From assembly GCA_948562205.1 (NCBI GenBank), contig CAOYAN010000006.1:1636-65635 (forward strand): a DNA stretch of 64,000 bases, in the 5' to 3' direction. Positions 1 through 64,000 of this stretch are shown here, piece by piece. Numbering within the stretch: position 1 is the first letter of the stretch; every line of letters begins with the position of its first letter. Made by a program: the position numbers and the translations under genes. A model generated the notes under the pieces. The model did not search any database and was not told the origin of the DNA. It saw only the letters and a program-made list of their open reading frames with translations. The stretch is from an uncultured Clostridia bacterium (GTDB lineage: Bacteria; Bacillota; Clostridia; TANB77; CAG-465).

Positions 1-342
1 TCCTATAATATCAATATCTTCTTTTTTCTCATTTTCTTCTTTAAAAGCAAGAGATCCACTTTTGGCAATTGTCCCCAAATTTGTTTCAAGTTCATGCTCA
101 TTCATTCCACAACCATTATCAGATATTACAAGTTCTCTTGCCTCTTTATCAATATCTATGTTAATTTTTAAATCTGCACGATTTGTATTTACACTCTTAT
201 CAGTAAGGGAACGATAATATAGCTTGTCTATTGCATCACTAGCATTTGATATAAGCTCCCTTAAAAATATCTCTTTATTTGTATAAATTGAATTAATCAT
301 TAAATCAAGTAGTCTTTTAGACTCTGCCTTAAATTGTTTCAT
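1..342 (-). CDS. htpG: Molecular chaperone HtpG (Hsp90 family), N-terminal 114 codons; the rest lies beyond the window edge
   Basis: Reverse translation from ATG 342-340 gives [41 protein letters not shown]...ISDNGCGM...LGTIAKSGS. This is the GHKL ATP-binding N-domain signature of HtpG. It is absent from the ORF track because it is truncated by the window edge. Confidence 0.9.
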
Positions 343-492
343 TAATATTACCTTCTTTCAATAGTTCTTTTGAACTAATATGAATTATATACCTTTGAAT
401 TAGCAATGTCAAGGTAAGAGTGCTAATTTTAAAAATTTTATTTACTTACCTATAGAATATCTTATATTCTCATGAATTGAGAAGAAAAAAAT

Positions 493-521
493 TTGACAGC
501 TAGTAGAAAAAATGTTATAAT
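493..521 (+). promoter_or_regulatory. Consensus sigma-A promoter for a short plus-strand RNA
   Basis: TTGACA (493-498), 17-nt spacer, TATAAT (516-521). Confidence 0.6.
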
Positions 522-527
522 AAAGTT

Positions 528-592
528 ACAACGTTGTTAGTGATAAATTTCAAATAAGACGAGAAGGTAGCTGTAACTATCTTCTCTTTTTG
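528..592 (+). ncRNA. Candidate ~65-nt antisense (antitoxin-like) sRNA
   Basis: Starts about 7 nt after the -10. Ends in a hairpin AGAAGGTAG-CTGTAA-CTATCTTCT (562-585) followed by CTTTTTGT. Positions 539-560 repeat 707-731 in the same sense, so they are antisense to the translation start region of the minus-strand small ORF. Confidence 0.45.
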
Positions 593-627
593 TATATATT
601 CCTAAATTCTACATATAATAATATAAT

Positions 628-653
628 AGTAGTCTAGCTGTAACTAGACTACT
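628..653 (-). terminator. Perfect 10-bp hairpin 5 nt after the small-ORF stop
   Basis: AGTAGTCTAG-CTGTAA-CTAGACTACT. It shares the 12-nt core TAGCTGTAACTA with the hairpin at 562-585. The U-tract on the minus strand is AU-rich rather than a clean T-run. Confidence 0.4.
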
Positions 654-658
654 TCTCT

Positions 659-724
659 CTAATTCTTTTTTAATTCTTGAATAAGAATTATTAAAAGAAC
701 TATTAAAGTGATAAATTGATTCAA
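659..724 (-). CDS. 21-aa hydrophobic peptide, type I toxin-like
   Basis: GGAGG (737-733), 8 nt, then TTG start (724-722). The peptide is MNQFITLIVLLIILIQELKKN, ending at TAG 661-659. It is one TM-like helix plus a charged tail. It is below the ORF-track size cutoff, and the TTG start lowers confidence. Confidence 0.4.
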   Translation of the reverse strand: MNQFITLIVLLIILIQELKKN

Positions 725-760
725 ATAAGACACCTCCTCTCTTTTAGAGTTGGTGTTTTA

Positions 761-789
761 ATTATAACATTTTATGATTTATCTTTCAA
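761..789 (-). promoter_or_regulatory. Near-consensus promoter for the small-ORF transcript
   Basis: Minus strand: TTGAAA (789-784), 17-nt spacer, TATAAT (766-761). Confidence 0.55.
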
Positions 790-852
790 CATTTATTATT
801 ACTTTACTTCTTATAATATTCATACTATAATATATATTAGGTGATAATAAAA

Positions 853-1581
853 ATGAAACTTTCTATAAAAATCATTAAAAATATATCAAAAAATTCTAAT
901 CTATTATATAAAGACTTTAAAATAGATTTTAATTATAACTCAAATAAACTTGAAGGTAGTACTTTTAGCAAAGAAAATATATCTGTTTTACTAGAGCAGA
1001 AAAAAGTACTAGGTGAACATTTTGTAGATGATATAGTTGAAACTAAAAACTCATTAGAACTTTTTGATAATGTAATTAATTCACTTGAAGAGCCACTAGA
1101 TAAATACTTACTATGGGAATGGCATAGAATACTAAAAAAAGGTAGTGCTGACGATGAAATAGGAAATATTGGTAGATGGAAAAAATATTCTAATATGCTA
1201 ACAAATACTGATTTAAAGCTATGTGAGCCAAATCTTGTAGATAGTAGTATATATAATCTAATAGAAGATTTTAAAGAAAAAGAAAAAACTATTGAAAACA
1301 TAGCTGACTTTCATCAAAAATTTGAACATATACATCCATTTCAAGATGGTAATGGTAGAATTGGAAGATTTATAATCCTTAGACAATGTATAGAATATGG
1401 AATAGATTTAATTGCAATTGATAATAAATATAATAAAGAATATAGGGATGCTCTATATATTGCACAAACAACAAATAATTTAGAAAAATTAGTAAACATC
1501 TTTAAAAAATGCCAAAAAAGATTGGATGATAAATTACAAAAATACATTCCTTTTATAGAAGAAATTGAAAATAAAAAATAA
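853..1581 (+). CDS. Fic/DOC family protein (AMPylase-type Fic domain)
   Basis: Fic motif HPFQDGNGRIGR. The N-terminal SNKLEG matches the (S/T)xxxE(G/N) auto-inhibitory helix motif. AGGTGA sits 8 nt before ATG 853; the track ORF starts at GTG 841. Confidence 0.85.
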   Translation: MKLSIKIIKNISKNSNLLYKDFKIDFNYNSNKLEGSTFSKENISVLLEQKKVLGEHFVDDIVETKNSLELFDNVINSLEEPLDKYLLWEWHRILKKGSADDEIGNIGRWKKYSNMLTNTDLKLCEPNLVDSSIYNLIEDFKEKEKTIENIADFHQKFEHIHPFQDGNGRIGRFIILRQCIEYGIDLIAIDNKYNKEYRDALYIAQTTNNLEKLVNIFKKCQKRLDDKLQKYIPFIEEIENKK

Positions 1582-1597
1582 AGTATATATATATATT

Positions 1598-1628
1598 ATA
1601 CACTAGAAGCACTTCACTTCTAGTGTAT
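1598..1628. terminator. Bidirectional hairpin between the convergent fic and the 175-aa gene
   Basis: ATACACTAGAAG-CACTTCA-CTTCTAGTGTAT, a 12-bp perfect stem followed by CTCTTTTTATTT. Confidence 0.7.
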
Positions 1629-1634
1629 CTCTTT

Positions 1635-2162
1635 TTATTTGCAATTTTTGTAAAATCTATTTAATTCTTCAACACGCTCAATATACTGATAATTACTATT
1701 GCAAAAATCGTCTTTAGTTCCTTTATATGCTTTCAAATATTTTGTACCAAAACAATTCGTGTCAACTAAAACAATCATATTATGGAACTCGTACATTAAG
1801 CTTGACTCCCCATATTCTCTCATACTCAAAGGACATATAAATCCATTCTCTCTTGCAAAAGTTTCTAAAACATACATTACATTTATAGGATTGTTATACT
1901 CTCTTATAATCTTTAAAAACTCATCAAAAGAATAAAAACTCCTTTTTTCTCTTACATAGTCAATACCGAGCCCTTTATTTATAAATAGCCTATAAAATAA
2001 TTCTTCACTAGTATCTTTCCCATTATTTTTATACGTTACCCATAAAACTCTATTATGTTCTATCAAAATCTTTACTTCCCGCTCGAAATTACTTACATTT
2101 TTAAATGCATATGCTCTCTCCATTTTACATATCTTAGAAAAAATCTGTTCAAGTCTTGACAT
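1635..2162 (-). CDS. Hypothetical cytoplasmic protein (175 aa)
   Basis: Track ORF 1635-2228. The likely start is MSRLEQ at 2162, preceded by GAGAGGAAAGG. No family recognised. Confidence 0.6.
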   Translation of the reverse strand: MSRLEQIFSKICKMERAYAFKNVSNFEREVKILIEHNRVLWVTYKNNGKDTSEELFYRLFINKGLGIDYVREKRSFYSFDEFLKIIREYNNPINVMYVLETFARENGFICPLSMREYGESSLMYEFHNMIVLVDTNCFGTKYLKAYKGTKDDFCNSNYQYIERVEELNRFYKNCK

Positions 2163-2255
2163 ATTATTACCTTTCCTCTCTTTTTTATTTTCCATATAAT
2201 TATAATGGAAATTAGTTAATTTGTACATATATTATACAACTTTAATAATATGTTT

Positions 2256-3443
2256 TCAAGCTTTATTATTTTCTATTTCTTGTATAATTTTATCTACTAT
2301 ATTATCGCAAGCATTTTTGTCAATATATTTTTCTTGATTTTTTGTTATTTCTAATTGTAATTTTTTATCATTTAATAATTTATATGTATTTTCTACTACC
2401 TCGTCTATATTATTACTTTTAAGTGACATTTTTCTACTTGCAAAGAAATCTGCATTAATATTTTCACACCCTGGAATTGGCATTGTATGAACAAAAGGTT
2501 TTCTTAAAGTTGCTATTTCCGTAGTTGTAAGTCCTCCAGGTTTACTAAGTATTATATCACTACTTTTCATATACATACTTAAATTATTTGTATATGGTAA
2601 TGCAATAACCCCTTTATACTCTGTACTTAATTTTTCTAATAATTTATCATTTGTACCACATGATACAATAAATATTGCATTTTTTATTTTATCAAGTAAT
2701 TTATCTAACATTTCAGTAACATTTCCAAATCCCATACTACCAGTAAGTATAAGTATATATTTTTTATGAGTATCAAGTCCTAACTTTCTTCTACATTCAT
2801 TTACATCATATTTTTCACTATATTTTTTAGATACTGGTATTCCTAAAGGAAGTAATATTTCTTTTTTAAATCCTTTATCTAAAAAAGTTTTCTTAAGTTC
2901 AGTACTTGGTATTACAAAAAAATCTGGATTTGTCTCTTCCCAAAATGGAATACTTTCATAATCTGTTGCTATCTCCATAAAATGTATATTATTTGACTTT
3001 TTTATAGCTGTAAGAGTATGAGCTGGAAAAAGATGTGAAGTTACAACATAATCATATTCATTATCTTTAATATACTTATATAATTTATTACCATTTAAAC
3101 TATTTAATTCATATACTGGGGACTTTAAACTAGTCTTTTGGTATAATTTACCTAAATGATACACTGTTTTAAATACTTTTCCATTTCCATGAGTAGAATT
3201 TATATATAAATGATTAACTCTATCTTTAAGCTTTGGATTAGTAATGTCTAGATATTCTCTAAAATCTGCAACTACTCCTCTATCTAGTAAGCCCTCTTGT
3301 ATAGCAAAGGCAGCAGAGTTGTGTCCACCGCCTGTACCACAAGATAGAATTAAAACTTTTTTAGTATTATTTTCTTTTAATTTTATTTCATCTTTTATTT
3401 CTTTTTTACTATGATTTTTATTAATATTTTTTAATATATTCAT
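2256..3443 (-). CDS. GT28-family diacylglycerol glycosyltransferase (MGDG synthase/UgtP-like)
   Basis: N-terminal LILSCGTGGGHNSAA motif and C-terminal PGGLTTTE, typical of MGDG-synthase/UgtP-type GT-B enzymes. Confidence 0.75.
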   Translation of the reverse strand: MNILKNINKNHSKKEIKDEIKLKENNTKKVLILSCGTGGGHNSAAFAIQEGLLDRGVVADFREYLDITNPKLKDRVNHLYINSTHGNGKVFKTVYHLGKLYQKTSLKSPVYELNSLNGNKLYKYIKDNEYDYVVTSHLFPAHTLTAIKKSNNIHFMEIATDYESIPFWEETNPDFFVIPSTELKKTFLDKGFKKEILLPLGIPVSKKYSEKYDVNECRRKLGLDTHKKYILILTGSMGFGNVTEMLDKLLDKIKNAIFIVSCGTNDKLLEKLSTEYKGVIALPYTNNLSMYMKSSDIILSKPGGLTTTEIATLRKPFVHTMPIPGCENINADFFASRKMSLKSNNIDEVVENTYKLLNDKKLQLEITKNQEKYIDKNACDNIVDKIIQEIENNKA

Positions 3444-3460
3444 ATTTTACTCCTTAGTTT

Positions 3461-5215
3461 TTACGCTTTAGGAATTGTAACATAAAATGTTGTTCCAACA
3501 CCTGGTTTTGAATCAAAAGTTATATCTCCATTAAAATTACCTTTAATTACAGAATATGCAAGATATAGTCCAAGACCTGTACCAGATGTTCCTTTAGTAG
3601 TTAAAATATTTTTTAATATATATGGTTTTATATCTTCTGGAATGCCACCTGCAAAATCTGTTATTTTTATCATTGCCATATTATTTTTAGCACTACTTAC
3701 AACAACCTCAATTTTACCATGTTCTTTAGCTTTGTATGCTTGAGCTGCATTTACTATTAAATTTGTAAATACCTGTCCAAGTTTTGTAGGATCACCATTT
3801 ACATATATATCATCTTCTATATTTATCTCAATACTTGCTTTATTTTTTGTTACTTCATGATATGTTATTACTTTAACATCATTTAAAACATCACTTATTT
3901 TAAACTTTACTTTATTGTCAGTTCCAAGATTTCTTATCTGATTTCTCATACTATTTACAATATTTATTATCTTAGTTGAACAATTATCCATTCTATCTAT
4001 TATCTCTTTTTGCTCTGGTGTAATATTTGAACTAGAATTTAACATCATTATCCCTGTTTTTATAGCTGATATAGGTGTATTAATATCATGTGCTACACCA
4101 CCTGCAAGTTCACCAATAGATACAAGTTGACCTTGTTTTACGATAATATCTTGTTTTTCTTTTATTTCCTCTATATCTTTTTTATGTTGTGTAATATCTT
4201 TAAAAAGTAATAGAGTTCCAACAAATTGATTTTTATTCATATTTGCTTTTACTGATTGAATATCTACTTCAAAATACTTTTCTAATTTTCCAAATTTTAA
4301 ATGATATTCAACATCTATTTCTTTATCTTTTACTCTTGTTTTATTTATTATATCTTTTAATTTTTGAGTATCTAATATTTTTCTTTTTTCAATTATTTTA
4401 AATAAATTTTTCTCTTTTGTAAAATCTGCTACACTTGAAAACAGGTTCTTAAATGTTAAATTAAAATCTACTATTGATCCATCATCTGATATAACTACAA
4501 ATCCATCTGACATTATATTAGTGACTGTTTCTAAAGCTATTGGTGTTATATTTAGTGCCCTATATTTTATAATGGCAATAGAGTATAATACAAGTGTTAC
4601 AAAAAATAACATAGGAGTTACATATATTGATATATTTATAATTTTAGCAGTACCAAGCATATTTACAAGTAATGGAATTATACTTCCTACTATCATAAAC
4701 ATTGTCTGTTTTGTAAAAAAGCCAGATTTTTCAATCGATGTTTTAAGCATTTTTATTATAAATATAACTGCCAAAGTATATGAATATATCGTATTTACAT
4801 AAAACATAATTCCATATTCAGTATCTGTGAAATTTGTTGAATATACCTTGTAAAATAGATTATGAAAATCATTTGTCCAAAGTGATATAAGCGATATTAT
4901 TGGAATTAAGTATAATAAAGCCCACCATTTCTTCTTTTTTATATTTGTATCTTTATAATAAAAAGATAGTATTATTAATGTCGGAAATAGTAAACATATA
5001 CCTATATATGTAATATAATCAAAATATATAGGACCAATACTACTTCTATTTTCAATTGAGATTTTTTGAGCAAAAATTCCAGAACACCATATAGTCATTA
5101 AAATAAATAATATGGACATAATCTTTGCAAGTTTATTTTTCTTAAATCCTGTTCTTAACATTATTACAAGAATTATACTTGTAGCTATAGAACATAGTAA
5201 TAATATACTCTCCAT
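3461..5215 (-). CDS. Orphan sensor histidine kinase with N-terminal 7TM domain, PAS-like linker, HisKA and HATPase
   Basis: About 7 predicted TM helices in the first ~220 aa. H-box GGVAHDINTPISAI and G-boxes GTGLGLYLA. No response regulator is adjacent. Confidence 0.85.
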   Translation of the reverse strand: MESILLLCSIATSIILVIMLRTGFKKNKLAKIMSILFILMTIWCSGIFAQKISIENRSSIGPIYFDYITYIGICLLFPTLIILSFYYKDTNIKKKKWWALLYLIPIISLISLWTNDFHNLFYKVYSTNFTDTEYGIMFYVNTIYSYTLAVIFIIKMLKTSIEKSGFFTKQTMFMIVGSIIPLLVNMLGTAKIINISIYVTPMLFFVTLVLYSIAIIKYRALNITPIALETVTNIMSDGFVVISDDGSIVDFNLTFKNLFSSVADFTKEKNLFKIIEKRKILDTQKLKDIINKTRVKDKEIDVEYHLKFGKLEKYFEVDIQSVKANMNKNQFVGTLLLFKDITQHKKDIEEIKEKQDIIVKQGQLVSIGELAGGVAHDINTPISAIKTGIMMLNSSSNITPEQKEIIDRMDNCSTKIINIVNSMRNQIRNLGTDNKVKFKISDVLNDVKVITYHEVTKNKASIEINIEDDIYVNGDPTKLGQVFTNLIVNAAQAYKAKEHGKIEVVVSSAKNNMAMIKITDFAGGIPEDIKPYILKNILTTKGTSGTGLGLYLAYSVIKGNFNGDITFDSKPGVGTTFYVTIPKA

Positions 5216-5231
5216 ATTCTCCTCCTAATTT

Positions 5232-8200
5232 TTATTTTTTTATAAATCCAATTTCTCTTAAATAGTCTATATATTTTCTAATATACTCATTATCAATTTT
5301 AGGAAAACAAAATCCTAACTCTTTTAAATAACTTTGTGTATACTCTGATTTTACACTTACATTTGTTTTATAATTTAACATATTTTTTTCATTTAAATCA
5401 TTTACAATTCCATTTAAAATATCATTATTTTTAGAATGTGATATTTCCTCCACCATTTTTACAAAGCTTTCATCATCTATTATTTTTACATCTGTTCCTA
5501 ACTCTCTTAAAATCTTAATAAACATATCTATTTTTATATGATTATTATCATATAAATGGAAAATGTTATGATAGTTATTAAAATATTCACTAATTTTTAT
5601 AATTGCATCTGCACAACTATCTACTGGTGTAAACTCTATATCTATATCACTATTACTCACTGGAAAATATCCAATATCTATAAAGGTTTTAATCTTATTT
5701 GAAAAAGCATTATCACAAATATTATGTTGAAATTTAAGGTCGCTATATCTACCTGTTAAATTTCCAACTCTTAAAATATTTGCTTGTAAACCTTTTTTCA
5801 TATAATCTAGTACTGTCTCTTCTGCTTTAAATTTTGTATATACATATATATTATCTAAATTTTGTTTTTTATAGAAGCATGTTTCATCAAAATCTATAGT
5901 ATTATTAAATATTTCATTTGAATTCATCATTTCAAAACTATTTCCTGATACACTAATTGTAGATATATGAATAAGCTTTTTATTATTTTCAAAGCAAAAT
6001 TTTGCTATATTTTTTGTCCCATCAATATTTACTTTTTTAAAATAATCTGCATATCCATAATGCTTTACACAAGCAGCAGAGTGAATTACAAGATCAATAT
6101 TTTTTATTATTTCATCATATTTTTCCTTTTTAATTCCGAGATTTTCTTCTATGAAATTTCCTTGAAGTATAATGATTCGATTTCCTATCTCTAAATCATA
6201 TTTTTCTCCAAAGTAATAGTGTAATATCTCTAAAAATCTATCATTTGAATTTTTCTTATCTTTACTTCTTATAATACAATATATTTTACCTTTTTCATTT
6301 TTCATAAAACTATCTAATATATGCATTCCTAAAAATCCTGTAACACCTGTAAGCAAAATATTTTCTACACCAGATTTTTTTATCTTATCTTTTTTTACAG
6401 TTTTATTTTTTAGTAATATATCATTATAATCATTATAATCATCATAATTTTCTAAAATATTATCTTTATTCTCTTTTTTATTTCTTTTAATATAGCCTTC
6501 AAGCCCCTTTATACTTTGATATTTTAATAAATTTTTATATTCTATATGTATTCCATATGATAGTAATTCAATTTGAGCTTTAATAGCCATAAGAGAGTCT
6601 GCCCCCATCTCAAAAAATCTATCATTTATTCCAAAATCTTCTCTTCCTAAAACCTTAGCAAAAACTAAATATAAAGTTTCTTGCAATTTTGTTTTTGGTT
6701 TCTCTAAAATTTTAGTACTGTCAAAATCTACATCAAAACTAGATATTTTCTTTCTATCAATTTTTCCATTTAAAGTAAGTGGGAAATGCTCAAGCTCTTT
6801 ATATACTACTGGTATCATATATGTTGGTAATTTATTATATAAAAATTTTAATAAGTCGTTTTTATCTACTTTTTCGTTATTATCATTTTTTATATAATAA
6901 CATACCAAAAATCTATTTTCTTTTAATATAACTATTGCCTCTTTAATATTCTCATACATCTCTATATTTTTTTCTATATCTTCTAATTCTATTCTTTGTC
7001 CATTAAGCTTTACTTGTAGATCTACTCTATCTAGTACTGATAATTTAGAATTAAAATCTATTCTACCTAGATCCCCTGTAAGATATATTTTCTCTTTTAA
7101 TTTTTGGCTATATATATAATTTTTATCTGTTGCCTCTTTATTATCATAATAACCAAGAGATACACCCTCTCCTGATATTGCAATCTGTCCACTCACACCT
7201 ATTGGAAGTACTCTATTTTTTTTATCCAATATATATATTTTTGTGTTTGCTATAGGTCTTCCTGCAGACACTTTTAAACTATTTGTAATATCTTGTATTG
7301 TAGACCAAATAGTAGTCTCTGTTGGGCCATATACATCATATATACAAGCTTTAGTTATACTTTTTAATCTATCTACAAAATCTTTAGATACTCTCTCTCC
7401 ACCAAGTAATATTTTTTTCATTTTGTATATATACTCAGTTTTATTAAGTAGCATTTTTAACTTTGTTGGTGTTGTTTGAATTACAGTAACATCTAATTTT
7501 AAACATAGGCTATCTAATTTTTCACCATCTATACATTCTACTTCGTTTGCAAGTACAATTGTTGCTCCATTTACAAGTGGTAAAAATATTTCAAGTCCAA
7601 ATATATCAAAAGATATTGTAGTAATAGATACTATTTTATCACTACTGTTTATATTTAATTCTTCATTAATTCCATATACAAAATTTATAAGGTTTTTACT
7701 AGATACAAGCACTCCCTTAGGATTTCCAGTAGATCCTGATGTATAAATTAAATAACTTATATCACTATCTTCAAAAGGAATATTTAGATTATTTTTATTA
7801 TTTAAATTTTCACTACTATATAACTTTTCAAAGTCTATATATTCCAAATTTATTCCACAAAAATCAAAATTGCTTTCCTTATCTTTTATTCCAAAACTTG
7901 ACTTACTATTTTTTAATATATACTCTATTCTATCTTTTGGATAACTTATATCTATCGGTAAATATGTGGCTCTACATTTTAAAATTGCAAGAATTGTTAT
8001 AATAAGTTCTTCGCTTCTTTTCATCATTATTGGTATAATGTCATTTCTTTTAATTCCTATTTTTAATAAATAATTTGCAACAATATTTGCTTTTTTATTA
8101 AGTTCATTATATGTTATTTTTTTATTTTCAAATATTAATGCTATATTATCTTTGTTTTTTAATACTTGCTCTTCAAATAAATCAATAACTGATTTTTCTT

Positions 8201-9551
8201 TTGTATAAAATTTTTGTGTATTATTATAACTTTCAAGTAATTTTTTATCCTCAAAAGAAAGTATATTAATACTATCTACAGTTACATTAATATTATCTAA
8301 AAAATTTTCTATCATTGTAATTAATCTTAAATGTAAATATTTAATTTCTTCAAGACTAAATAATTCTTTTAGAAAATCATAATTTATTTCAAGTATTCCT
8401 GTATCATCCATGTCTAATATATGTATTTGTAAATCTTCCGCTTGTGTATTATTTGAGTACCATTTAGTTGAATAGATGGACTCTTCTTCATAATTTGCTT
8501 TTGCATTTTGGTATGATAATAATATGCTGTATAAATTCTCTTTTATATCGCTCTTACTTCTAATATCACTTAGTATACTATCATATGGAAAACTTTGATG
8601 CCTAAAACATGACATAGTATTACTAGCTATACTTTTTGCAAGATCTAATACTTTTATATTCTCTTCAATTTTTATTCTAATTGGAAGTGTTGCTATAAAC
8701 AATCCTATTATTTGTTTTTCTCTAAAATTTTTTCTATTTAGTGTCGGTGATCCTATTATAACATCATCTATATTTTTAGTTCTATATATATATACTGATA
8801 AAATTGTAAGAAATAAAATATATGGTGATATTTTATTCTCTTTACAAAATATAATTATTTTATCATTTATTATTTTATCTAATTTTACATTATATCTATT
8901 TGAATAATTAGAAATATTACTAGTTTTATCTTTTAATCTTACTACATTTGAAACCCCATCTAAATATTCTTTATAATATTTGCTATCTTTTATATATTTT
9001 TCACTTTTGCTATATGAATTTTGGAATTCAATAAACTCGATATAACTTGGATATGTAATGTTTTCCTCTACATTTTCTTTTACATTTGTATAAGTTTTAG
9101 TAAATTGTTCTATAATCTTAGAAAAACTCCAAGCATCAGATATTATATGATGTATTCTTAAAAGTACACTACCCTTTGTATTAGAGTATTTTAATATCTT
9201 AAATTCATATAATTTTTTACTAAACATATCAATCTTAGTATTTGCAATATTTTGAATATATTCTTCTATTTCTTGATTTGATAATGATGTCATATCAACT
9301 ACTTCTATTTTCTCATAATTATAATCCTTAATTATTTGATATACATCACTAGAATTCATGTAAATATTAATTCTCATTGCATCATTATTTTTTATAATTT
9401 CATTTATAGCTATATCACAAAACTTAATATCAAACTCTTTATTTATATTAATAATACCAGTTATCATATTTATACTAGTATCACTATACACTTTATCAAC
9501 TAAAAAAATATTTTTTTGTGGGAACGTTAAATCATACATCTTACTATCCAT
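5232..9551 (-). CDS. Single-module non-ribosomal peptide synthetase, C-A-T-R (terminal thioester reductase)
   Basis: C domain HHIISDAWS. A domain LIYTSGSTGNPKGV, YGPTETT, YLTGDLGR and LNGKIDRK. Carrier domain FFEMGADSLMAI. R domain LLTGVTGFLGMHIL plus YxxxK (YVYTKFKAE). Confidence 0.9.
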   Translation of the reverse strand: MDSKMYDLTFPQKNIFLVDKVYSDTSINMITGIININKEFDIKFCDIAINEIIKNNDAMRINIYMNSSDVYQIIKDYNYEKIEVVDMTSLSNQEIEEYIQNIANTKIDMFSKKLYEFKILKYSNTKGSVLLRIHHIISDAWSFSKIIEQFTKTYTNVKENVEENITYPSYIEFIEFQNSYSKSEKYIKDSKYYKEYLDGVSNVVRLKDKTSNISNYSNRYNVKLDKIINDKIIIFCKENKISPYILFLTILSVYIYRTKNIDDVIIGSPTLNRKNFREKQIIGLFIATLPIRIKIEENIKVLDLAKSIASNTMSCFRHQSFPYDSILSDIRSKSDIKENLYSILLSYQNAKANYEEESIYSTKWYSNNTQAEDLQIHILDMDDTGILEINYDFLKELFSLEEIKYLHLRLITMIENFLDNINVTVDSINILSFEDKKLLESYNNTQKFYTKEKSVIDLFEEQVLKNKDNIALIFENKKITYNELNKKANIVANYLLKIGIKRNDIIPIMMKRSEELIITILAILKCRATYLPIDISYPKDRIEYILKNSKSSFGIKDKESNFDFCGINLEYIDFEKLYSSENLNNKNNLNIPFEDSDISYLIYTSGSTGNPKGVLVSSKNLINFVYGINEELNINSSDKIVSITTISFDIFGLEIFLPLVNGATIVLANEVECIDGEKLDSLCLKLDVTVIQTTPTKLKMLLNKTEYIYKMKKILLGGERVSKDFVDRLKSITKACIYDVYGPTETTIWSTIQDITNSLKVSAGRPIANTKIYILDKKNRVLPIGVSGQIAISGEGVSLGYYDNKEATDKNYIYSQKLKEKIYLTGDLGRIDFNSKLSVLDRVDLQVKLNGQRIELEDIEKNIEMYENIKEAIVILKENRFLVCYYIKNDNNEKVDKNDLLKFLYNKLPTYMIPVVYKELEHFPLTLNGKIDRKKISSFDVDFDSTKILEKPKTKLQETLYLVFAKVLGREDFGINDRFFEMGADSLMAIKAQIELLSYGIHIEYKNLLKYQSIKGLEGYIKRNKKENKDNILENYDDYNDYNDILLKNKTVKKDKIKKSGVENILLTGVTGFLGMHILDSFMKNEKGKIYCIIRSKDKKNSNDRFLEILHYYFGEKYDLEIGNRIIILQGNFIEENLGIKKEKYDEIIKNIDLVIHSAACVKHYGYADYFKKVNIDGTKNIAKFCFENNKKLIHISTISVSGNSFEMMNSNEIFNNTIDFDETCFYKKQNLDNIYVYTKFKAEETVLDYMKKGLQANILRVGNLTGRYSDLKFQHNICDNAFSNKIKTFIDIGYFPVSNSDIDIEFTPVDSCADAIIKISEYFNNYHNIFHLYDNNHIKIDMFIKILRELGTDVKIIDDESFVKMVEEISHSKNNDILNGIVNDLNEKNMLNYKTNVSVKSEYTQSYLKELGFCFPKIDNEYIRKYIDYLREIGFIKK

Positions 9552-9708
9552 ATATATACCTCATTTCTAGCAAACACTTACGCTTAAAGTTAGTATATCA
9601 GAAATAAAAATTTTAATCAACTATTTTAGATATAAAAGAAATTGTAATAATTAGAAAAGGAGAAAAAAATATAATACAACTAAAATAATACATATTTCAA
9701 AATTTGAA

Positions 9709-9781
9709 CCAAAAAAATCAACTTTACAGTTGATAAGTTAGTTGGTGCCCTAACTAGACACGTTTTCGAAATCGTTAGGGC
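9709..9781 (-). promoter_or_regulatory. Structured element with a terminator-like hairpin in the long NRPS 5' region
   Basis: Minus strand: GCCCTAAC...GTTAGGGC (9781-9747). An overlapping alternative is AGTTAG/CTAACT. Then ATCAACT-GTAA-AGTTGAT (9734-9717) followed by TTTTTTT. It lies ~160 nt upstream of the NRPS start. Confidence 0.35.
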
Positions 9782-10096
9782 AAAAAAATATCTATTTTCA
9801 ACTCTTAATTATAGTTATATCAATAATTTGCAAGAATTATATTTGCAAACTTGTTTTTTGACTATATTTAATGTAACATACAATACTTAAAATTACAAGG
9901 GTTAAATCAAAATAATATTTTCAAAAATTTGTTTTGTTCACTTGTATTTTATCTAATAATGTTGTATAGTTGTAGACATAGAAAATGAGAATAAGCGAAG
10001 TGTGTTGCCACCTTTGACAACTTAGTATTTACAAAAACCTCCACAACTTAGTTTGTGAGATTGAATATAGGAGGTGGTTAATATGGTAGAATCAGC

Positions 10097-10186
10097 ATTA
10101 ATAAAGTAATATTATAAATACTACTATTGCTAATGTTCCAAATACTAACTCTACTATTGAACTAATTAAACTCAATTTACTTTTCA
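10097..10186 (-). CDS. 29-aa small hydrophobic peptide
   Basis: GAGGT RBS then ATG at 10186. Peptide MKSKLSLISSIVELVFGTLAIVVFIILLY. It sits immediately downstream of the Cys-rich gene and is below the track cutoff. Confidence 0.35.
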
Positions 10187-10214
10187 TATTTACCTCATTC
10201 CTAAATTGTAAGCT

Positions 10215-10583
10215 TTATTTTTCTTTTTTATAAATACTTTCACAATATTTACAAGTAATTCTCATTTCATAGCTAGTTACTTTTTTATCTAATATTGTAA
10301 TTAAAGGCTCACTATCTTTTGGACAACAAAATCTATTTTTTATAATAATTAGTTCATCATTACAATTTTGACCTACCTTACTATCTTCAAAATCTAGTAT
10401 TGCACTACCTTGATTTCCACAATTACATTTATATTTTAATTCTAATCTATCATAAGTTGAATAACATAAATAGCCTATATTTTCATTGCATTTATCACAA
10501 TACATCCACCCACCATAATTAGTCGCTAATCTTGTATTTACTAATTCTTTATTTTTTAATACTCTTGCCATAGCTTTATCCAT
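10215..10583 (-). CDS. Cys-rich (multi CxxC, zinc-ribbon-like) hypothetical protein, 122 aa
   Basis: CDKC...CNC...CC...CKYC spacing suggests zinc ribbons. No family recognised. Confidence 0.6.
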   Translation of the reverse strand: MDKAMARVLKNKELVNTRLATNYGGWMYCDKCNENIGYLCYSTYDRLELKYKCNCGNQGSAILDFEDSKVGQNCNDELIIIKNRFCCPKDSEPLITILDKKVTSYEMRITCKYCESIYKKEK

Positions 10584-10603
10584 CCCTTAAAATTATAGCT
10601 TTA

Positions 10604-10747
10604 CTATTTTGCAATGAATCTATAAATAGCATAAACTAGCCATATAATCCAAGAATATGCCCAAGCCTTAAATACAATACTTACTGTTAAATATACAATA
10701 GCAACTATTATTGCTATTATCCAATTCATTATTTTTTTCTTATCCAT
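10604..10747 (-). CDS. 47-aa small membrane protein
   Basis: GAGGAGGT RBS then ATG at 10747. Peptide MDKKKIMNWIIAIIVAIVYLTVSIVFKAWAYSWIIWLVYAIYRFIAK, with two hydrophobic helices. Below the track cutoff. Confidence 0.45.
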   Translation of the reverse strand: MDKKKIMNWIIAIIVAIVYLTVSIVFKAWAYSWIIWLVYAIYRFIAK

Positions 10748-10787
10748 TATTTTATACCTCCTCGATAAATTGTAATTTATTATTATT

Positions 10788-11312
10788 CTAATTTAGAATT
10801 TTAAATTTATTTTTAACTAATTTATATAATATAAATCCTATTATACCACCAATAACGTTGGTAATTAAATCAGTAACATCACAACTTCTATAATGAAGTA
10901 AGAACACTGTCATTATCAACTGAATCATTTCTATTACAAAACTTAATAAAAGTGTTGATATTATAACTCTAATTATGCTAATATTCTTTTTTAAACTTGA
11001 AAGTAAAAAACCAAAAGGTATGGTCATTATTATATTCAAAATTACTTGTTTTAACGCTCCAGAATATCCTGAAATCAAATCATTAAATGGTTTTATATGC
11101 ACATAAGTAAAATTGATTGAACTATGATATTTCCACTTTGGGTCTAAAGTAAAATCAATTGGTAAAATTGTTACACACAATACTAAAAATAAATATATAT
11201 ACATAATAGAAAACTTAAGAATAAATTTCTTTTCTTTTTTCTTCAAATATGTTTGATATATAATACAATATATCAATGCAATTATTATAAAACTTTGTAT
11301 ATATCCTAGCAT
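10788..11312 (-). CDS. VanZ-like family membrane protein
   Basis: Multi-TM protein ending in CDVTDLITNVIGGIIGFILY, a VanZ-like signature. The likely start is MLGYIQ at 11312 after GGAGGT. Confidence 0.65.
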   Translation of the reverse strand: MLGYIQSFIIIALIYCIIYQTYLKKKEKKFILKFSIMYIYLFLVLCVTILPIDFTLDPKWKYHSSINFTYVHIKPFNDLISGYSGALKQVILNIIMTIPFGFLLSSLKKNISIIRVIISTLLLSFVIEMIQLIMTVFLLHYRSCDVTDLITNVIGGIIGFILYKLVKNKFKILN

Positions 11313-11366
11313 TTTTATACCTCCAATTAACTTACAAATTACTATAAATCTTTCAAACTGCAAAAT

Positions 11367-12162
11367 TTATGAATTATAAAATTCTAAATATTTTTCTAAA
11401 TTCGATATTATATATGCTCCATTATGGTGTCCTTCATAAATATGGTTTTGTGATACTATTTGCTTTTTATCTAATATATCTTGCAAAATCTTGCATCCCT
11501 CATAAAAGTGTCCTTCATCTTCATTTCCTGCATCTAAATATACTTTAATATCTTTTGAAATTTCATTATTTTTAGCAACAGTTATAGGGTCATATTTTTC
11601 CCATACTGACATATCTTCAAAATATGGTGTATCTTCTTTCTCTAAAGTTAGTTCTATTGCAGGCATGTGTCCTCCAACTTTGCTAAACATATCTTGATGT
11701 CTAAATGAATTATGAAGTGCTGCATATCCACCTGCTGAAATACCGCCTATATATCTACCTTCCTTTGTTTTTATTGTATTAAATTCTTTATCAATTAAAG
11801 GTATAACTTCTTTTATAAAATAATCTTCATACATTCCAATATTTATAACAATTCCACTATTTCCTGGGCTTAATACATCTTTGCTTATTGCAGATGAGTT
11901 TATGCCCCTACTGTTTCCGATTCTAGGGCAAACAATTATTAGTGGTTTTATTTTTCCGTTTTTCTATCATTTCATCTGCTTTTACATTTATATTCAAGTC
12001 ATACATAATGCTTTCATTGCCACTTCTACCGTGAAGAAAATATAATACTGGTAGTGGATTTCCATTTTCTTCATATTCTTTTGGCAAATACACATTTATT
12101 CCCATTTCTTTATCTAGTATATTACTATGAAAATTTATATTCTTAATATTAGATTCACTCAT
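11367..12162 (-). pseudogene. Putative esterase (alpha/beta hydrolase, esterase-D/enterochelin-esterase-like) split by a +1 frameshift
   Basis: Track ORFs 11923-12162 (..PLPVLYFLHGRSGNE..) and 11367-11834 (..IGGISAGGYAAL..). Removing one A from the minus-strand A5 run (plus T5 at 11951-11955) reads EKRKIKPLIIVCPRIGNSRG and joins the halves. Confidence 0.65.
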
Positions 12163-12249
12163 TTTATCATTCTCCTATTGTTATTTTACAAAATGATTAT
12201 AATATAAAAACAGATAATTTTCAACAAATCATCTGCTTAATATTGAATA

Positions 12250-12669
12250 TTATCTTAATAATGCGATACTTCCTGTTAATTTATTTACTTGTTTCTTTGT
12301 TCCATATATCGCTATTCCAAAATAGTTTATATTATTAGAATCTGCTTTACTAATTTTCTGTATATACTCATCATAGGTTTTACAACTTTGAGCAACATCA
12401 GAAAAATCTGCAACTATCATATCTTTATATTCTTCTTTATATAAAGTATCTCGCAAATTATTTAACATTTCTTTATTTCCTTTTAATATCGGAATTGGTA
12501 TTTCTATTATTCCTAAATGTTCATTTTCATTTTTATCTACTACATCTTTTCCAACTACATTTGGATAATGACTTCCTAATGTATTTCCTAATATTGCAGT
12601 TGTATTAGCAATTATTCCAAGTGGTAAGTTTTCATCAACCACCATAACACATTTTCTTTCTTCATTCAT
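12250..12669 (-). CDS. DUF2000-like protein
   Basis: The likely start is MNEERKCVMVVDENLPLGIIANTTAILG at 12669. The track ORF extends artificially into the AraC gene. There is an 8-nt overlap with the upstream gene. Confidence 0.55.
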   Translation of the reverse strand: MNEERKCVMVVDENLPLGIIANTTAILGNTLGSHYPNVVGKDVVDKNENEHLGIIEIPIPILKGNKEMLNNLRDTLYKEEYKDMIVADFSDVAQSCKTYDEYIQKISKADSNNINYFGIAIYGTKKQVNKLTGSIALLR

Positions 12670-13489
12670 TTTTGTTAGTCCTTTCTTCAAATATAATTTG
12701 ATACTGTTTAGGTGTAATTCCAATAGTTTCCTTAAATAAATTTGTAAAATGACTTTGATCCGAAAACCCACATTGTATAGATATATCTATTATAGAATTA
12801 TTTTGTTGTAACATATTTTTCGCTTGATTTATTCTGTATAATTCTAAATACTTATAAGGTGTTATTCCTTTTTCTTTTGTGAATAGTCTTATTAAATGAT
12901 ATTTACTAATAGCTCCAACTTTTGCTAATTTATCTAATGTTATATTGCTTGTATAATTATTTTCTATATATTCGCAGACTTCTTTTGTTTTTAGCATTAT
13001 ATCTTCATCAATAGTTTTGAAATCAGCATAATTTTCTAGCAATTCTTTTAAAATCATATAAAACAATTCTTCTTTTTCTAATGTTTTTATATTAGACACT
13101 ATTAGATTACTTAAAAATTCAATTTCTTTAAATAGACTGTCATCACATATCACATTTTTGTTAAAAATAGCAATATTTTTTGATTTAAAAATTTCATTTA
13201 CTAAATTATTCATTATTTTTTTTGAAATATGAATTGCACTATAATCTAAACTTTCTTCATCTACATCTACACATTCGTGATAGTCATTTGGATTTATAAG
13301 TAAGATATTATTTTTTTGAATATTATAATTAGTTGAATTGCAAACAAGTTTTCTATTTCCTTTTCTTATAATTCCAATTACATAATAATCATGAAAATGT
13401 TTAGTAAATGGCTGATGAATACCATTAAAAGTAATAGTTTCTATTTCTAGTTCTTCATCATATACAATTCTTCGTTCTTCCTTTATCAT
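12662..13489 (-). CDS. AraC family transcriptional regulator (cupin-like N domain plus HTH)
   Basis: C-terminal dual HTH ..ISKYHLIRLFTKEKGITPYKYL...GFSDQSHFTNLFKETIGITPKQY. Confidence 0.85.
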   Translation of the reverse strand: MIKEERRIVYDEELEIETITFNGIHQPFTKHFHDYYVIGIIRKGNRKLVCNSTNYNIQKNNILLINPNDYHECVDVDEESLDYSAIHISKKIMNNLVNEIFKSKNIAIFNKNVICDDSLFKEIEFLSNLIVSNIKTLEKEELFYMILKELLENYADFKTIDEDIMLKTKEVCEYIENNYTSNITLDKLAKVGAISKYHLIRLFTKEKGITPYKYLELYRINQAKNMLQQNNSIIDISIQCGFSDQSHFTNLFKETIGITPKQYQIIFEERTNKNE

Positions 13490-13621
13490 TTAATCAATCC
13501 CTCACAGTTCTACATAACAATATCACTTTTTTATCAATATTTCTTGTAAAAAATTGCTTAAAATAAGATTAGTTATATTTCAAACTAATCTTTATAATAA
13601 CATATAATTTTTTGCTATATT

Positions 13622-14044
13622 TTATTTTTCAATATCTTTAAGGAAAAATCTCAAAGACATAGTTGTTATAGCAAGTTTGTATTTATCTTCAACAGAAATT
13701 TTACTTTTCTTTAATGATAAAAATTTGTCTATTTCTTTTATATCCACTCCTGACATTTTTGAAATTGTCTTTTTTGATATATTATGATAAGACAGTAATA
13801 CCTTTAAAAAGGCATCTAATTTAAAATCTTTTTCATCTATTGCACTACAATAAAGAAAACTTATTTTATTAAATAGATTAAATCTATATTCATTATCATT
13901 TGGTAGAAAGTTCACATCTCCATTTGCTAATAGATTTATCTGATTATCATCTAATTTTAAATATTTAGACAATGTTTCTATATTAAAATCATAATCTTCA
14001 ATTAGACACTTTAATTGTTCTGTTATATCAATATTTTTATTCAC
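13622..14044 (-). CDS. Hypothetical protein, 140 aa
   Basis: ORF with good coding appearance. Two short HTH-like segments. No family recognised. Confidence 0.5.
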   Translation of the reverse strand: MNKNIDITEQLKCLIEDYDFNIETLSKYLKLDDNQINLLANGDVNFLPNDNEYRFNLFNKISFLYCSAIDEKDFKLDAFLKVLLSYHNISKKTISKMSGVDIKEIDKFLSLKKSKISVEDKYKLAITTMSLRFFLKDIEK

Positions 14045-14088
14045 TTTTAACTCCTTATAAAATTGTAAATTGTTTCTTTACACATTCG

Positions 14089-14643
14089 CTACTTCATTGC
14101 ATTAGGAATGTATTTTGATGGTTTTGCAATAAATAACAAATATGTTCCACATATCAATTTAACTGTCGCATCTGCAATGCAAATAACTGAAACTGGTATA
14201 CTTGGAAACATATAACCTATTGTTACGATAATTATACATACACTTCCTAGCACTATCATACTCCAACCATGTATAAAGAACCACAAGAAGAAATGTATTG
14301 ATGTTGCCATCAGCACACCCAACCATATCTGTCTCCAATGCCATCCAGGGATAAATGGACCAGCAATACAAAACATCAATATGAATAATGCAGCAATCGA
14401 AAAATAAATCATATTTATCTGCTTTTTAGAGATATTTCCCTGAGAAAGTTTTTCTCTGACTCTTTTGTTTACATTGACTCCAAAGAAGCAAGCATAATAG
14501 CCTATCAAAAACACAAACGGATTAACAAAAAACTTACCTCCACAAATGATAGATATTATTAATACAATTCCAATAAGAATCAACCATAAACCACATTGTT
14601 TTTTGTGATTAAACTCCAATATTTCTTTCTTTAAATTAAACAT
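14089..14643 (-). CDS. Hypothetical integral membrane protein, 184 aa
   Basis: About 5-6 hydrophobic helices. No family recognised. Confidence 0.55.
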   Translation of the reverse strand: MFNLKKEILEFNHKKQCGLWLILIGIVLIISIICGGKFFVNPFVFLIGYYACFFGVNVNKRVREKLSQGNISKKQINMIYFSIAALFILMFCIAGPFIPGWHWRQIWLGVLMATSIHFFLWFFIHGWSMIVLGSVCIIIVTIGYMFPSIPVSVICIADATVKLICGTYLLFIAKPSKYIPNAMK

Positions 14644-14759
14644 AATTCAATTCTCCATTCCAAACAATAAATTATTATATTGTATTTTGATTCTACCATA
14701 AAGATAAATAAAATTCAACTAATCATTTGCCTTTCTAACTTCATATCTTAAACTTTCAT

Positions 14760-15439
14760 TTACATATATTTTTCTACTTTTTCTATAAATTCATCCATCC
14801 TATTATTTTTTAAAATAGAATGAGAACAATCTTTCCCTGAAAAATCATGATGTGTTTTTAAATCATAAATTGTAAGATTATATTCCTTTAATAAATAAGC
14901 GACTAATTTTGCAGCATTATTAAATGTTTTTTCAAAGTTTCCACCACTATTAACACACAATTTAATTCCTATTCCATATAAGTTACCTATTTCGTTAGCA
15001 GCATGATATGCTACTTCATTATCTGGTATATGATGATATACTTCTTTATCATCAACAGTATAATACCAAGATGTAGAATCCATATTGTTTTCAATCAAAA
15101 ATTGTGCATGATTTTTTGCTCCTGTAGTTTTATCAAAATTATCTGTTTCATGTATTACAATATATCTTATCCTTCGTTTTGTACCTGGTCTTGCTTTTGT
15201 ATTACTTTCAATTAGTTCTGTATGTACTGGAATTCCAAAGACATCAGTTAAAAAACTAGATTTCTCTGTTATTTCTTTATATCTGCTAATGTAATTTCAT
15301 TTTCATCTCTACTATTTTCTTGACATATTGTTTCTTGTTCTTTTTTAGAAAAACTTTTTATTAAACAAAAAATTATGGATATTATAAGTAAAATTACAAT
15401 TAATTTTCTTATATTACTTCTTCTTTCTTTTTTATTCAT
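14760..15439 (-). pseudogene. N-acetylmuramoyl-L-alanine amidase (amidase_2/PGRP type), frameshifted between membrane anchor and catalytic domain
   Basis: Frame A from ATG 15439: MNKKERRSNIRKLIVILLIISIIFCLI..DENEITLADIKK*. Frame B continues ..ISRYKEITEKSSF..RRIRYIVIHETDNFDKTTGAKNHAQFLIENNMDSTSWYYTVDD.. into track ORF 14760-15098. The shift lies within 15272-15297. Frame B has no start codon upstream of the zinc-ligand His region. Confidence 0.6.
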
Positions 15440-15467
15440 TTATTAACTCATCTCTCACTTCGTATTT

Positions 15468-17747
15468 TTATGTAAAAGTATATGAAAATAAAGGATATAA
15501 TGAAAAATACTTCATAAAATCAAATCCTAATATAGTCAAAACTAATGGTACACATAGTATTAAAATTCCTAAAAAAATCGCTTGAATATTATTTTTTCTC
15601 CATCCCGAAAACACTAATACAACCATAGCCATAATTACTGAAATTAGTATTTGCAATAATATTTTTAGTAATATAAACAATAGTATATTCAAATTAAAAG
15701 GCAAGTTTTGGTACACAGGAATATTTTGCACTGATGAGGATAAACAGTGAAGTGGAAATACTTTAGAAATGCTTACCCCTCTGCATATAAATGGTAAAAT
15801 AGAAAATAATATAACTAAAACTATACATACCACTATCTTTGATTTTAGAACTCCTCTTTTTCCTTTTTTCGTAGCTTTTAATAATTTCCAAGTTTCATTC
15901 TGATATTCCATAGAAAAAAAGTTACTAAATACCAGTATTATTCCAAGTGTAAGCAATAAGAAGTCATTTATGATTCCATCTTCCATAATTCCAAATAAAT
16001 ATAAATAGCCTGTATCATAGATATATTTTCCACCATTTTCACACACATACTTATATTGCTTCTCTACTTTTTGAAATGCAGGATAAAATGATGTAACACT
16101 ATACCATTTTACCTTCATCTTTTCCCCTGTTTCACTATTAATTTCTCCCTTACTTACTAGTTCATCTATCTTTTCTATTTCTCCAAAAGCTTCTTCATAT
16201 CTAGCTTTTTCTTTTTCAATTATTTCAATCTTTTCATCTGTTTGTTCTCCTTCTAATTTTAGCATAATGTTTTGATAATACTGTTCTTGAACAGATGGAT
16301 GATAAGAATGATTTAATTCATTAAAACCAATTAATATACTAAATAGCAAAATAATGATAAGTCCATGATTGGTAATAAGGGTTTTATACATTTCGTGTCT
16401 TAATAGATTTGAATGTGGTTTAAATTTTAGCCCTATCATTCGTGATTTTTTTTGCTTTAATTGTAAGTTCTTTCCTTTTAAGAAAAATCTATAACATAAA
16501 ACTATTCCTACAAGCATTAATATGGCTATCATAAGCCATGACAAGATAATACGAGAAATTGGATAGCCAAAAAAGTTTAAGTTCAAATATGTACCATACA
16601 TACTCTCTGTTCTAAATAATCCAAATAAGTTCAAGTGTTTTAATATTTCAAATTTAGAAACATTTGGAATAATTGTATATAAAATCCAACTTACCACTAA
16701 TGATATTATTCCATATAGATATGGCAATAACATACTATCGGAAAGTATACAAAATGCTGTTATAACAGCACAAAATCCAAAAAGGATAAAACTTTTTGTT
16801 ATAATAGAAATAAGTATATATTCCAAAATGCTAATAGATAAATTACTTCCAATATAAGGGCTAATTGATTGAAGTTTTATACTAATATCACTAAAACCTG
16901 TAGATATTCCAAAGAACATATAATTTGATAATAAGAATATAACTTCAAACAAGCTACAACTAATAAAAAGTGCAATCATTTTAGCAATGATACTATGACT
17001 TATTCCATATTTAGTACTACGAGTTATATAAAAAAGTCCTTTTTCCTTTTCTTCAGTTATTAAACTTCCTATAAATAAAAATGCTAATAATATTACAAAA
17101 ATATCAGTCCATATATTTTCCATTGTAGATGTAATCATTTTAGAAGGAATATAGCATATTCCATTATTATCAAGTTTTTCATAGTCTGATGTACTCTTTT
17201 TTATATTACGAGAAGAAAAATCGTTTTCATTTCCGTTTTGATTTTTAAATACAGAAATTCCATCAAGTGCATTTTCTTTTTCTCTTATTTCTTTTAAATA
17301 TAAATCGTAGTTTGAAACTTTTGTATATTCATCATATACTTCATTTATAAATTTTTGTTCTTTTTCAAACGAATTTGTAAAATGTATATAGTTTCCTGAC
17401 TTATATAAATCATAATAAGTTTCAAAAAGTTTTGGTTGTTCTTGCATTTCTTGCTTTGCAAATTCTGCTCCCATTTCAGTATTTTGAATTGAAATAATAT
17501 TCATAACAAAAGAAACACCATCAATATCTCTTTTTAAATTTTCGATATATTCACCTTTTTGAGATTCATCCATATTTGCTATCTCTTCTCCAAATTTTTT
17601 ATAGGATGAAAGAGCTATTCTATCCTCATTTTCAATATTTGTATACCAAAGGAAAAATATATTTATCATAAGCAATAAACAAATACTAAAAATAAAACTT
17701 CGCTTGCACCATATTTTTTTTAGTTCAAAATAAATAAGCCTAAACAT
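15468..17747 (-). CDS. ABC-2 type transporter permease, 759 aa, two multi-TM halves
   Basis: Two blocks of TM helices separated by soluble segments. Immediately follows the ABC ATPase. Confidence 0.7.
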   Translation of the reverse strand: MFRLIYFELKKIWCKRSFIFSICLLLMINIFFLWYTNIENEDRIALSSYKKFGEEIANMDESQKGEYIENLKRDIDGVSFVMNIISIQNTEMGAEFAKQEMQEQPKLFETYYDLYKSGNYIHFTNSFEKEQKFINEVYDEYTKVSNYDLYLKEIREKENALDGISVFKNQNGNENDFSSRNIKKSTSDYEKLDNNGICYIPSKMITSTMENIWTDIFVILLAFLFIGSLITEEKEKGLFYITRSTKYGISHSIIAKMIALFISCSLFEVIFLLSNYMFFGISTGFSDISIKLQSISPYIGSNLSISILEYILISIITKSFILFGFCAVITAFCILSDSMLLPYLYGIISLVVSWILYTIIPNVSKFEILKHLNLFGLFRTESMYGTYLNLNFFGYPISRIILSWLMIAILMLVGIVLCYRFFLKGKNLQLKQKKSRMIGLKFKPHSNLLRHEMYKTLITNHGLIIILLFSILIGFNELNHSYHPSVQEQYYQNIMLKLEGEQTDEKIEIIEKEKARYEEAFGEIEKIDELVSKGEINSETGEKMKVKWYSVTSFYPAFQKVEKQYKYVCENGGKYIYDTGYLYLFGIMEDGIINDFLLLTLGIILVFSNFFSMEYQNETWKLLKATKKGKRGVLKSKIVVCIVLVILFSILPFICRGVSISKVFPLHCLSSSVQNIPVYQNLPFNLNILLFILLKILLQILISVIMAMVVLVFSGWRKNNIQAIFLGILILCVPLVLTILGFDFMKYFSLYPLFSYTFT

Positions 17748-17750
17748 AAA

Positions 17751-18464
17751 TTATTCCTCCCCAAATATTTTCATATATACATCTTCTAAATTAGTAGCAT
17801 TATATTTATCACAAAGTACATTTACATTTGCATAATCAATTATTTTTCCAGTTTTAATTAATATTATTTTTTTAGCAATAGATTCAATATCTGAAACAAC
17901 ATGAGTTGATACTAGAATAATCTTATCTTTTGAAAGTTCTGCTATTCTTTCTCTTATTCTTACTCTTTCTTTTGGATCAAGTCCTGCTGTAGGTTCATCT
18001 AATATAACCAATTTAGGATTTCCAATAATTGCTTGTGCTATTAAAATTCTTTGTTTCATTCCACCTGAATATGTACCAATTTTTTGATTTGATTTTTCTA
18101 CCATGTTCACATATAGTAGAACTCTATTTATTTCATCTTCCATACTACTTTGGGAAATTCCTTTTAAAGTCGCTATATATGAAAGAAATCTTCTTCCTGA
18201 AAAAGTTTCATACATTCCCTGTTGTTGTGGAGCATACCCTAGCAAACTCCTATAATTACTTCCTAGTTCTTTGACTTCTTTTCCATCCCATTTTATAGTC
18301 CCCTCTGTAGGTTCAAGATTTCCAGTTATGATATTCATTAATGTTGATTTTCCTGCACCATTTGGACCAAGAAGCCCATAAATTCCATTGTCTAGTTTTA
18401 AAGAAACATCATTTAAAGCAATTTTTTCTTTATATTTTTTAGAAATATTACAAAGTTCAAGCAT
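17751..18464 (-). CDS. ABC transporter ATP-binding protein
   Basis: Walker A GPNGAGKST, signature YSGGMKQR, Walker B LVILDEPT. Confidence 0.9.
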   Translation of the reverse strand: MLELCNISKKYKEKIALNDVSLKLDNGIYGLLGPNGAGKSTLMNIITGNLEPTEGTIKWDGKEVKELGSNYRSLLGYAPQQQGMYETFSGRRFLSYIATLKGISQSSMEDEINRVLLYVNMVEKSNQKIGTYSGGMKQRILIAQAIIGNPKLVILDEPTAGLDPKERVRIRERIAELSKDKIILVSTHVVSDIESIAKKIILIKTGKIIDYANVNVLCDKYNATNLEDVYMKIFGEE

Positions 18465-19852
18465 TATCTTCCCCCCTTATTAATTACATCAATAACATTA
18501 TTAATCATTTTTATTTCAGTAAAATTACGGTTTCCTTTATATAAATCTTCTTTGCTAATTAAACCACAATATTCTTTTTTAGTTTCATAAGAACCATCTT
18601 GATGATAATTTACATCTGAATCATAAACAACTAAAACTTGTGTTTTACTTTCTGCAATAATATCTAAAGTTCTTCCTACTGTTTTGTTTACAAGTTTTGA
18701 ATGAGAAATTTTACTTGTATTTTTATCAATAAAGTAAAGAGTTTTGTCATTAAAGCTATATTCATAACACATTATTTTATCTCCAATAATTCCATAAATA
18801 CCATTTTGAGATAATTTTACAAAAGAATTTTTTTCTCCTGTTTTTAAATCAATTTTTATAATTTCACCATCTCCCTCTTTAGAAAAATATAAGTATTTAT
18901 CATCTGTTACATAACTACGAGAATGTGCTGCAAATATACGATAGATTTCTTTACTTTCCCTATTTTCTACATTAATAGTTTTAAATACATCATAAGAATT
19001 TTTGTACACTTCAGTATCTTCACTATGTTTTTCTTCTTCTGAAACTTTTTTTCCAAAATCTATTCCATGTAAAATTAGATTTTTATCACTACATCCAATA
19101 ACGTCCCATTCAACATTATCATTAAAGTCCATAGAAAAAACTTTCTTTTCCTTTTTTGTTTTTACATCTAAATAAACTAAATTTTTCTCTGATGATGTTT
19201 GATAAGAATTACCATTAATGCTTTTTGCTGACACTTTTTTAGTAACAAAATAAAGCCCATTCTCATCTCCAACTACAAAATCTTCTACAGTAAGATTACT
19301 GTCAAATGTATAAATCTTTTCTCTATTTGTTCCATCTAAGTTTAAACAATATAATATGTTAGAGCTTCCTTCTACTTCAGAACTTGTACTTACTCCTAAA
19401 GCTACTACTCCATCTTGATCCTGCTGTTTACTTAAAATAAATATCTTATTATTCCATATAAAAAGTATAGATGAATCAGATGGAACTTCATTTTCTAAAA
19501 ATACAGATGAACAACTTTCTGTGTAATGATTACAACCAGAATTACTACATAAATAAATTTCTTGATGAGTAGCAAAGTCAATATACATCAAATGAGATAT
19601 TCTTTTACCATTTAATAATTTTTCTGTATCACTTTGAAAATAGTAATACCCATCATCTGTATTTGAAGTATTAGAAATTAAAGATAATTTACCTTTCATT
19701 TCTATTTCATCTGTTCCTTTTCCTGTTACCCCATCAAAATCTTTTGATACAATATCATCATTTGTTAAGTCTGTATTTTTTAATAATTTACCACCAAATA
19801 TTAATACCAAACCTATTCCAATGATTATCAATAAAATAATTAATTTTTTCAT
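18464..19852 (-). CDS. N-terminally anchored extracytoplasmic protein, 462 aa, beta-rich
   Basis: A single N-terminal TM (MKKLIILLIIIGIGLVLIF) then a Ser/Asp/Tyr-rich repeat-like sequence. Its stop overlaps the ABC ATPase start. Confidence 0.6.
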   Translation of the reverse strand: MKKLIILLIIIGIGLVLIFGGKLLKNTDLTNDDIVSKDFDGVTGKGTDEIEMKGKLSLISNTSNTDDGYYYFQSDTEKLLNGKRISHLMYIDFATHQEIYLCSNSGCNHYTESCSSVFLENEVPSDSSILFIWNNKIFILSKQQDQDGVVALGVSTSSEVEGSSNILYCLNLDGTNREKIYTFDSNLTVEDFVVGDENGLYFVTKKVSAKSINGNSYQTSSEKNLVYLDVKTKKEKKVFSMDFNDNVEWDVIGCSDKNLILHGIDFGKKVSEEEKHSEDTEVYKNSYDVFKTINVENRESKEIYRIFAAHSRSYVTDDKYLYFSKEGDGEIIKIDLKTGEKNSFVKLSQNGIYGIIGDKIMCYEYSFNDKTLYFIDKNTSKISHSKLVNKTVGRTLDIIAESKTQVLVVYDSDVNYHQDGSYETKKEYCGLISKEDLYKGNRNFTEIKMINNVIDVINKGGR

Positions 19853-19923
19853 AAAAAATGACCTCCTTAAATTGCCATAAATGGCTTATAAGAAAATCAT
19901 ATATAATAAAAGTCAAAAATCGG

Positions 19924-21213
19924 TCAAATTTCTATAAAAATTTTTACTTTTGCTCCAACAGATATATCATTAGATAATTCTAGCTTTCCTCCATGCTTTT
20001 TGCAAAGAATACGACTAATTATTAATCCTAATCCACAATGCTTGCCATCACTTGCAGTAGGTATAATTAAATTGTTTCTTTCTTTTAAAACATCTTCCGA
20101 AAAACCTATACCATCATCTACAATAGAGATTATTAAATAATTTTCTTGTATATTAAATGATAAATTAATTTTTTCTTTGGAATATCTAAGAGCATTATTA
20201 ATTATGTTCTCTAAAATTCTATAAATAATATAAGAATCTATATTTATCTTCTCTTTAAATAACTTCTCTGCCTCTACATCCAATCCTATTCCTTTAGACT
20301 TTGTAATTTGTTTTAAATCTGATTTTACATCTTCAATGAATTTTCGAGTAGAAATTTCTTTACGATTTACTTCTATATCTTCTAAGGCATTAATCGTACG
20401 AATAGAATCTGTGTATCTTTCTAGTCTTTTAGCTGTTTTATTTATATTTGAAGTAATTTCTAAAATTTTTTCTTTACTTAAATTATCATTTTGTAAATTT
20501 GTTTGTAAATATTCTGCATATCCTTCTATAATTGATATTGGATTTCTTAAATCGTGAGCAACTGATGCTTGCAGAAATCTTCTTTCTTCAATCATTTTCC
20601 ATAATTCTTTGTTTGTTTCTTCAAGTATTTGTCGCATTTTTTCAAAAGAATTACAAAGTTTCCCCATTTCATCATTTGATGTATACGATAATTTGAAATC
20701 AAGATTTTTATTTGATATTTGTTCCATTGAATTTTCAAGGAGTTTTAATGGTTTATTTAATTTCTTACGATAAAAAATAAATCCACAAATTAAAATTCCA
20801 ACTATAGAAAATATCATTGGAATTGCTATCATTGCTATTCCACATATTTGATATGCAATTTTTCTTTTTGGAGTTAGCATATCAAAATTATTTTCAATTT
20901 TTTCAATACTTGTTTTTATATCAGATAGTTCAGAGTTATTTATCGAACCATCTTCTGCTCCTGTCAATCTAGGAATATCATACATTTCTTTTCCTAATTC
21001 TGTACTAAATTCAAGTTCTTCCATTCTTCCATCGCTATATGTTATATTTAATGTTACACAAATTGCATTAGAGTTTGGCAATAAATACTCTCGAAATTTT
21101 TGACATCCCCATATACTTAATAATGATAAACATATAACAATGAAAAATGTAATTAAAACTATTAATACAAAATAATTTTGTAATGAACTGCATTTCCTTT
21201 TTAATTTTTCCAT
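19924..21213 (-). CDS. Sensor histidine kinase (2 TM, HAMP-like, HisKA, HATPase)
   Basis: H-box SVAHDLRNPISII and G-box GLGLIISR. Overlaps the response regulator gene by 13 nt. Confidence 0.85.
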   Translation of the reverse strand: MEKLKRKCSSLQNYFVLIVLITFFIVICLSLLSIWGCQKFREYLLPNSNAICVTLNITYSDGRMEELEFSTELGKEMYDIPRLTGAEDGSINNSELSDIKTSIEKIENNFDMLTPKRKIAYQICGIAMIAIPMIFSIVGILICGFIFYRKKLNKPLKLLENSMEQISNKNLDFKLSYTSNDEMGKLCNSFEKMRQILEETNKELWKMIEERRFLQASVAHDLRNPISIIEGYAEYLQTNLQNDNLSKEKILEITSNINKTAKRLERYTDSIRTINALEDIEVNRKEISTRKFIEDVKSDLKQITKSKGIGLDVEAEKLFKEKINIDSYIIYRILENIINNALRYSKEKINLSFNIQENYLIISIVDDGIGFSEDVLKERNNLIIPTASDGKHCGLGLIISRILCKKHGGKLELSNDISVGAKVKIFIEI

Positions 21214-21878
21214 CTATAACCTACTCCCCAAACAGTTTCAATATAATTGTTTCCTGTTATTTCTTGAAATTTATTACGAATTTTTCTTATGTGTTCTTTT
21301 ACAACATTACTATCTCCTTCTGCATCATATCCCCATACTGTTTCATAAATTTTTTCTTTATCAAAAACTTGTCCTTTATTTGTAATTAAATATTCTATTA
21401 AATCAAACTCTTTTTTTGAAAAGGGTATATCTTTATCATAATAAGATATTGTTTGTTTCGATAAATTAACGAGTAGTCCATCAGAAGTTGTAAAAATGGA
21501 AAAAGTATTTTTATTTCTCTCATCTCGACGTAAATGTGCTTCAATACGAGCTGTTAATTCTTTAAGGCTAAAAGGTTTTGTAATATAGTCATCTCCCCCA
21601 TACTGAAATCCATTTATCTTATCTTGCTCTGTAATACGAGCTGTCAAAAAAATAATAGGACAAGATATATGATTTCGTATATTACAGCATAACTCTAATC
21701 CATTTGTTCCAGGCATATTAATATCAAGTATGATAAGGTTTGGCTGATGTCTTAATTCTTCTATAGCCTCATTTACATTATTTGCTATAAGAGTGTTATA
21801 GCCACAGTTTTGCAGATGTGAGGATATTAAATCTGTTATCATTTCTTCATCATCTACAATTAAAATTTTATATTTCAT
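21201..21878 (-). CDS. OmpR/PhoB-family response regulator
   Basis: Receiver KILIVDDEE..DINMPGTNG and winged-helix end ETVWGVGYRW. The likely start is MKYKIL at 21878. Confidence 0.9.
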   Translation of the reverse strand: MKYKILIVDDEEMITDLISSHLQNCGYNTLIANNVNEAIEELRHQPNLIILDINMPGTNGLELCCNIRNHISCPIIFLTARITEQDKINGFQYGGDDYITKPFSLKELTARIEAHLRRDERNKNTFSIFTTSDGLLVNLSKQTISYYDKDIPFSKKEFDLIEYLITNKGQVFDKEKIYETVWGYDAEGDSNVVKEHIRKIRNKFQEITGNNYIETVWGVGYRWKN

Positions 21879-21914
21879 ATCCATGACCCCCATTATATTT
21901 TAATTTATAATTGT

Positions 21915-22505
21915 CAACCACCTTGCACTAAAGTACAAGGCTTGGATTGCGACTAAAAGTCGCTTTTGCGGGCTGAATACCCTACTATTTTATTATCTTA
22001 AATATCTCATCTATATTATCTTTCTGATTATTTATATATTCTTCTATTATTTCCTCTGTTACTGTTCCTAGTGTTCTACAAAAATATCCTGGTGCCCATA
22101 AGTGTTGTCCCCAATATCTTTTTTTCAACTCTTTAAATTCTTAGTCTTGAACTTCTTCCTTTTAATAATTTTATTATTTCTGCTGGTGCTATATTTGGAC
22201 TACACGATATTAACATATGTACATGTTCTTTTCCTATTTCTCCTTTTATTATTGTTATACCTTTTGCTTCACATCCCTGTCTTAATAATTCTCTTAATCT
22301 TTCCGCCACTTTTCCTTCTATCACTCTATATCTATATTTTGTTGTCCATACAATATGATATTCTATATCATATTGTGTGTGGCTTCCATTCCTATACATT
22401 TATTTCACTCCCTTTGGTATAACAATTATACCATATGACAATGAATTTGTCTCCTAGTTCTAAAGAATTTCTGCACTAAAAGTGCAGGGCTTGATACCAC
22501 TCGCT
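21915..22505 (-). mobile_element. IS200-group (IS200/IS605 family) element, decayed; boundaries approximate
   Basis: A Y1 transposase gene is flanked by similar, same-orientation subterminal hairpins with ACTAAA(A)GT loops. These are CCTTGCACTAAAGTACAAGG (21921-21940), GCGACTAAAAGTCGC (21949-21963) and CTGCACTAAAAGTGCAG (22471-22487). Confidence 0.7.
21985..22399 (-). pseudogene. tnpA: IS200-type Y1 transposase TnpA, frameshifted
   Basis: Track ORF 22133-22399 gives YDIEYHIVWTTKYRY...HVHMLIS..LKGRSSR then a stop. A different frame continues EFKELKKRYWGQHLWAPGYFCRTLGTVTEEIIEEYINNQ to TAG 21987-21985. The frameshift is near 22125-22135. Confidence 0.75.
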
Positions 22506-22526
22506 AGCATAGTCAAATATTTACAA

Positions 22527-22796
22527 TTATATGTTTTTCAAGTATTCTTCTAACTCTGATAATTTAATCTTTTTAGCCAAGTTAGTAATATCAATGTCAT
22601 TTGAATAATTGAAAACTAAAAAAGTAATATTTTTGATAATCACTCTATGTGGCTCTATATATGTAAGATTAGTTCTCTCTAATTTTCTAATGCTACCATT
22701 TATAAAAGTAGAAGTAACTTTAGAAAACTCACATATAAATTCAAGCCTTTGTTTTAGACATTCCTCAAATTCTAGTTTTTGCTTAATTATCTTCAT
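22527..22796 (-). CDS. Hypothetical protein, 89 aa
   Basis: ORF only; no recognisable motif. Confidence 0.4.
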   Translation of the reverse strand: MKIIKQKLEFEECLKQRLEFICEFSKVTSTFINGSIRKLERTNLTYIEPHRVIIKNITFLVFNYSNDIDITNLAKKIKLSELEEYLKNI

Positions 22797-22844
22797 TTAA
22801 AACAGAATCCTTTCGTTTGGATGATTTTAATATTGTTTTTAAGC

Positions 22845-22881
22845 AACAAAAAAATCAACCAGATTTTATTTACTGATTGAT
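22845..22881 (-). terminator. Rho-independent terminator after tRNA-Leu
   Basis: Minus strand ATCAATCAG...CTGGTTGAT (9 bp, one G-U) followed by TTTTTTTTG. Confidence 0.65.
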
Positions 22882-22924
22882 TTCTGTGTCTATCTGTTCA
22901 ATTTAGTTCGAACAGATACGTCGT

Positions 22925-23009
22925 TGGTGCGGGTAAAAGGACTTGAACCTTCACGTCGCTAGACACCGGCTTCTAAGACCGGCGCGTCTGCCAATTCCGC
23001 CATACCCGC
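22925..23009 (-). tRNA. tRNA-Leu (anticodon UAG), class II with long variable arm, encoded CCA
   Basis: Acceptor GCGGGTA/TACCCGC + A + CCA. Anticodon stem CCGGT/GCCGG with loop CTTAGAA. T-arm GAAGG-TTCAAGT-CCTTT. 85 nt. Confidence 0.9.
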
Positions 23010-23027
23010 ATTCCTAACTACTTCTAT

Positions 23028-23056
23028 ATAATACCATATGAATTTTAGTTTGTCAA
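23028..23056 (-). promoter_or_regulatory. Promoter for tRNA-Leu
   Basis: Minus strand TTGACA (23056-23051), 17 nt, TATTAT (23033-23028). Confidence 0.5.
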
Positions 23057-23186
23057 TAGTATAATAAAAATTTGTCATTTTTTTATATAGGGTAACTTAA
23101 AAAGGTTAAATTAAAAGAAAAAAGATACAGTTATTCAAAATAACCATATCTTTATAAAATTCACTATATTACAATATTATATAATA

Positions 23187-26100
23187 TTACCTACTAATTA
23201 CATATTTTCTAATAAAATTTATTCCAACTATAATTCCAACAATTGACACAAAGAAAATAACAATATATGACAATACATTTATATCATTTGTATCTACAAC
23301 TGGTTCATATACACATTTATTTATTACTACATTTCCTTCAATTACTTTTTCATAATATTTAGATGTACCTTTTTCATTCACTCTATACTCTATTTCATCT
23401 CCATATTCATCATACTTTGGTAATTTTACTTCATATGACCAATTATTATCTGCACTTACTTTTTCTTCAACAACCAATTTATCTTTATTATATACTTGTA
23501 ATACTACACTTCCTGGTCGTTTACCATACTCGTTATTATTATCTTCCCATTTTTTTACTGCTTTTACAAGTATTTTTTCTTCTGGTACTACGAACTCATT
23601 TGTTACTGTATTTTTATCTGTAAGTACTTTTTTATAGAATTTATTTCCACTATATCTTTCATCTATATAGTATTCTATCTCATTTCCTAATTCATCATAT
23701 TTTGGCACTTCAAACTCATAACTCCAATTATTTCTGTCACTTACTTCTGCTTCTGCTATAATGTTTTCTCCAACTTTTAGTTGTAATATTACACTTGTAT
23801 CTCTTTTTCCACCTGCATTTCCATTATCATTCCATACTTTTTTTCCTACTATCTTTATTCTATCTTCTAGTACTACAAACTTATTTGTTATAACGTTTCC
23901 TACTATTTCTTTTATATAAAATTTACTTGACTCTTCATCAAGTTCTTTTTCATCTACTGTATATTCTATTTCATCTCCTGTTTCATTGTATTTTGCAAGT
24001 TCAAATGTATGTTTCCACCCATTAGCACTACTTACTACTTGTTCTGCTACTACTACTCCACCTGTTTTAACTTGTAATGTAATACTATTTGGTCTTTTTC
24101 CTGCCACATTTCCATTGTCATCCCATGTTTTCATTACTTCCAAGTTTATCTTTTCATTTGGTACTTCAAATTTATTTGTTACTGTTATTTCATTATCTTT
24201 CTTTTCTACTTTTTCTTTTGTGTAAAACTTACTTCCTGTATCTTTTTCATCTATTGTATATTCTATTTCATTACCGAGTCTATCGTATTTTGAAAGTTCA
24301 AACTCATATCTCCAGTTGTTTGCTTCATTTACATTTTGTTCTGCTACTACTGTATCATTTGCTTTTACTTGTAATGTTATGCTTTCAGGTCTCTTATCTG
24401 CTTCATTGTTATTATCATTAAAACTCTTTATACCAACAATTTTAATTTTATCTTCTGGTACTGTAAATCTATTTGTTATAGTATTTCCTACTATCTCTTT
24501 TGTATAGAATTTATCTGTTACAAAACTTTTCTCATTTACAGTGTATTCTATCTCACTTCCATCTTCTCTATATTTTAATAAATTTGTAAATGTATGCTTC
24601 CATTCACTTTCTTCTGTTACTTCTGCTTCTGTAATAAGTCTTTCTCCATCAAATATTTGTAAAATTACACTACTTGGTCTTTTATTTGCCTCATTGTTGT
24701 TATCTTCCCATATCTTTGTTACTTCCACGCTTATTCTTTCATCTGGTACTTCATACTTATTTGTTACTATAGTTTCTGTATCTGATATTTTTTCTACTTT
24801 TTCTTTTATATAAAACTTATTTCCTGTATCTTTTTCATCTATTGTATATTCTATTTCATTTCCAAGTCTATCATATTTTGAAAGTTCAAATTCATATCTC
24901 CAGTTGTTTGCTTCATTTACAATTTGTTCTGCTACTACTGTATCATTTGACTTTACTTGTAGCATTATACTTTCAGGTCTCTTATTTGCTTCGTTGTTAT
25001 TATCATTAAAGCTTTTTATACCAATAATTTTAATTTTATCTTCTGGTACTATAAATCTATTTGTTATAATATTTCCTACTATCTCCTTTGTATAAAATTT
25101 ATCTGTAGCAAAGCTTTTCTCATTTACTGTATAGTTTATCTCACTTCCATCTTCTCTATATTTTAATAGATTTGTAAATGTATGTTTCCACTCATCTTCT
25201 TCATTTACTTCTGCCTCTATAATAAGTCTTTCTCCATCAAATATTTGTAGTATTACACTACTTGGCCTTTTATTTGCTTCATTTTCGTTATCTTCCCACA
25301 AACTTTGCACTTCTATATTCTTCTTATACTCTATTTCACTTTTAGCAACTGATATTTTATCTATATAGTTATTTAATTTACTTTCCCTTAAATATAAATA
25401 TCCTGATGTATATGCACTATTAATATATAATGTCTTACTATTTTTTATTTTTCCATTAATTATAAATTCTATATTATCATCTTTTAAAGTTAATTTATCC
25501 TCTCCTACACCCCACTTTATTGTTACTTCGTTTGTCTCACTATTTATGCTAATCAATTCTGGATTTTCACTTAAATTGTATTCTGTTCTTTCTCCATTAG
25601 ATGCTATAAAGATTGCATTTACATCTTCAATATCTATATCTTTATCCACTTCTACTACCACTTCTGTTTGATATAATCCTACATTTTCTACTGTTTCATA
25701 TACATTTTTAGAAGAGCCTTTAATCACAATATTTTCATCTTTGCCATCATTAGTTAAATTCATTTCATATTTTGGATATTCTACATCAATTGATACTCCC
25801 ATAGTACTTACCATAAGTTTACAATTCTCAACATTTGAAATTTTAAAATACATATTATCCACATTATTAGTAAATCTTATATTATGTTTGTTCAGTGTTC
25901 CATCTATCTCAAAAATTTCTAAATCAGTTCCAGCAATTTTTGTATATCCATATATTGGGCTTTCAGATAAAAAGCCATCTTTAAGATACAAATCCTTACC
26001 ATATTTTGTAGCATTTGTTATAGGTTTTAAATTTTTACTGACAAGCCAAGTAAACGGATTCTTCGTAGTTCTTATTGTACTACTACCATATGTAACTTCT

Positions 26101-27059
26101 TTTTCATTACCTACAGTTCCATCATTTGAATAAACCAATGAATTATATTGAGTAGTCCTAGGATCACCACCAGATATGCTCATTAAAATTTGTCCTGTTA
26201 CTCTTATTGCCTTTGGTGTAGTTATTCCATTATTTAACATATTAATAGTCGCACTTTTTCCTTTTCCATCTAAATATCTAGATCCTATTTTTAATGATAA
26301 GTTTCTAATTGGATTTTCTTCATTTTCTTCAATTACAATCAATTTCCATGAACCATATGCATCAAATCCGTCATAGTAATATGGATATGGAATATTACAA
26401 CAATAATATTCTCCATAGCCTTCCTTTTTTACAAAATCAGTTACATCTACAAATCCTACATAATATTTATTATTATTAAAATAAATTTTATCCATTTTAG
26501 TTTCTATGCCATTTTTACTTGGTCCAATAAAAGTTATTGGATATGTTTCTAATAATCTTTGATATGGAGTAATTCTACTATTTACTTCTATTACTAAATA
26601 TGCCTTATATATTTTATCATTAGGATTATCTTTTTCTAATACTGCCATAGTAGAGTTTCCTTTTACAATACAGTTATTATTGCTATCATAAACCTCTCTA
26701 TCTTTTTCATATTCTTTTAACCATTCATACTCTTTTAATAACGATAATTTCGAATAATATTGCTGATTTACAGACATATATTTTTGCCAAACTAAAACAC
26801 CTGATATATTATCACATCCTGTAGCATTAAATTTATATGGTCCTATTATATCTTGAATAGTTTCAAAACCATTAAGTTTTATTGCTTCTGTTGTTCTTCC
26901 TTGTTCTTGAATATATCTATTTATATTTTCATCCTTTTTTATATCTCTTTTAATTATTACTTCTTTTCCAATTTGAAAAATTATTGTAAGTAAACCTACT
27001 ATTATTACTGATAATAATACTACAGTAATTTTACTTTTAAATTTCTTTTTTTTATTCAT
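23187..27059 (-). CDS. Large surface protein: signal/anchor, unique ~550-aa head, array of Cna-B-type (isopeptide-type) repeat domains, C-terminal TM anchor
   Basis: Repeats of (V/I)xKxW(E/D)DNxNxxxKRPxS(V/I)xLQ(V/I)...NxW.YxFxxLxKY...GxEIxYT(V/I)xE, the classic Cna-B pattern. The C-terminus is YEPVVDTNDINVLSYIVIFFVSIVGIIVGINFIRKYVISR. The likely start is MNKKKKF at 27059 after GGGAG; the track start is 27074. Confidence 0.85.
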   Translation of the reverse strand: MNKKKKFKSKITVVLLSVIIVGLLTIIFQIGKEVIIKRDIKKDENINRYIQEQGRTTEAIKLNGFETIQDIIGPYKFNATGCDNISGVLVWQKYMSVNQQYYSKLSLLKEYEWLKEYEKDREVYDSNNNCIVKGNSTMAVLEKDNPNDKIYKAYLVIEVNSRITPYQRLLETYPITFIGPSKNGIETKMDKIYFNNNKYYVGFVDVTDFVKKEGYGEYYCCNIPYPYYYDGFDAYGSWKLIVIEENEENPIRNLSLKIGSRYLDGKGKSATINMLNNGITTPKAIRVTGQILMSISGGDPRTTQYNSLVYSNDGTVGNEKEVTYGSSTIRTTKNPFTWLVSKNLKPITNATKYGKDLYLKDGFLSESPIYGYTKIAGTDLEIFEIDGTLNKHNIRFTNNVDNMYFKISNVENCKLMVSTMGVSIDVEYPKYEMNLTNDGKDENIVIKGSSKNVYETVENVGLYQTEVVVEVDKDIDIEDVNAIFIASNGERTEYNLSENPELISINSETNEVTIKWGVGEDKLTLKDDNIEFIINGKIKNSKTLYINSAYTSGYLYLRESKLNNYIDKISVAKSEIEYKKNIEVQSLWEDNENEANKRPSSVILQIFDGERLIIEAEVNEEDEWKHTFTNLLKYREDGSEINYTVNEKSFATDKFYTKEIVGNIITNRFIVPEDKIKIIGIKSFNDNNNEANKRPESIMLQVKSNDTVVAEQIVNEANNWRYEFELSKYDRLGNEIEYTIDEKDTGNKFYIKEKVEKISDTETIVTNKYEVPDERISVEVTKIWEDNNNEANKRPSSVILQIFDGERLITEAEVTEESEWKHTFTNLLKYREDGSEIEYTVNEKSFVTDKFYTKEIVGNTITNRFTVPEDKIKIVGIKSFNDNNNEADKRPESITLQVKANDTVVAEQNVNEANNWRYEFELSKYDRLGNEIEYTIDEKDTGSKFYTKEKVEKKDNEITVTNKFEVPNEKINLEVMKTWDDNGNVAGKRPNSITLQVKTGGVVVAEQVVSSANGWKHTFELAKYNETGDEIEYTVDEKELDEESSKFYIKEIVGNVITNKFVVLEDRIKIVGKKVWNDNGNAGGKRDTSVILQLKVGENIIAEAEVSDRNNWSYEFEVPKYDELGNEIEYYIDERYSGNKFYKKVLTDKNTVTNEFVVPEEKILVKAVKKWEDNNNEYGKRPGSVVLQVYNKDKLVVEEKVSADNNWSYEVKLPKYDEYGDEIEYRVNEKGTSKYYEKVIEGNVVINKCVYEPVVDTNDINVLSYIVIFFVSIVGIIVGINFIRKYVISR
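24126..25298 (-). repeat. Tandem duplication of a two-Cna-B-domain unit (588 + 585 nt) inside the adhesin gene
   Basis: Unit 1 runs 25298-24711 (196 aa, starting WEDNENEANKRPSSVILQIFDGERLI...). Unit 2 runs 24710-24126 (195 aa, starting WEDNNNEANKRPSSVILQIFDGERLI...). By eye about 90% identical at protein level. Confidence 0.8.
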
Positions 27060-27100
27060 GAATTCATCTCCCATTCTTTATTTTTCTCCTATTTTTATAT

Positions 27101-27109
27101 AATATACCA
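27101..27109 (-). promoter_or_regulatory. Candidate extended -10 promoter (TGgTATATT) for adhesin 1
   Basis: Minus strand TGG-TATATT with a poor -35. Conserved in the copy upstream of adhesin 2. About 45 nt upstream of the start codon. Confidence 0.35.
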
Positions 27110-27127
27110 TTTTTAAAAAATACTGAA

Positions 27128-27173
27128 TGACTTATTATACTTGTTTACATGACCTTTTGTACTTGTTTTTACA
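27128..27173 (-). promoter_or_regulatory. Tandem direct repeats (24 + 22 nt), candidate activator-binding site abutting the -35 position
   Basis: Gene orientation: TGTAAAAACAAGTACAAAAGGTCA (27173-27150) then TGTAAACAAGTATAATAAGTCA (27149-27128). The same pair occurs upstream of adhesin 2. Confidence 0.4.
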
Positions 27174-27209
27174 CACAAAAAGCACTGGTACTATTACTTA
27201 GTATCAGTG
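27171..27209 (-). terminator. Hairpin plus T-run ending the small upstream transcription unit (or attenuator)
   Basis: Minus strand CACTGATAC-loop-GTACCAGTG (27209-27183; 9 bp with one A-C mismatch) followed by CTTTTTGTGTG. Conserved in copy 2. Confidence 0.45.
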
Positions 27210-27261
27210 TATATATTTTAAGGCAGAATCTACCCTTGTTATTTCATTTTCTCTTGTGTTT

Positions 27262-27327
27262 TTAAAACTTAGTTGTGTGTGTGTGTGTGTGTAGTTTTAT
27301 CATGTTTGTGTTAATTTTAGTTACCAT
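27262..27327 (-). CDS. Small upstream ORF, 21 codons in this copy, truncated relative to copy 2 by the dinucleotide-tract frame
   Basis: ATG 27327 (an alternative ATG is at 27333). Peptide MVTKINTNMIKLHTHTHTTKF, stop TAA 27264-27262. Whether it is translated is unknown. Confidence 0.3.
   Translation of the reverse strand: MVTKINTNMIKLHTHTHTTKF
27274..27292. repeat. Dinucleotide simple-sequence repeat (TG)9T, equal to A(CA)9 in gene orientation
   Basis: Read directly: ttgtgtgtgtgtgtgtgtgtgtag. The paralogous site at 48122-48130 has (TG)4T. Confidence 0.95.
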
Positions 27328-27364
27328 AATCATTTTCCTTTCTTTTTCTTTTGATTACACATTT

Positions 27365-27393
27365 ATCCTATCATTTCTTTAAACTTTTTTCAA
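27365..27393 (-). promoter_or_regulatory. Candidate promoter of the small upstream unit (copy 1)
   Basis: Minus strand TTGAAA (27393-27388), 17 nt, TAGGAT (27370-27365). Confidence 0.35.
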
Positions 27394-27428
27394 GTACTAT
27401 TTATTTTTTAAATTTTTTTATTTTTTCT

Positions 27429-27457
27429 TTGACAAACTTTTGTTTGTTTGATATAAT
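27429..27457 (+). promoter_or_regulatory. Consensus promoter for rmuC
   Basis: TTGACA (27429-27434), 17 nt, TATAAT (27452-27457). Confidence 0.6.
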
Positions 27458-27479
27458 TATCTTGTTTTAGAAAAGAGGT

Positions 27480-28772
27480 ATGAATATGGACATTACAATG
27501 ATACTTTTAATTATATGTATAGTTTTGCTTGCTATAAATATAATTATCACACTTTCAAAAAGTAAAAACGAGAATAATTCAAAAGAATTTATTCAAGAAT
27601 TTAATTCTATTAGACAAGAACTTTCTACAATGCTTATGCAAACACGTGAAGAAATACAAAAAAATCTTGGAATTAAAATAAATGAAAATGCAAATACTCA
27701 ACAAATGCAACTAGCAAATCTTACAAATTTAAATGAGACAAAACTTGAAAATACACGTAAAAACATGGAAGAAAAACTAGAACTTATTAGAAAAACGGTT
27801 GAAGATAGACTACTTCTACTTCAAAAAGATAATAGTGAAAAACTTGAAAAAATGCGTGCTACAGTTGATGAAAAACTTCAAAGTACATTAGAGCAAAGAC
27901 TTGGTGAATCATTTAAAATTGTAAATGAAAGATTAGAGTCTGTATACAAAGGACTTGGTGAAATGCAAACACTTGCTCAAGGTGTTGGTGATTTAAAGAA
28001 AGTATTTACAAACGTAAAATCTAGAGGGTACTGGGGAGAAATTCAGCTAAGTAACATTTTAGAACAGTTCTTAACTAAAGAACAATACTCAGCAAATGTT
28101 AAAACTAAACCAAAATCTAATGACCTTGTTGAATTTGCTATTAAACTTCCAGGTAGAAATGATAATGAATTTGTATGGCTGCCAGTAGACTCTAAATTTC
28201 CTATTGAAGACTATTCAAGACTTGTTGATGCTGAAGATATAGGAGATGTTGCACTAGTTCAAGAGTCTAGAAAAAAACTTGAAAATTCTATAAAATCATT
28301 TGCAAAAGATATATATGAAAAATATATTGAAGCTCCATATACAACAGACTTTGGTATAATGTTCCTACCTACTGAGAGTCTATACTGTGAAGTATTAAAA
28401 AACACAGGTCTTTGTGAATTTATATCACAAAAATATAGAATTGTTGTATCTGGACCTACTACATTTGTAGCTCTACTTAATAGTTTACAAATGGGATTTA
28501 AAACACTTGCAATTGAAAAAAGAACTAGTGAAGTATGGCAATTACTTGGAATGGTAAAATCTGAATTCTCTAAATTTGGCGAATTACTTGATAAGACAAA
28601 TAAAAAGCTTTTAGAGATATCTTCTACTATGGAACTAGCATCTAGAAAGACCAGAACAATAGAGAGAAAATTAAAAAAAGTTGAGGCACTACCTGTTTCA
28701 AATGAAGAAGAATTCTACTCAACAGATAATCTTTTACCAGAATATGAAATATCTGATACTGAATCAGAATAA
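27480..28772 (+). CDS. rmuC: DNA recombination protein RmuC
   Basis: N-terminal TM, long coiled-coil, then RGYWGEIQLSNILEQ and a C-terminal nuclease-like region typical of RmuC. The start may be the second ATG at 27486. Confidence 0.85.
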   Translation: MNMDITMILLIICIVLLAINIIITLSKSKNENNSKEFIQEFNSIRQELSTMLMQTREEIQKNLGIKINENANTQQMQLANLTNLNETKLENTRKNMEEKLELIRKTVEDRLLLLQKDNSEKLEKMRATVDEKLQSTLEQRLGESFKIVNERLESVYKGLGEMQTLAQGVGDLKKVFTNVKSRGYWGEIQLSNILEQFLTKEQYSANVKTKPKSNDLVEFAIKLPGRNDNEFVWLPVDSKFPIEDYSRLVDAEDIGDVALVQESRKKLENSIKSFAKDIYEKYIEAPYTTDFGIMFLPTESLYCEVLKNTGLCEFISQKYRIVVSGPTTFVALLNSLQMGFKTLAIEKRTSEVWQLLGMVKSEFSKFGELLDKTNKKLLEISSTMELASRKTRTIERKLKKVEALPVSNEEEFYSTDNLLPEYEISDTESE

Positions 28773-28776
28773 ATTT

Positions 28777-28799
28777 AAAGTCACTTTAGTGGCTTTTTT
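28777..28799 (+). terminator. Rho-independent terminator after rmuC
   Basis: AAGTCAC-TTTA-GTGGCTT followed by TTTTT. Confidence 0.6.
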
Positions 28800-28906
28800 T
28801 CTTTATATTTCCCCTACTTTACTTTTTTAAAATATTATGATAAAATAATCATTGAGTTTGAAATTAAAATATTATATATAAAGAATTATTTAAGGAGATG
28901 ATTTTA

Positions 28907-29968
28907 ATGTCTAAAATAAAAGCTATAGTAATGGCAGGTGGAAAAGGAACAAGAATGAAATCCAATCTACCAAAAGTTTTACATAAAGTATATGACAGAT
29001 GTATAATTGATTATGTATGTGATGCATGTGAAAATGCAAGTATAAATGATATTTATGTAATTGTTGGTCATAAACATGAATTAGTTGAAAAAAATCTACA
29101 TGGTAGAGATAATGTAAAATGTATACTACAAAAAGAACAACTAGGTACAGGGCATGCTGTAATGCAAGCAAAAGATTACATTGAAGATGATGACTTAATC
29201 TTAATAGTTAATGGTGACATGCCACTTATATCACCTTATACAATAAAATCTTTTATTTCATTTATTGAACTTGGAAACTTTGATGGAGCTTTAGTATCAG
29301 CTGTTTTTGATAAAACACCTGCATATGGAAGAATTATACGTGATGGTCATGGTAATTTATCAAAAATCGTAGAACAAAAAGATTGTAATGAAGAAGAACT
29401 TGCAATTGAGGAAGTAAATATTGGTCTTTATTGTTTTAAAGGTAAACATTTAAAAGATGCATTTGAAAAACTTGATAATAAAAATGCTCAACAAGAATAC
29501 TATATTACAGATATACCATATCATATAATTGCTACTGGTGGTAGAATTGGTGTATATATGATACAAAATTCTGAAGAAACACAAGGTATAAACTCTAGAT
29601 CAGATTTATCTGTAGTTACTAGAACACTATTACATAATACACGTGAACTACATATGGATAATGGTGTAACTTTAATTGATCCAGATAATACATATATAAG
29701 TTTAGATGTATCAATTGGAAAAGATACTATAATATACCCTGGTACTAATATTCAAGGAGAAACTATAATTGGTGAAAATTGTATAATTGGACCAAACTCA
29801 CATATAATTTCATCAACTATTGGTGATAACACTATAGTTGAAACTAGTAAACTTGATAGAGCATCAATTGGAAGCAATTGTAAAATTGGACCTTTTAGTG
29901 TTATAGGCAAAAATGCATATATAAAAGATAATACTGAAATATCATCTTTTACAGAACTTAAGAATTAA
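28907..29968 (+). CDS. GlmU-like sugar-1-phosphate nucleotidyltransferase with a short left-handed beta-helix tail (353 aa)
   Basis: AIVMAGGKGTRMKSNLPKVLHKV and LGTGHAV match the GlmU/RmlA-type NTP-transferase fold. The C-terminal hexapeptide repeats are shorter than in 456-aa GlmU. ATG 28907 follows AGGAG. Confidence 0.7.
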   Translation: MSKIKAIVMAGGKGTRMKSNLPKVLHKVYDRCIIDYVCDACENASINDIYVIVGHKHELVEKNLHGRDNVKCILQKEQLGTGHAVMQAKDYIEDDDLILIVNGDMPLISPYTIKSFISFIELGNFDGALVSAVFDKTPAYGRIIRDGHGNLSKIVEQKDCNEEELAIEEVNIGLYCFKGKHLKDAFEKLDNKNAQQEYYITDIPYHIIATGGRIGVYMIQNSEETQGINSRSDLSVVTRTLLHNTRELHMDNGVTLIDPDNTYISLDVSIGKDTIIYPGTNIQGETIIGENCIIGPNSHIISSTIGDNTIVETSKLDRASIGSNCKIGPFSVIGKNAYIKDNTEISSFTELKN

Positions 29969-29980
29969 TTGGAGGTAGTC

Positions 29981-30694
29981 ATGGAAAATTTTAAATTAAA
30001 TTATTATTTTGAAGATATGAATAGCTTTGAGCACAAACAAATTTTTAATAATGCTACATATCCTTGGGAAGTTTTAGAAAATGCTAAAGAATATATAAAA
30101 GAAAAAGTTGAAAAAGACAGTGTTAAAATAAATAATGCAGAAATTAGTGAATTTGTTTCAATTTCTGGAAACTATATTATTGGTGAAGGTACAAAAATTC
30201 ATGCAAATGCTGTAATACAAGGACCAGTTATAATTGGTAAAAATGTTGAAATTCAATCAGGTGCCCTTATTAGACCTTATACTATAATTGGAGATAACTG
30301 TGTTGTTGGTCATGCATCTGAAATAAAACATGCTATACTTCAAAATAAAGCAAAAGTAGCATCTCTTGCCTTTGTTGGAGATTCAATACTTGGAAGATCT
30401 GCAAGAATTGGCAGTGGTGTTATATGTGCAAACAGAAGATTTGATCAAAAAAATATAACTGTAAAAAATTCAAATAGTGAAAAAATAGATGTTGGAACTG
30501 ATTTTTTCGGTAGTATTATTGGAGATAATTCAAGACTTGGTGCTAATTCTACCGCACTACCTGGAGCATTTATTGGTAAATATACATGGATACTACCAAA
30601 CGTTCAAGTAAGAGGATTTGTTGAATCTAAAAAACGTGTATTTCCAGTTATGTCTACAAGAATTGAAGAAAATGAAATTATTGAATTAAAATAA
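29981..30694 (+). CDS. Hexapeptide-repeat (LbH) protein, putative acyl/acetyltransferase (237 aa)
   Basis: Repeated [LIV]-G-x4 hexapeptides across aa 70-210. GGAGG before ATG 29981. Directly follows the nucleotidyltransferase. Confidence 0.65.
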   Translation: MENFKLNYYFEDMNSFEHKQIFNNATYPWEVLENAKEYIKEKVEKDSVKINNAEISEFVSISGNYIIGEGTKIHANAVIQGPVIIGKNVEIQSGALIRPYTIIGDNCVVGHASEIKHAILQNKAKVASLAFVGDSILGRSARIGSGVICANRRFDQKNITVKNSNSEKIDVGTDFFGSIIGDNSRLGANSTALPGAFIGKYTWILPNVQVRGFVESKKRVFPVMSTRIEENEIIELK

Positions 30695-30747
30695 TTCATA
30701 TACTCGGACACACAAATTAATGTGTGTCCATTTTCTATCCCCCTAAT

Positions 30748-31428
30748 TTATATATAATTTTTAAATAATACTCTCATATGTCTTATTCCATCTGAAATAG
30801 GTTTTAAATGAGGTTTTCTATTTCTTCTATCTTTCCTAAACTTTATATCTACTTCCGAAAATTTTAAATTGTTTTTCTTAGCTTTTATAAGCATCTCAGT
30901 TGCATACTCAAAGCCAGTGCAACAAAGATTAATATTCTTTATCTTTTCTTTATCAAATCCACGAAGTCCACAGTTATAGTCTTTTATCCCTATATCATAC
31001 ATTATATTTCCAATAGTAGATATAATAGGAGTACCTACATATCTATGTAAAATTGGCATTGCCCCTTTTTCAATATTATTATTTAATCTATTACCAATTA
31101 CTAGATCATATCCTTCTCTTAATTTTTCTAGTACATTACCTAATTCATACATATTATATGAAAAATCAGCATCTCCCATTATTATATATTTTCCATTTGC
31201 TACTTTAGTACCACCAATAAGAGCTGAACCATATCCTTTCTCAGATATACTTACTACTTGTGCCCCTTTACTTTTTACTATCTCTATAGAATTATCACTA
31301 CTGCCATTATCTGCTACTAAAATCTCTCCATCTATATTGTTCTGGTTTAAAAAATTATTTGCTTCGTCTAATACTTGTCCTATTGTTTCTTCTTCATTTA
31401 AACATGGTATCAAAATAGTAAGTTCCAT
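30748..31428 (-). CDS. GT2 glycosyltransferase, polyprenyl-phosphate sugar synthase-like (GtrB/DPM1-type)
   Basis: ILIPCLNEEETIGQV, VADNGSSDNS and GDADFSY motifs. 226 aa, no TM tail. Confidence 0.75.
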   Translation of the reverse strand: MELTILIPCLNEEETIGQVLDEANNFLNQNNIDGEILVADNGSSDNSIEIVKSKGAQVVSISEKGYGSALIGGTKVANGKYIIMGDADFSYNMYELGNVLEKLREGYDLVIGNRLNNNIEKGAMPILHRYVGTPIISTIGNIMYDIGIKDYNCGLRGFDKEKIKNINLCCTGFEYATEMLIKAKKNNLKFSEVDIKFRKDRRNRKPHLKPISDGIRHMRVLFKNYI

Positions 31429-31443
31429 TATTTTTCCTCCGCT

Positions 31444-32799
31444 CTATACTATATAATTTAAAATTATAACTATTAAATTAATAAGTACAAAAATAGTAAA
31501 AATTTCTTTTCTATTATTTTTAAAATATTTATTTAGTATATTTATCATAATTATCTGACTACAAATACATGTAACAATTAAACTTCTATGTGTAAAATAT
31601 GCATGTGATAGCGAATGTTCTCTAACAAGAGCATACCAAATAAATGGAGCAATTCCAATAAATTCTAAGAATAAGTTTTTAGCTATAATATCTGTTACTT
31701 TCCTAAACTTTATTTTCTCAAATATTGCTATTATAATATTTAAAATATATATTATTCCTACATATATAGCTACTGGAAGTCCAATATATACTATATTAAA
31801 TAATTCTACACTAAGTAGTCTTATATTTTTACTACTGCTTCTATATAATGCTTGACCAATTGCATTTTTTACTAAATTTCTATTATATACTAAGTCTACT
31901 ATTATCCATTTAGAAGCCCACATTAAAGCATAACTTATAGCAAATAACGTAATATATTTAATACATGCAATGGTTAACTCTTTTATACTTTTATTATTCT
32001 CCATTAATATTAAAATTATTAATGGAAATACTAAAATTGCTACAGGAATAGTAAGCAAATCAAAAAATGCCGTAAGCATTCCAAGTATAAAGAAAAATTT
32101 TCCATAATATTTTTTATTTATACTAAGTAGTACATTACTTCCAATGAGGATTAGTGAAAATCCTATTGTTTCTTCAAGACAACTATATACTAAATATCCC
32201 TCTGTAACTATAAATCCAAAAATTATAGCAATAATAAATTTAAGCCCAATTTTTTTCTTAATCTTATATAAAAGCATTAAAAATAAAATAAAGTGAAATA
32301 TATAACTTATAATCTTTATTTCAGTATAACTAAATATTGTAAGTAATGGTCTAAGAAATATTAAATGACCATGCCAATATCTTGCATACTCTATTGCTAT
32401 AAGATTTTTTCCTCTCAAAAGCTTTTCAAGTTCCTGAACATGTGGAAAAATTGGTATTTCTTTATCTTCATATGCTTTATCTTCAACTGTAGTATCAGTT
32501 ACTCCATCTACATAATTTGTTCTTGCAAAAAGCATAGAATAAAAAGGATGTTTACTATCAACACTATATGCCATATTTATCATCATAGCATCAGCATAGG
32601 TATCAAACATTATCTCTTTATTAAAAACTGGTATAATTTTTTTACTACCACTTTTGTTAATATCTAAAATCGATCTTTCAATATTAGGTAATAATTTTAC
32701 TGATGGTATAAGACATGATAGATACATAAGTATCATACAAATACATAATGTAACAATAAATATTGCTATATATTTAAGACTTTCTAAAATCTTTTTCAT
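31444..32799 (-). CDS. Polytopic membrane protein (~451 aa), possible GT-C-type glycosyltransferase partner of the GT2
   Basis: More than 10 hydrophobic helices with a ~120-aa loop after TM1. The likely start is MKKILESL at 32799 after AAAGGAAG. The function is inferred only from context. Confidence 0.5.
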   Translation of the reverse strand: MKKILESLKYIAIFIVTLCICMILMYLSCLIPSVKLLPNIERSILDINKSGSKKIIPVFNKEIMFDTYADAMMINMAYSVDSKHPFYSMLFARTNYVDGVTDTTVEDKAYEDKEIPIFPHVQELEKLLRGKNLIAIEYARYWHGHLIFLRPLLTIFSYTEIKIISYIFHFILFLMLLYKIKKKIGLKFIIAIIFGFIVTEGYLVYSCLEETIGFSLILIGSNVLLSINKKYYGKFFFILGMLTAFFDLLTIPVAILVFPLIILILMENNKSIKELTIACIKYITLFAISYALMWASKWIIVDLVYNRNLVKNAIGQALYRSSSKNIRLLSVELFNIVYIGLPVAIYVGIIYILNIIIAIFEKIKFRKVTDIIAKNLFLEFIGIAPFIWYALVREHSLSHAYFTHRSLIVTCICSQIIMINILNKYFKNNRKEIFTIFVLINLIVIILNYIV

Positions 32800-33024
32800 A
32801 ACTAACTTCCTTTTCCATATATTTTTTTCTCTTATAGTTTGAACTAAAACTATATTATCATTAATATTATATTTTTTCAATAATAAAAGCGAAATAAAAA
32901 ATTTTACTCACGTTTTTTCAAGTTATTTTCTGTATAATTTATAGTTTTTTTATCAAATCACTTGTATAATTTTTCTCTTTATTATACAATTTATTTAGAT
33001 ATTAGCTTTTACGGAGGATAAAAT

Positions 33025-34746
33025 ATGAACTATCTAAATAGACTAAAAGAAAAATGTAATTTAAATAATGAATTTATGGATGTAGTATATAACATATTTA
33101 ACAAATTAATTGAATTTGGATATATTACTTCAAGAACTTCTAAAATACTTGAGAGAAGACTTTATGAAAATATAGATGTGGTATTATTTGATGCTGATGT
33201 CTCTCATGACTATAAAACTGGATACTATGATGCAGTAAAAAAGGAACTATATATAAAAGATATTAAAAATATAGAATCTATAACACTTCGTATACTTTAT
33301 GCTATGACTACTACAGAAATTTCAAAAGAAGCTTTTAATGTTGGTTATTCTACTGCTTTTATGTCTAATACTAGTTACAAAATAATACATAAAAACTTTG
33401 GTATAAATAGAGCTGTAGTCTCAAATCTAGCTTGTAGACTACTATATACTGTTCCTACTACTTTAAGTATTGTTCCAACATATAGAACATATGAAAATGA
33501 CTTTTTAGGTAACAAAATATCTAGTGATAATGACATATATTTTCTAGAAGGAAAGCTCTTAAGTGAAATTTGCTTTGCGTTTAATATTGATGAAGAAGAT
33601 TTATACTTTAATCTATTTACTAATCCTAAAAAATATTTAAATAAATTTTTAGCAAAAATAAAATTACAAGAACCTAAAAAACTTCTTGAATTATTTGATA
33701 TTGTTAGTAGAAAATATTCGAACTACAACAAACTCATATATTTAAATAAATTACTAGATACAAATTATATAGAAATAAAAAAACATGCTCTAAGTGATGA
33801 CAATACTACTCTTCTTACTGAGAAAAAGAGAATAAAGCTCTCTATTAAAACAACACTTGAAAAACTTTCAGAAAAAAAGATAAAAAAAGATACTAAATAC
33901 GATGATAATATTGAGCTTAGTTTATCTGAAGAAATATCCAAGTTAGAAGAAATAATAATAAAAAATATTGTAAATATTCAAAATATATTAGTAGATACTC
34001 TAATAGAAAATGAATTAAGCTATGCTACTATTCCATATGTAATAAAATTAAAAACACTAGAGAAAATATTACTTGTTGAAAACTCTAAATTAAAACAACA
34101 AATATATAATGTTATAACATATAGAGTACTTAATACATTTGAAAATACAGCATCAAATCTAATTGAGAAAATAAAATACAGTATTGCAAATGAAGTATTA
34201 TCTTCTGATAAATACATAAAAATATACAAGGATATGAAATTTAAAAGATTATTTAATCTATCATATAAAGAAAATACTTCAATTGCTGCAATATCTGTTG
34301 ATAACTCTTTTTTACAACTTGTTGAGATATCCTCTCTAAACAGACAAGCAAAATTTTTAAGTAATAATGCAAAACCTATACATTTAGATAGTTTTGGTTA
34401 CTTATTAAACAATTTAAGTTCAAAACAGGATACCGATAAATTAGAAAAAATTTATACGAATATGAAATCAGAATTAAAAGAGCTATCCGATGTAAGCATT
34501 GAAAATGTATACATGACTAACTTTGATTTAGGATTTAATTTAATAGTAGTTGCACAAGATAGTGATTTTAAGATAATTAAATTTACAGAAAATGGAGATA
34601 TTTTAAAATATAAACTAGTAAAATTATCAGAGAGTTATTCAATATTTAATCAAAACTCAACAAACACAAACTTACCAATTGCATATAAAAAGAATATGTC
34701 TAGTATAAAGAAAATGTTTACTTTCTTTATTTCAATTTTTTCATAA
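33025..34746 (+). CDS. Hypothetical protein, 573 aa
   Basis: Strong RBS (GGAGGA) and a Lys/Asn/Ile-rich soluble sequence. No motif recognised. Confidence 0.6.
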   Translation: MNYLNRLKEKCNLNNEFMDVVYNIFNKLIEFGYITSRTSKILERRLYENIDVVLFDADVSHDYKTGYYDAVKKELYIKDIKNIESITLRILYAMTTTEISKEAFNVGYSTAFMSNTSYKIIHKNFGINRAVVSNLACRLLYTVPTTLSIVPTYRTYENDFLGNKISSDNDIYFLEGKLLSEICFAFNIDEEDLYFNLFTNPKKYLNKFLAKIKLQEPKKLLELFDIVSRKYSNYNKLIYLNKLLDTNYIEIKKHALSDDNTTLLTEKKRIKLSIKTTLEKLSEKKIKKDTKYDDNIELSLSEEISKLEEIIIKNIVNIQNILVDTLIENELSYATIPYVIKLKTLEKILLVENSKLKQQIYNVITYRVLNTFENTASNLIEKIKYSIANEVLSSDKYIKIYKDMKFKRLFNLSYKENTSIAAISVDNSFLQLVEISSLNRQAKFLSNNAKPIHLDSFGYLLNNLSSKQDTDKLEKIYTNMKSELKELSDVSIENVYMTNFDLGFNLIVVAQDSDFKIIKFTENGDILKYKLVKLSESYSIFNQNSTNTNLPIAYKKNMSSIKKMFTFFISIFS

Positions 34747-34751
34747 ATAAG

Positions 34752-34775
34752 AGACTGGATCACTCCAGTCTTTTA
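34752..34775. terminator. Bidirectional terminator between convergent genes
   Basis: AGACTGGA-TCAC-TCCAGTCT followed by TTTATTTT. Confidence 0.7.
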
Positions 34776-34781
34776 TTTTAA

Positions 34782-35153
34782 TTAATCTTTTAATGGATTT
34801 CCATCAGCATCTGTATTCATACTTCCTGTTAAAATAAGGATACCTTCAATTAATCCCCATATTTCAGAAACTACTGATAAAGTAAAGCATGAAAGTACAG
34901 TTATAAGTAATTGAGCTATAGCTTTACCTGTATATCCAAGATAGAAGTTATGAACACCAAAAGCTCCTAAGAATATTCCAAAAAGACCTGCAGCCATTTT
35001 TGATTTTTGAGAAGTTGCTTGTGTACTAGTTGTAGTATTTTCATTAACTACATTTTCTGTACCTGTTGCAGTCTCAGTATTTCTTACTGCTTCACATTCT
35101 GCGCAATATTCTTTTCCTTCTTCGATTTCTTTTCCACAATCTTTACAATACAT
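34782..35153 (-). CDS. Zinc-ribbon plus TM2-domain protein
   Basis: MYCKDCGKEIEEGKEYCAEC zinc ribbon, low-complexity linker, then GIFLGAFGVHNFYLGYTGKAI, the TM2 signature. Confidence 0.75.
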   Translation of the reverse strand: MYCKDCGKEIEEGKEYCAECEAVRNTETATGTENVVNENTTTSTQATSQKSKMAAGLFGIFLGAFGVHNFYLGYTGKAIAQLLITVLSCFTLSVVSEIWGLIEGILILTGSMNTDADGNPLKD

Positions 35154-35246
35154 CTTAATACCTCCTAACAATATATTTATATTATACCATTTATATACAA
35201 ATATTCAATATTTATTACATTTTTTTCTTAAGTATTATTTAATTTT

Positions 35247-35672
35247 TTATATAATTCTTATATTCCAAATAATAAGTAACAAATTTTTTATAAAAAACTG
35301 TACAAAAATAATTACTGGCATTAAAATAAGAAGTGTATTATTTAGCTTCATACCAGAAAAATCTTTCTTAAATATTAGTGATATTGTATTTAAAATCATA
35401 AATAAACTAAACACAAATACAATATATATTATTACTGGATGATATTTTATACTTCCTATTATATCTCCCTTAATTAACGCTTTAACTGCTCTAGTGCCAC
35501 CACAACCTGGACAATAATATCCAGTCTTCTCTAATAATTTGCATGGAACATTAATATCTAATATATTAATATTATATATATTTAATATTAATAGGAATAT
35601 CAAAATCAAAGATATTCCTATTAATCCTATAATATATAAAGTTTTTTCTTCAGAATAATTACTATTTTTCAT
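35247..35672 (-). CDS. DUF2752-family membrane protein
   Basis: CPGCGGTRA motif after TM1, with 4 hydrophobic helices. Confidence 0.65.
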   Translation of the reverse strand: MKNSNYSEEKTLYIIGLIGISLILIFLLILNIYNINILDINVPCKLLEKTGYYCPGCGGTRAVKALIKGDIIGSIKYHPVIIYIVFVFSLFMILNTISLIFKKDFSGMKLNNTLLILMPVIIFVQFFIKNLLLIIWNIRII

Positions 35673-35674
35673 AA

Positions 35675-36145
35675 TTAATCTTTTAATGGGTTACCTTTTC
35701 CGTCTTTATCTATTGAACCAGCAAGTATCATTATACCTTCAATAAGTCCCCATACACTAATTCCTAAAGGTGCTAAGCAACTAAGTCCAAATGTACATAT
35801 AGAAAGTAAATATCCAACAGCACTTACAGATACTTGAATTATAGCTTTTGAAGTATATCCAAGATAGAAATTATGAACACCAAATTGACCTAAGAATATT
35901 CCAAGAAGACCTGCAGCCATTTTGGATTTTAATTCAGCACTTGTAGTATTTGTAGTTGTTGTATTCTCAGTTTTTGCTTCAGTTTTAACTTCTACTTTTT
36001 CTTCTTCAACTTTTACTTCTGTTTCAACTGGCTCTACTACTTCCTCTACTTTAGTTTCTTCTACTACTACTTCTTCTTTTGGTTCACAATCTGCGCAATA
36101 TTCCTTTCCGTCTTCTACTTCTTTTCCACAATTTTTACAATACAT
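35675..36145 (-). CDS. Zinc-ribbon plus TM2-domain protein (paralog)
   Basis: MYCKNCGKEVEDGKEYCADC, an E/V/K-rich linker, then GIFLGQFGVHNFYLGYTSKAI. ATG 36145 follows AAGGAGGA. Confidence 0.75.
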   Translation of the reverse strand: MYCKNCGKEVEDGKEYCADCEPKEEVVVEETKVEEVVEPVETEVKVEEEKVEVKTEAKTENTTTTNTTSAELKSKMAAGLLGIFLGQFGVHNFYLGYTSKAIIQVSVSAVGYLLSICTFGLSCLAPLGISVWGLIEGIMILAGSIDKDGKGNPLKD

Positions 36146-36213
36146 AATAAATTCCTCCTTAATATTATATATTACAATTATAGCATTTATATAAAAATAA
36201 TACAATAATTTTT

Positions 36214-36816
36214 TTATTTTTTTACAATACTTATAGCCACTCCATCCCCTATTTTTACAAGAGTGGATTTAAGTCTTTTATCCTCTTCAATAATTCTTAA
36301 ATATTCTCTTAATCTATTTGTTGCAGTTCTATGCTTATGTTCATTATAATCAGATAGAACTCTACCTTTAAATAAAACATTGTCAGCAATTATAACTCCA
36401 CCGTTTTTTATAAGTCTTATTGCCTCTTTAAGAAATACTAAATATTGTCCTTTTGCTGCATCAATAAATACTACATCATACGTATTTTCCTCATCTAAAG
36501 TCTCTAAATACTTAGTAGCATCAGCATGTATTAATTCAATTTTTTCTTCAAGTCCCATACTTGCAATATTTTCTCTTGCAATATTTGCCATATTCTCTTT
36601 TATTTCTATAGTTTTAATTTTTGCATTCTCTCCCTCAAGATATCTTGAAAAGTTTATTGCAGAATATCCTACTGCCGTTCCAATTTCTAGTATCTTATTT
36701 GGCTTTTTTAAACTTAAAACCATAAGAATTAAATCAAGAGATTCATCTTGTAAAATAGGTACATGACTCTCTAGTGCTTCTTCTTTAATTTTACTTAATA
36801 TATTTTCATCAAACAT
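36214..36816 (-). CDS. Class I SAM-dependent O-methyltransferase (family 3, YrrM/TrmR-like)
   Basis: ILEIGTAVGYS motif I, DVVFIDAAK and IIADNVLFKG, typical of the caffeoyl-CoA OMT-like family. Confidence 0.75.
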   Translation of the reverse strand: MFDENILSKIKEEALESHVPILQDESLDLILMVLSLKKPNKILEIGTAVGYSAINFSRYLEGENAKIKTIEIKENMANIARENIASMGLEEKIELIHADATKYLETLDEENTYDVVFIDAAKGQYLVFLKEAIRLIKNGGVIIADNVLFKGRVLSDYNEHKHRTATNRLREYLRIIEEDKRLKSTLVKIGDGVAISIVKK

Positions 36817-36828
36817 TTTTATCCCTAC

Positions 36829-37800
36829 TTAATCTTTTATATCTTTTAATATGTTTTCTACCTTAATATTATTATATATAATATCATATAGTAATTTAAC
36901 AGATTTTATCTCTACTTCTTTTTCCTCTAACATTTTAGTTAAAGATTTTAAAGTATATATTCCCTCAACTGTTGTTGTCTCCATTTTATCAAAAGCATCC
37001 TGCATACTTAAACCTTGTCCTAAATAATTTCCAAAAGTATAATTTCTACTCTTAGAACTCATACAAGTAAGTAGCATATCTCCAATCCCTGCAAATGTAA
37101 ATACTGTTCTTTGTTTGCCACCAAGTATTTCTATTATAAGTCTTAAATCGTTTACAAGAATTGTTAAGATACTTGCTCTTGTTGAATCACTAAGTCCCAT
37201 ACTATCTACATATCCCATAAGTATTGCAAATACATTTTTACAAGCACTTGCAACTTGTACTCCTATTAAATCTTTTGTTGTAGTAACTACAATATTATCA
37301 TTTTCTAGACATGATTTTAAAATATCACAAGACTCCTCTATAGGAGAAGCGACAACAAATCCAGTACTACCACCATGAGCTATTTCCTTTGCAAAAGAAG
37401 GTCCTGAAATCATACAAATATTTTCATGATTTGTTTCTTCAAAAACAACCTCACTCATAAGTTTATTTGCTTCTTGCTCAATTCCCTTAGAGACAATACA
37501 CAAAATCTGCTCATCATTAATAATTTCTTTTAATTCTCTTGAAACTGATCTTACAGCCTTCATAGGTACTGCAAGAATTATAACTTTTGCATCTTTTATA
37601 GCCTCACTTAAATCTATAGTTATTTTAATTTCATCTGGAACTTTTACCCCAGGTAATATTCCTGGATTTTCTCTTTTCAAATTAACTAGTTCATACTCTT
37701 CCTTAAACTTAGTCCATGAAGTAACGTCTATTTTATTACTATAAAAAACTTTAGCAAGGGCAAGACCATATGCCCCTACTCCAAGTATTGCTATTTTCAT
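36829..37800 (-). CDS. gpsA: NAD(P)H-dependent glycerol-3-phosphate dehydrogenase
   Basis: MKIAILGVGAYGLALA Rossmann start, GPSFAKE, and the length and order typical of GpsA. Confidence 0.85.
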   Translation of the reverse strand: MKIAILGVGAYGLALAKVFYSNKIDVTSWTKFKEEYELVNLKRENPGILPGVKVPDEIKITIDLSEAIKDAKVIILAVPMKAVRSVSRELKEIINDEQILCIVSKGIEQEANKLMSEVVFEETNHENICMISGPSFAKEIAHGGSTGFVVASPIEESCDILKSCLENDNIVVTTTKDLIGVQVASACKNVFAILMGYVDSMGLSDSTRASILTILVNDLRLIIEILGGKQRTVFTFAGIGDMLLTCMSSKSRNYTFGNYLGQGLSMQDAFDKMETTTVEGIYTLKSLTKMLEEKEVEIKSVKLLYDIIYNNIKVENILKDIKD

Positions 37801-37816
37801 ATATCACATATTCCCC

Positions 37817-39580
37817 CTACATTTTTTTATCTTTTTCAACTATTTTTATATGTACATCTTCAAGCTGTTTTTCTGAAACTCTTGCAGGTGCTCTCATAAG
37901 TAAATCTCTTGCCTTACTATTTTTAGGGAATGCTATAACTTCACGTATATTGCTTTCACCCAAAAGTAGCATAATTATTCTATCAATTCCAGGTGCAGCC
38001 CCTGCATGTGGTGGAGCTCCAAATTTGAAAGCATTATATAGGGCTCCAAACTTTGTTTTAACAGTATCCTCTGAATATCCAGCAATTTCAAATGCCTTTG
38101 TCATAACTTTTGTATCATGATTTCTTACAGCACCTGATGCTATTTCATATCCATTACATACCATATCATATTGATATGCAAGAATTTCAAGTGGATCCAT
38201 ATTCTCTAAAGCAGACAAGCCACCTTTTGGCATTGAAAATGGATTATGTCCAAAATCAATTGTTCCCTCATCTGTTTTCTCATAGAATGGAAAATCTACT
38301 ATAAAACATAGTTTATATACATTCTCATCTATTAAGTTTAGTCTTCTTCCAAGTTCATCACGGATAAGTCCAGCCTCTTTACAAGCAGTATCATAATCTC
38401 CTGCAACAAAGAACAGACCATATCCCTCTTTAGCACCAGTTTTTGCAAACATACTATCTAACATAACCTCAGATAAATATTTTGCAAGTGGACCTACTAC
38501 TGTACCATCCTCATTTTTTCTTATCCATGCAAGACCTGCCATTTTTAATTCATCTTTAGCATATGATACCATTTCATCAAAAAATCTTCTTGTAACTGAA
38601 GTAGAATCTATAGCCACACATTTAACTATTTTATTTTTAAAAGCATTAAATCCTGATCCTTCAAATGAGTCTGTTACATCTGTAAGTACAAGTGGATTTC
38701 TTAAATCTGGTTTATCTGTACCATACTTTTCAATAGCAGTTCTATATGGGATTTCTATAAAAGAATCCTCTGATATTTTAGCATGACCAAGTTTTGAAAA
38801 TACTTCAGTAGCTATTTCTCTTAAAACACTAAGTACTTCTTCTTGTGTAGCAAAAGCCATTTCAAAGTCTAATTGATAAAATTCACCTGGGCTTCTATCA
38901 GCACGAGGATCTTCATCTCTAAAACATGGAGCTATTTGATAATATTTATCAAATCCAGATATCATAAGTAATTGTTTAAATTGTTGAGGGGCTTGTGGTA
39001 AAGCATAAAACTCACCTGGATGTATTCTAGATGGTATAAGGAAATCTCTTGCCCCCTCTGGAGATGATGAAGTAAGTATTGGAGTTTGGACTTCAATAAA
39101 TCCCATACTGTCCATTTTATTTCTTAAAAGTTTTAATACTTCACTTCTAAATACAATCTTTTTATGAATTGTCTCATTTCTTAAATCTAAAAATCTATAT
39201 TCAAGTCTTAAATCTTCTTTTACTTCATGACTTTTTTCAACTTCAAAAGGAAGTGGCATACTTACTTCATTTAAAACTTCTATAGTTTCAATATCTACTT
39301 CTACTTCTCCTGTGTATAATTTATCATTTATATTTTCTTTTGGTCTTCTACATACTTTACCTGTAACCTTAATTGTAGATTCAACATTAATATTTTTAAT
39401 CTTTTCTAATAATTTTTCATCTTCTGTTGTAAGTTGTGTTATACCATAATGATCTCTTAAATCTATAAATACACAACCACCCAAATCTCTTATTGTTTTT
39501 ACAAATCCAGAAAGCTTAACCTCACTTCCCTCATCTTTTTTTGTTAATTCTCCACATGTATGTGTTCTATATTCACTCAT
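37817..39580 (-). CDS. aspS: Aspartate--tRNA ligase (bacterial type)
   Basis: 587 aa. N-terminal OB fold, class II motifs FRDE..R.D..PEF and GAPPHAGAAPGIDR. Confidence 0.95.
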   Translation of the reverse strand: MSEYRTHTCGELTKKDEGSEVKLSGFVKTIRDLGGCVFIDLRDHYGITQLTTEDEKLLEKIKNINVESTIKVTGKVCRRPKENINDKLYTGEVEVDIETIEVLNEVSMPLPFEVEKSHEVKEDLRLEYRFLDLRNETIHKKIVFRSEVLKLLRNKMDSMGFIEVQTPILTSSSPEGARDFLIPSRIHPGEFYALPQAPQQFKQLLMISGFDKYYQIAPCFRDEDPRADRSPGEFYQLDFEMAFATQEEVLSVLREIATEVFSKLGHAKISEDSFIEIPYRTAIEKYGTDKPDLRNPLVLTDVTDSFEGSGFNAFKNKIVKCVAIDSTSVTRRFFDEMVSYAKDELKMAGLAWIRKNEDGTVVGPLAKYLSEVMLDSMFAKTGAKEGYGLFFVAGDYDTACKEAGLIRDELGRRLNLIDENVYKLCFIVDFPFYEKTDEGTIDFGHNPFSMPKGGLSALENMDPLEILAYQYDMVCNGYEIASGAVRNHDTKVMTKAFEIAGYSEDTVKTKFGALYNAFKFGAPPHAGAAPGIDRIIMLLLGESNIREVIAFPKNSKARDLLMRAPARVSEKQLEDVHIKIVEKDKKM

Positions 39581-39597
39581 AACTTATTCCTTCTTCC

Positions 39598-40977
39598 TTA
39601 ATATAAACAGTTCCCTGGTGTTCTTGGGAATGGTATTACATCTCTTATATTCGACATTCCTGTCATATACATAACAAGTCTTTCAAAACCTAAACCAAAT
39701 CCAGAATGTATACAACTTCCATATCTTCTTGTATCAAGATACCAAGCATATTCCTTTTTGTCTAGCCCTAACTCTTCCATTCTCTTTTCTAGTTTTTCAA
39801 GATTTTCCTCTCTTTGAGATCCACCAATTATCTCACCAATTCCTGGTACTAACATATCTACTGCTCTAACAGTTCTATTATCATCATTTAACTTCATGTA
39901 AAATGCTTTTATTTCTTTTGGATAATCAGTTACAAAAACTGGTTTTTTAAATATTTTCTCAGTTAAATATCTTTCATGTTCTGTTTGTAAGTCTGTACCA
40001 AACTCAACTTTATACTCAAACTCATTATTATGCTCTTTTAAAAGTTCTACAGCCCTTGTATAAGTTACTCTCTCAAAATCAGAACTGTATATATGATTTA
40101 ATCTTTCTTTAAGCTCTTTATCCATAAATTTATTAAAGAAATCGATTTCTTCAGGACATTCAGTAAGTACAGCATTTATTACATGCTTAATAAGTCCTTC
40201 TGCAACATCCATATCTCCTTCTAAATCACAAAATGCCATTTCAGGTTCTACCATCCAAAATTCTGCTGCATGTCTTGCAGTATGAGAATTTTCTGCTCTA
40301 AAAGTTGGCCCAAAAGTATATACATTAGAAAAAGCAGTAGCAAAACATTCTGCTGATAATTGTCCAGATACTGTAAGACCTGTCTTCTTACCAAAGAAGT
40401 CTTCTGACTCATCTTTTTTCAAATCATCTAAAGTTGTTACTCTAAACATCTCACCTGCGCCTTCACAATCAGAAGATGTAATAATTGGAGTATGTACATA
40501 TATAAATCCATTTTGGTAAAAGAATTCATGTATTGCATGAGCTATTACACTTCTTACTCTAAATACAGCAGAAAATGTATTAGTTCTTGGTCTTAAATGG
40601 GCAATATCTCTTAGAAATTCCATTGAATGTCTTTTATTTTGTAGTGGATATTCAGGAGTTGACTTTCCTGATACTTCAATTTCTTTTGCAACTATTTCAA
40701 ATGGTTGCTTTGCATCAGGTGTTACTTTTAGTACACCATTTACAATTATACTAGATCCTAAATTAAGACTTATAATATCTGCAAAATTATTTAAGCTCTC
40801 TTCAAGTACAATTTGTACTGGTTTAAAAAAACTACCATCATTTAACTCAATAAAACCTATTACTTTTGAATTACGTATATTTCTTATCCATCCACAAACT
40901 ATAACCTCTTTTCCATCAAATGAGTTATAGTCTTTATATATCTTTTCAACTTTTATTTTATTTTTTATATTTATCAT
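39598..40977 (-). CDS. asnS: Asparagine--tRNA ligase
   Basis: 459 aa. GWIRNIR OB-fold start, [28 protein letters not shown] and GFGLGFERL. Confidence 0.9.
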
Positions 40978-40986
40978 AATACTTAC

Positions 40987-42243
40987 CTATCTTTCTATAC
41001 CTTTTATAATATCACAAACATCTAATGCTACTTCTGATTGTGTACCATCATTCATATTTCTTATAATGCATTTATTATTTTTTAATTCTTCTTCTCCAAT
41101 TATACAAACATATTTAGCTTTTATCTTATCTGCATATTTTAATTGGGATTTAAAACTTCTATTGCAAATATCTATATCTACAATATATCCACGTCTTCTA
41201 ATTTCATTTACAATGTTTATAGCCTTAGGATATGCTAAATCATCAATAATTGTAAAATACATATCAGCACTCTCACCAATATTTTCGCACATATTATATT
41301 CTTTAAGTAAAAGTACAATTCTATCTATACCCAAACCAAATCCAACAGCAGGAGTAGTATTACCGCCTAATGTTTCCACTAGTTTATCATATCTACCGCC
41401 ACCACCTGCAGCAAGTCCTAAATCTTTTGCAGTATATTCATATACAGTTTTATTATAATAATCTAGTCCTCTAACTATTTTTTTATCTATTACATATGGA
41501 ATACCAATACTATTTAAAGTATTACATACCTTTTCAAAATCTGATCTACACTCATCACATAAATAATCTGTAATCATAGGTACATTTTCAAGTTCTACTT
41601 TGCATTTTTCTTCTTTACAATCTATAATCCTCATAGGATTTTTTTCATATCTTACCTTACAATTATCACACATATTATCTAGTCTAGGTAAAACATAAGC
41701 TTTTAGAGCCTCAATATATTTTTTTCTACATGTCTCACATCCAATAGAATTTATAGAAAGTTCTACTTTATCAGAAATACCTAATCTTTTAAATAATTCA
41801 TATGACACGCATATTGTTTCAATATCTGCAAGATATGAGCTACTACCAAAAATTTCTAGTCCAAATTGTGTAAATTCTCTATATCTTCCTTTTTGCATTT
41901 TTTCATATCTGTACATATTACCTATATACCAAAGTTTAAGTGGGCTTGCTTGTGACATCATTCCATTTTCTATATATGATCTAACAACACCAGCTGTAAG
42001 CTCTGGTCTTAGTGTAATACTTCTACCACCTTTATCTAGAAATGTATACATCTCTTTATTTACTATATCTGTTTCATCACCAACACCACGAGCAAAAAGC
42101 TCAGTTGCTTCAAACACTGGTGTTCTAATCTCATTTAAATTATATTCTCTACAAATATCTCTTATATTCTTCTCTACATATTGCCATATTTTTGTATCTT
42201 CTAATATAATGTCTCTTGTTCCTTTTTGTTTTGTAATCTTCAT
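40987..42243 (-). CDS. hisS: Histidine--tRNA ligase
   Basis: KGTRD start, LRPELTA, YRYEKMQKGRYREF and GGGRYD motifs. The likely start is MKITKQKGTRD at 42243. Confidence 0.95.
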   Translation of the reverse strand: MKITKQKGTRDIILEDTKIWQYVEKNIRDICREYNLNEIRTPVFEATELFARGVGDETDIVNKEMYTFLDKGGRSITLRPELTAGVVRSYIENGMMSQASPLKLWYIGNMYRYEKMQKGRYREFTQFGLEIFGSSSYLADIETICVSYELFKRLGISDKVELSINSIGCETCRKKYIEALKAYVLPRLDNMCDNCKVRYEKNPMRIIDCKEEKCKVELENVPMITDYLCDECRSDFEKVCNTLNSIGIPYVIDKKIVRGLDYYNKTVYEYTAKDLGLAAGGGGRYDKLVETLGGNTTPAVGFGLGIDRIVLLLKEYNMCENIGESADMYFTIIDDLAYPKAINIVNEIRRRGYIVDIDICNRSFKSQLKYADKIKAKYVCIIGEEELKNNKCIIRNMNDGTQSEVALDVCDIIKGIER

Positions 42244-42262
42244 AGTAACATCACCATGAAAA

Positions 42263-42291
42263 ATTATACCACAAAGCCTTGTATTATGCAA
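42263..42291 (-). promoter_or_regulatory. Promoter of the hisS-asnS-aspS operon
   Basis: Minus strand TTGCAT (42291-42286), 17 nt, TGg-TATAAT (42268-42263). It leaves only a ~15-20-nt 5' UTR. Confidence 0.55.
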
Positions 42292-42310
42292 TAAATAGAG
42301 AAAAACTAAG

Positions 42311-42340
42311 AAAAAAAATATGGAGAAAAAATTTCTCCAT
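42311..42340 (-). terminator. Rho-independent terminator of the adhesin 2 gene
   Basis: Minus strand ATGGAGA-loop-TCTCCAT followed by ATTTTTTTT. Confidence 0.7.
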
Positions 42341-42395
42341 ATTAATAATATGCATTTATATGTAATTTTTTAAATTACTTTATGTGATATATTAT

Positions 42396-45300
42396 TTATT
42401 TTTTTCTATTAGATTTACTTTTTCTAATAAATAAAATTATAGTAACTATTCCAACTATTGCTAATATAAATGTACAAATATATATAATTATATCTATATC
42501 TGAAGTATCTACAACTGGTTCATATATACATTTGTTAATTACTACATTTCCCTCTAACCTTTTTTCATAATATTTAGATGTTTCTTTCTCATCTACTGTA
42601 TACTTAATCTCATCTCCATACTCATCATATTTTGGTAGTTTAAACTCATATGACCAATTATTATCTGCACTTACTTTTTCTTCAGCAACCAATTTATCTT
42701 TATTATATACTTGTAATACTACACTTTCTGGACGTTTGCCATACTCACTATTATTATCTTCCCATTTTTTTACTGCTTTTACTAACACTTTTTCTTCTGG
42801 TACAACAAACTCATTTGTTATTGTATTTTTATCTGTAATTACTTTTTTATAGAATTTATTTCCACTATCTCTTTCATCTATATAATACTCTATTTCATTA
42901 CCAAGTTCATCATATTTTGACACTTCAAACTCATATCTCCAATTATTTTTGTCACTTACTTCTGCTTCTGCTATAATATTTTCTCCAACTTTTAGTTGTA
43001 ATATTACACTGGTATCTCTTTTTCCGCCTGCATTTCCATTATCATTCCATACTTTTATTCCTACTATTTTTATTCTATCCTCTGGTACTACAAATTTATT
43101 TGTTATTACATTTCCTACTATATTTTTTATATAGAATTTACCAATTTCTTTATCAAGTTCTTTCTCATCTACAGTATATTCTATTTCATCTCCTGTTTCG
43201 TTGTATTTTGCAAGTTCAAATGTATGTTTCCACTCATTAGCACTACTTACTACTTGTTCTGCTACTACTACTCCATTATTTTTTATTTGTAATGTTATAC
43301 TTTCTGGCCTTTTTCCTGCTTCATTTTCATTGTCATCCCATATTTTCATTACTTCCAAGTTTATCATCTCATCTGGTACTTTAAATTTATTTGTTACTGT
43401 TGTTTCATTTGTAATTTCTTTCTCATAGAACTTACTTCCTACATCTCTTTCATCTATATGATATTCTATTTCATTTTCATATCTATCATATTTTGCAAGT
43501 TCAAATTCATAACTAAAGTTATTTCCCTCATTTACTTCATGTTCTGTTATTACTTCATTATTTGCTATTACTTGTAGTACTACACTATTTGGTCTCTTTT
43601 TAGCGAAGTTTTCATTATCTTCCCATACTTTTCTTCCTACTATTTTTATTTTTTCTTCTGGTACTACAAATCTATTTGTTATTGTATTTCCTACTATCTC
43701 TTTTACATAGAATTTATTTGTATATTCTTCATCTACTGTATATATTTTTTCATTACCTAAACTATCATACTTTGGAAGTTCAAAAGTATATCTCCAATTT
43801 TCTTCTTCACTTACAATATGACTTGCTACAACTCTTTCTCCATCTTTTACTTGTAATGTAACACTATCTGGTCTTTTTCCTGCTTCATTGTTATTGTCAT
43901 TCCATATTTTTACAACTTCTACATTTATTCTTTCATCTGGTACTTCAAATTTATTTGTTACTGTTGTCTCATTCTCTATCTTTTCTATTTTTTCCTTTAT
44001 ATAAAACTTATTTCCTGTATCTTTTTCATCTATTATATATTCTATTTTATTACCTAGTCTATCGTATTTTGAAAGTTCAAATTCATATCTAAAATTATTT
44101 GCTTCATTTACAGTTTGTTCTGCTACTACTATATCATTTGATTTTACTTGTAGTGTTATACTTTCTGGTCTCTTACCTGCTTCATTTTCATTATCATTAA
44201 AACTTTTTACCCCAATAATTCTTATTTTATCCTCTGGTACTGTAAATCTATTTGTTATAGTATTTCCTACTATTTCTTTTGTATAGAATTTATATGTAGC
44301 AAAACTCTTTTCATTTACTGTATAATTTATTTCTTCTCCATCTTCTCTATATTTTAGTAAATTTGTAAATGTATGTTTCCACTCATCTTCTTCATTTACT
44401 TCTGCTTCTGTAATAAGTCTTTCTCCATCAAATATTTGTAAAGTTACACTACTTGGTCTTTTATTTGCTTCATTATTATTGTCTTTCCATATCTTTGTTA
44501 CTTCTATATCCTTTAGCTTTATACTATTTGTTATATTATATCCTTCATATCTTGTTTCATAATTTTGTACTTCGTCCTCTACTATTTCATACTCATATTC
44601 TCTTGTATTACTTGCATATACTGGTATATTTTCAAATGTATATTGCCAATTATCTGCTTCTGTTACTTCTTTTGTTTCATATTCTACTCCATCTTGTAAT
44701 AATTTTACTGTTATACTAGATGGTCTTTGCTCATATTTATTATCTAAATCATTCCATGTTTTTGTTCCACTTATTTCTGTCCTTACATCTTCTTTATGTA
44801 TTTCTACATTTACTTGATTTGAATATATTCCCTCTACATTATCTATTACAGTACCAAATGGATCTTTTGCTCTCCAATTTGTACTAAACATATTGTTTGC
44901 TGATGTTATTATTGTATCATCTTCGGGTGCTTGCATATTTATTAATACAAATACTACATTATTTCCAGATAGTTCCATCTCTGTTCCGTCACGATTATAT
45001 CTTAAATCTACACATATTGATTTAACACGAGTTTTATCTACTTCATCTGTTAGTTCCATCCATTTTTCTGGTACTTCTGTTAATTTTCCTGGATTTACTT
45101 CTTCTGAATAATATACCACTGGTGCATATCCTTTTGATACTGCATATTCTGTATCTACTCCTAAAAATTTACCTTTCCATCCACTACTTATATCATTACC
45201 ACTTTCATCATAAATTGTTTCAAGTGTATCATATATTATTAAGTCTTTTAAGCTATTTGCTCCTGTTGTTACTCTTAGTTTATATGTATATTCACTTCCA

Positions 45301-47903
45301 GCTGTTGCTTCTGCTGTTTCTTCTACAAATTTTCCTTTTGTAAGATCAGTTCTTACTTGTTTTATTACTGCTTGTTGTGATGATACTGCATGGGTTATGT
45401 TTAATGTATTTGATGCATATGCAACATTTTCTCTTGTATCTCCATCATTATCTATATCATTTGCTAGTGGGTCATATTGACCATCATCTTTATTACTACC
45501 ACTATAACTATATTCTTGATTATTCCACATACCATATACATAATTTTTATATATTGTACCATATTCTAATATACTATCATATGGTATTTCTGCTTTTATT
45601 TTTACATATATGCCATCATTATAAGCATTTCCAGTAAAATAATTTTCCAAATAATAGCTCCAATCTATTTCATTTAAATTATATATTATACTTATTTTTA
45701 TTCTTCCACTATTTCTATAATTATAATCTATATCTACAGTAGAATATTCTTTTATATAATTTTCCAACTCCGCTGGTGTATTAAATTTTGTTCCATCTTT
45801 TAACTTTAAATTTCTATATACATATTGATTACCTATTCTATAATCTATATTTATACTATTTTTTATTTCTTCTTTACTCATTACTAAATTCATACCATTT
45901 GGTAATATATCATATTGTTTTATGATTACCTCTTTATCTACATTATAACAATTTAAATCTAAAATACTTTTTAAAGTATAGTCTACTTCATATTTTTCTT
46001 CTTTTACATTATTTGTTATTGTAGAGCTTTTACTAGTAGATAAGTTAAAAGATCCACTATTTATACTAGCATATGAATATGCTCTTTGCATATATTTACC
46101 ATATGTATTCATATCATATTCTGCTATTTTTAATGTTGATGGTGTTTTATAACTATCAACTGTTACTTCATTTGCTAAAGTCCTATTTCCTTCATTATCT
46201 TTTTTATATATTTGTAAATATCCAAAATTATATATTGACTGAATACTTGATTTACAATCTTGTGTGTGTATATTTATATTTACTTGTATTTTTTCACTAT
46301 TAATATTAGTAAAATACAAAGTTTTATCCAAATTCTTTATTACTATTTTTATTCCTACTATATCTTTTCTATCAAAAGTTATTGTTTTAATACTATTACT
46401 TGTTGTTTCTTCACAATACACTACATAATCGTTTGTATCCTTATATCTTACCTGTATTTCAAACTCATATCCTATTAATGTATCTCCTTTACTCCCACTA
46501 TACTTATTATATGTATAAAATATTGGTATTTTTATCTCCGTAAAATTATATTCATTATCATTTAATTTCGTTACTTCCCCATTTTCTCTTGTTATATATA
46601 AAAGATCATCTCCTATTTCTACATCCATTATACTATCTGTATAAAATACATTAGAGTATAAATACCAGCTTGATATATCTCCACTATTTTTTACTTTATT
46701 TAAAGATAAATTTATACTCATAGGTTTACTTTTATATATTCCATATAAATCTCCTTTATATTCAAAATCAAATGCTACTAGGTTTACAGTACTACTTGCT
46801 TCCGTAAGCTTCTGCATTTCTTCTTCATCTTCATATCTTCCCCATATTTCTGCTGTATTTGTTACACTATCTCCTTCATTATATTTATTCTTTGGATATC
46901 CTATATAATAATATTTAGTAGGAAATGAGCCAGAAGCGCTTAAATAATAATATATATTATTTTCTTTTGGTTCTAATACATTTAAATCATTATCATATAG
47001 AACTACATCTTCTGGTAAATTTAATTTTATACAATTGTTTTTATCATTATTATATATTATATTACTATTTTCATCTAATGCATATATTACGCCTACAGTT
47101 CTATTATAGTTATAAGTATATCTAACCCAATAATAATCATCTAATATATCTTCTATTTTAGTATAATCAGCATTTGTACCTGCTGTTGCTTGATTTTTTA
47201 ATATATATGACTTCTTAGTTGATGTATAATGAAAAATACATATATCTGACTCTTTTACTATTATTTCTTCTGCATTTACAATATTTTCTTTTATCTTAGC
47301 ACTATATGCTAAATCTGTTTGTATTTTAAATTTAGGTAATAAATTATATACTATCTGTATTACTCCCTCAAAATGTTCATTTTCTTCTATTACTTTATTA
47401 TTTATAAATGTATATATATTACTCTCCTCATTATAGCTATAACTCCAGTCATATTTTTTTGTTGTATCAGTTAGTTTGTCGGCTGCTATAGTTGCATTAG
47501 GATAATATCTTTTATTCAACTCACTTCCACTATCTCCAAAACCTGGTATTGTTATTTCTATTTCTCCTGGCTGATATCCTTTATTTGTTGTACATGCATA
47601 ATTTATTTGCATACATAATTGTTTTGTTTCACTTTCACTTACTGCATTCCATGTAAATTCTGTTATAGCTTGATTTGGTGTATCACTGCTTCTATCATAC
47701 ATTACTAATTGTATATTCCAATTTTCATCATCTACTTCTAATGCATTTGTATTTTTTGTACTATTTACTGTTATTGTTATCATTGTACTTATTAAAAATA
47801 CCCAAAGCATTATTGTAAATATCGATATCTTTCTTTTTAATCTATTTTTTCTTATCTTATTTCTTTTGTCTTTTTTATCATTGTTTATATTTATTTCTTT
47901 CAT
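42396..47903 (-). CDS. Very large surface protein (1835 aa): signal peptide, ~1050-aa unique head, about 9 Cna-B-type repeats, C-terminal TM anchor
   Basis: Same Cna-B repeat pattern as 23187-27059. By eye the last ~350 aa are about 90% identical to it. The C-terminus is YEPVVDTSDIDIIIYICTFILAIVGIVTIILFIRKSKSNRKK. RBS AGGAGGT. Confidence 0.85.
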   Translation of the reverse strand: MKEININNDKKDKRNKIRKNRLKRKISIFTIMLWVFLISTMITITVNSTKNTNALEVDDENWNIQLVMYDRSSDTPNQAITEFTWNAVSESETKQLCMQINYACTTNKGYQPGEIEITIPGFGDSGSELNKRYYPNATIAADKLTDTTKKYDWSYSYNEESNIYTFINNKVIEENEHFEGVIQIVYNLLPKFKIQTDLAYSAKIKENIVNAEEIIVKESDICIFHYTSTKKSYILKNQATAGTNADYTKIEDILDDYYWVRYTYNYNRTVGVIYALDENSNIIYNNDKNNCIKLNLPEDVVLYDNDLNVLEPKENNIYYYLSASGSFPTKYYYIGYPKNKYNEGDSVTNTAEIWGRYEDEEEMQKLTEASSTVNLVAFDFEYKGDLYGIYKSKPMSINLSLNKVKNSGDISSWYLYSNVFYTDSIMDVEIGDDLLYITRENGEVTKLNDNEYNFTEIKIPIFYTYNKYSGSKGDTLIGYEFEIQVRYKDTNDYVVYCEETTSNSIKTITFDRKDIVGIKIVIKNLDKTLYFTNINSEKIQVNINIHTQDCKSSIQSIYNFGYLQIYKKDNEGNRTLANEVTVDSYKTPSTLKIAEYDMNTYGKYMQRAYSYASINSGSFNLSTSKSSTITNNVKEEKYEVDYTLKSILDLNCYNVDKEVIIKQYDILPNGMNLVMSKEEIKNSINIDYRIGNQYVYRNLKLKDGTKFNTPAELENYIKEYSTVDIDYNYRNSGRIKISIIYNLNEIDWSYYLENYFTGNAYNDGIYVKIKAEIPYDSILEYGTIYKNYVYGMWNNQEYSYSGSNKDDGQYDPLANDIDNDGDTRENVAYASNTLNITHAVSSQQAVIKQVRTDLTKGKFVEETAEATAGSEYTYKLRVTTGANSLKDLIIYDTLETIYDESGNDISSGWKGKFLGVDTEYAVSKGYAPVVYYSEEVNPGKLTEVPEKWMELTDEVDKTRVKSICVDLRYNRDGTEMELSGNNVVFVLINMQAPEDDTIITSANNMFSTNWRAKDPFGTVIDNVEGIYSNQVNVEIHKEDVRTEISGTKTWNDLDNKYEQRPSSITVKLLQDGVEYETKEVTEADNWQYTFENIPVYASNTREYEYEIVEDEVQNYETRYEGYNITNSIKLKDIEVTKIWKDNNNEANKRPSSVTLQIFDGERLITEAEVNEEDEWKHTFTNLLKYREDGEEINYTVNEKSFATYKFYTKEIVGNTITNRFTVPEDKIRIIGVKSFNDNENEAGKRPESITLQVKSNDIVVAEQTVNEANNFRYEFELSKYDRLGNKIEYIIDEKDTGNKFYIKEKIEKIENETTVTNKFEVPDERINVEVVKIWNDNNNEAGKRPDSVTLQVKDGERVVASHIVSEEENWRYTFELPKYDSLGNEKIYTVDEEYTNKFYVKEIVGNTITNRFVVPEEKIKIVGRKVWEDNENFAKKRPNSVVLQVIANNEVITEHEVNEGNNFSYEFELAKYDRYENEIEYHIDERDVGSKFYEKEITNETTVTNKFKVPDEMINLEVMKIWDDNENEAGKRPESITLQIKNNGVVVAEQVVSSANEWKHTFELAKYNETGDEIEYTVDEKELDKEIGKFYIKNIVGNVITNKFVVPEDRIKIVGIKVWNDNGNAGGKRDTSVILQLKVGENIIAEAEVSDKNNWRYEFEVSKYDELGNEIEYYIDERDSGNKFYKKVITDKNTITNEFVVPEEKVLVKAVKKWEDNNSEYGKRPESVVLQVYNKDKLVAEEKVSADNNWSYEFKLPKYDEYGDEIKYTVDEKETSKYYEKRLEGNVVINKCIYEPVVDTSDIDIIIYICTFILAIVGIVTIILFIRKSKSNRKK

Positions 47904-47948
47904 ATATAAATTTACCTCCTATTCTTTATTTTTCTCCTATTTTTATAT

Positions 47949-47957
47949 AATATACCA
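47949..47957 (-). promoter_or_regulatory. Candidate extended -10 promoter (TGgTATATT) for adhesin 2
   Basis: Identical to the element at 27101-27109. Confidence 0.35.
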
Positions 47958-47975
47958 TTTTTCAAAAATACTGAA

Positions 47976-48021
47976 TGACCTATTATACTTGTTTACATGA
48001 CCTATTGTACTTGTTTTTACA
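47976..48021 (-). promoter_or_regulatory. Tandem direct repeats (24 + 22 nt), copy 2
   Basis: Gene orientation: TGTAAAAACAAGTACAATAGGTCA (48021-47998) then TGTAAACAAGTATAATAGGTCA (47997-47976). Confidence 0.4.
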
Positions 48022-48023
48022 TA

Positions 48024-48057
48024 CAAAAATCACTGGTACTATCTCTTAGTATCAGTG
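48024..48057 (-). terminator. Hairpin plus T-run, copy 2
   Basis: Minus strand CACTGATAC-loop-GTACCAGTG (48057-48031) then ATTTTTGTATG. The small-ORF stop TGA (48054-48052) lies in the 5' arm. Confidence 0.45.
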
Positions 48058-48165
48058 TATATATTTTAAGGCATAATAACCCCTTGTTATTTCATTTTCT
48101 CTTATGTTTTTAAATGTTAGTTGTGTGTGTAGTTTTATCATACTCGTACTTGTTTTAGTTACCAT
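48052..48165 (-). CDS. Small upstream ORF, 37 codons in this copy
   Basis: MVTKTSTSMIKLHTQLTFKNIRENEITRGYYALKYIH. GAGG lies 9 nt before ATG 48165. Track ORF 48052-48234 extends through the predicted promoter and is probably too long. Confidence 0.3.
   Translation of the reverse strand: MVTKTSTSMIKLHTQLTFKNIRENEITRGYYALKYIH
48122..48130. repeat. Short dinucleotide tract (TG)4T at the position of the (TG)9T tract of copy 1
   Basis: Read directly: ttgtgtgtgtag. Confidence 0.9.
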
Positions 48166-48205
48166 AATCATTTTCCTCTTTCTGTAATTTTCAATTACAT
48201 TTTTT

Positions 48206-48234
48206 ATTTTAACATCTAAAAAAACATTTTTCAA
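48206..48234 (-). promoter_or_regulatory. Candidate promoter of the small upstream unit (copy 2)
   Basis: Minus strand TTGAAA (48234-48229), 17 nt, TAAAAT (48211-48206). Confidence 0.4.
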
Positions 48235-48302
48235 GAAAATTTTTTTATATTTTTGGTTTACTTAAGGAGAAAAAAGTGATATAACATTTTCAGGAGGATC
48301 CG

Positions 48303-49232
48303 ATGAGAAACAAACAAATTGATGTATTAAAAGGTATTGGAGCAATACTTGTTGTAATTGGTCATATAGTAACAGGAACTATAAAAAATATAATATATGC
48401 ATTTCATATGCCACTGTTTTTCTTTTTATCAGGTTATGTATTTAACACTAAAAAGAAATTTAAAGAATATTTAAATCAAAATATAAAATCATTAATTATT
48501 CCTTTTTTTGTATTTAATCTAATATCACTTTTATTTAATATAGACTATATACAAAATAATTCATTAACAAAAGTATTAGATTGTATATTTTACTTTAATA
48601 GTGCAGTTGCATGGAACACATCATTGTGGTTTTTTATAGTATTATTTAATACAAAAATATTATTTTATATAATAAATAAACTATGTTGTGACTCAACTAA
48701 AAAGACTTTTATTTGTACACTAACTATTTTATTTTTAGGAATTGCTATACTAAAATATAATATATGGTTACCTTTTGGACTTACTATAGTACCTATATCA
48801 CTTACATTTATGTATATAGGATATATAGCCAAAAAAATTGAATTATTAGAAAAAATTAATTTTAATTTAAAAAATACTATTATTTGTATTTTCATAACTG
48901 CTATATTCATTATATCCTCAATATATAATGAAAGAGTAAATATGTCTACTAACTTATATAGAAATTATATACTATACTTTTTTAATGCATTATGTGGAAT
49001 ATATATCATGCTAATATTATCAAAACCTTTAGAGAATAGTAAAACATTAAATATTTATGCAAACCTATCAATGATAATGTTTAGTACACAAAGAATACTT
49101 TATAAGTTATATCCGTTTGATATTCACAGTTATGTTATAGTATCTATAATATTAACTCTTTTAATATACTTAATATATTATTTTATAAAAAGTTTATTTA
49201 AAAGAAAACATAAGGAGAAGTCTGTTCTATAA
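48303..49232 (+). CDS. Acyltransferase family 3 membrane protein (O-acyltransferase of envelope glycans)
   Basis: IDVLKGIGAILVVIGH start, about 10 TM helices, FHMPLFFFLSGY motif. Confidence 0.75.
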   Translation: MRNKQIDVLKGIGAILVVIGHIVTGTIKNIIYAFHMPLFFFLSGYVFNTKKKFKEYLNQNIKSLIIPFFVFNLISLLFNIDYIQNNSLTKVLDCIFYFNSAVAWNTSLWFFIVLFNTKILFYIINKLCCDSTKKTFICTLTILFLGIAILKYNIWLPFGLTIVPISLTFMYIGYIAKKIELLEKINFNLKNTIICIFITAIFIISSIYNERVNMSTNLYRNYILYFFNALCGIYIMLILSKPLENSKTLNIYANLSMIMFSTQRILYKLYPFDIHSYVIVSIILTLLIYLIYYFIKSLFKRKHKEKSVL

Positions 49233-49247
49233 AAGAACACTTCTCCT

Positions 49248-49937
49248 TTATCTATTTATTAAACTTTTAAATATTTCTAGATCATCATTATAAGTAATTT
49301 TCAAATTATATTCAGAGCCTCTTAAATAATTTAGATCTTTGCCAATTTTGAGCATTAAATCTGCAGTAGTATTAACCTCTTTAAAATCAATACTTTTAGC
49401 ATATTCATATGCCTCTTTAACGTCCTTATACTTAAATGTCTGTGGTGTTTGAATTCTCATAATATTTGTTCTCTCAATTACTTTATTATTATCTTTTGTA
49501 ACAACTACCTCAGGACAATCAATATAGCTTATAGCATTCCCATATTCTATACATTCATTTATACTATCATTAATATTTTTATAACTAACTAAAGGTCTAT
49601 TTCCTGCATGTATAACAATAATATCATCATTTGCTACTACATTTTCCAAAGCATCAATACAATTACTAATAGACTCTGGTTGAGTTCTACCACCTTGTAC
49701 TATATACTGGATCTTAGTCAAATTATACTTTTTCTTATACTCTTCTACTTTTCTCTCATAACCTTTAAGACATGCAACAACAATTTTATCAATATTTTCG
49801 TTATTTTGAAATTTTTCAAGAGTATAAATACTTATAGGTTTATTATCTACTTCTACAAATTGCTTTGGCACACTACTTTTAAATCTACTACCAATACCGC
49901 CAAGAGTTATTATTGCATATACCATATTCTCCTCCAT
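49248..49937 (-). CDS. IspD/TarI-family cytidylyltransferase (likely ribitol-5-P or similar CDP-alditol synthase)
   Basis: ITLGGIGSRFKSSVPKQF N-terminal motif. The start ATG overlaps the stop of the upstream TagF-like gene (TAATG). Confidence 0.7.
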   Translation of the reverse strand: MEENMVYAIITLGGIGSRFKSSVPKQFVEVDNKPISIYTLEKFQNNENIDKIVVACLKGYERKVEEYKKKYNLTKIQYIVQGGRTQPESISNCIDALENVVANDDIIVIHAGNRPLVSYKNINDSINECIEYGNAISYIDCPEVVVTKDNNKVIERTNIMRIQTPQTFKYKDVKEAYEYAKSIDFKEVNTTADLMLKIGKDLNYLRGSEYNLKITYNDDLEIFKSLINR

Positions 49938-51238
49938 TATCTTCTAAAAACTCTTCTTAAACTCTCTAAAAAACGCCATCCCTTAGAATTATATACATCA
50001 TTTACTTCATCAGTCTTTTCTTTTAATTTTTTTTCTGTTATATCAAGTTTTTCAGTAAGTTCATTTATTTTTCTACTCATATGTGTCTCTGGATCCTTAT
50101 AATATGTAACATTTTCACTAATTTTATTTCCATCAAAGAAAAAGTCACAAATATTTTTACAATTATTTTCTACTCCACCATCTATACATAATTTTTTGGC
50201 ATCAGTTCTTTCTTTTAAATAATAGTTATCATCTTTTAATAGTTTATCTGTCTCATTAATAAGTTCTGTAATACTTTTAGCCTTAGGCCCTATAGTCCAA
50301 AAATCAAAATTAGAAAATACAATTCCCCTATTTTCCATATATTCATCTTCATCATCTACTGCATAAAGAAGAGGTCTATTAAAGTATAAAAATTCTGTAC
50401 CTATTGAAGAATAATCAGTAATCAACATATCAAATCCATTTATTATTTCATTAACTGATACATTGTTTTTTATTAACATGTCTTCATTTATTTTTTTTAT
50501 ATTATCAGATTCATATGAATTAAAAATATTCATTTCCCCTGGATGTCTTTTAACACATAATAAATAGTTATTCTCTTTTAAATAATCATCTAATTTTTTT
50601 TCGTTATACTTATCAAAATTAAAAATATTTTCTGTATTTACTTTTTCAACATCATTGTGATTAAATCCTTTTTTAAATGTTGGCATATATACTATAACTT
50701 TATTATATTTTTTTATATCTATTCCTAAAACATTTGATAAATTATCTTTTCCATCTGAATCTTTAAAATAATCAAATATTGGCATTCCAAGGCTTTTTAC
50801 TCTAGAACATTGAACATGCAATTTAGCAGCAAATATTACTTTCCAAAAATCATTTGGTACAATAACATAATCTATAATTTTTCTCATATTATTATATCCA
50901 CTCAAATCTTCACTACTTGGATGATCTCCCAAAAATCCAGTAGGTTTGGGACCTATTCCATGCCAAAGTTCAACATATAATGATTTATCAGTCTTATCTC
51001 TATCTAGATTTCCTTGAGTAGTAAAAAATATATCTGTTGTTGGTATATATTTTTTAAATTCATCTGTTCCAATAAGTATAGCATTAATATTTTTATTTTT
51101 TAATATATTAATACTTTCTTCATTATATACAATCCATGTCATATTAAAATCATATTTATCTTTCATATATTCATATAAAGCTTTAGCATTTCCACCAAAA
51201 TCAGGCTGACTACAAAATGTTATATTTAATTTTCCCAT
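49937..51238 (-). CDS. CDP-glycerol/CDP-alditol glycerophosphotransferase (TagB/TagF family)
   Basis: YMPTFK, LITDYSSIGTEFLYFNRP motifs and a family-typical length. Confidence 0.75.
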   Translation of the reverse strand: MGKLNITFCSQPDFGGNAKALYEYMKDKYDFNMTWIVYNEESINILKNKNINAILIGTDEFKKYIPTTDIFFTTQGNLDRDKTDKSLYVELWHGIGPKPTGFLGDHPSSEDLSGYNNMRKIIDYVIVPNDFWKVIFAAKLHVQCSRVKSLGMPIFDYFKDSDGKDNLSNVLGIDIKKYNKVIVYMPTFKKGFNHNDVEKVNTENIFNFDKYNEKKLDDYLKENNYLLCVKRHPGEMNIFNSYESDNIKKINEDMLIKNNVSVNEIINGFDMLITDYSSIGTEFLYFNRPLLYAVDDEDEYMENRGIVFSNFDFWTIGPKAKSITELINETDKLLKDDNYYLKERTDAKKLCIDGGVENNCKNICDFFFDGNKISENVTYYKDPETHMSRKINELTEKLDITEKKLKEKTDEVNDVYNSKGWRFLESLRRVFRR

Positions 51239-51338
51239 AAAAAACTCCCATACTAAATGATATGTGATATATCACTTTTATATGGGTATTATATAATACT
51301 TGTAATATATTGTCAAACTTTAAATACATTATTTTAAA

Positions 51339-51367
51339 GAAAAAAATGGAAGGCATCCACCTTCCAT
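51339..51367 (-). terminator. Rho-independent terminator after rpsO
   Basis: Minus strand ATGGAAGG-loop-CCTTCCAT followed by TTTTTTT. Confidence 0.75.
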
Positions 51368-51373
51368 TTAAAA

Positions 51374-51637
51374 TTATTTTCTAAGTCCAAGTTTAGCTAT
51401 GATGTCTCTATATCTAGTAACATCTTTACTTTCTAAATATCTTAGTAATCTTTTTCTTTTACCAACCATTATTAAAAGTCCACGTCTTGAATGTTCATCT
51501 TTTTTGTGTACTCTTAAGTGCTCAGTTAATTCATTGATTCTTTCTGTTAGAAGTGCAATTTGTACTTCTGCAGAACCAGTATCACCTGCTTCTCTAGCAT
51601 AAGTTGATAAAATTTCAGCTTTTCTCTCTTTAGTCAT
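51374..51637 (-). CDS. rpsO: 30S ribosomal protein S15
   Basis: 87 aa; ..[38 protein letters not shown].. Confidence 0.97.
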
Positions 51638-51753
51638 TTTATTTTCCCTCCTTTTTTACTACTTGCCTATAGCTAAGATAAGACACGAGGTCATGTACTC
51701 TCCTGGCAATAGGTGATATATAATAAATTACATATTGTAACTTATTTACTAAA

Positions 51754-52758
51754 TTAAATTTGATTTAAATAAACCCAAGGATTTATAGCAACACCATTTA
51801 CACGTACTTCAAAATGTAAATGAGGTCCAGTTGTATTTCCTGTATTTCCACTTAATGCTATTAATTGACCAGCTACTACCTGCTCACCTGCAGATACACA
51901 TAGTTGACTACAGTGTCCATAAATAGTTACAACACCATTTCCATGGTTTATTTTTACACAATTACCATAACCTGATGCATCCCAACCTGAGTGAGTTACA
52001 GTTCCACCCATATATGCATATACATCTGTACCAACAGAAGCTTTTAAATCTACGCCATTATGACCATAATATCCCCAATAGTCACAATTTATATATCTAC
52101 TAACTGTAGGCCAAGCTCTTGTTCCTGATAAATCTGGAACTATTGGACCATTATAAACTGATGTATTATATTTTTGTACTTTTGGTTGTTCAACAACTGG
52201 CTTTGGTATTTCAATTGGTTTATTTCTATCTACTATATCTTTTAATATAGCATCTGCTCTTTCAATTGAAGTTGTTTCCCCAAGTTTTGATACTTTTTCC
52301 ATTTTAACTTCTGCGTTTAGATCTTTTACTTCTGATTTTAGATTTTCTGCATATTTATTTGCATCATCTTCAGTAGAAAAAGTCATTTTATTTTCTCCAT
52401 CTACTGCTACATTATATATAGTAAATTCAGTTTTTATTTCAGCTCTTAAATTTGTATATATATTTTGTTCTGAAAGTAATGAATCCCTTATATAACTTGT
52501 TTCAAAAGTTGGTTCACTTTCTAAATATACTTTAACATTTGGATCAATGCTTTGTTTTTCAGCAACTAAGTCATTATATACTTCATCAAATTGTTGTTCA
52601 TTTAAGAAGTATCCTACAAACCTATCATTTATATAAGCTCTAAGTATTGGTTTATAGGTATTTAATATTGTAATTACAACAGCACCAAAAATTAATGCAA
52701 GGGTTACTATTGTAAAGAATATAAATCTTAGCGTACTGAGCACACTTTTCTTTCCCAT
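51754..52758 (-). CDS. M23-family peptidoglycan DD-endopeptidase with N-terminal membrane anchor
   Basis: HNGVDL and GNTGNTTGPHLHFEV motifs. The likely start is MGKKSVL at 52758. Confidence 0.85.
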   Translation of the reverse strand: MGKKSVLSTLRFIFFTIVTLALIFGAVVITILNTYKPILRAYINDRFVGYFLNEQQFDEVYNDLVAEKQSIDPNVKVYLESEPTFETSYIRDSLLSEQNIYTNLRAEIKTEFTIYNVAVDGENKMTFSTEDDANKYAENLKSEVKDLNAEVKMEKVSKLGETTSIERADAILKDIVDRNKPIEIPKPVVEQPKVQKYNTSVYNGPIVPDLSGTRAWPTVSRYINCDYWGYYGHNGVDLKASVGTDVYAYMGGTVTHSGWDASGYGNCVKINHGNGVVTIYGHCSQLCVSAGEQVVAGQLIALSGNTGNTTGPHLHFEVRVNGVAINPWVYLNQI

Positions 52759-52799
52759 AATTAAAATTTGCACCTTCCTTTTTTAGGTCATACATTTAT

Positions 52800-52828
52800 A
52801 TTATAACATCATATTGTTAAATTGTCAA
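52800..52828 (-). promoter_or_regulatory. Consensus promoter for the M23 peptidase gene
   Basis: Minus strand TTGACA (52828-52823), 17 nt, TATAAT (52805-52800). Confidence 0.55.
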
Positions 52829-53140
52829 ATCATGACAAGTCTATGTAAAACTAGACTACTATTAAAGCAGGCTAATTTTATCATATACAATATAATATGT
52901 CAAGACTGTGACATTTGTCTTACATTACCCCTATTCTACCATATATATTAGCATTTTTAACCTACTAATTATACCATACTATAAGATATATTTTTTATCA
53001 ATACTTTTATACCAAATATATCATTTTTTGTCTAATTTTATTAATACTTAATTCTTATTACTTGTACTTTTGCATAAATTATAGTATAATTATATTGTAT
53101 AAATATATATTTTATCTTATAAAAGAAAGGAGGAATATAT

Positions 53141-53575
53141 ATGATACCTATTTGGGCAATATGGCTAATTATTAGTGGAGTTTTTCTACTCCTTGAAATA
53201 TTTACAATTTCATTTTTACTTTTCTGGCCAGGTATTGGAGCATTTCTTGCTTTTCTTACAAGCCTTGTAACACCTAATATAGGAATTCAAATTGGTGTAT
53301 TTACAATATCTACAATTATACTAATTTTGTTAACTAAACCTTTAACAAAGAAATTCTTTAAAACAAAAGATACATCAATGAACAATAATGCTATAATTGG
53401 TAAAAAAGGAACAGTAGTAAAAGCTATTAAAAATAGTGAAACAAAAGGTCAAGTAAAAGTTGATGGTGAGCTTTGGTCTGCTATAATATCAGATGAGGAA
53501 AAACCTGTAAAAGAAGGCGAATGTGTTATAGTAGAAAAAATTGAGGGTGTAAAATTAAAAGTAAAAAAAGCCTAA
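53141..53575 (+). CDS. NfeD-family membrane protein
   Basis: Three N-terminal TM helices plus a C-terminal OB-like GQVKVDGELWSA. Confidence 0.8.
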   Translation: MIPIWAIWLIISGVFLLLEIFTISFLLFWPGIGAFLAFLTSLVTPNIGIQIGVFTISTIILILLTKPLTKKFFKTKDTSMNNNAIIGKKGTVVKAIKNSETKGQVKVDGELWSAIISDEEKPVKEGECVIVEKIEGVKLKVKKA

Positions 53576-53606
53576 ATAATCTGTTTTTATAAAGGAGGAA
53601 AAAAAC

Positions 53607-54542
53607 ATGATATATTTCTTTATTATTATTATCGTTTTAGGTCTTATCATTGCAGCTGCTTCAATAAAAGTTGTTAGACAATCTGAAGTAAGAATAATTG
53701 AACGTTTTGGTAAATACAATTATACTGCAGAAGCAGGACTAAACTTTATTCTACCATTTGCAGATAAAGTAAGAGCAGTTGTAAGCTTAAAACAACAAAC
53801 AATGGATGTAACACCTCAAAGTGTTATAACAAAAGATAATGTAACTATAACAATTGATACTGTTGTATTCTATCAAATAATGGATCCAGTAAAAGCTGTA
53901 TATGAAATTGAAAGTTTACAAAAAGGTATTGCATATATTGCAATTACTACAATTCGTGATATAGTTGGTAAAATGGACTTAGATGCAACATTTAGTTCAA
54001 GAGATGCAATAAATACACAATTAAGAGACATTCTTGATGAAGCAACAGATAAATGGGGATGTAAAGTTGATCGTGTTGAAATAAAAGATATTAAACCACC
54101 TGTAGACATTCGTGATGCAATGGAAAAACAAATGAATGCAGAAAGAAATAAAAGAGCAATTATACTAGAGGCTGAAGGTAAACGTCAAGCAGATATTACA
54201 CTTGCTGAAGGTAATAAACAAGCAACAATACTTAATGCAGAAGCAGAGCGTGAATCTAGTATTAGACGTGCTCAAGGTATTAGAGAATCTAAAATACTAG
54301 AAGCTGAAGGTAATGCTGAAGCAATAAAAAAAGTTGCTGATGCAAAAGCTGAAGAAATTAAACTTGTATATTCTGCTATAATGGACACTAAACCTGATCA
54401 AAACTTAGTTGCTCTAAAATCTTTAGAAGCATTAGAGAAAATTTCTCAAGGAAGTGCAAACAAAGTGTTTATTCCTTTTGATGCAACAAAAGCAATGGGT
54501 GCTTTAGGAGCGGCAACAGAAATTTTAAAAGGTGACAAATAA
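53607..54542 (+). CDS. SPFH/band-7 (stomatin-like) protein
   Basis: N-terminal anchor, IVRQSEVRIIERFGKY, then an A/E/K-rich coiled C-terminal half. The classic NfeD-SPFH gene pair. Confidence 0.9.
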   Translation: MIYFFIIIIVLGLIIAAASIKVVRQSEVRIIERFGKYNYTAEAGLNFILPFADKVRAVVSLKQQTMDVTPQSVITKDNVTITIDTVVFYQIMDPVKAVYEIESLQKGIAYIAITTIRDIVGKMDLDATFSSRDAINTQLRDILDEATDKWGCKVDRVEIKDIKPPVDIRDAMEKQMNAERNKRAIILEAEGKRQADITLAEGNKQATILNAEAERESSIRRAQGIRESKILEAEGNAEAIKKVADAKAEEIKLVYSAIMDTKPDQNLVALKSLEALEKISQGSANKVFIPFDATKAMGALGAATEILKGDK

Positions 54543-54611
54543 ATATATCTATAATAACAAATCAGATTTATTCTGGTTTGTTTTTTTATAAATTGTACCA
54601 CAATAAGATAA

Positions 54612-54645
54612 AGAGAATAAGTAGAAAATTCTCTACTTATTCTCT
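54612..54645. terminator. Bidirectional terminator
   Basis: AGAGAATAAGTAGA / TCTACTTATTCTCT, a 14-bp perfect stem with flanking A and T runs. Confidence 0.75.
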
Positions 54646-54659
54646 TTTATTAGTGTTTA

Positions 54660-55814
54660 TTAAAACAAAATTTTATCTTCAGGTATAAAATCCTTAGATA
54701 AAGAATAGTTACTGTACTTAATATCTCCTGTAACATTTTTTACTTCTTCTATCCCAACTGGAAGTTTTGCACCTACATCTTCTCTACTTCCTCTAATTTC
54801 AAGAACTGCATATTTTTCCCAATTTGGATAAATATCTAAATTATAATAAGTATCTCCCTCAGAAAAATACCATCTATCCTTTATAATTGGGCGTCTTTCC
54901 ATATCCATTTCAAGCATAAGAGCATCGTATATATCTTTACTAATACTCTTTTCTATATAATCGTTATAATTTCCTATTGCTTTTTTAGTAAGATAATACA
55001 CAAAATTATTTCCATCTCCCATCATTCTAATTCTTCTTTCTTCTTTACCATTAGATTTAAGATAAACTTGAATGATGTTTCTTCTTTGAGCCTTTTTATT
55101 AAGAAGATACTCATAAGTTGGTTTTTTAATAATAATCTTTTCCTGATGTTGAGATGGAATAGGCTCACCTACACATGATAAAAAGACATGTAGGGCTTTT
55201 TGCTTTTTACCCTCAAAATCAGTTTCATTTCCAATATAGTAAATTTCATTATGACCAATATATGCACTTTTAATTTTTTCATCGAGTGCAATAGCTACCT
55301 CACAAGTCTCGTCTTTAGAACGTGCGGGATTATCAGCTCTACTCTTCTCAAAAGCCTCTTTTGCCCCATTTGCAGCAGTAACCATATGAATTATAGCTCT
55401 ATATCTAGATAAAATTTCAATTTCAGACTTATTTTCATCTCGAAGTATTGATTGCCATTCATCATCACTCATATACGCTTTTGCATCAAGAAGACCCCTA
55501 TCACAAATAACTACAAGTTTTCGATCACTATTTCTTTTCATAGTTCTATACAGTTCCTCTTTAAAATACTGCATTTTAAAAAGAATTCTTTGAAATTCAA
55601 TTGGATCAGTTATTCCATTAAAAGGCTTTACTCCAGATGTAATAATTTCTGTTGCACTTTCCTTAATCCAAACTACATCATAATTTCTACAAAGAAGAGC
55701 TTCAGTAAATAAAAGTTCCAAACTTGATTTTCCAGCAACTGGACCACCAGTTAGTGCATAAATCGATACATCATTACCTTTTCCAATTTCTTTCTCAAAA
55801 ATACTTTTTGACAT
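54660..55814 (-). CDS. P-loop NTPase/kinase domain (NadR ribosylnicotinamide-kinase-like, AAA_28-type) fused to a CYTH-like domain
   Basis: Walker A GGPVAGKSS and Walker B-like VVICDRGLLD. The C-terminal ~190 aa are beta-rich with conserved acidic and basic residues, resembling a CYTH triphosphate-tunnel fold. The domain calls are by eye. Confidence 0.6.
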   Translation of the reverse strand: MSKSIFEKEIGKGNDVSIYALTGGPVAGKSSLELLFTEALLCRNYDVVWIKESATEIITSGVKPFNGITDPIEFQRILFKMQYFKEELYRTMKRNSDRKLVVICDRGLLDAKAYMSDDEWQSILRDENKSEIEILSRYRAIIHMVTAANGAKEAFEKSRADNPARSKDETCEVAIALDEKIKSAYIGHNEIYYIGNETDFEGKKQKALHVFLSCVGEPIPSQHQEKIIIKKPTYEYLLNKKAQRRNIIQVYLKSNGKEERRIRMMGDGNNFVYYLTKKAIGNYNDYIEKSISKDIYDALMLEMDMERRPIIKDRWYFSEGDTYYNLDIYPNWEKYAVLEIRGSREDVGAKLPVGIEEVKNVTGDIKYSNYSLSKDFIPEDKILF

Positions 55815-56004
55815 ATTATTCTCCTCTCGCTTTATTGATAGTTACAATAAATATACTTTAGTTACCATAAGAATTATATCATAAAATCTATAAAAATCAA
55901 AGTAAAATTTTTTATTAAAGGTTTTTTAAACAAAAAACTCACCATATACTACATTTTTTTGCAATATATGATGAAATTTTTCTATCTAATACATAATATA
56001 TATA

Positions 56005-56703
56005 TCAATTTCTAATATACTCTACATTAGAACGTTCCCACTTTACTGTATTTAATAATGAATTTGCAGTATATATAACATACATAAACAATATTGATAA
56101 ATTAGCATCACTAGTAGAATAATTTATAGCCCACATTACTATTGATAATATATTGGAAATGTTAAATAAATACCATACTTCTTTTTTTCGTAATATTAAG
56201 CAAATATATGCACTTATACTTAATACAGTTGTTGTAGCATCCAAATAAGGTTGGGCATCTTTAAAAGCTACTAATATTGTTCCATATACTATAATAGAAA
56301 ATATAACTAAAAATGTAAATATTATTCTTTCTTTTAAATTAAATGAAGAAATATTTGCAACTGTAGTATCTTTACTTGCCCTAAACCAAGTAATTAATCC
56401 TATAATACAACATGGACACGAATAAAATATATTTAACATGAAATCTCCATATAATCTATTTTGATATGATACTATTCCATAAATAAATGTATTTACTATA
56501 CCAAACAAAAATGCTACTGATAATCTACAACCATTCAAAATTACATATATAACTCCCATTATAGATGCTATAATAGCTAAAATACTATTGTTAGTATTTA
56601 CTGATATAATTGTTATTCCAATAGTACACAAAATAAGCCATACTATATCAAATACTTTTAAAGATTTTAGCTCTAATAATAATTTTTTTGTTATATTCAT
56701 CAT
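56005..56703 (-). CDS. pnuC: PnuC-family nucleoside (nicotinamide riboside-type) transporter
   Basis: 7-8 TM helices with YQNRLYGDFMLNIFY...GLITW, which matches the PnuC signature region. The likely start is ATG 56703. Confidence 0.7.
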   Translation of the reverse strand: MMNITKKLLLELKSLKVFDIVWLILCTIGITIISVNTNNSILAIIASIMGVIYVILNGCRLSVAFLFGIVNTFIYGIVSYQNRLYGDFMLNIFYSCPCCIIGLITWFRASKDTTVANISSFNLKERIIFTFLVIFSIIVYGTILVAFKDAQPYLDATTTVLSISAYICLILRKKEVWYLFNISNILSIVMWAINYSTSDANLSILFMYVIYTANSLLNTVKWERSNVEYIRN

Positions 56704-56745
56704 GCGTTTTATTCCTCTCATATATATTACTATCTATTCTTTAAA

Positions 56746-57522
56746 TTAATTAAAATTAGAATACTTATATTTTTCATATATAACTTCTAATTTCGTTAAA
56801 AATTCTTTTCCATAAAGTTCCTTTATTTTGCTAAAATACTTATCTTTAAAGTCTATAATATCAGAATTCCATTTATGGCATAAACATAATAAAAGTCGAT
56901 TTTCATCAATAGCATTATCGCTTAAAATTACACCACCAATTTCTGGAAATATAGTGTTTGGAAACAATAAATTTCCATTTAGAGCAGATAATATCATTGC
57001 ATTAGAAGAACTACTATTTAGATTTTCTTTATATAAGTTAGGATATCTACTTTCAATATTAATATCATCTAAAACCAAAATTGTATCTTTTTTAACATTA
57101 TTTTTCAAGCACAAAAGATCTAGTACTTCTCCAGGTATAAAATGAACTGTATCTAATATTACCATGTCAAATATTCCAATATTATCAGTTACTTCAGGAA
57201 TAAATTTACCAGTTAATAGTTTAAACTTAGTTAAATCCAAATAATCTTTTAATTCATAAACTTCAGATCCAATAGCAGGTTTACCATTTTTATAATTAGC
57301 AATTATTTCTGTATCTATGCTTACCAACTCGCAATTTATCCCTAGCTCTTTTATGCAATTCAAATATACAGAAGTAGAACCACCAGTTGATACACCTATT
57401 TCCAATATTCTTCTAGGTTTATATTTTTCAATTAAACTACAAATCCAAATTAAGTTATCATCTGATAAAGATTTCTGACTTTTATGTTTTAGTCTATTTA
57501 ATATATTAAGATAATTTGTCAT
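56746..57522 (-). CDS. Class I SAM-dependent methyltransferase
   Basis: Motif I ILEIGVSTGGST and the acidic loop VSIDTE. Overlaps the upstream gene by 17 nt. Confidence 0.7.
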   Translation of the reverse strand: MTNYLNILNRLKHKSQKSLSDDNLIWICSLIEKYKPRRILEIGVSTGGSTSVYLNCIKELGINCELVSIDTEIIANYKNGKPAIGSEVYELKDYLDLTKFKLLTGKFIPEVTDNIGIFDMVILDTVHFIPGEVLDLLCLKNNVKKDTILVLDDINIESRYPNLYKENLNSSSSNAMILSALNGNLLFPNTIFPEIGGVILSDNAIDENRLLLCLCHKWNSDIIDFKDKYFSKIKELYGKEFLTKLEVIYEKYKYSNFN

Positions 57523-58759
57523 ATTTACTCTCCTTGTATTTTAAATAAATATATTGTGTTAATAAATAAGAATTACTTGATATATACTTTTCTAATTCTA
57601 AAGAGTCCATTTCAACTACATCTATATGTTCAAATTCATCTAAGCATTGTTCTCCTAATTCTTCATTACAAGTTTCGCCAGAAAATATATAAACTTTACC
57701 TTTACTATTTCCAACATTTTGATAATATGAACCTAATAATTTAATATTGTCTCTTTTGATATTATAACCTGTCTCTTCTTTTACTTCTCTTATCCATGCA
57801 TCATAATGATCTTCTAAATAATCCTTACTTCCACCTGGAAATTCAGTGTTATATCTATTAATTCCATATCTATATTGATTAACCATAACATATTTATTTG
57901 TAGATTTATTAAATAAAACTCCTATAACATAATCCCCTTGATCATAAATATAAATTTTATGTAATTTTTTAGCAAGTGCATCATATTCTTCATAAGATCT
58001 AATATTTCCTATTGGTGATGAATATTCAACTTCTCCTCTTTCTTCTGTTTTATATTTATCAGTCCAAGATCTATCATAATCTCCATTAACATGACCATTA
58101 AAGGAAAATGGTTGCTTAAATTTTGGAAGTAATATATCATGTCTTTTTATAGTTACACCTCTATATATGTCTGCTTCTATTTGTCCAAATAAACTTATTT
58201 TCTCATCATATTCTAACGTATTTAAGAAATCTGATATATCACATAATTCTTTTGGAAATCTTGGAGTAGGTTCAAGTGTTGCAAGACGTAAATGAAATTT
58301 GTCTTTATATTTTTCAATAAATTCATCTAAATCTTTTTTGTTATCTAATCTTCCTTTATACATTAATGCTGATAGCGATATATCAGCTGTATAATCTTTT
58401 TGATCTGGTAATTCTTTTTGATTATAATATGAAATATTAATACTATCCAAATATTTATCACATTCTTTTAAAACATCAGGTTTTACATAATTTGTAGTTA
58501 TAACTGTCTTAAATCCATATTCTTTACAAGTTTTACAAATCCATATTATATCAGGATGCAAAAGTGGCTCTCCACCTAAAATACAAACTTCTTTTATATT
58601 ATTTTCTTTTGCAGTATTCATTATCTTTATAAAATTTTCTTTTGTGATATCTTTGCCAAATTTTCTATTTTCGTCAAAGCAAAATGGGCAATGTCTATTA
58701 CATCTATTTGTAACCATAACATGAATAAACTCATTAGTTTTAATTTCTTTTCTAAACAT
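57506..58759 (-). CDS. Radical SAM domain fused to a Nudix hydrolase domain (ADP-ribose pyrophosphatase-like)
   Basis: N-terminal CNRHCPFC (CxxxCxxC) and GGEPLLHPD. C-terminal VNQYRYG..EFPGG plus a complete Nudix box GSKDYLEDHYDAWIREVKEETGY (Gx5Ex7REVxEExGY). AAGGAG before ATG 58759. Confidence 0.75.
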   Translation of the reverse strand: MFRKEIKTNEFIHVMVTNRCNRHCPFCFDENRKFGKDITKENFIKIMNTAKENNIKEVCILGGEPLLHPDIIWICKTCKEYGFKTVITTNYVKPDVLKECDKYLDSINISYYNQKELPDQKDYTADISLSALMYKGRLDNKKDLDEFIEKYKDKFHLRLATLEPTPRFPKELCDISDFLNTLEYDEKISLFGQIEADIYRGVTIKRHDILLPKFKQPFSFNGHVNGDYDRSWTDKYKTEERGEVEYSSPIGNIRSYEEYDALAKKLHKIYIYDQGDYVIGVLFNKSTNKYVMVNQYRYGINRYNTEFPGGSKDYLEDHYDAWIREVKEETGYNIKRDNIKLLGSYYQNVGNSKGKVYIFSGETCNEELGEQCLDEFEHIDVVEMDSLELEKYISSNSYLLTQYIYLKYKESKYDKLS

Positions 58760-58787
58760 AATATCTACTCCTTTCATGTTTAAGAAA

Positions 58788-58813
58788 AAAGATAGTTCCT
58801 ATCCCCTATCTTT
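58788..58813 (-). promoter_or_regulatory. Terminator-like hairpin inside the operon leader, ~15 nt upstream of the RBS (candidate attenuator or riboswitch expression platform)
   Basis: Minus strand AAAGATAG-GGGATAGGAA-CTATCTTT followed by TTTC. It lies downstream of the predicted promoter. Confidence 0.35.
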
Positions 58814-58915
58814 TTTTGTTTTACAACTTTAATTAGCAATTATTATTCTGATTTTTCTCTTATTTTACATTTTTTTGCTACTATTACTTTGTAAAGTTTT
58901 ATTTTTGTTATTAAC

Positions 58916-58944
58916 ATTATATTAATAACAAGCGGTTTTGTCAA
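58916..58944 (-). promoter_or_regulatory. Consensus promoter of the radical-SAM/Nudix operon
   Basis: Minus strand TTGACA (58944-58939), 17 nt, TATAAT (58921-58916). Confidence 0.6.
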
Positions 58945-59059
58945 TACTTTTTTGTCAAAATATGATATTTTCCACTAAAATTCATACTTTATTAAAAAAA
59001 TAAGCCTTATTTAGTTTTAAGACTTATTAATAATTTTTACTATATTATACTTAAAATTT

Positions 59060-62000
59060 CTACTTAACCTTTACATTTTCCTTTCCAAAAGCAATTTCTA
59101 GTTTATTTATTGTAGCATCATTAGTAGATAAATACATATTTTTATTTAAAAGTCTAACTTTATTTGTACCCTCTAAAAAAATATATACAGGATTATCTCC
59201 AAAGTCATTATCATCTAAATTTTTTATATATTCTATTACTCTTGGTTCCAATTCTAATTTATCTTTTGGCACTTTAATATATATCTTACTTTGTTTAGTT
59301 ATCTTAGATACATCATTTACAAGAATTTTTGCTTTTTCATTTTCCTTAGTACTTACTTTACCTACAACCTTAACAACACTATCTGCTACAATAATGTTTG
59401 AAAACTTTTGAAATACTGTAGGGAAAAATACAAGTTCTACACTACCATACATATCATCAATACTTGCAAATAACATTTGTGCATTATTTTTTGTAGTAAA
59501 TATTTTAAGATGCGAAAGTATACCACAAAATACTACAGTTTTTGAATCATAATCAGTATTGTAATTTCCATCTTGATCATCTACTTCATCATCATTTAAG
59601 TCTTTACTTGTAACAGTAGCATTATTTTTAATATATTCAGCATATTCATCAAGTGGATGTCCTGATATGTATAATCCTAATACATCTTTTTCCATATCGA
59701 GTAATTCCTTTTTTGTTGGCTTCTTTTGACTTCTTGTAATATTTATACTAGATGTATCTTCACTTTCTCCTAAATCAAAAAAGTTTATTTGATTTTTATA
59801 ATTATTTTTTCTTGTTTGATTTACACCATCTACTATAGTTTCAAAATTATCTAGTAAATCAAATCTAGTATATTCTTTTTCAAGTTCATCAAAACAACCT
59901 GCCTTAATTAAGCTCTCAATACATTTTTTATTAACACTGTCGCTTGCAACTCTTTCACAAAAATCAATAAAACTCTTAAATCTACCATTTACCTTTCTAT
60001 CATTTATTATTTCTGCTATAGCATTCTCACCAGCATTTTTAATAGAATTTAGAGAAAATCTAATCTTACCATTAATAACTGAAAATTTAGGATAACTCTC
60101 ATTTATATCTGGTCTTTGTACTACTACCCCTAATTCTTTACATTCTTCTATATATATAGCTATTTTATTTAAGTTGCTAATCATACTATTCATTGTAGCA
60201 GCCATAAATTCTTCTTTGTAATGACATTTCAAATATGCAGTTTGATAAGCAACAACAGCATATGCTGCTGCATGAGATTTATTAAAAGCATATTTTGCAA
60301 ATTCTACCATCTCATCAAATATCTTATTTGCACTAGACTCATCTATTCCATTTTTACTAGCACCTTTTACAAATACTTCTCTCTCTTTGTTCATTACATC
60401 TAGTTTTTTCTTACTCATAGCACGCCTTACAATATCTGCTCTACCTAGACTATATCCTGCTAAATCTCTAAATATCTGCATAACTTGTTCTTGATAAACC
60501 ATACAACCATATGTATTTTTTAAAATTGGTTTTAGTGACTCATGTGTATAAATAATATTTTGAGGATTATTTTTATTATGAATATATCTAGGTATTTGAT
60601 CCATAGGACCTGGTCTATATAATGATATCATAACAATAATATCTTCTAGTGAGTCTGGTTTCATTTTCATCATCATCTGCCTAAAGCCTGGACTCTCCAT
60701 TTGAAATACACCAAGTGTCTTTCCTGACTCTAACATTTTAAATGTATCCATATCTGTCATATCACCAAAATCTACATTTATTCCATGTATCTTTTTTATA
60801 AGTTTTAAAGTATCTGATATTACTGTAAGAGTTCTAAGTCCTAAGAAGTCCATTTTAAGTAATCCTAACTCTTCTAAAGTTGTCATAGTATATTGTGTTG
60901 AGATAATATCTGAATTTTCATATAATGGCACATAATTTACAACTGGTTCTTTAGTAATAACAACACCTGCTGCATGAGTTGATGCATGTCTTGCCATCCC
61001 CTCTAATTTTTTAGATATATCTATAACTCTTCTTGTTTCAGTGTCTTCATAGTATAAATCTCTTAATTCTTTATTTATTTCAAGAGCCTTTTCAATAGTC
61101 ATTTTAAGATCACGTGGTACCATCTTAGATATCATATCTGCTTTTTGATATGGTACATCAAGAACTCTTGCTACGTCTCTTATAGCAGCACGCGCTGCCA
61201 TTGTTCCAAATGTAATTATTTGTGCTACATGATCTCTTCCATATTTTCTTGAGACATAATCAATGACTTCTCCTCTTCTCTCATAACAAAAGTCAACATC
61301 AAAATCTGGCATACTAACTCTTTCAGGATTTAAAAATCTCTCAAAGATAAGATTAAATCTTAATGGATCAATATCTGTAATCCCTATAAGATAAGCAGCA
61401 ATAGATCCTGCACCACTACCACGACCTGGACCTACAGGAATATTTTGAGATTTAGCATAATTTATAAAATCTGCAACAATTAAAAAATAATCTATATATC
61501 CCATTTTATCTATAACACTTATCTCATAATCTAGCTTTTTTAGAACTTCATCTCTTTTTGATACATCATATCTTTTATCAATTCCTGCATAACAAAGTCT
61601 TTTAAAATATTCTAAATGTGAAATATCCTCATCTATTTTAAACTCGGGAAGTATTGTTGTACCAAAATTTAGAGTAACATTACACATATCTGCAATTTTT
61701 TGTGTATTCTCTATTGCAGATGGAATATTTAAAAATGCTTCCTTCATTTCTTCTTCATCTTTAACATAGAACTCATTTACAGAAAAAGACATTCTATTTT
61801 CATCACTCATAGTAGTTCTTGTTTGAACACAAAGAAGTACTTCATGAAACTCATAATCTTCCTTTTCCAAATAATGACAATCATTTGTAGCAACAAGACC
61901 AACATCAAACTCCTTAGAAAGTTTAATTAAATTTTGATTTACAAGTATTTGCTCCCTTAATTTATTATCTTGTACTTCCAAAAAATATCTATCTTTTCCA

Positions 62001-62494
62001 AAAATATTTATAAATCTTTGTATTACCTCTTTTACTCCATCAATATTTCCATTTACAATCTTTCTTGCAACCTCTCCTGCAAGACATGCTGAAAGACATA
62101 TAATCCCTTCATTATATTTTTCTAATACTTCCATATCAATACGTGGCTTATAATAAAAGCCCTCTGTATAACCGATTGAGCAAAGCTTTACAAGATTTTT
62201 ATAACCTGTATTGTTCATAGCAAGAAGTATTAAATGGTTAGGCTCTGTATCTATCTTTCCTTGTTTATCAAGCCTACTTCTTGGAGCAACATATACTTCA
62301 CAACCAATAATTGGTTTTATGCCCTCTGCTACACATTTTTTATATAATTCAACAGCTCCAAACATATTACCATGATCAGTAATAGCTACTGCATTCATAT
62401 TAGATTTTTTTACTTTTTCAACTAACTTATCAATTCTTATAGCACCATCAAGTAAACTATACTCTGTATGCATATGTAAATGAACAAATCCCAC
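59060..62494 (-). CDS. dnaE: DNA polymerase III alpha subunit (DnaE type)
   Basis: 1144 aa. PHP domain FVHLHMHTEYSLLDG, palm/fingers motifs, C-terminal OB fold. Confidence 0.97.
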   Translation of the reverse strand: MGFVHLHMHTEYSLLDGAIRIDKLVEKVKKSNMNAVAITDHGNMFGAVELYKKCVAEGIKPIIGCEVYVAPRSRLDKQGKIDTEPNHLILLAMNNTGYKNLVKLCSIGYTEGFYYKPRIDMEVLEKYNEGIICLSACLAGEVARKIVNGNIDGVKEVIQRFINIFGKDRYFLEVQDNKLREQILVNQNLIKLSKEFDVGLVATNDCHYLEKEDYEFHEVLLCVQTRTTMSDENRMSFSVNEFYVKDEEEMKEAFLNIPSAIENTQKIADMCNVTLNFGTTILPEFKIDEDISHLEYFKRLCYAGIDKRYDVSKRDEVLKKLDYEISVIDKMGYIDYFLIVADFINYAKSQNIPVGPGRGSGAGSIAAYLIGITDIDPLRFNLIFERFLNPERVSMPDFDVDFCYERRGEVIDYVSRKYGRDHVAQIITFGTMAARAAIRDVARVLDVPYQKADMISKMVPRDLKMTIEKALEINKELRDLYYEDTETRRVIDISKKLEGMARHASTHAAGVVITKEPVVNYVPLYENSDIISTQYTMTTLEELGLLKMDFLGLRTLTVISDTLKLIKKIHGINVDFGDMTDMDTFKMLESGKTLGVFQMESPGFRQMMMKMKPDSLEDIIVMISLYRPGPMDQIPRYIHNKNNPQNIIYTHESLKPILKNTYGCMVYQEQVMQIFRDLAGYSLGRADIVRRAMSKKKLDVMNKEREVFVKGASKNGIDESSANKIFDEMVEFAKYAFNKSHAAAYAVVAYQTAYLKCHYKEEFMAATMNSMISNLNKIAIYIEECKELGVVVQRPDINESYPKFSVINGKIRFSLNSIKNAGENAIAEIINDRKVNGRFKSFIDFCERVASDSVNKKCIESLIKAGCFDELEKEYTRFDLLDNFETIVDGVNQTRKNNYKNQINFFDLGESEDTSSINITRSQKKPTKKELLDMEKDVLGLYISGHPLDEYAEYIKNNATVTSKDLNDDEVDDQDGNYNTDYDSKTVVFCGILSHLKIFTTKNNAQMLFASIDDMYGSVELVFFPTVFQKFSNIIVADSVVKVVGKVSTKENEKAKILVNDVSKITKQSKIYIKVPKDKLELEPRVIEYIKNLDDNDFGDNPVYIFLEGTNKVRLLNKNMYLSTNDATINKLEIAFGKENVKVK

Positions 62495-62784
62495 TTTATT
62501 TCACCCGTAATCATTATATCAAAATAAGTACTAAAAATCTAGTAATATCATAATATTGATACTTCTAATTTAATTCATTTAATATTTATATATATATATA
62601 TTTTTTCTAAATAGAAAAAATATGTCCCTTATTCTTTTTACAGAATAAAGGACAAAAATTTACAAAATGATATGATTTATTACTCGCACCAATCACAAGC
62701 AAGAACATTTACTTGTTATATTTATAATAACCTTTTTTAGTAATAAATCAAGTAAATTCTAATAAATATATATATTATTATATG

Positions 62785-62816
62785 CAAAAACTGCTAAAAA
62801 TTACTATTTTAGCAGT
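62785..62816 (-). terminator. Rho-independent terminator after the 209-aa gene
   Basis: Minus strand ACTGCTAAAA-loop-TTTTAGCAGT followed by TTTTTGC. Confidence 0.65.
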
Positions 62817-62827
62817 CTTATAATATA

Positions 62828-63457
62828 TTAAATCTCTTTTAATTCAAAAATAAAATTATTAAAATCGTAACTATTTAGAAATCTACTATTATAGTTACAA
62901 CTTCCTTTATCAATACAAACTTCTTCTAAATAATATTTACCATCCATATTCTTATTTCTTGTTATTACATAAAATTTAAAATTAACGATTTCAGGAACAT
63001 AGTATAATCCACAAACTCTTTTAACATTTCCCCTTTTTTCAACATGTTGAACCATTTTTATAGAGTCATAGAAACTACTTGGAACATATATAGCTTCACC
63101 ATACTTTTCAAACAAATCTTCTCTTTTACCAAACATCCCAACTAAATATCCAGGTATTCTACTATCACTTACTTCAACACTTGGTAAAATACTTGATTTT
63201 TTCATATTTTTAATACAAAAATCTTCACTCTCAATAAGTTTTTTAACCCTTGTATTATATAATGAAATTAATTCTTTTTTTCTATTATTACTTGCTACTT
63301 CATATTCCTTCAAAATTCCTTTAATTTGACTATCTTCAAGTGCAAAGTTTACAAATAAGTGTCCTTTACTTCCACTAAGATAAGATTGAACTGATTTTTT
63401 ATCATATGTTCCATATTTTCTACTAATACATCCACTAATATTATTTAAAAGTTTCAT
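62828..63457 (-). CDS. Hypothetical protein, 209 aa
   Basis: ORF with RBS GGAGGT. No motif recognised. Confidence 0.55.
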   Translation of the reverse strand: MKLLNNISGCISRKYGTYDKKSVQSYLSGSKGHLFVNFALEDSQIKGILKEYEVASNNRKKELISLYNTRVKKLIESEDFCIKNMKKSSILPSVEVSDSRIPGYLVGMFGKREDLFEKYGEAIYVPSSFYDSIKMVQHVEKRGNVKRVCGLYYVPEIVNFKFYVITRNKNMDGKYYLEEVCIDKGSCNYNSRFLNSYDFNNFIFELKEI

Positions 63458-63615
63458 TTCTTACCTCCATTTGTAGTTAAGTTTTATAGTTTCTTACTTA
63501 AGTATTCTAAAAATTTAGATTAAGCAATATTATACAATTTTATTAACATCATGTCAATTAATTTATTTTAATATCTAATATTTAGACATATTAAACACTT
63601 TTTTGACATATGAAA

Positions 63616-63644
63616 GTCTTCTATGGCACTACACCATAGAAGAC
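63616..63644. terminator. Hairpin after the DHH-family gene
   Basis: GTCTTCTATGG-CACTACA-CCATAGAAGAC, an 11-bp perfect stem. Confidence 0.6.
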
Positions 63645-63648
63645 AATA

Positions 63649-64000
63649 CTACATTAATTCTGTAATAATTTTCCTTTTAACATTCTTTAAGCTATCATAT
63701 ATAATAAAGCCTGCAGAATTAGTGTGTCCACCACCCTTAAACTTCTTACATATTTTTAAAACATCTATACTTTCAGAACGAAGTGAAACTTTTACAAACT
63801 TTTCATATTCAATAAAGAGTGCTGTAATATCAACTCCACATATATTTTGATATTCCTTAATTAAGTATTTATGGTCAACAATATCAATGCCCGAAATATC
63901 CTTTTTAGTAAGATACGAGACAGCAATATTATTATTTAATATTTCTACTCTACTTACAACAAGTTGCTTTAGTCTAAACTGCTCAATGCTACAACTCTCC
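63649..64000 (-). CDS. DHH/DHHA1 phosphoesterase (NrnA-like), C-terminal part; the gene starts beyond the window end
   Basis: Reverse translation gives ..VSLRSESIDVLKICKKFKGGGHTNSAGFII.., the DHHA1 GGGH motif. Stop TAG at 63651-63649. The plus-strand track ORF 63623-63850 is its antisense shadow. Confidence 0.7.
   Translation of the reverse strand, partial: ESCSIEQFRLKQLVVSRVEILNNNIAVSYLTKKDISGIDIVDHKYLIKEYQNICGVDITALFIEYEKFVKVSLRSESIDVLKICKKFKGGGHTNSAGFIIYDSLKNVKRKIITELM

Follow-up and report, generated by a model that had tools for sequence, protein, structure and literature searches.

A CA-repeat leader upstream of two Cna_B adhesin genes in an uncultured Clostridia bacterium: a candidate switch by translation-dependent antitermination

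The window analyzed here, a stretch of 64,000 nt (64 kb) of DNA from an uncultured Clostridia bacterium, encodes two Cna_B adhesins that are 79% identical in their C-terminal stalks and unrelated in their N-terminal regions. Both genes have the same module upstream of them, comprising a predicted promoter (P1), a ribosome-binding site with a small ORF that contains a (CA)n tract, and a hairpin followed by a T-run (Table 1); the adhesin 1 coding sequence likely starts at the ATG at 27059, with GGGAGA in front of it. The module coordinates of the original prediction proved correct in both copies wherever we checked them by script, as did its reading of the two frames: the copy 2 ORF of 37 codons has its TGA inside the 5′ arm of the hairpin, and that of copy 1 currently stops after 21 codons, 52 nt before the hairpin (predicted as about 50 nt). 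Alignment from the leader ribosome-binding site to the adhesin ribosome-binding site likewise upheld the claim that the CA tract is the single indel between the copies, which are identical at 228 of 251 positions (91%) outside the tract. Homology between the two loci begins at the -35 hexamer, and the sequence 5′ of this hexamer is unrelated between them. A search of the window and 256 kb of related loci with nhmmer and a leader profile retrieved no further leader copies. The strain of the window is carried by samples that include SRR10090051, SRR10090052, SRR10090058, SRR10090098, SRR10090139, SRR29841327, SRR34729403 and ERZ14651012. At the level of assemblies, two contigs of the metagenome-assembled genome GCA_948491045.1 match the window at 100% identity, and Logan contigs adjoining RmuC end at the repeated leader (27316-27318 or 27380).

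Table 1. Features of the two leader modules and the adhesin genes behind them (window positions).
Feature	Position	Strand	Details
Promoter P1, copy 1	27365..27393	-	TTGAAA, 17-nt spacer, TAGGAT; promoter scan; TG one base 5′ of second hexamer
Ribosome-binding site of leader ORF, copy 1	27341-27336	-	AAAGGA
Leader ORF start, copy 1	27327	-	ATG
Ribosome-binding site and leader ORF as now read, copy 1	27262..27341	-	MVTKINTNMIKLHTHTHTTKF, then stop; 21 codons; TAA 27264-27262
A(CA)9 tract, copy 1	27274..27292	-	(TG)9T on + strand; codes for His-Thr repeat in leader peptide
Rest of leader ORF, now out of frame, copy 1	27204..27275	-	QLSFKNTRENEITRVDSALKYIH; TGA 27206-27204; simulation and alignment with in-frame homologues
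Putative attenuator/intrinsic terminator, copy 1	27176..27209	-	11-bp stem with internal A.C mismatch, 5-nt loop, then CTTTTTG
Hairpin arms, copy 1	27209-27183	-	CACTGATACTA/TAGTACCAGTG; CTTTTTG at 27182-27176
Two 14-nt direct repeats, copy 1	27127..27162	-	GTACAAAAGGTCAT and GTATAATAAGTCAT; period 22, variable 8-nt spacer
Conserved block, copy 1	27089..27109	-	TGGTATATTATATAAAAATAG; alignment of leader types
Adhesin 1	23187..27074	-	Intact 1295-aa ORF, 7 Cna_B repeats
Promoter P1, copy 2	48206..48234	-	TTGAAA, 17-nt spacer, TAAAAT; promoter scan; TG one base 5′ of TAAAAT
Leader ORF, copy 2	48052..48165	-	37 codons, predicted ON frame; TGA 48054-48052, 6 nt inside hairpin
A(CA)4 tract, copy 2	48122..48130	-	
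Putative attenuator hairpin and T-run, copy 2	48024..48057	-	Hairpin itself 48057-48031; TGA falls in 5′ arm
Direct repeats, copy 2	47975-48010	-	Part of 47937..48010
Conserved block, copy 2	47937-47957	-	
Adhesin 2	42396..47903	-	1835 aa, 8 Cna_B repeats

The CA unit, whose length is not a multiple of three, sits inside the leader ORF, and in simulations the remainder of the copy 1 ORF (QLSFKNTRENEITRVDSALKYIH) becomes readable given 7 or 10 units, bearing out the proposal that the downstream frame is restored at 4, 7 or 10 units. The (TG)9 run is the sole non-AT dinucleotide run of at least five units in the 64 kb, and shuffled sequences yield an expectation of 0.0-0.1 terminator-like sites per region; we therefore regard the module as more than a chance arrangement.

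Surveying relatives for the cassette and for differences in tract length, as the original prediction had proposed, recovered a family in which the number of units does differ between strains. It includes 10 types of leader DNA, from at least 6 chromosomal loci, and 32 different small-ORF peptides; profile searches gave 18 small-ORF clusters, and 19 representatives occur among 1.84 billion proteins. The family is small and lineage-restricted. Wherever the downstream gene is identifiable it codes for a surface adhesin, with Cna_B domains in leader types L014, L015, L024 and L025 and MucBP domains in L017. P1 is conserved in all leader types (TTGAAAAA and TGnTAnnnT are kept, with a variable spacer), as is the ribosome-binding site with ATGGTAACTAAA. 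The leader peptides are 37-43 aa long and retain the N-terminus MVTK..M[IN][KE]LHT with single substitutions only in all 32 peptides; none matches a Pfam or NCBIfam family. A scan of the genome collection with GGTCATGTAAACAAGTATAA returned two chance matches only, in an unrelated Clostridia metagenome-assembled genome and in Dyadobacter, while metagenome scans with leader patterns fitting all known loci of the family, and scans of viral contigs for the leader, gave no match.

The (CA)n tract begins at codon 12-13 in every family member and comprises 3 to about 13 units. At the Peptidase_U32 locus, three samples have 10, 4 and 4 units (with one extra C in the run of L019); the peptides P0002 and P0006 are identical except for HTHT, the equivalent of 10 versus 4 units; and L015 and L016, compared over the stretch between the promoter and a point 42 nt beyond the tract, differ only in unit number and in one base of the ribosome-binding-site spacer. 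Tract length thus varies between strains on a constant background. The copy 2 locus has 4 units in this genome and in nine other samples (10 of 10 alike), and the tracts of L020, L021 and L022 are interrupted; short tracts (3-4 units) or interrupted ones (L020, L022) are probably stable, and the 4 units of copy 2 are probably too few for frequent switching. All relatives were drawn from called ORFs of at least 29 aa, a sampling to which out-of-frame leaders are invisible. Since only the two leaders of the window were sampled independently of ORF calling, the excess of in-frame tracts is an ascertainment artefact and is silent on switching.

We then simulated the three reading frames downstream of the tract in each leader type. 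One frame stops 6 nt inside the hairpin in 9 of the 10 types and 8 nt before it in the L024 type, while the other two stop 52 or 59 nt upstream of the hairpin in all 10. The codons that create these off-frame stops, here called X1-X3, are kept in a characteristic manner: X1 is always nTA, X2 always begins with A or G (six different codons), and X3 always ends with T before AAA (four different codons). Both stops are thus preserved by constraint at the nucleotide level while the amino acids change. The codon-position test found no synonymous excess in the leader ORF, the synonymous/non-synonymous counts being 28/215 in frame against 88/146 and 91/160 in the shifted frames, as would be expected if the act of translation matters and not the peptide. 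The 16 nt directly 5′ of the hairpin and the N-terminal codons are also invariant at the nucleotide level.

The hairpin itself has a stem of 10-12 bp across the family, in which compensatory changes affect 5 of 11 pairs and paired cells make up 92.9% (9 leader types), and it is followed by an invariant TTTTTG run; its predicted stability is -9.9 kcal/mol in copy 1 and ranges from -9.9 to -13.6 kcal/mol across the leader types. A simple scan reports this hairpin only for the + strand, as the internal A.C on the adhesin strand reads G.T on the other; we nevertheless place the functional hairpin on the - strand because of the T5 run and the comparative data. A candidate 7-bp long-range helix between ORF codons 6-8 and the end of the U-run (2 compensatory positions, 90.5% of cells paired) hints at a structured terminated RNA. 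Two further pairings were discarded: one predicted to join the start region of the small ORF to the TGGTATATTATA block shows no covariation and is broken in L022, and another, of the (CA)n tract with GUGUGU downstream of the T-run, is confined to copy 1.

Between the hairpin and the gene, the direct repeats and a -10-like conserved block occur in 9 of the 10 leader types, L024 being the exception. The repeats, possibly a regulator site, keep a constant period of 22 nt (18 in L019) around a variable spacer, and the block, which has one or two base changes in 4 of the 9 types that possess it, may by its sequence be the extended -10 of a second, activator-dependent promoter; the promoter scan did not call it, there being no -35 hexamer. 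Together they could form a second promoter that makes read-through from P1 dispensable. In the L024 type (9 samples), the entire intergenic region has no promoter-like site besides P1, implying that there the adhesin gene must be transcribed through the terminator.

We propose, as the more probable reading though with no more than fair confidence, that translation-dependent antitermination, switched by repeat slippage, controls each adhesin gene. Transcription of the gene would start at P1 and pass a leader in which a short translated ORF is followed by an intrinsic terminator at the end. With 4, 7, 10 or 13 CA units (ON), a ribosome would reach the TGA 6 nt inside the 5′ arm of the hairpin and prevent the latter from forming while RNA polymerase passes the T-run, letting transcription enter the adhesin gene; with other unit numbers (OFF), translation would end early, at one of the two conserved stops (52 or 59 nt upstream), so that the hairpin would form and most transcripts would terminate. 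Slipped-strand changes in (CA)n would in this manner switch each adhesin locus independently, and in the present genome copy 1 (9 units) would be OFF, one unit away from ON, and copy 2 (4 units) ON. Three steps of this model are inferred: the hairpin would act as a terminator, translation would counteract it, and the tract would mutate frequently within one population. The modest hairpin, with its A.C mismatch and five U residues, counts against the model, as do the possible second promoter, the short or interrupted tracts and the candidate long-range helix; the model also does not account for the invariant 16-nt and N-terminal segments noted above.

The antitermination reading gains further support from a second Firmicute, for which experiments have proven this logic. 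In Streptococcus gallolyticus, phase variation of the pil1 and pil3 pilus operons depends on GCAGA repeats in a leader-peptide ORF combined with a premature terminator downstream of it (Danne et al., 2014, PLoS Pathog, PMC3894217), so that the original statement that no system of this form had been described was mistaken; S. gallolyticus is the one species for which we found repeat-driven leader-peptide attenuation in the literature searched. A pil1 leader that stops at least 28 nt before the hairpin gives low expression and one that stops within or after it gives high expression, and deletion of the terminator, mutation of the start codon and a three-stop mutation all behaved as predicted (PMC3894217); L. 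lactis proved a workable reporter host for pil1. The two devices share the order of promoter, ribosome-binding site with short leader ORF (about 38 aa there, 37-43 aa here), non-triplet repeat, premature terminator and a gene for a sortase-type collagen adhesin or Cna_B protein, and both occur at more than one adhesin locus per genome in Gram-positive, gut-associated hosts. In both, the position of the stop relative to the hairpin sets the state, 28-39 nt upstream being low there and 52 or 59 nt upstream versus 6 nt inside being the corresponding positions here, where the states are predicted from sequence. They differ in the unit (CA, 3 to about 13 units, here; GCAGA, 13-22 units, there), in that the tract here is a small part of an otherwise conserved ORF, in the extra direct repeats and -10-like block between terminator and gene in most copies here, and in the host, an uncultured low-GC spore-former. 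The frame logic is moreover mirrored: one frame is predicted to be ON and two OFF here, with both off-frame stops conserved, whereas in S. gallolyticus OFF is the state of the reference frame and both alternatives are ON. Judging by the different repeat unit and peptide, we consider the two leaders unlikely to be homologous and treat them as analogues.

In the trp, his and leu leaders, too, formation of a downstream terminator hairpin depends on where a ribosome stands on the leader ORF. The proposed device would be governed likewise, but its input would be a heritable frameshift and not the supply of charged tRNA; it has no run of regulatory codons, and no alternative antiterminator hairpin was apparent in the predicted folding. 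The ribosome itself appears to be the antiterminator. Another transcribed repeat tract that lies 5′ of an adhesin gene and acts in cis at the RNA level is that of Haemophilus influenzae hmw1A, where RNase III cleaves a long hairpin, one arm of which consists of the 5′-UTR repeats, and the level of expression follows the number of repeats (Rapun-Araiz et al., 2025, NAR, PMC12721329); unlike the present leaders, it has neither a leader ORF nor frame logic. In Neisseria opa, as cited in the S. gallolyticus study (PMC3894217), classical frameshift phase variation acts through a repeat tract inside the adhesin coding region; a slipped-strand change in the repeat similarly shifts a frame and switches a surface protein, whereas here the structural gene is intact and the frameshift lies in an upstream leader and would act on transcription.

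The same features could be parsed otherwise. P1, the small ORF and the terminator might constitute a stand-alone transcript, i.e., a gene for a small protein or a structured small RNA, with the adhesin using its own activator-dependent promoter (direct repeats plus TGGTATATT) and the tract toggling nothing but the small product, whose target may be the adhesin promoter or lie elsewhere. The constant period of the repeats and the -10-like block kept in 9 of 10 leader types fit such an arrangement, as do the resemblance of the hairpin and T-run to an ordinary gene-end terminator, that of the 7-bp helix to end-paired stable small RNAs, and the N-terminus conserved in the 32 peptides. We nonetheless deem it unlikely: the L024 type has neither repeats nor block nor any promoter-like site besides P1, the peptide shows no purifying selection and belongs to no known family, and the unit invariably occurs in cis and singly for each adhesin gene, an arrangement unnecessary for a product acting in trans; the early stops selected in both off frames and the fixed in-frame stop in the hairpin would also be left unexplained. 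Between the two modes that the original prediction had put forward, ribosome-dependent attenuation is accordingly favored by the stop/hairpin geometry in 10 leader types, the maintained off-frame stops, the hairpin covariation and the L024 type with P1 only, while the toggling of a small peptide is weakened by the lack of a synonymous excess and of a family. A trans-acting small protein is likewise disfavored by the codon-position test and the absence of Pfam or NCBIfam matches.

A rather more improbable view is that the CA run is merely mutable, its lengths reflecting drift or gene conversion between paralogous leaders, and that copy 1 is a frameshift-broken leader devoid of any regulatory role. 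It draws on the single known out-of-frame example, the short tract that is stable in 10 samples at the copy 2 locus, the interrupted tracts of L020, L021 and L022, and the mosaic nature of the leaders (L015 versus L016), which indicates that conversion occurs. It is at odds with a tract kept at the same place in all family members, distant ones included, as the sole GC-containing dinucleotide run of at least five units in 64 kb, with lengths of 4, 7, 10 and 13 units that imply passage through out-of-frame states, with off-frame stops maintained through codon changes, and with the intact 1295-aa adhesin 1 ORF behind the OFF leader. Clostridial adhesin genes are also known with c-di-GMP riboswitches or invertible switches, and a leader of another kind, i.e., a riboswitch, an invertible promoter switch or a type I toxin-antitoxin unit with an opposite-strand ORF, was considered; it is very improbable and largely refuted already. 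Rfam gave no match at the gathering threshold in the window and none up to E = 10 in 26950-27550; the inverted repeats expected of an invertible-DNA switch of the cwpV/flg type were AT-rich chance ones, none common to both copies; and the antisense 38-aa ORF (27149-27265, + strand), hydrophobic in both copies of the window, is disrupted by stop codons in 6 of the 9 leader types and lacks a ribosome-binding site.

Translation-dependent antitermination switched by slippage hence belongs to a kind of mechanism already known from S. gallolyticus, and what is new here is the repeat unit, the mirrored frame logic, the distant uncultured host and an independent version of the device. A further extension, which we regard as quite doubtful, would be a genome-wide combinatorial system in which at least 6 adhesin loci have independent CA switches, the terminated leader is a structured RNA with paired ends, and cross-talk via this RNA or the direct repeats adds a second, deterministic layer to the stochastic one. 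For annotation, adhesin 1 is probably phase-OFF and not constitutively expressed. The combination of a small ORF, a non-triplet repeat and a stop inside a terminator offers a search recipe for other genomes. The presence of the device at many adhesin loci (Cna_B, MucBP), with sequence signatures of selection on the frame logic, suggests a general solution for the stochastic display of adhesins in Gram-positive gut bacteria.

The leader modules preceding the Cna_B adhesin genes 1 and 2 of the window (hereinafter copies 1 and 2) both read on the minus strand, and a script check of all coordinates bore out the anatomy given in the original prediction, namely a promoter (P1), a small ORF containing a (CA)n tract, and a hairpin with a T-run. 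The accompanying claim that the tract is the sole indel between the copies holds in their alignment from the leader ribosome-binding site (RBS) to the adhesin RBS, where 228 of 251 positions outside the tract are identical; 5′ of the −35 hexamer the two are unrelated. In its (TG)9 orientation, the copy 1 tract is the sole non-AT dinucleotide run of at least 5 units within the window. The adhesins themselves combine Cna_B stalks of 79% identity with unrelated N-terminal regions of 580–1130 residues. Their C-termini (23187–23330 and 42396–42530) consist of ...EPVVDT[NS]D followed by a hydrophobic stretch and a basic tail; a canonical LPXTG motif is absent from both, and no adjacent sortase gene was seen.

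Coordinates (window numbering) of leader features in the two copies
Feature	Copy 1	Copy 2	Strand	Basis
P1	27393-27365 (TTGAAA-17-TAGGAT)	48234-48206	-	promoter scan
RBS upstream of leader ORF	AAAGGA		-	sequence reading
Leader ORF	start ATG 27327; 21 codons	48165-48052; 37 codons	-	script check
CA tract	27292-27274, A(CA)9	48130-48122, A(CA)4	-	script check
Leader stop	27264-27262, TAA	48054-48052, TGA, within hairpin 5′ arm	-	script check
Hairpin	27209-27183, then CTTTTTG	48057-48031	-	script check
Possible long-range helix (A4 alignment columns 20-26 with 163-169)	27301-27307 with 27173-27179			RNAalifold
Direct repeats GTAYAATAGGTCAT, between terminator and adhesin RBS	27127-27162	47975-48010		
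Near-invariant block TGGTATATTATATAAAAATAG	27089-27109	47937-47957		

DNA scans of genome, metagenome and viral collections gave no useful leader matches. A protein search with the copy 1 peptide in its hypothetical in-frame (10-unit) form recovered five called small ORFs, a profile built from these gave 16 clusters in all, and exhaustive searching of 1.84 billion proteins with HMMER yielded 19 representatives; the family is accordingly small and lineage-restricted, and it matched no Pfam or NCBIfam model. Its consensus is MVTKxxxxM[IN][KE]LHT(HT)n..KN..NEITRG.YALKYI[HSD], with 1 to 4 HT units corresponding to 4, 7, 10 or 13 CA units. The contigs encoding these peptides supply 10 distinct leader DNA types, and this survey of relatives, which had been proposed as a check, places the cassette at at least six loci with differing unit numbers. 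The loci are marked by RmuC/tRNA-Leu (copy 1), acyltransferase/hisS (copy 2 and related contigs L024–L032), Peptidase_U32 (L015, L016, L019), YunB and a 189-aa gene (L017 and L018, grouped with L014, which has a 189-aa gene upstream but no YunB on its contig), FtsW (L021) and a methyltransferase (L022, L023). Wherever complete or identifiable, the downstream gene codes for a surface protein with Cna_B (L014, L015, L024, L025) or MucBP (L017) domains. In L020 (350–1626), an IS element with an rve-family transposase on the opposite strand directly follows a complete leader, occupying the site of the adhesin RBS and start. Two contigs of the MAG GCA_948491045.1 are 100% identical to the window; GC content is ~26%, and related contigs carry the sporulation genes SipL and YunB.

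Homology among the leaders starts at the P1 −35 hexamer, with TTGAAAAA, a variable 17-nt spacer and TGnTAnnnT followed by a variable 5′ UTR and the RBS. Downstream lie an invariant ATTATGGTAACTAAA, four variable codons, ATGAT/AAACT and the CA tract; then two or three variable codons, AAAAAC and a conserved middle section; and finally an invariant TGCCTTAAAATATATA, the hairpin and an invariant TTTTTG. The 16 nt of TGCCTTAAAATATATA, directly 5′ of the hairpin (27210–27225, 48058–48073), are unchanged in every leader, including the frame-altered L024 type, and the constraint on them is at the nucleotide level. Covariation supports the hairpin (−9.9 to −13.6 kcal/mol), which has 92.9% of its alignment cells paired, versus 23–51% in slid controls, and two-sided changes in 5 of 11 pairs; a mid-stem A.C mismatch, retained in 7 of 10 types, explains why a simple scan calls it on the opposite strand only. 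RNAalifold additionally predicted a possible 7-bp long-range helix joining leader codons 6–8 to the end of the U-run plus 4 nt, with two covarying positions (UA:5/CG:3 and AU:4/GC:2), 90.5% of cells paired and perfect pairing in 6 of 10 types. No Rfam family matched the leader, and no inverted repeats indicative of an invertible switch were found.

For all 10 leader types we simulated tracts shifted by −2 to +2 units, designating as ON and OFF (the proposed expression states) the frames stopping in or near the hairpin and well upstream of it, respectively. In every type one frame stops 6 nt into the hairpin 5′ arm, except that in L024 it falls 8 nt short of the hairpin, and the two others stop 52 or 59 nt upstream of the hairpin. 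The codon following the tract is always nTA (CTA, GTA or ATA) and the second has a purine first in every case (AGT, ACA, GAT, GGC, ATT, AAT), so that one off frame meets TAA or TAG; the third always ends in T (TTT, TCT, GTT, CTT) with AAA next, which creates TAA in the other. Residues in the 29 peptides with [KR][ND][TI] at these positions fit this rule, save for two first-position cases and one third-position case. The off-frame stops are kept by nucleotide constraint and not by amino acids. Four family members known as peptides (P0007, P0009, P0015, P0019) have lost the hairpin-arm TGA, which reads W in three, consistent with TGG, and their ORFs continue through or past the hairpin.

Unit numbers of 3, 4, 7, 9 and 10 were found, along with compound or interrupted forms in L020 and L021; in the latter (8036–8066), (AC)9 is followed by (AT)6, two adjoining slippage-prone runs. 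Peptides carrying four HT units point to about 13 CA units. The peptides P0002 and P0006 differ solely by HTHT, and between the promoter and a point 42 nt beyond the tract, L015 and L016 differ by one RBS-spacer base and 10 versus 4 units; farther downstream these two diverge, indicating that leaders also recombine. At the copy 2 locus, the short 4-unit tract is unchanged in 10 samples. Every relative was reached by way of a called ORF, a route that inherently enriches for in-frame states; only the two window copies, one ON and one OFF, were sampled free of this bias.

Mean pairwise differences at the three codon positions are 0.16/0.21/0.22 before and 0.20/0.20/0.12 after the tract, with no third-position excess in the leader ORF across the 10 DNA types. 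Post-tract synonymous/non-synonymous counts are 28/215 in frame and, with the frame shifted, 88/146 and 91/160. By these measures the peptide looks unconstrained at its variable parts; its conserved parts vary at none of the three codon positions, and in the L024 type a 1-nt deletion alters the last residues (..ITGQNLP*) over unchanged nucleotides. The pattern fits a cis-acting leader whose translation is what matters, and does not favour a trans-acting small protein. A hydrophobic 38-aa antisense ORF (27149–27265 and 47997–48113, plus strand) was rejected as a gene: stops interrupt it in 6 of 9 leader types, marking it as a by-product of the A-rich sense strand.

A described precedent contradicts the earlier statement that no system of this form is known. 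In Streptococcus gallolyticus, a premature terminator precedes the pil1 collagen-adhesin pilus operon, and GCAGA repeats in a 38-aa leader ORF change the position of the translation stop with respect to it: expression is low with stops 28–39 nt upstream and high with stops inside the hairpin or past it, deleting the terminator locks the system ON, start-codon or RBS mutation locks it low, stops in three frames abolish switching with expression slightly above the low state, and pil3 behaves likewise (Danne et al., 2014; PMC3894217). The present module matches this set and order of parts, with stop-to-hairpin distances on the same sides of the pil1 threshold, making translation-dependent antitermination switched by CA slippage the best explanation and, in our estimate, a probable one. 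The hairpin would terminate transcription, a translating ribosome would relieve this, and slippage would switch the tract at high frequency; copy 1 (9 units) would be OFF, a single unit away from ON, and copy 2 (4 units) ON and probably stable. Under the pil1 model, the four variants lacking the hairpin-arm TGA would likewise be ON.

The module might instead be an independent unit, a small gene or small RNA, with the adhesin transcribed from a separate promoter. Past TTTTTG, 9 of 10 types have two 14-nt direct repeats GTAYAATAGGTCAT of period 22 (18 in L019) with a variable spacer, then a variable ~20 nt, the near-invariant 21-nt block TGGTATATTATATAAAAATAG and the adhesin RBS; within the window, repeats and block occur at the two leaders only. 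The repeats and the −10-like block, which lacks a −35 hexamer and hence was not called by the promoter scan, are possibly a second, activator-dependent promoter or a regulator site. The L024 type (nine samples, same locus as copy 2) has neither, and P1 is the sole promoter-like site in its whole intergenic region, so that transcription of its adhesin must pass the terminator; this makes the leader the core device and the downstream element an add-on. We regard an independent unit of this kind as unlikely. More doubtful still is the idea that the polymorphism is neutral and the copy 1 leader broken: the off-frame stops recur in every type, and adhesin 1, downstream of the OFF leader, has an intact ORF. 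Some other class of leader appears very improbable.

The 17.7 kb at 9749–27411, comprising adhesin 1 and its leader, tRNA-Leu (22925–23009), an OmpR-type two-component system (19924–21893) and transporter-like genes, are missing from the 99%-identical strain L005 (JGI 3300006217), where a tRNA and the NRPS gene come directly after RmuC; the segment looks like a strain-variable island beside a tRNA. A single-module NRPS of 1439 aa with condensation, adenylation, carrier and terminal reductase domains (5232–9551) is 95% identical to its L005 counterpart. At the acyltransferase–hisS locus (42396–48234), nine other samples (L024–L032) have a different, 525-aa Cna_B adhesin together with the shorter leader type. 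N-terminal domains of the adhesins may be swapped by recombination that uses the conserved leader and the conserved C-terminal stalk as handles.

This kind of device is already known, and in the paper library covered, further searches found it described for S. gallolyticus only. New here is the dinucleotide tract within an otherwise conserved leader, whose logic mirrors that of S. gallolyticus, a single frame being ON and the two OFF frames having conserved stops; new too are the additional conserved element past the terminator and the spread of the device across many adhesin loci of an uncultured low-GC gut spore-former.

What the first reader, a model, noticed from the sequence alone, without database searches (positions are those of the whole stretch)
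54660..58944. Uncharacterised NAD/nucleoside-linked operon: radical-SAM::Nudix fusion, methyltransferase, PnuC transporter, plus P-loop kinase::CYTH protein
A consensus promoter (58944-58916) drives three tightly coupled genes:
- a fusion of a small radical-SAM domain (CNRHCPFC, GGEPLL) to a complete Nudix domain whose pre-box region (VNQYRYG..EFPGG) resembles ADP-ribose pyrophosphatases
- a class I SAM methyltransferase, overlapping the fusion gene by 17 nt
- a PnuC-family nucleoside transporter

Immediately downstream, with its own TTGATT-16-TATAAT promoter, is a protein joining a NadR-ribosylnicotinamide-kinase-like P-loop domain to a CYTH-like triphosphate-tunnel domain.

PnuC plus an NR-kinase-like protein alone would be ordinary nicotinamide-riboside salvage. 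The radical-SAM::Nudix fusion and the methyltransferase are not part of any NAD salvage or nucleoside pathway that I know. Possible roles are radical-mediated modification and methylation of an imported (or exported) ribonucleoside or ADP-ribose-like molecule, with Nudix clean-up of the nucleotide product. Another possibility is a modified-nucleotide, viperin-style product; the CNxxCxFCF spacing resembles the viperin/MoaA branch.
Basis: partly seen in the sequence, partly recalled or inferred. Interest (0 to 1): 0.65.

Follow-up and report, generated by a model that had tools for sequence, protein, structure and literature searches.

The report
Mobile radical-SAM/Nudix–methyltransferase–PnuC gene cassette
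A 3-kb, three-gene cassette of unknown chemistry (a radical-SAM enzyme fused to a Nudix hydrolase, a methyltransferase and an unusual vitamin-B3-type transporter) has inserted next to a polymerase gene in a mouse-gut bacterium; it still carries traces of an NAD-sensing repressor, and the neighbouring kinase gene is not part of it.

Summary

The grouping needs correcting. The three genes form a self-contained 3.15-kb cassette (window 55906-59052) inserted between dnaE and the kinase gene. A related genome has dnaE directly followed by the kinase gene. In eight independent contexts the trio stays together while its flanks change, and the kinase never accompanies it.

The NAD link comes from elsewhere. 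In two relatives the trio is led by nrtR, the ADP-ribose-responsive repressor of NAD genes. The window keeps the same promoter, with a perfect 10+10 inverted repeat over the -10 box, and its 156-nt leader is a decayed nrtR 3' end.

The rSAM domain belongs to a small unnamed family. It is structurally nearest to MoaA, viperin and BlsE, and one member is fused to an NDP-sugar-forming nucleotidyltransferase. The Nudix domain is of the NDP-sugar/ADP-ribose class. The PnuC variant lacks two of four nicotinamide-riboside contact residues and occurs only in this cassette. No publication describes it.

The chemistry is unknown. The best guess is radical and methyl remodelling of an ADP-ribose-like or NDP-linked ribosyl compound, coupled to nucleoside transport.

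The parts
55906..59052 (-). Whole inserted cassette (3,147 bp; GC 23.5% against 28.6% for dnaE and 30.4% for the kinase gene)
   Evidence: blastn: window 62545..59053 = L014 2404..5898, and window 55905..54676 = L014 5906..7139, so about 8 nt in L014 corresponds to 3.15 kb here. GC values.
58994..59028 (-). Weak hairpin plus T-run just after the dnaE stop, inside the inserted DNA. It replaces the dnaE terminator hairpin seen in L014.
   Evidence: Read from the sequence. The terminator scan did not flag it because it has only 2 G-C pairs.
58916..58944 (-). Sigma-70 promoter TTGACA-17-TATAAT (12/12)
   Evidence: The block 58961..58894 is 81% identical to the promoter upstream of nrtR in L001, and the same core is present in L002 and L020.
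58905..58931 (-). Perfect inverted repeat TTGTTATTAA-N7-TTAATAACAA spanning the -10 box; candidate NrtR operator
   Evidence: It is the only exact match in the window; 0.2 matches with up to 3 mismatches are expected by chance. The core TTAATATAATGTTAATAACAA is shared with L002 and L020, and variants GTTAGTAAC / GTTTATAAAC lie upstream of nrtR in L001/L003. Binding was not tested.
58760..58915 (-). 156-nt leader = decayed 3' end of an nrtR gene (pseudogene remnant with stop codons)
   Evidence: Local alignment to L003 nrtR scores 45, and 0 of 500 dinucleotide shuffles reach it (maximum 44). Against L001 the score is 36, reached by 21 of 500 shuffles. The translated leader '..KIRIIIAN*..FFLNMKGVDI' compares with the NrtR C-terminus '..FRRIIADKVEK..LFKYKGVDD'.
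58782..58817 (-). A/U-rich hairpin plus U-run inside the leader, just before the RBS
   Evidence: Fold of the leader: -19.6 kcal/mol, z=-2.7. No Rfam family matches. It is not conserved in L002 or L020, which have short leaders. It lies within the nrtR remnant.
58061..58759 (-). Radical-SAM domain of the fusion protein (aa 1-233; C20-x3-C24-x2-C27, G62GEP)
   Evidence: Model pLDDT 83. Nearest folds are MoaA, viperins, BlsE and AbmM. The family is small: 33 representatives at E<1e-30.
57506..58042 (-). Nudix domain of the fusion protein (aa ~240-417, stop codon included) with its N-terminal beta subdomain; intact Nudix box
   Evidence: Foldseek top hits are NUDT14, NudF, YffH and the B. methanolicus ADPRase, aligned over 170-200 residues.
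56746..57522 (-). Class I SAM-dependent methyltransferase-like gene (Methyltransf_24 / CmcI-like), overlapping the fusion gene by 17 nt
   Evidence: It is conserved next to the fusion gene in all contexts.
56005..56721 (-). PnuC-family transporter, cassette-specific variant (probable start 56703)
   Evidence: Residues at the NR-contact positions are C/Y/N/Y instead of Q/Q/N/Y in all 8 copies. The subfamily is confined to about 36 clusters.
55938..55975 (-). Intrinsic terminator closing the cassette (T-run extends to 55928)
54660..55814 (-). NEIGHBOUR, not part of the cassette: AAA_28 P-loop :: CYTH protein with its own promoter (55900..55873) and terminator (54647..54610)
   Evidence: Its promoter and gene are collinear with L014, where they directly follow dnaE.

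Best explanation
SHOWN: The finding contains two unrelated things.

(1) A self-contained, horizontally mobile cassette of about 3.15 kb (55906-59052, minus strand) sits between dnaE and a resident gene. It consists of:
- a consensus promoter whose -10 box lies inside a perfect 10+10-bp inverted repeat;
- a decayed remnant of the repressor gene nrtR;
- three tightly coupled genes: an rSAM::Nudix fusion, a CmcI-like class I methyltransferase, and a divergent PnuC-family transporter;
- a terminator.
The ancestral form, still present in relatives, is nrtR-fusion-MT-pnuC, sometimes with a GT-A-like fourth gene.

(2) The AAA_28::CYTH gene downstream is part of the chromosomal backbone. It is adjacent to the cassette only because the cassette inserted there.

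INFERRED (mechanism): The cassette is an accessory branch of the NrtR (ADP-ribose-sensing) NAD regulon.
- The PnuC variant lets an uncharged ribosyl nucleoside cross the membrane. The nucleoside is related to nicotinamide riboside but is probably not NR itself.
- The rSAM domain uses a 5'-deoxyadenosyl radical to abstract a hydrogen from the ribose or sugar of a nucleoside-diphosphate-linked substrate (ADP-ribose-like or NDP-sugar-like).
- The methyltransferase O-methylates a hydroxyl of that substrate or product.
- The fused Nudix domain cleaves the pyrophosphate bond, giving a nucleoside monophosphate plus a modified (phospho)sugar or nucleoside.

Because the window copy has lost nrtR but kept the operator, it is either constitutive or controlled in trans by an NrtR encoded elsewhere in the genome.
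For: Cassette and insertion:
- L014 has dnaE directly followed by the kinase gene, with the same backbone of SPFH/NfeD, M23 and S15. The breakpoints map to 59053 and 55905.
- The trio is intact in 8 independent contexts (window, L001, L002, L003, L005-7, L008-9, L020-24, L025-28) with different flanks. In L025-28 it splits an ABC-transporter operon, and in L026 an IS integrase lies beside it.
- The cassette has lower GC than its flanks.
- The fusion and the PnuC variant have equally narrow distributions, about 40 clusters each followed by a sharp drop in similarity.

NrtR link:
- nrtR (NUDIX + NrtR_WHD, 59-63 bits) lies directly upstream of the fusion gene in L001 and L003.
- The promoter/operator block is shared, and the inverted repeat is unique in the window.
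- The leader is an nrtR 3' remnant.
- NrtR is known to repress NAD genes, including the nadR-pnuC-nrtR operon, and to respond to ADP-ribose (PMC2330246).

Substrate class:
- The Nudix box is intact, and the best sequence and fold matches are ADP-ribose/NDP-sugar pyrophosphatases.
- The nearest folds to the rSAM domain are MoaA, viperins, BlsE and AbmM, with DesII lower down. All act on nucleotides or nucleotide-linked sugars.
- One family member, P0220, is fused to a sugar-1-phosphate nucleotidyltransferase.
- Some loci add a GT-A-like gene.
- The MT resembles the sugar/hydroxyl O-methyltransferase group CmcI/RMNT.

Expression: the locus is recovered in four mouse-gut metatranscriptome assemblies.
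Against: - No biochemical data exist; every mechanistic step is inferred.
- No nrtR was found in the 64-kb window. The inverted repeat does not fit the common NrtR core GT-N7-AC, and its binding is untested.
- Copies L025-28 use a different promoter without the repeat.
- NrtR-family regulators also control pentose utilisation, so the effector need not be ADP-ribose.
- The Nudix domain scores below all NCBIfam cut-offs (NudE 30.5 against 169; YffH/AdpP 29.5 against 79.55). It has NVG where ADP-ribose pyrophosphatases have SPG.
- The nucleotidyltransferase fusion partner points to NDP-hexoses rather than ADP-ribose.
- The cassette has no kinase for metabolic trapping, which PnuC-type facilitators normally need (PMC13464706). 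The transporter might therefore export a product rather than import a substrate.
- The MT call is marginal (26.9 against 26.3 bits).
- The RNA evidence consists of low-depth contigs, and DNA carry-over cannot be excluded.
Confidence: 0.45

Rival explanations
1. PnuC and the AAA_28::CYTH protein together form a nicotinamide-riboside uptake-and-trapping pair like PnuC/NadR. The rSAM::Nudix and MT genes add a modification step, and all four act in one pathway.
For: The genes are physically adjacent in the window. AAA_28 is the Pfam family that also holds the NadR ribosylnicotinamide kinase domain. Some members of the kinase family carry an N-terminal HTH, reminiscent of NadR, and one sits beside a YgjV-type small membrane protein. 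The cassette itself lacks a trapping kinase.
Against: The kinase gene, with its own promoter, is collinear with L014, where it directly follows dnaE and no trio is present. It is absent within +-6-8 kb of the trio in all 7 other contexts. In 4 other contexts of the kinase family there is no PnuC. Profile similarity to NadR is not significant (E=0.87). A terminator separates pnuC from the kinase gene. The CYTH metal-binding glutamates are lost.
Confidence: 0.08
2. A viperin-like producer of a modified nucleotide or nucleoside antimetabolite. The rSAM domain dehydrates or rearranges the ribose of an NTP or NDP compound. Nudix trims the phosphates, the MT caps a hydroxyl, and the PnuC variant lets the uncharged nucleoside leave (or re-enter) the cell. 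The product would act against phages or competitors.
For: The best NCBIfam and PADLOC matches of the rSAM N-terminus are prokaryotic viperins (55 and 66 bits). Viperins are among the top fold matches, with TM about 0.6-0.65. PnuC proteins are facilitators that could act in either direction. The cassette has no trapping kinase. It is mobile and patchily distributed, as defence genes are.
Against: The scores are far below the viperin cut-off (55 against 180), and only 100 of about 260-280 profile positions align. The domain is about 50 residues shorter than viperins and lacks their C-terminal NTP-binding extension. The Nudix type is NDP-sugar/ADPR rather than NTP pyrophosphatase. Control by a metabolic repressor (NrtR) is not typical of defence genes. 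No PADLOC hit was found for the MT or PnuC.
Confidence: 0.15
3. A module of phage origin for the NAD/ADP-ribose conflict (NARP-like counter-defence or signal destruction), later captured by bacterial chromosomes. PnuC imports an NAD precursor, while rSAM::Nudix and MT destroy or disguise ADP-ribose-derived molecules made by host NADase defences.
For: The most divergent copies lie on phage-like contigs. L005-7 carry a phage-type helicase (phrog_2488, 291 bits) and DNA polymerase, and the stand-alone rSAM relatives in L010 and L012 lie next to phrog_20187 / polymerase exonuclease. PnuC is a recognised phage auxiliary gene (phrog_1880, 143 bits). Phage PnuC+NadR (NARP3) restores NAD+ depleted by Sir2-HerA (PMC13464706). 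Phage Nudix domains are proposed to process ADP-ribose (PMC7824862). A Tpt1-type NAD-dependent gene is on the L005 contig.
Against: The fusion is absent from 50,697 isolated phage genomes, and the MT has no phage match at all. Most copies are chromosomal, in gut Bacilli MAGs, and sit among housekeeping genes. The cassette has no NMN adenylyltransferase or NR kinase with which to rebuild NAD+. The phage nature of the metagenomic contigs is inferred from a few genes only.
Confidence: 0.17
4. An NDP-sugar tailoring set for a glycan or glycosylated small molecule. The rSAM modifies an NDP-hexose or NDP-pentose, the MT O-methylates it, and a GT-A enzyme transfers it. Nudix acts as a proofreading or recycling hydrolase, and the PnuC-like protein has a function unrelated to NAD.
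For: There is an NTP_transferase::rSAM fusion in the same rSAM family. A GT-A-like fourth gene occurs in L001, L003 and L008-9. The MT is nearest to the rhamnosyl O-methyltransferase/CmcI family. The Nudix fold matches GDP-mannose and UDP-glucose hydrolases. BlsE and DesII appear among the fold neighbours.
Against: The window and most other copies have no glycosyltransferase. The gene invariably linked to the fusion and MT is a PnuC-family nucleoside transporter, which has no role in glycan synthesis. The regulator scores better as NrtR (59-63 bits) than as AraR (31 bits). No flippase, polymerase or carrier-lipid genes are nearby.
Confidence: 0.1

Closest known systems
Streptococcal nadR-pnuC-nrtR operon (NAD salvage pathway III under NrtR; Rodionov et al. 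2008, PMC2330246)
   Same: A PnuC-family transporter in one operon with an NrtR repressor, and a promoter carrying a palindromic operator. It occurs in Firmicutes. A Nudix-fold protein is part of the system.
   Different: The enzyme partner there is NadR (NR kinase + NMN adenylyltransferase). Here it is an rSAM::Nudix fusion plus a methyltransferase, and the cassette has no kinase or adenylyltransferase. The PnuC here has Cys and Tyr at two of the four NR-contact positions. The operator sequence differs from the described GT-N7-AC core.
NARP3, phage PnuC + NadR-like two-gene module (Yan et al. 2026, PMC13464706)
   Same: A compact, mobile PnuC-centred module that moves between phage-like and chromosomal contexts.
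   Different: NARP3 rebuilds NAD+ from imported NR using a NadR-like enzyme. The present cassette has no NAD-synthesising enzyme and carries radical-SAM, Nudix and MT activities that have no role in NARP1-3.
Viperin / prokaryotic viperins (pVips)
   Same: The CNxxCxFC cluster motif and GGEP SAM motif. Viperins are among the nearest folds (TM ~0.6). A nucleotide is a plausible substrate.
   Different: The score is 55 bits against the family cut-off of 180. Only the N-terminal ~100 residues align. The domain is ~233 aa and ends in its own beta-rich C-terminal subdomain instead of the viperin NTP-binding extension. It is fused to Nudix.
MoaA (GTP 3',8-cyclase)
   Same: It is the best fold match (E=5e-9, TMq 0.63) and shares TTN / SxNIS-type strand motifs.
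   Different: There is no second, C-terminal [4Fe-4S] cluster: only the three cluster cysteines are invariant. Scores are 44-52 bits against cut-offs of 231-325. There is no molybdenum-cofactor gene context.
NadM-Nudix / KVP40 NatV (NAD enzymes fused to an ADP-ribose pyrophosphatase-type Nudix)
   Same: A catalytic Nudix domain of the ADPR/NDP-sugar class is fused to another enzyme in an NAD-linked, NrtR-type setting.
   Different: The fusion partner is a radical-SAM domain rather than an NMN adenylyltransferase, and the residue pattern downstream of the Nudix box differs from that of canonical ADPRases.
AAA_28 + CYTH proteins ('CYTH domain-containing protein/predicted ATPase'), for the neighbouring gene
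   Same: The window protein is a full-length member at 35-97% identity. The family is large (326 hits), and some members have an extra XRE HTH.
   Different: In the window subgroup the CYTH ExExK motif is QHQEK and 'EIE' is 'EIR', so triphosphate-tunnel catalysis is probably lost. The family as a whole is uncharacterised.

Membership tests
Radical SAM superfamily | CxxxCxxC cluster motif, GGEP SAM-binding motif and a partial TIM-barrel core | tested here: met
   PF04055 at 52.5 bits. C20/C24/C27 and G62-G63-E64-P65 are invariant. The model has pLDDT 83 with a beta/alpha core.
Viperin (NF038283 / TIGR04278; PADLOC pVip) | Full-length match at or above the curated cut-off, including the C-terminal NTP-binding extension | tested here: not met
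   55.3 bits against a cut-off of 180, aligned to profile positions 7-114 of 281. The PADLOC pVip hit covers positions 2-100 of 257.
MoaA | Second [4Fe-4S] cluster held by three C-terminal cysteines; equivalog score | tested here: not met
   Only C20, C24 and C27 are invariant in the family. Scores are 44-52 bits against cut-offs of 231-325.
Nudix hydrolase (catalytic) | Nudix box G-x5-E-x7-R-E-U-x-E-E-x-G-U | tested here: met
   GSKDYLEDHYDAWIREVKEETGY in the window; the catalytic positions are kept in all fusion homologues, including the 57%-identical P0045. PF00293 at 39.7 bits.
ADP-ribose pyrophosphatase (NudF/NudE/YffH-AdpP subfamilies) | Subfamily score at or above cut-off, and the conserved Pro ~15-16 residues after the Nudix box (the latter recalled from the literature on ADPRases) | tested here: not met
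   NudE 30.5 bits against 169, and TIGR00052 29.5 against 79.55. The alignment to B. methanolicus ADPRase puts NVG opposite SPG. The fold class nevertheless matches, including the N-terminal beta domain.
PnuC nicotinamide riboside transporter | Family HMM at or above cut-off | tested here: met
   TIGR01528 at 112.8 bits against 42.45, PF04973 at 129 bits, and 4QTN at E=9e-26.
PnuC nicotinamide riboside transporter | The four NR-coordinating residues of N. mucosa PnuC (Q124, Q196, N214, Y242 in PMC13464706 = Q99, Q171, N189, Y217 of chain 4QTN) | tested here: inconclusive
   All 8 cassette copies have C, Y (L in L005), N and Y at these positions. Two of the four are kept, so substrate identity cannot be decided from sequence.
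NR salvage / NARP3 (PnuC + NadR) | A NadR-type partner with RNK and NMNAT domains next to pnuC | tested here: not met
   The cassette contains no NMNAT or RNK domain. The neighbouring AAA_28 protein is not linked to the cassette elsewhere and is not significantly similar to NadR.
NrtR regulon | An nrtR gene (degenerate Nudix domain + NrtR winged helix) linked to the operon | tested here: inconclusive
   Met in L001 and L003 (NrtR_WHD 59-63 bits). In the window only a decayed 3' remnant is left, and no intact nrtR lies within 64 kb. The rest of the genome is unavailable.
NrtR regulon | NrtR binding to a palindromic operator, relieved by ADP-ribose | not testable with these tools
   A candidate operator is present at 58905..58931 and is conserved with nrtR-linked promoters. 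It does not match the GT-N7-AC core described for most lineages.
Class I SAM-dependent methyltransferase (Methyltransf_24 / CmcI-like) | Family HMM at or above cut-off and SAM-binding motif I | tested here: met
   26.9 bits against 26.3, so marginal. Motif I (ILEIGVSTGGS) aligns to CmcI 2bm8. Homologues in other loci also hit PF13578.
CYTH / triphosphate tunnel metalloenzyme (neighbouring gene) | Homology to the CYTH fold | tested here: met
   The family profile hits 2fbl and 3typ at E=6e-12 to 7e-12 over positions 203-361. PF01928 is hit by 16 of 23 homologues.
CYTH / triphosphate tunnel metalloenzyme (neighbouring gene) | Catalytic ExExK signature | tested here: not met
   The window protein and its three closest cluster representatives read QHQEK where the family has EIERK, and LEIRG/S where it has LEIEL.
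Known riboswitch / cis-regulatory RNA in the leader | An Rfam covariance-model match, or conservation of the leader | tested here: not met
   No match at gathering thresholds, and only chance-level hits at E<10. The leader is absent from L002 and L020 and is explained as an nrtR remnant.

The most novel reading that the evidence does not exclude
The cassette encodes an undescribed branch of ribosyl-nucleotide metabolism. A radical-SAM enzyme, physically coupled to a pyrophosphatase, makes a radical-modified and then O-methylated ADP-ribose, NR or NDP-ribose derivative. The cognate nucleoside is carried by a dedicated PnuC variant. The whole unit is controlled by an ADP-ribose-type sensor and spreads horizontally between gut Bacillota and their phages. 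The product could be a new cofactor-like molecule, a signal, or an NAD-mimicking weapon or shield in phage-host conflict.
Probability: 0.3. Interest if true: 0.8.

Novelty: new variant of a known kind. Interest (0 to 1): 0.55.

Why it matters
PnuC modules under NrtR control are the textbook route for nicotinamide-riboside salvage, and in 2026 they were shown to be used by phages to defeat NAD-depleting immunity. In this cassette the usual NadR partner is replaced by a radical-SAM::Nudix fusion and a methyltransferase, and the transporter's substrate pocket is altered.

If the inferred chemistry is real, it would define a new reaction on ADP-ribose-like or NDP-linked ribosyl compounds, and a new transported nucleoside, in uncultured mouse- and human-gut Bacillota. 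It would also assign a function to a small orphan radical-SAM family of about 40 sequence clusters.

The practical result for annotation is this: the 'PnuC + kinase' neighbourhood in this genome is an insertion artefact and should not be read as a salvage pathway.

Tried and rejected
1. Riboswitch or attenuator in the 140-nt leader. Rfam gave nothing at gathering thresholds and only chance-level hits at E<10. The hairpin folds better than shuffles (z=-2.7), but the leader is missing in L002 and L020 and turned out to be an nrtR remnant.
2. Known defence system. PADLOC gives only partial pVip matches to the rSAM N-terminus and nothing for the MT, PnuC or kinase.
3. Isolated phages and plasmids. 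The fusion is in neither collection and the MT has no phage match. The stand-alone rSAM relatives on Vibrio megaplasmids sit among hypothetical genes and taught nothing.
4. Named rSAM subfamily. NCBIfam scans of the fusion protein and of 10 nearest relatives gave only generic N-terminal matches to MoaA, viperin and NrdG, all far below cut-off.
5. The viral fold library returned only generic phage rSAM proteins.
6. Literature. No paper combines PnuC with radical SAM and Nudix, or NrtR with radical SAM. The nrtX/nrtY unknowns of the NrtR paper are not defined there. The viral NAD-ADPr survey PMC9503650 mentions none of these genes.
7. Target-site duplication or terminal repeats at the insertion borders. 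None was seen when reading the junctions, and the cassette contains no recombinase, so how it moves is unknown.
8. A second operator copy in the window. The only other hit (18744-18770, 3 mismatches) lies inside a coding region and is within chance expectation.
9. The full-length AlphaFold model was mediocre (pLDDT 66, with the linker at 192-274 below 50), so the geometry between the two domains was not interpreted.

Full report
WHAT IS IN THE SEQUENCE. The window is AT-rich (about 26% GC). Between 54660 and 58777 there are four minus-strand ORFs exactly as described.

HMM searches confirm the domain calls:
- Fusion protein: Radical_SAM (52.5 bits) plus NUDIX (39.7 bits).
- Second protein: Methyltransf_24, marginal at 26.9 bits against a cut-off of 26.3.
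- Third protein: NMN_transporter/PnuC (129 bits; TIGR01528 112.8 bits).
- Fourth protein: AAA_28 (56 bits).

CYTH is not detectable on the single sequence. A profile built from 23 homologues hits the CYTH structures 2fbl and 3typ at E~1e-11, and 16 of the 23 homologues hit PF01928.

The promoter at 58944..58916 is a 12/12 consensus match, and the kinase promoter at 55900..55873 is 10/12. Terminators follow pnuC and the kinase gene. Homologues all begin MF(R/N)xxIKT, so the fusion gene starts at 58759, behind an AAGGAG site.

THE TRIO IS A UNIT AND THE KINASE IS NOT PART OF IT. The fusion protein has only about 45 database clusters at 57% identity or more, all with the same architecture and mostly from uncultured 'Bacilli bacterium' gut MAGs. 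Beyond those the search finds stand-alone rSAM proteins at 39-49% identity, and then generic rSAMs at about 27%.

I retrieved the fusion gene in eight independent genomic contexts: the window, L001, L002, L003, L005-7, L008-9, L020-24 and L025-28. In every one the MT and PnuC genes are adjacent. In L005-7 the order is PnuC-fusion-MT.

The flanks differ each time:
- nrtR and a GH3 gene (L001, L003).
- AraC/Cass2 upstream and a HerA-like ATPase downstream (L020-24).
- The middle of an ABC-transporter operon, with an IS integrase alongside in L026 (L025-28).
- Phage-type helicase and DNA polymerase (L005-7).

The kinase::CYTH gene is in none of these contexts.

The reverse also holds. In L014, a Clostridia MAG whose kinase is 76% identical, the backbone is dnaE followed directly by the kinase gene, then SPFH/NfeD, M23 and S15. 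blastn places the breakpoints at window 59053 and 55905. About 8 nt in L014 corresponds to 3,147 bp here. The kinase promoter lies on the backbone side.

The inserted DNA has 23.5% GC, against 28.6% for dnaE and 30.4% for the kinase gene. Other members of the large kinase family (326 hits) sit next to a thymidine-kinase-like gene, a YgjV-type membrane protein or DUF2325. None sits next to PnuC. The 'PnuC plus NR-kinase' reading is therefore an accident of where the cassette inserted.

THE NAD LINK COMES FROM NrtR. In L001 and L003 the gene directly upstream of the fusion gene encodes a degenerate-Nudix plus NrtR winged-helix protein (NrtR_WHD 59-63 bits). This is the family that represses NAD genes and is released by ADP-ribose. 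It includes the streptococcal nadR-pnuC-nrtR operon (PMC2330246).

The window promoter block 58961..58894 is 81% identical to the promoter upstream of nrtR in L001. Its -10 box lies within a perfect inverted repeat, TTGTTATTAA-N7-TTAATAACAA (58931..58905). That repeat is unique in the window, where chance predicts 0.2 matches with up to 3 mismatches. The core TTAATATAATGTTAATAACAA recurs in front of the fusion gene in L002 and L020.

The window has no nrtR, but its 156-nt leader is what remains of one:
- It aligns collinearly with the last ~50 codons of nrtR. Against L003 the score is 45, and 0 of 500 dinucleotide shuffles reach it. Against L001 the score is 36, reached by 21 of 500.
- It still translates to '..IRIIIAN*..MKGVDI', against NrtR '..FRRIIADKVEK..KYKGVDD'.

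This remnant also accounts for the leader hairpin. I first suspected an attenuator, but there is no Rfam match and the leader is not conserved.

The ancestral operon was therefore nrtR-fusion-MT-pnuC. The window copy has lost its cis-encoded repressor but kept the operator. I have not shown that NrtR binds this repeat. The repeat does not fit the common GT-N7-AC core, and the L025-28 copies use a different promoter.

WHAT THE PROTEINS LOOK LIKE.

The rSAM domain (aa 1-233) modelled well on its own (pLDDT 83, pTM 0.82):
- Its nearest solved folds are MoaA (E=5e-9), viperins, BlsE, AbmM and GDGT-MAS, with DesII further down. TM-scores are about 0.5-0.65. This set is rich in enzymes that act on nucleotides or nucleotide-linked sugars.
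- It is not a member of any of those families. It scores 55 bits against the viperin cut-off of 180 and 44-52 bits against MoaA cut-offs of 231-325, and only the first ~100 residues align.
- Only the three cluster cysteines are invariant, so there is no auxiliary cluster.
- An exhaustive HMMER search with a domain-only profile found 33 representatives at E<1e-30, mostly stand-alone proteins of 230-250 aa.
- One of them, P0220, carries an N-terminal sugar-1-phosphate nucleotidyltransferase domain. A family that is fused in one case to an enzyme that makes NDP-sugars, and in another to a Nudix of the class that cleaves them, suggests a nucleoside-diphosphate-linked substrate.

The Nudix half:
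- It has an intact catalytic box.
- Its best sequence and fold matches are ADP-ribose/NDP-sugar pyrophosphatases (NudF, YffH, NUDT14). They align over 170-200 residues, which includes the N-terminal beta domain.
- It stays below the subfamily cut-offs and has NVG where ADPRases have SPG.

The MT is closest to the CmcI / rhamnosyl O-methyltransferase group. It has essentially no relatives in the phage or plasmid collections.

Some loci add a GT-A-like fourth gene: L001, where it is in frame with pnuC, L003 and L008-9. L005-7 instead add a second small rSAM gene.

THE TRANSPORTER IS NOT A STANDARD PnuC. It aligns to N. mucosa PnuC over its full length (E=9e-26). Four NR-contact residues are listed for that protein (PMC13464706). 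At those positions, all eight cassette copies have Cys for the first glutamine and Tyr (Leu in L005) for the second. The Asn and Tyr are kept. Q181 and W185 also differ.

This PnuC subfamily is as narrowly distributed as the fusion: about 36 clusters at 60% identity or more, followed by a drop to 31-33%. It therefore appears to exist only within the cassette.

PnuC proteins are facilitators that normally rely on a trapping kinase, and the cassette has none. The direction of transport and the substrate are both open.

EXPRESSION AND HABITAT. The exact locus occurs in mouse-gut metagenomes and in four metatranscriptome assemblies. One contig of 4.8 kb runs from the kinase terminator into dnaE. 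This is consistent with transcription in vivo, but the depth is low and DNA carry-over cannot be excluded.

MOST LIKELY MECHANISM.

What is shown: a mobile nrtR-derived cassette with three co-inherited genes.

What is inferred: an accessory branch of the NrtR/ADP-ribose regulon in which
- the PnuC variant carries an NR-like nucleoside;
- the rSAM domain performs hydrogen-abstraction chemistry on the ribose or sugar of an ADP-ribose-like or NDP-linked compound;
- the MT O-methylates it;
- the fused Nudix cleaves the pyrophosphate bond.

I put about 0.9 on the structural conclusions and about 0.3-0.35 on the biochemical outline, which gives 0.45 overall.

The rivals are:
- a viperin-like antimetabolite producer with PnuC as the exit route (0.15);
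- a phage-derived NAD/ADP-ribose conflict module (0.17), supported by the phage-like contexts of the divergent copies and by NARP3, but weakened by the absence of the fusion from isolated phages;
- NDP-sugar tailoring for a glycan (0.10);
- the original four-gene salvage model (0.08).

NOVELTY. Searches of open-access literature and preprints found no description of this gene combination. The closest described systems are nadR-pnuC-nrtR and NARP3. The cassette shares the transporter family, and probably the regulator, with them, but the enzymes are entirely different. I therefore rate it a new variant of a known kind. It is of moderate to good interest, mainly for radical-SAM enzymology and NAD/ADP-ribose biology in gut Bacillota.

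Noticed in passing
window 54660-55814 (-), residues ~221-225 and ~339-343: In the window protein and its three closest cluster representatives, the CYTH signature ExExK reads QHQEK and the C-terminal 'LEIEL' reads 'LEIRG/S'. More distant homologues (35-40% identity) keep EIERK. The triphosphate-tunnel domain is probably non-catalytic in this subgroup.
   Followed up: partly
P0083-P0149 etc.; L030 5001-6920: Many members of the AAA_28::CYTH family carry an N-terminal XRE-type HTH, an HTH + P-loop kinase layout reminiscent of NadR. In L030 this form sits directly upstream of an Imp-YgjV small membrane protein. The family has 326 hits and appears uncharacterised.
   Followed up: partly
window 54543-54660 compared with L014 7139-9148: Relative to L014, the window lacks three genes between the kinase gene and SPFH/NfeD (140 aa, a Peptidase_C39_2 protein, 124 aa). 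This is a second indel in the same short stretch of backbone.
   Followed up: no
L001 9986-11548; L003 10896-11570; L008 6935-7408: A fourth cassette gene encodes a ~270-aa GT-A-like protein (weak Glycos_transf_2 hit, 'LLDNLDYL' motif). In L001 it is in one reading frame with pnuC (a 520-aa ORF), and in L003 it is a separate or shifted ORF. It is absent from the window.
   Followed up: partly
L005 / L006 / L007 (whole loci): These are phage-like contigs that carry the most divergent cassette (57% identity, order PnuC-fusion-MT). They also carry a second small rSAM (237 aa), a phage-type helicase and DNA polymerase, DFP/CoaB-like and flavoprotein genes, DUF1848 and, on L005, a Tpt1/KptA-type RNA 2'-phosphotransferase (an NAD-dependent enzyme).
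   Followed up: partly
P0220 (467 aa): A member of the same small rSAM family is fused to an N-terminal NTP_transferase (sugar-1-phosphate nucleotidyltransferase) domain. P0192 and P0194 (330-338 aa) have ~100-residue C-terminal extensions with no Pfam match.
   Followed up: partly
L025-L028, locus positions ~4130-9921: The cassette sits between the permease gene and the NMT1-type substrate-binding-protein gene of an ABC transporter operon. L026 has an rve-family integrase immediately upstream, and a Transposase_31 gene lies nearby. These copies use a different promoter and a ~140-nt leader without the inverted repeat.
   Followed up: no
window 58936: All four mouse-gut RNA-run assemblies read C instead of T at 58936, in the spacer just after the -35 box. 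The three coding sequences showed no listed differences, whereas the 3' end of dnaE shows many SNPs (59132-59444).
   Followed up: no
L029 (Vibrio parahaemolyticus pVP-19-VB00998, 786419-787153) and three similar records: Vibrio replicons of 0.88-0.94 Mb, annotated as plasmids, carry a stand-alone member of this rSAM family (39% identity over the whole domain). It lies in a long run of small hypothetical genes with a DinG helicase nearby.
   Followed up: partly
window 22928-23009 (-): A single tRNA gene is the only Rfam gathering-threshold match in the whole 64-kb window.
   Followed up: no
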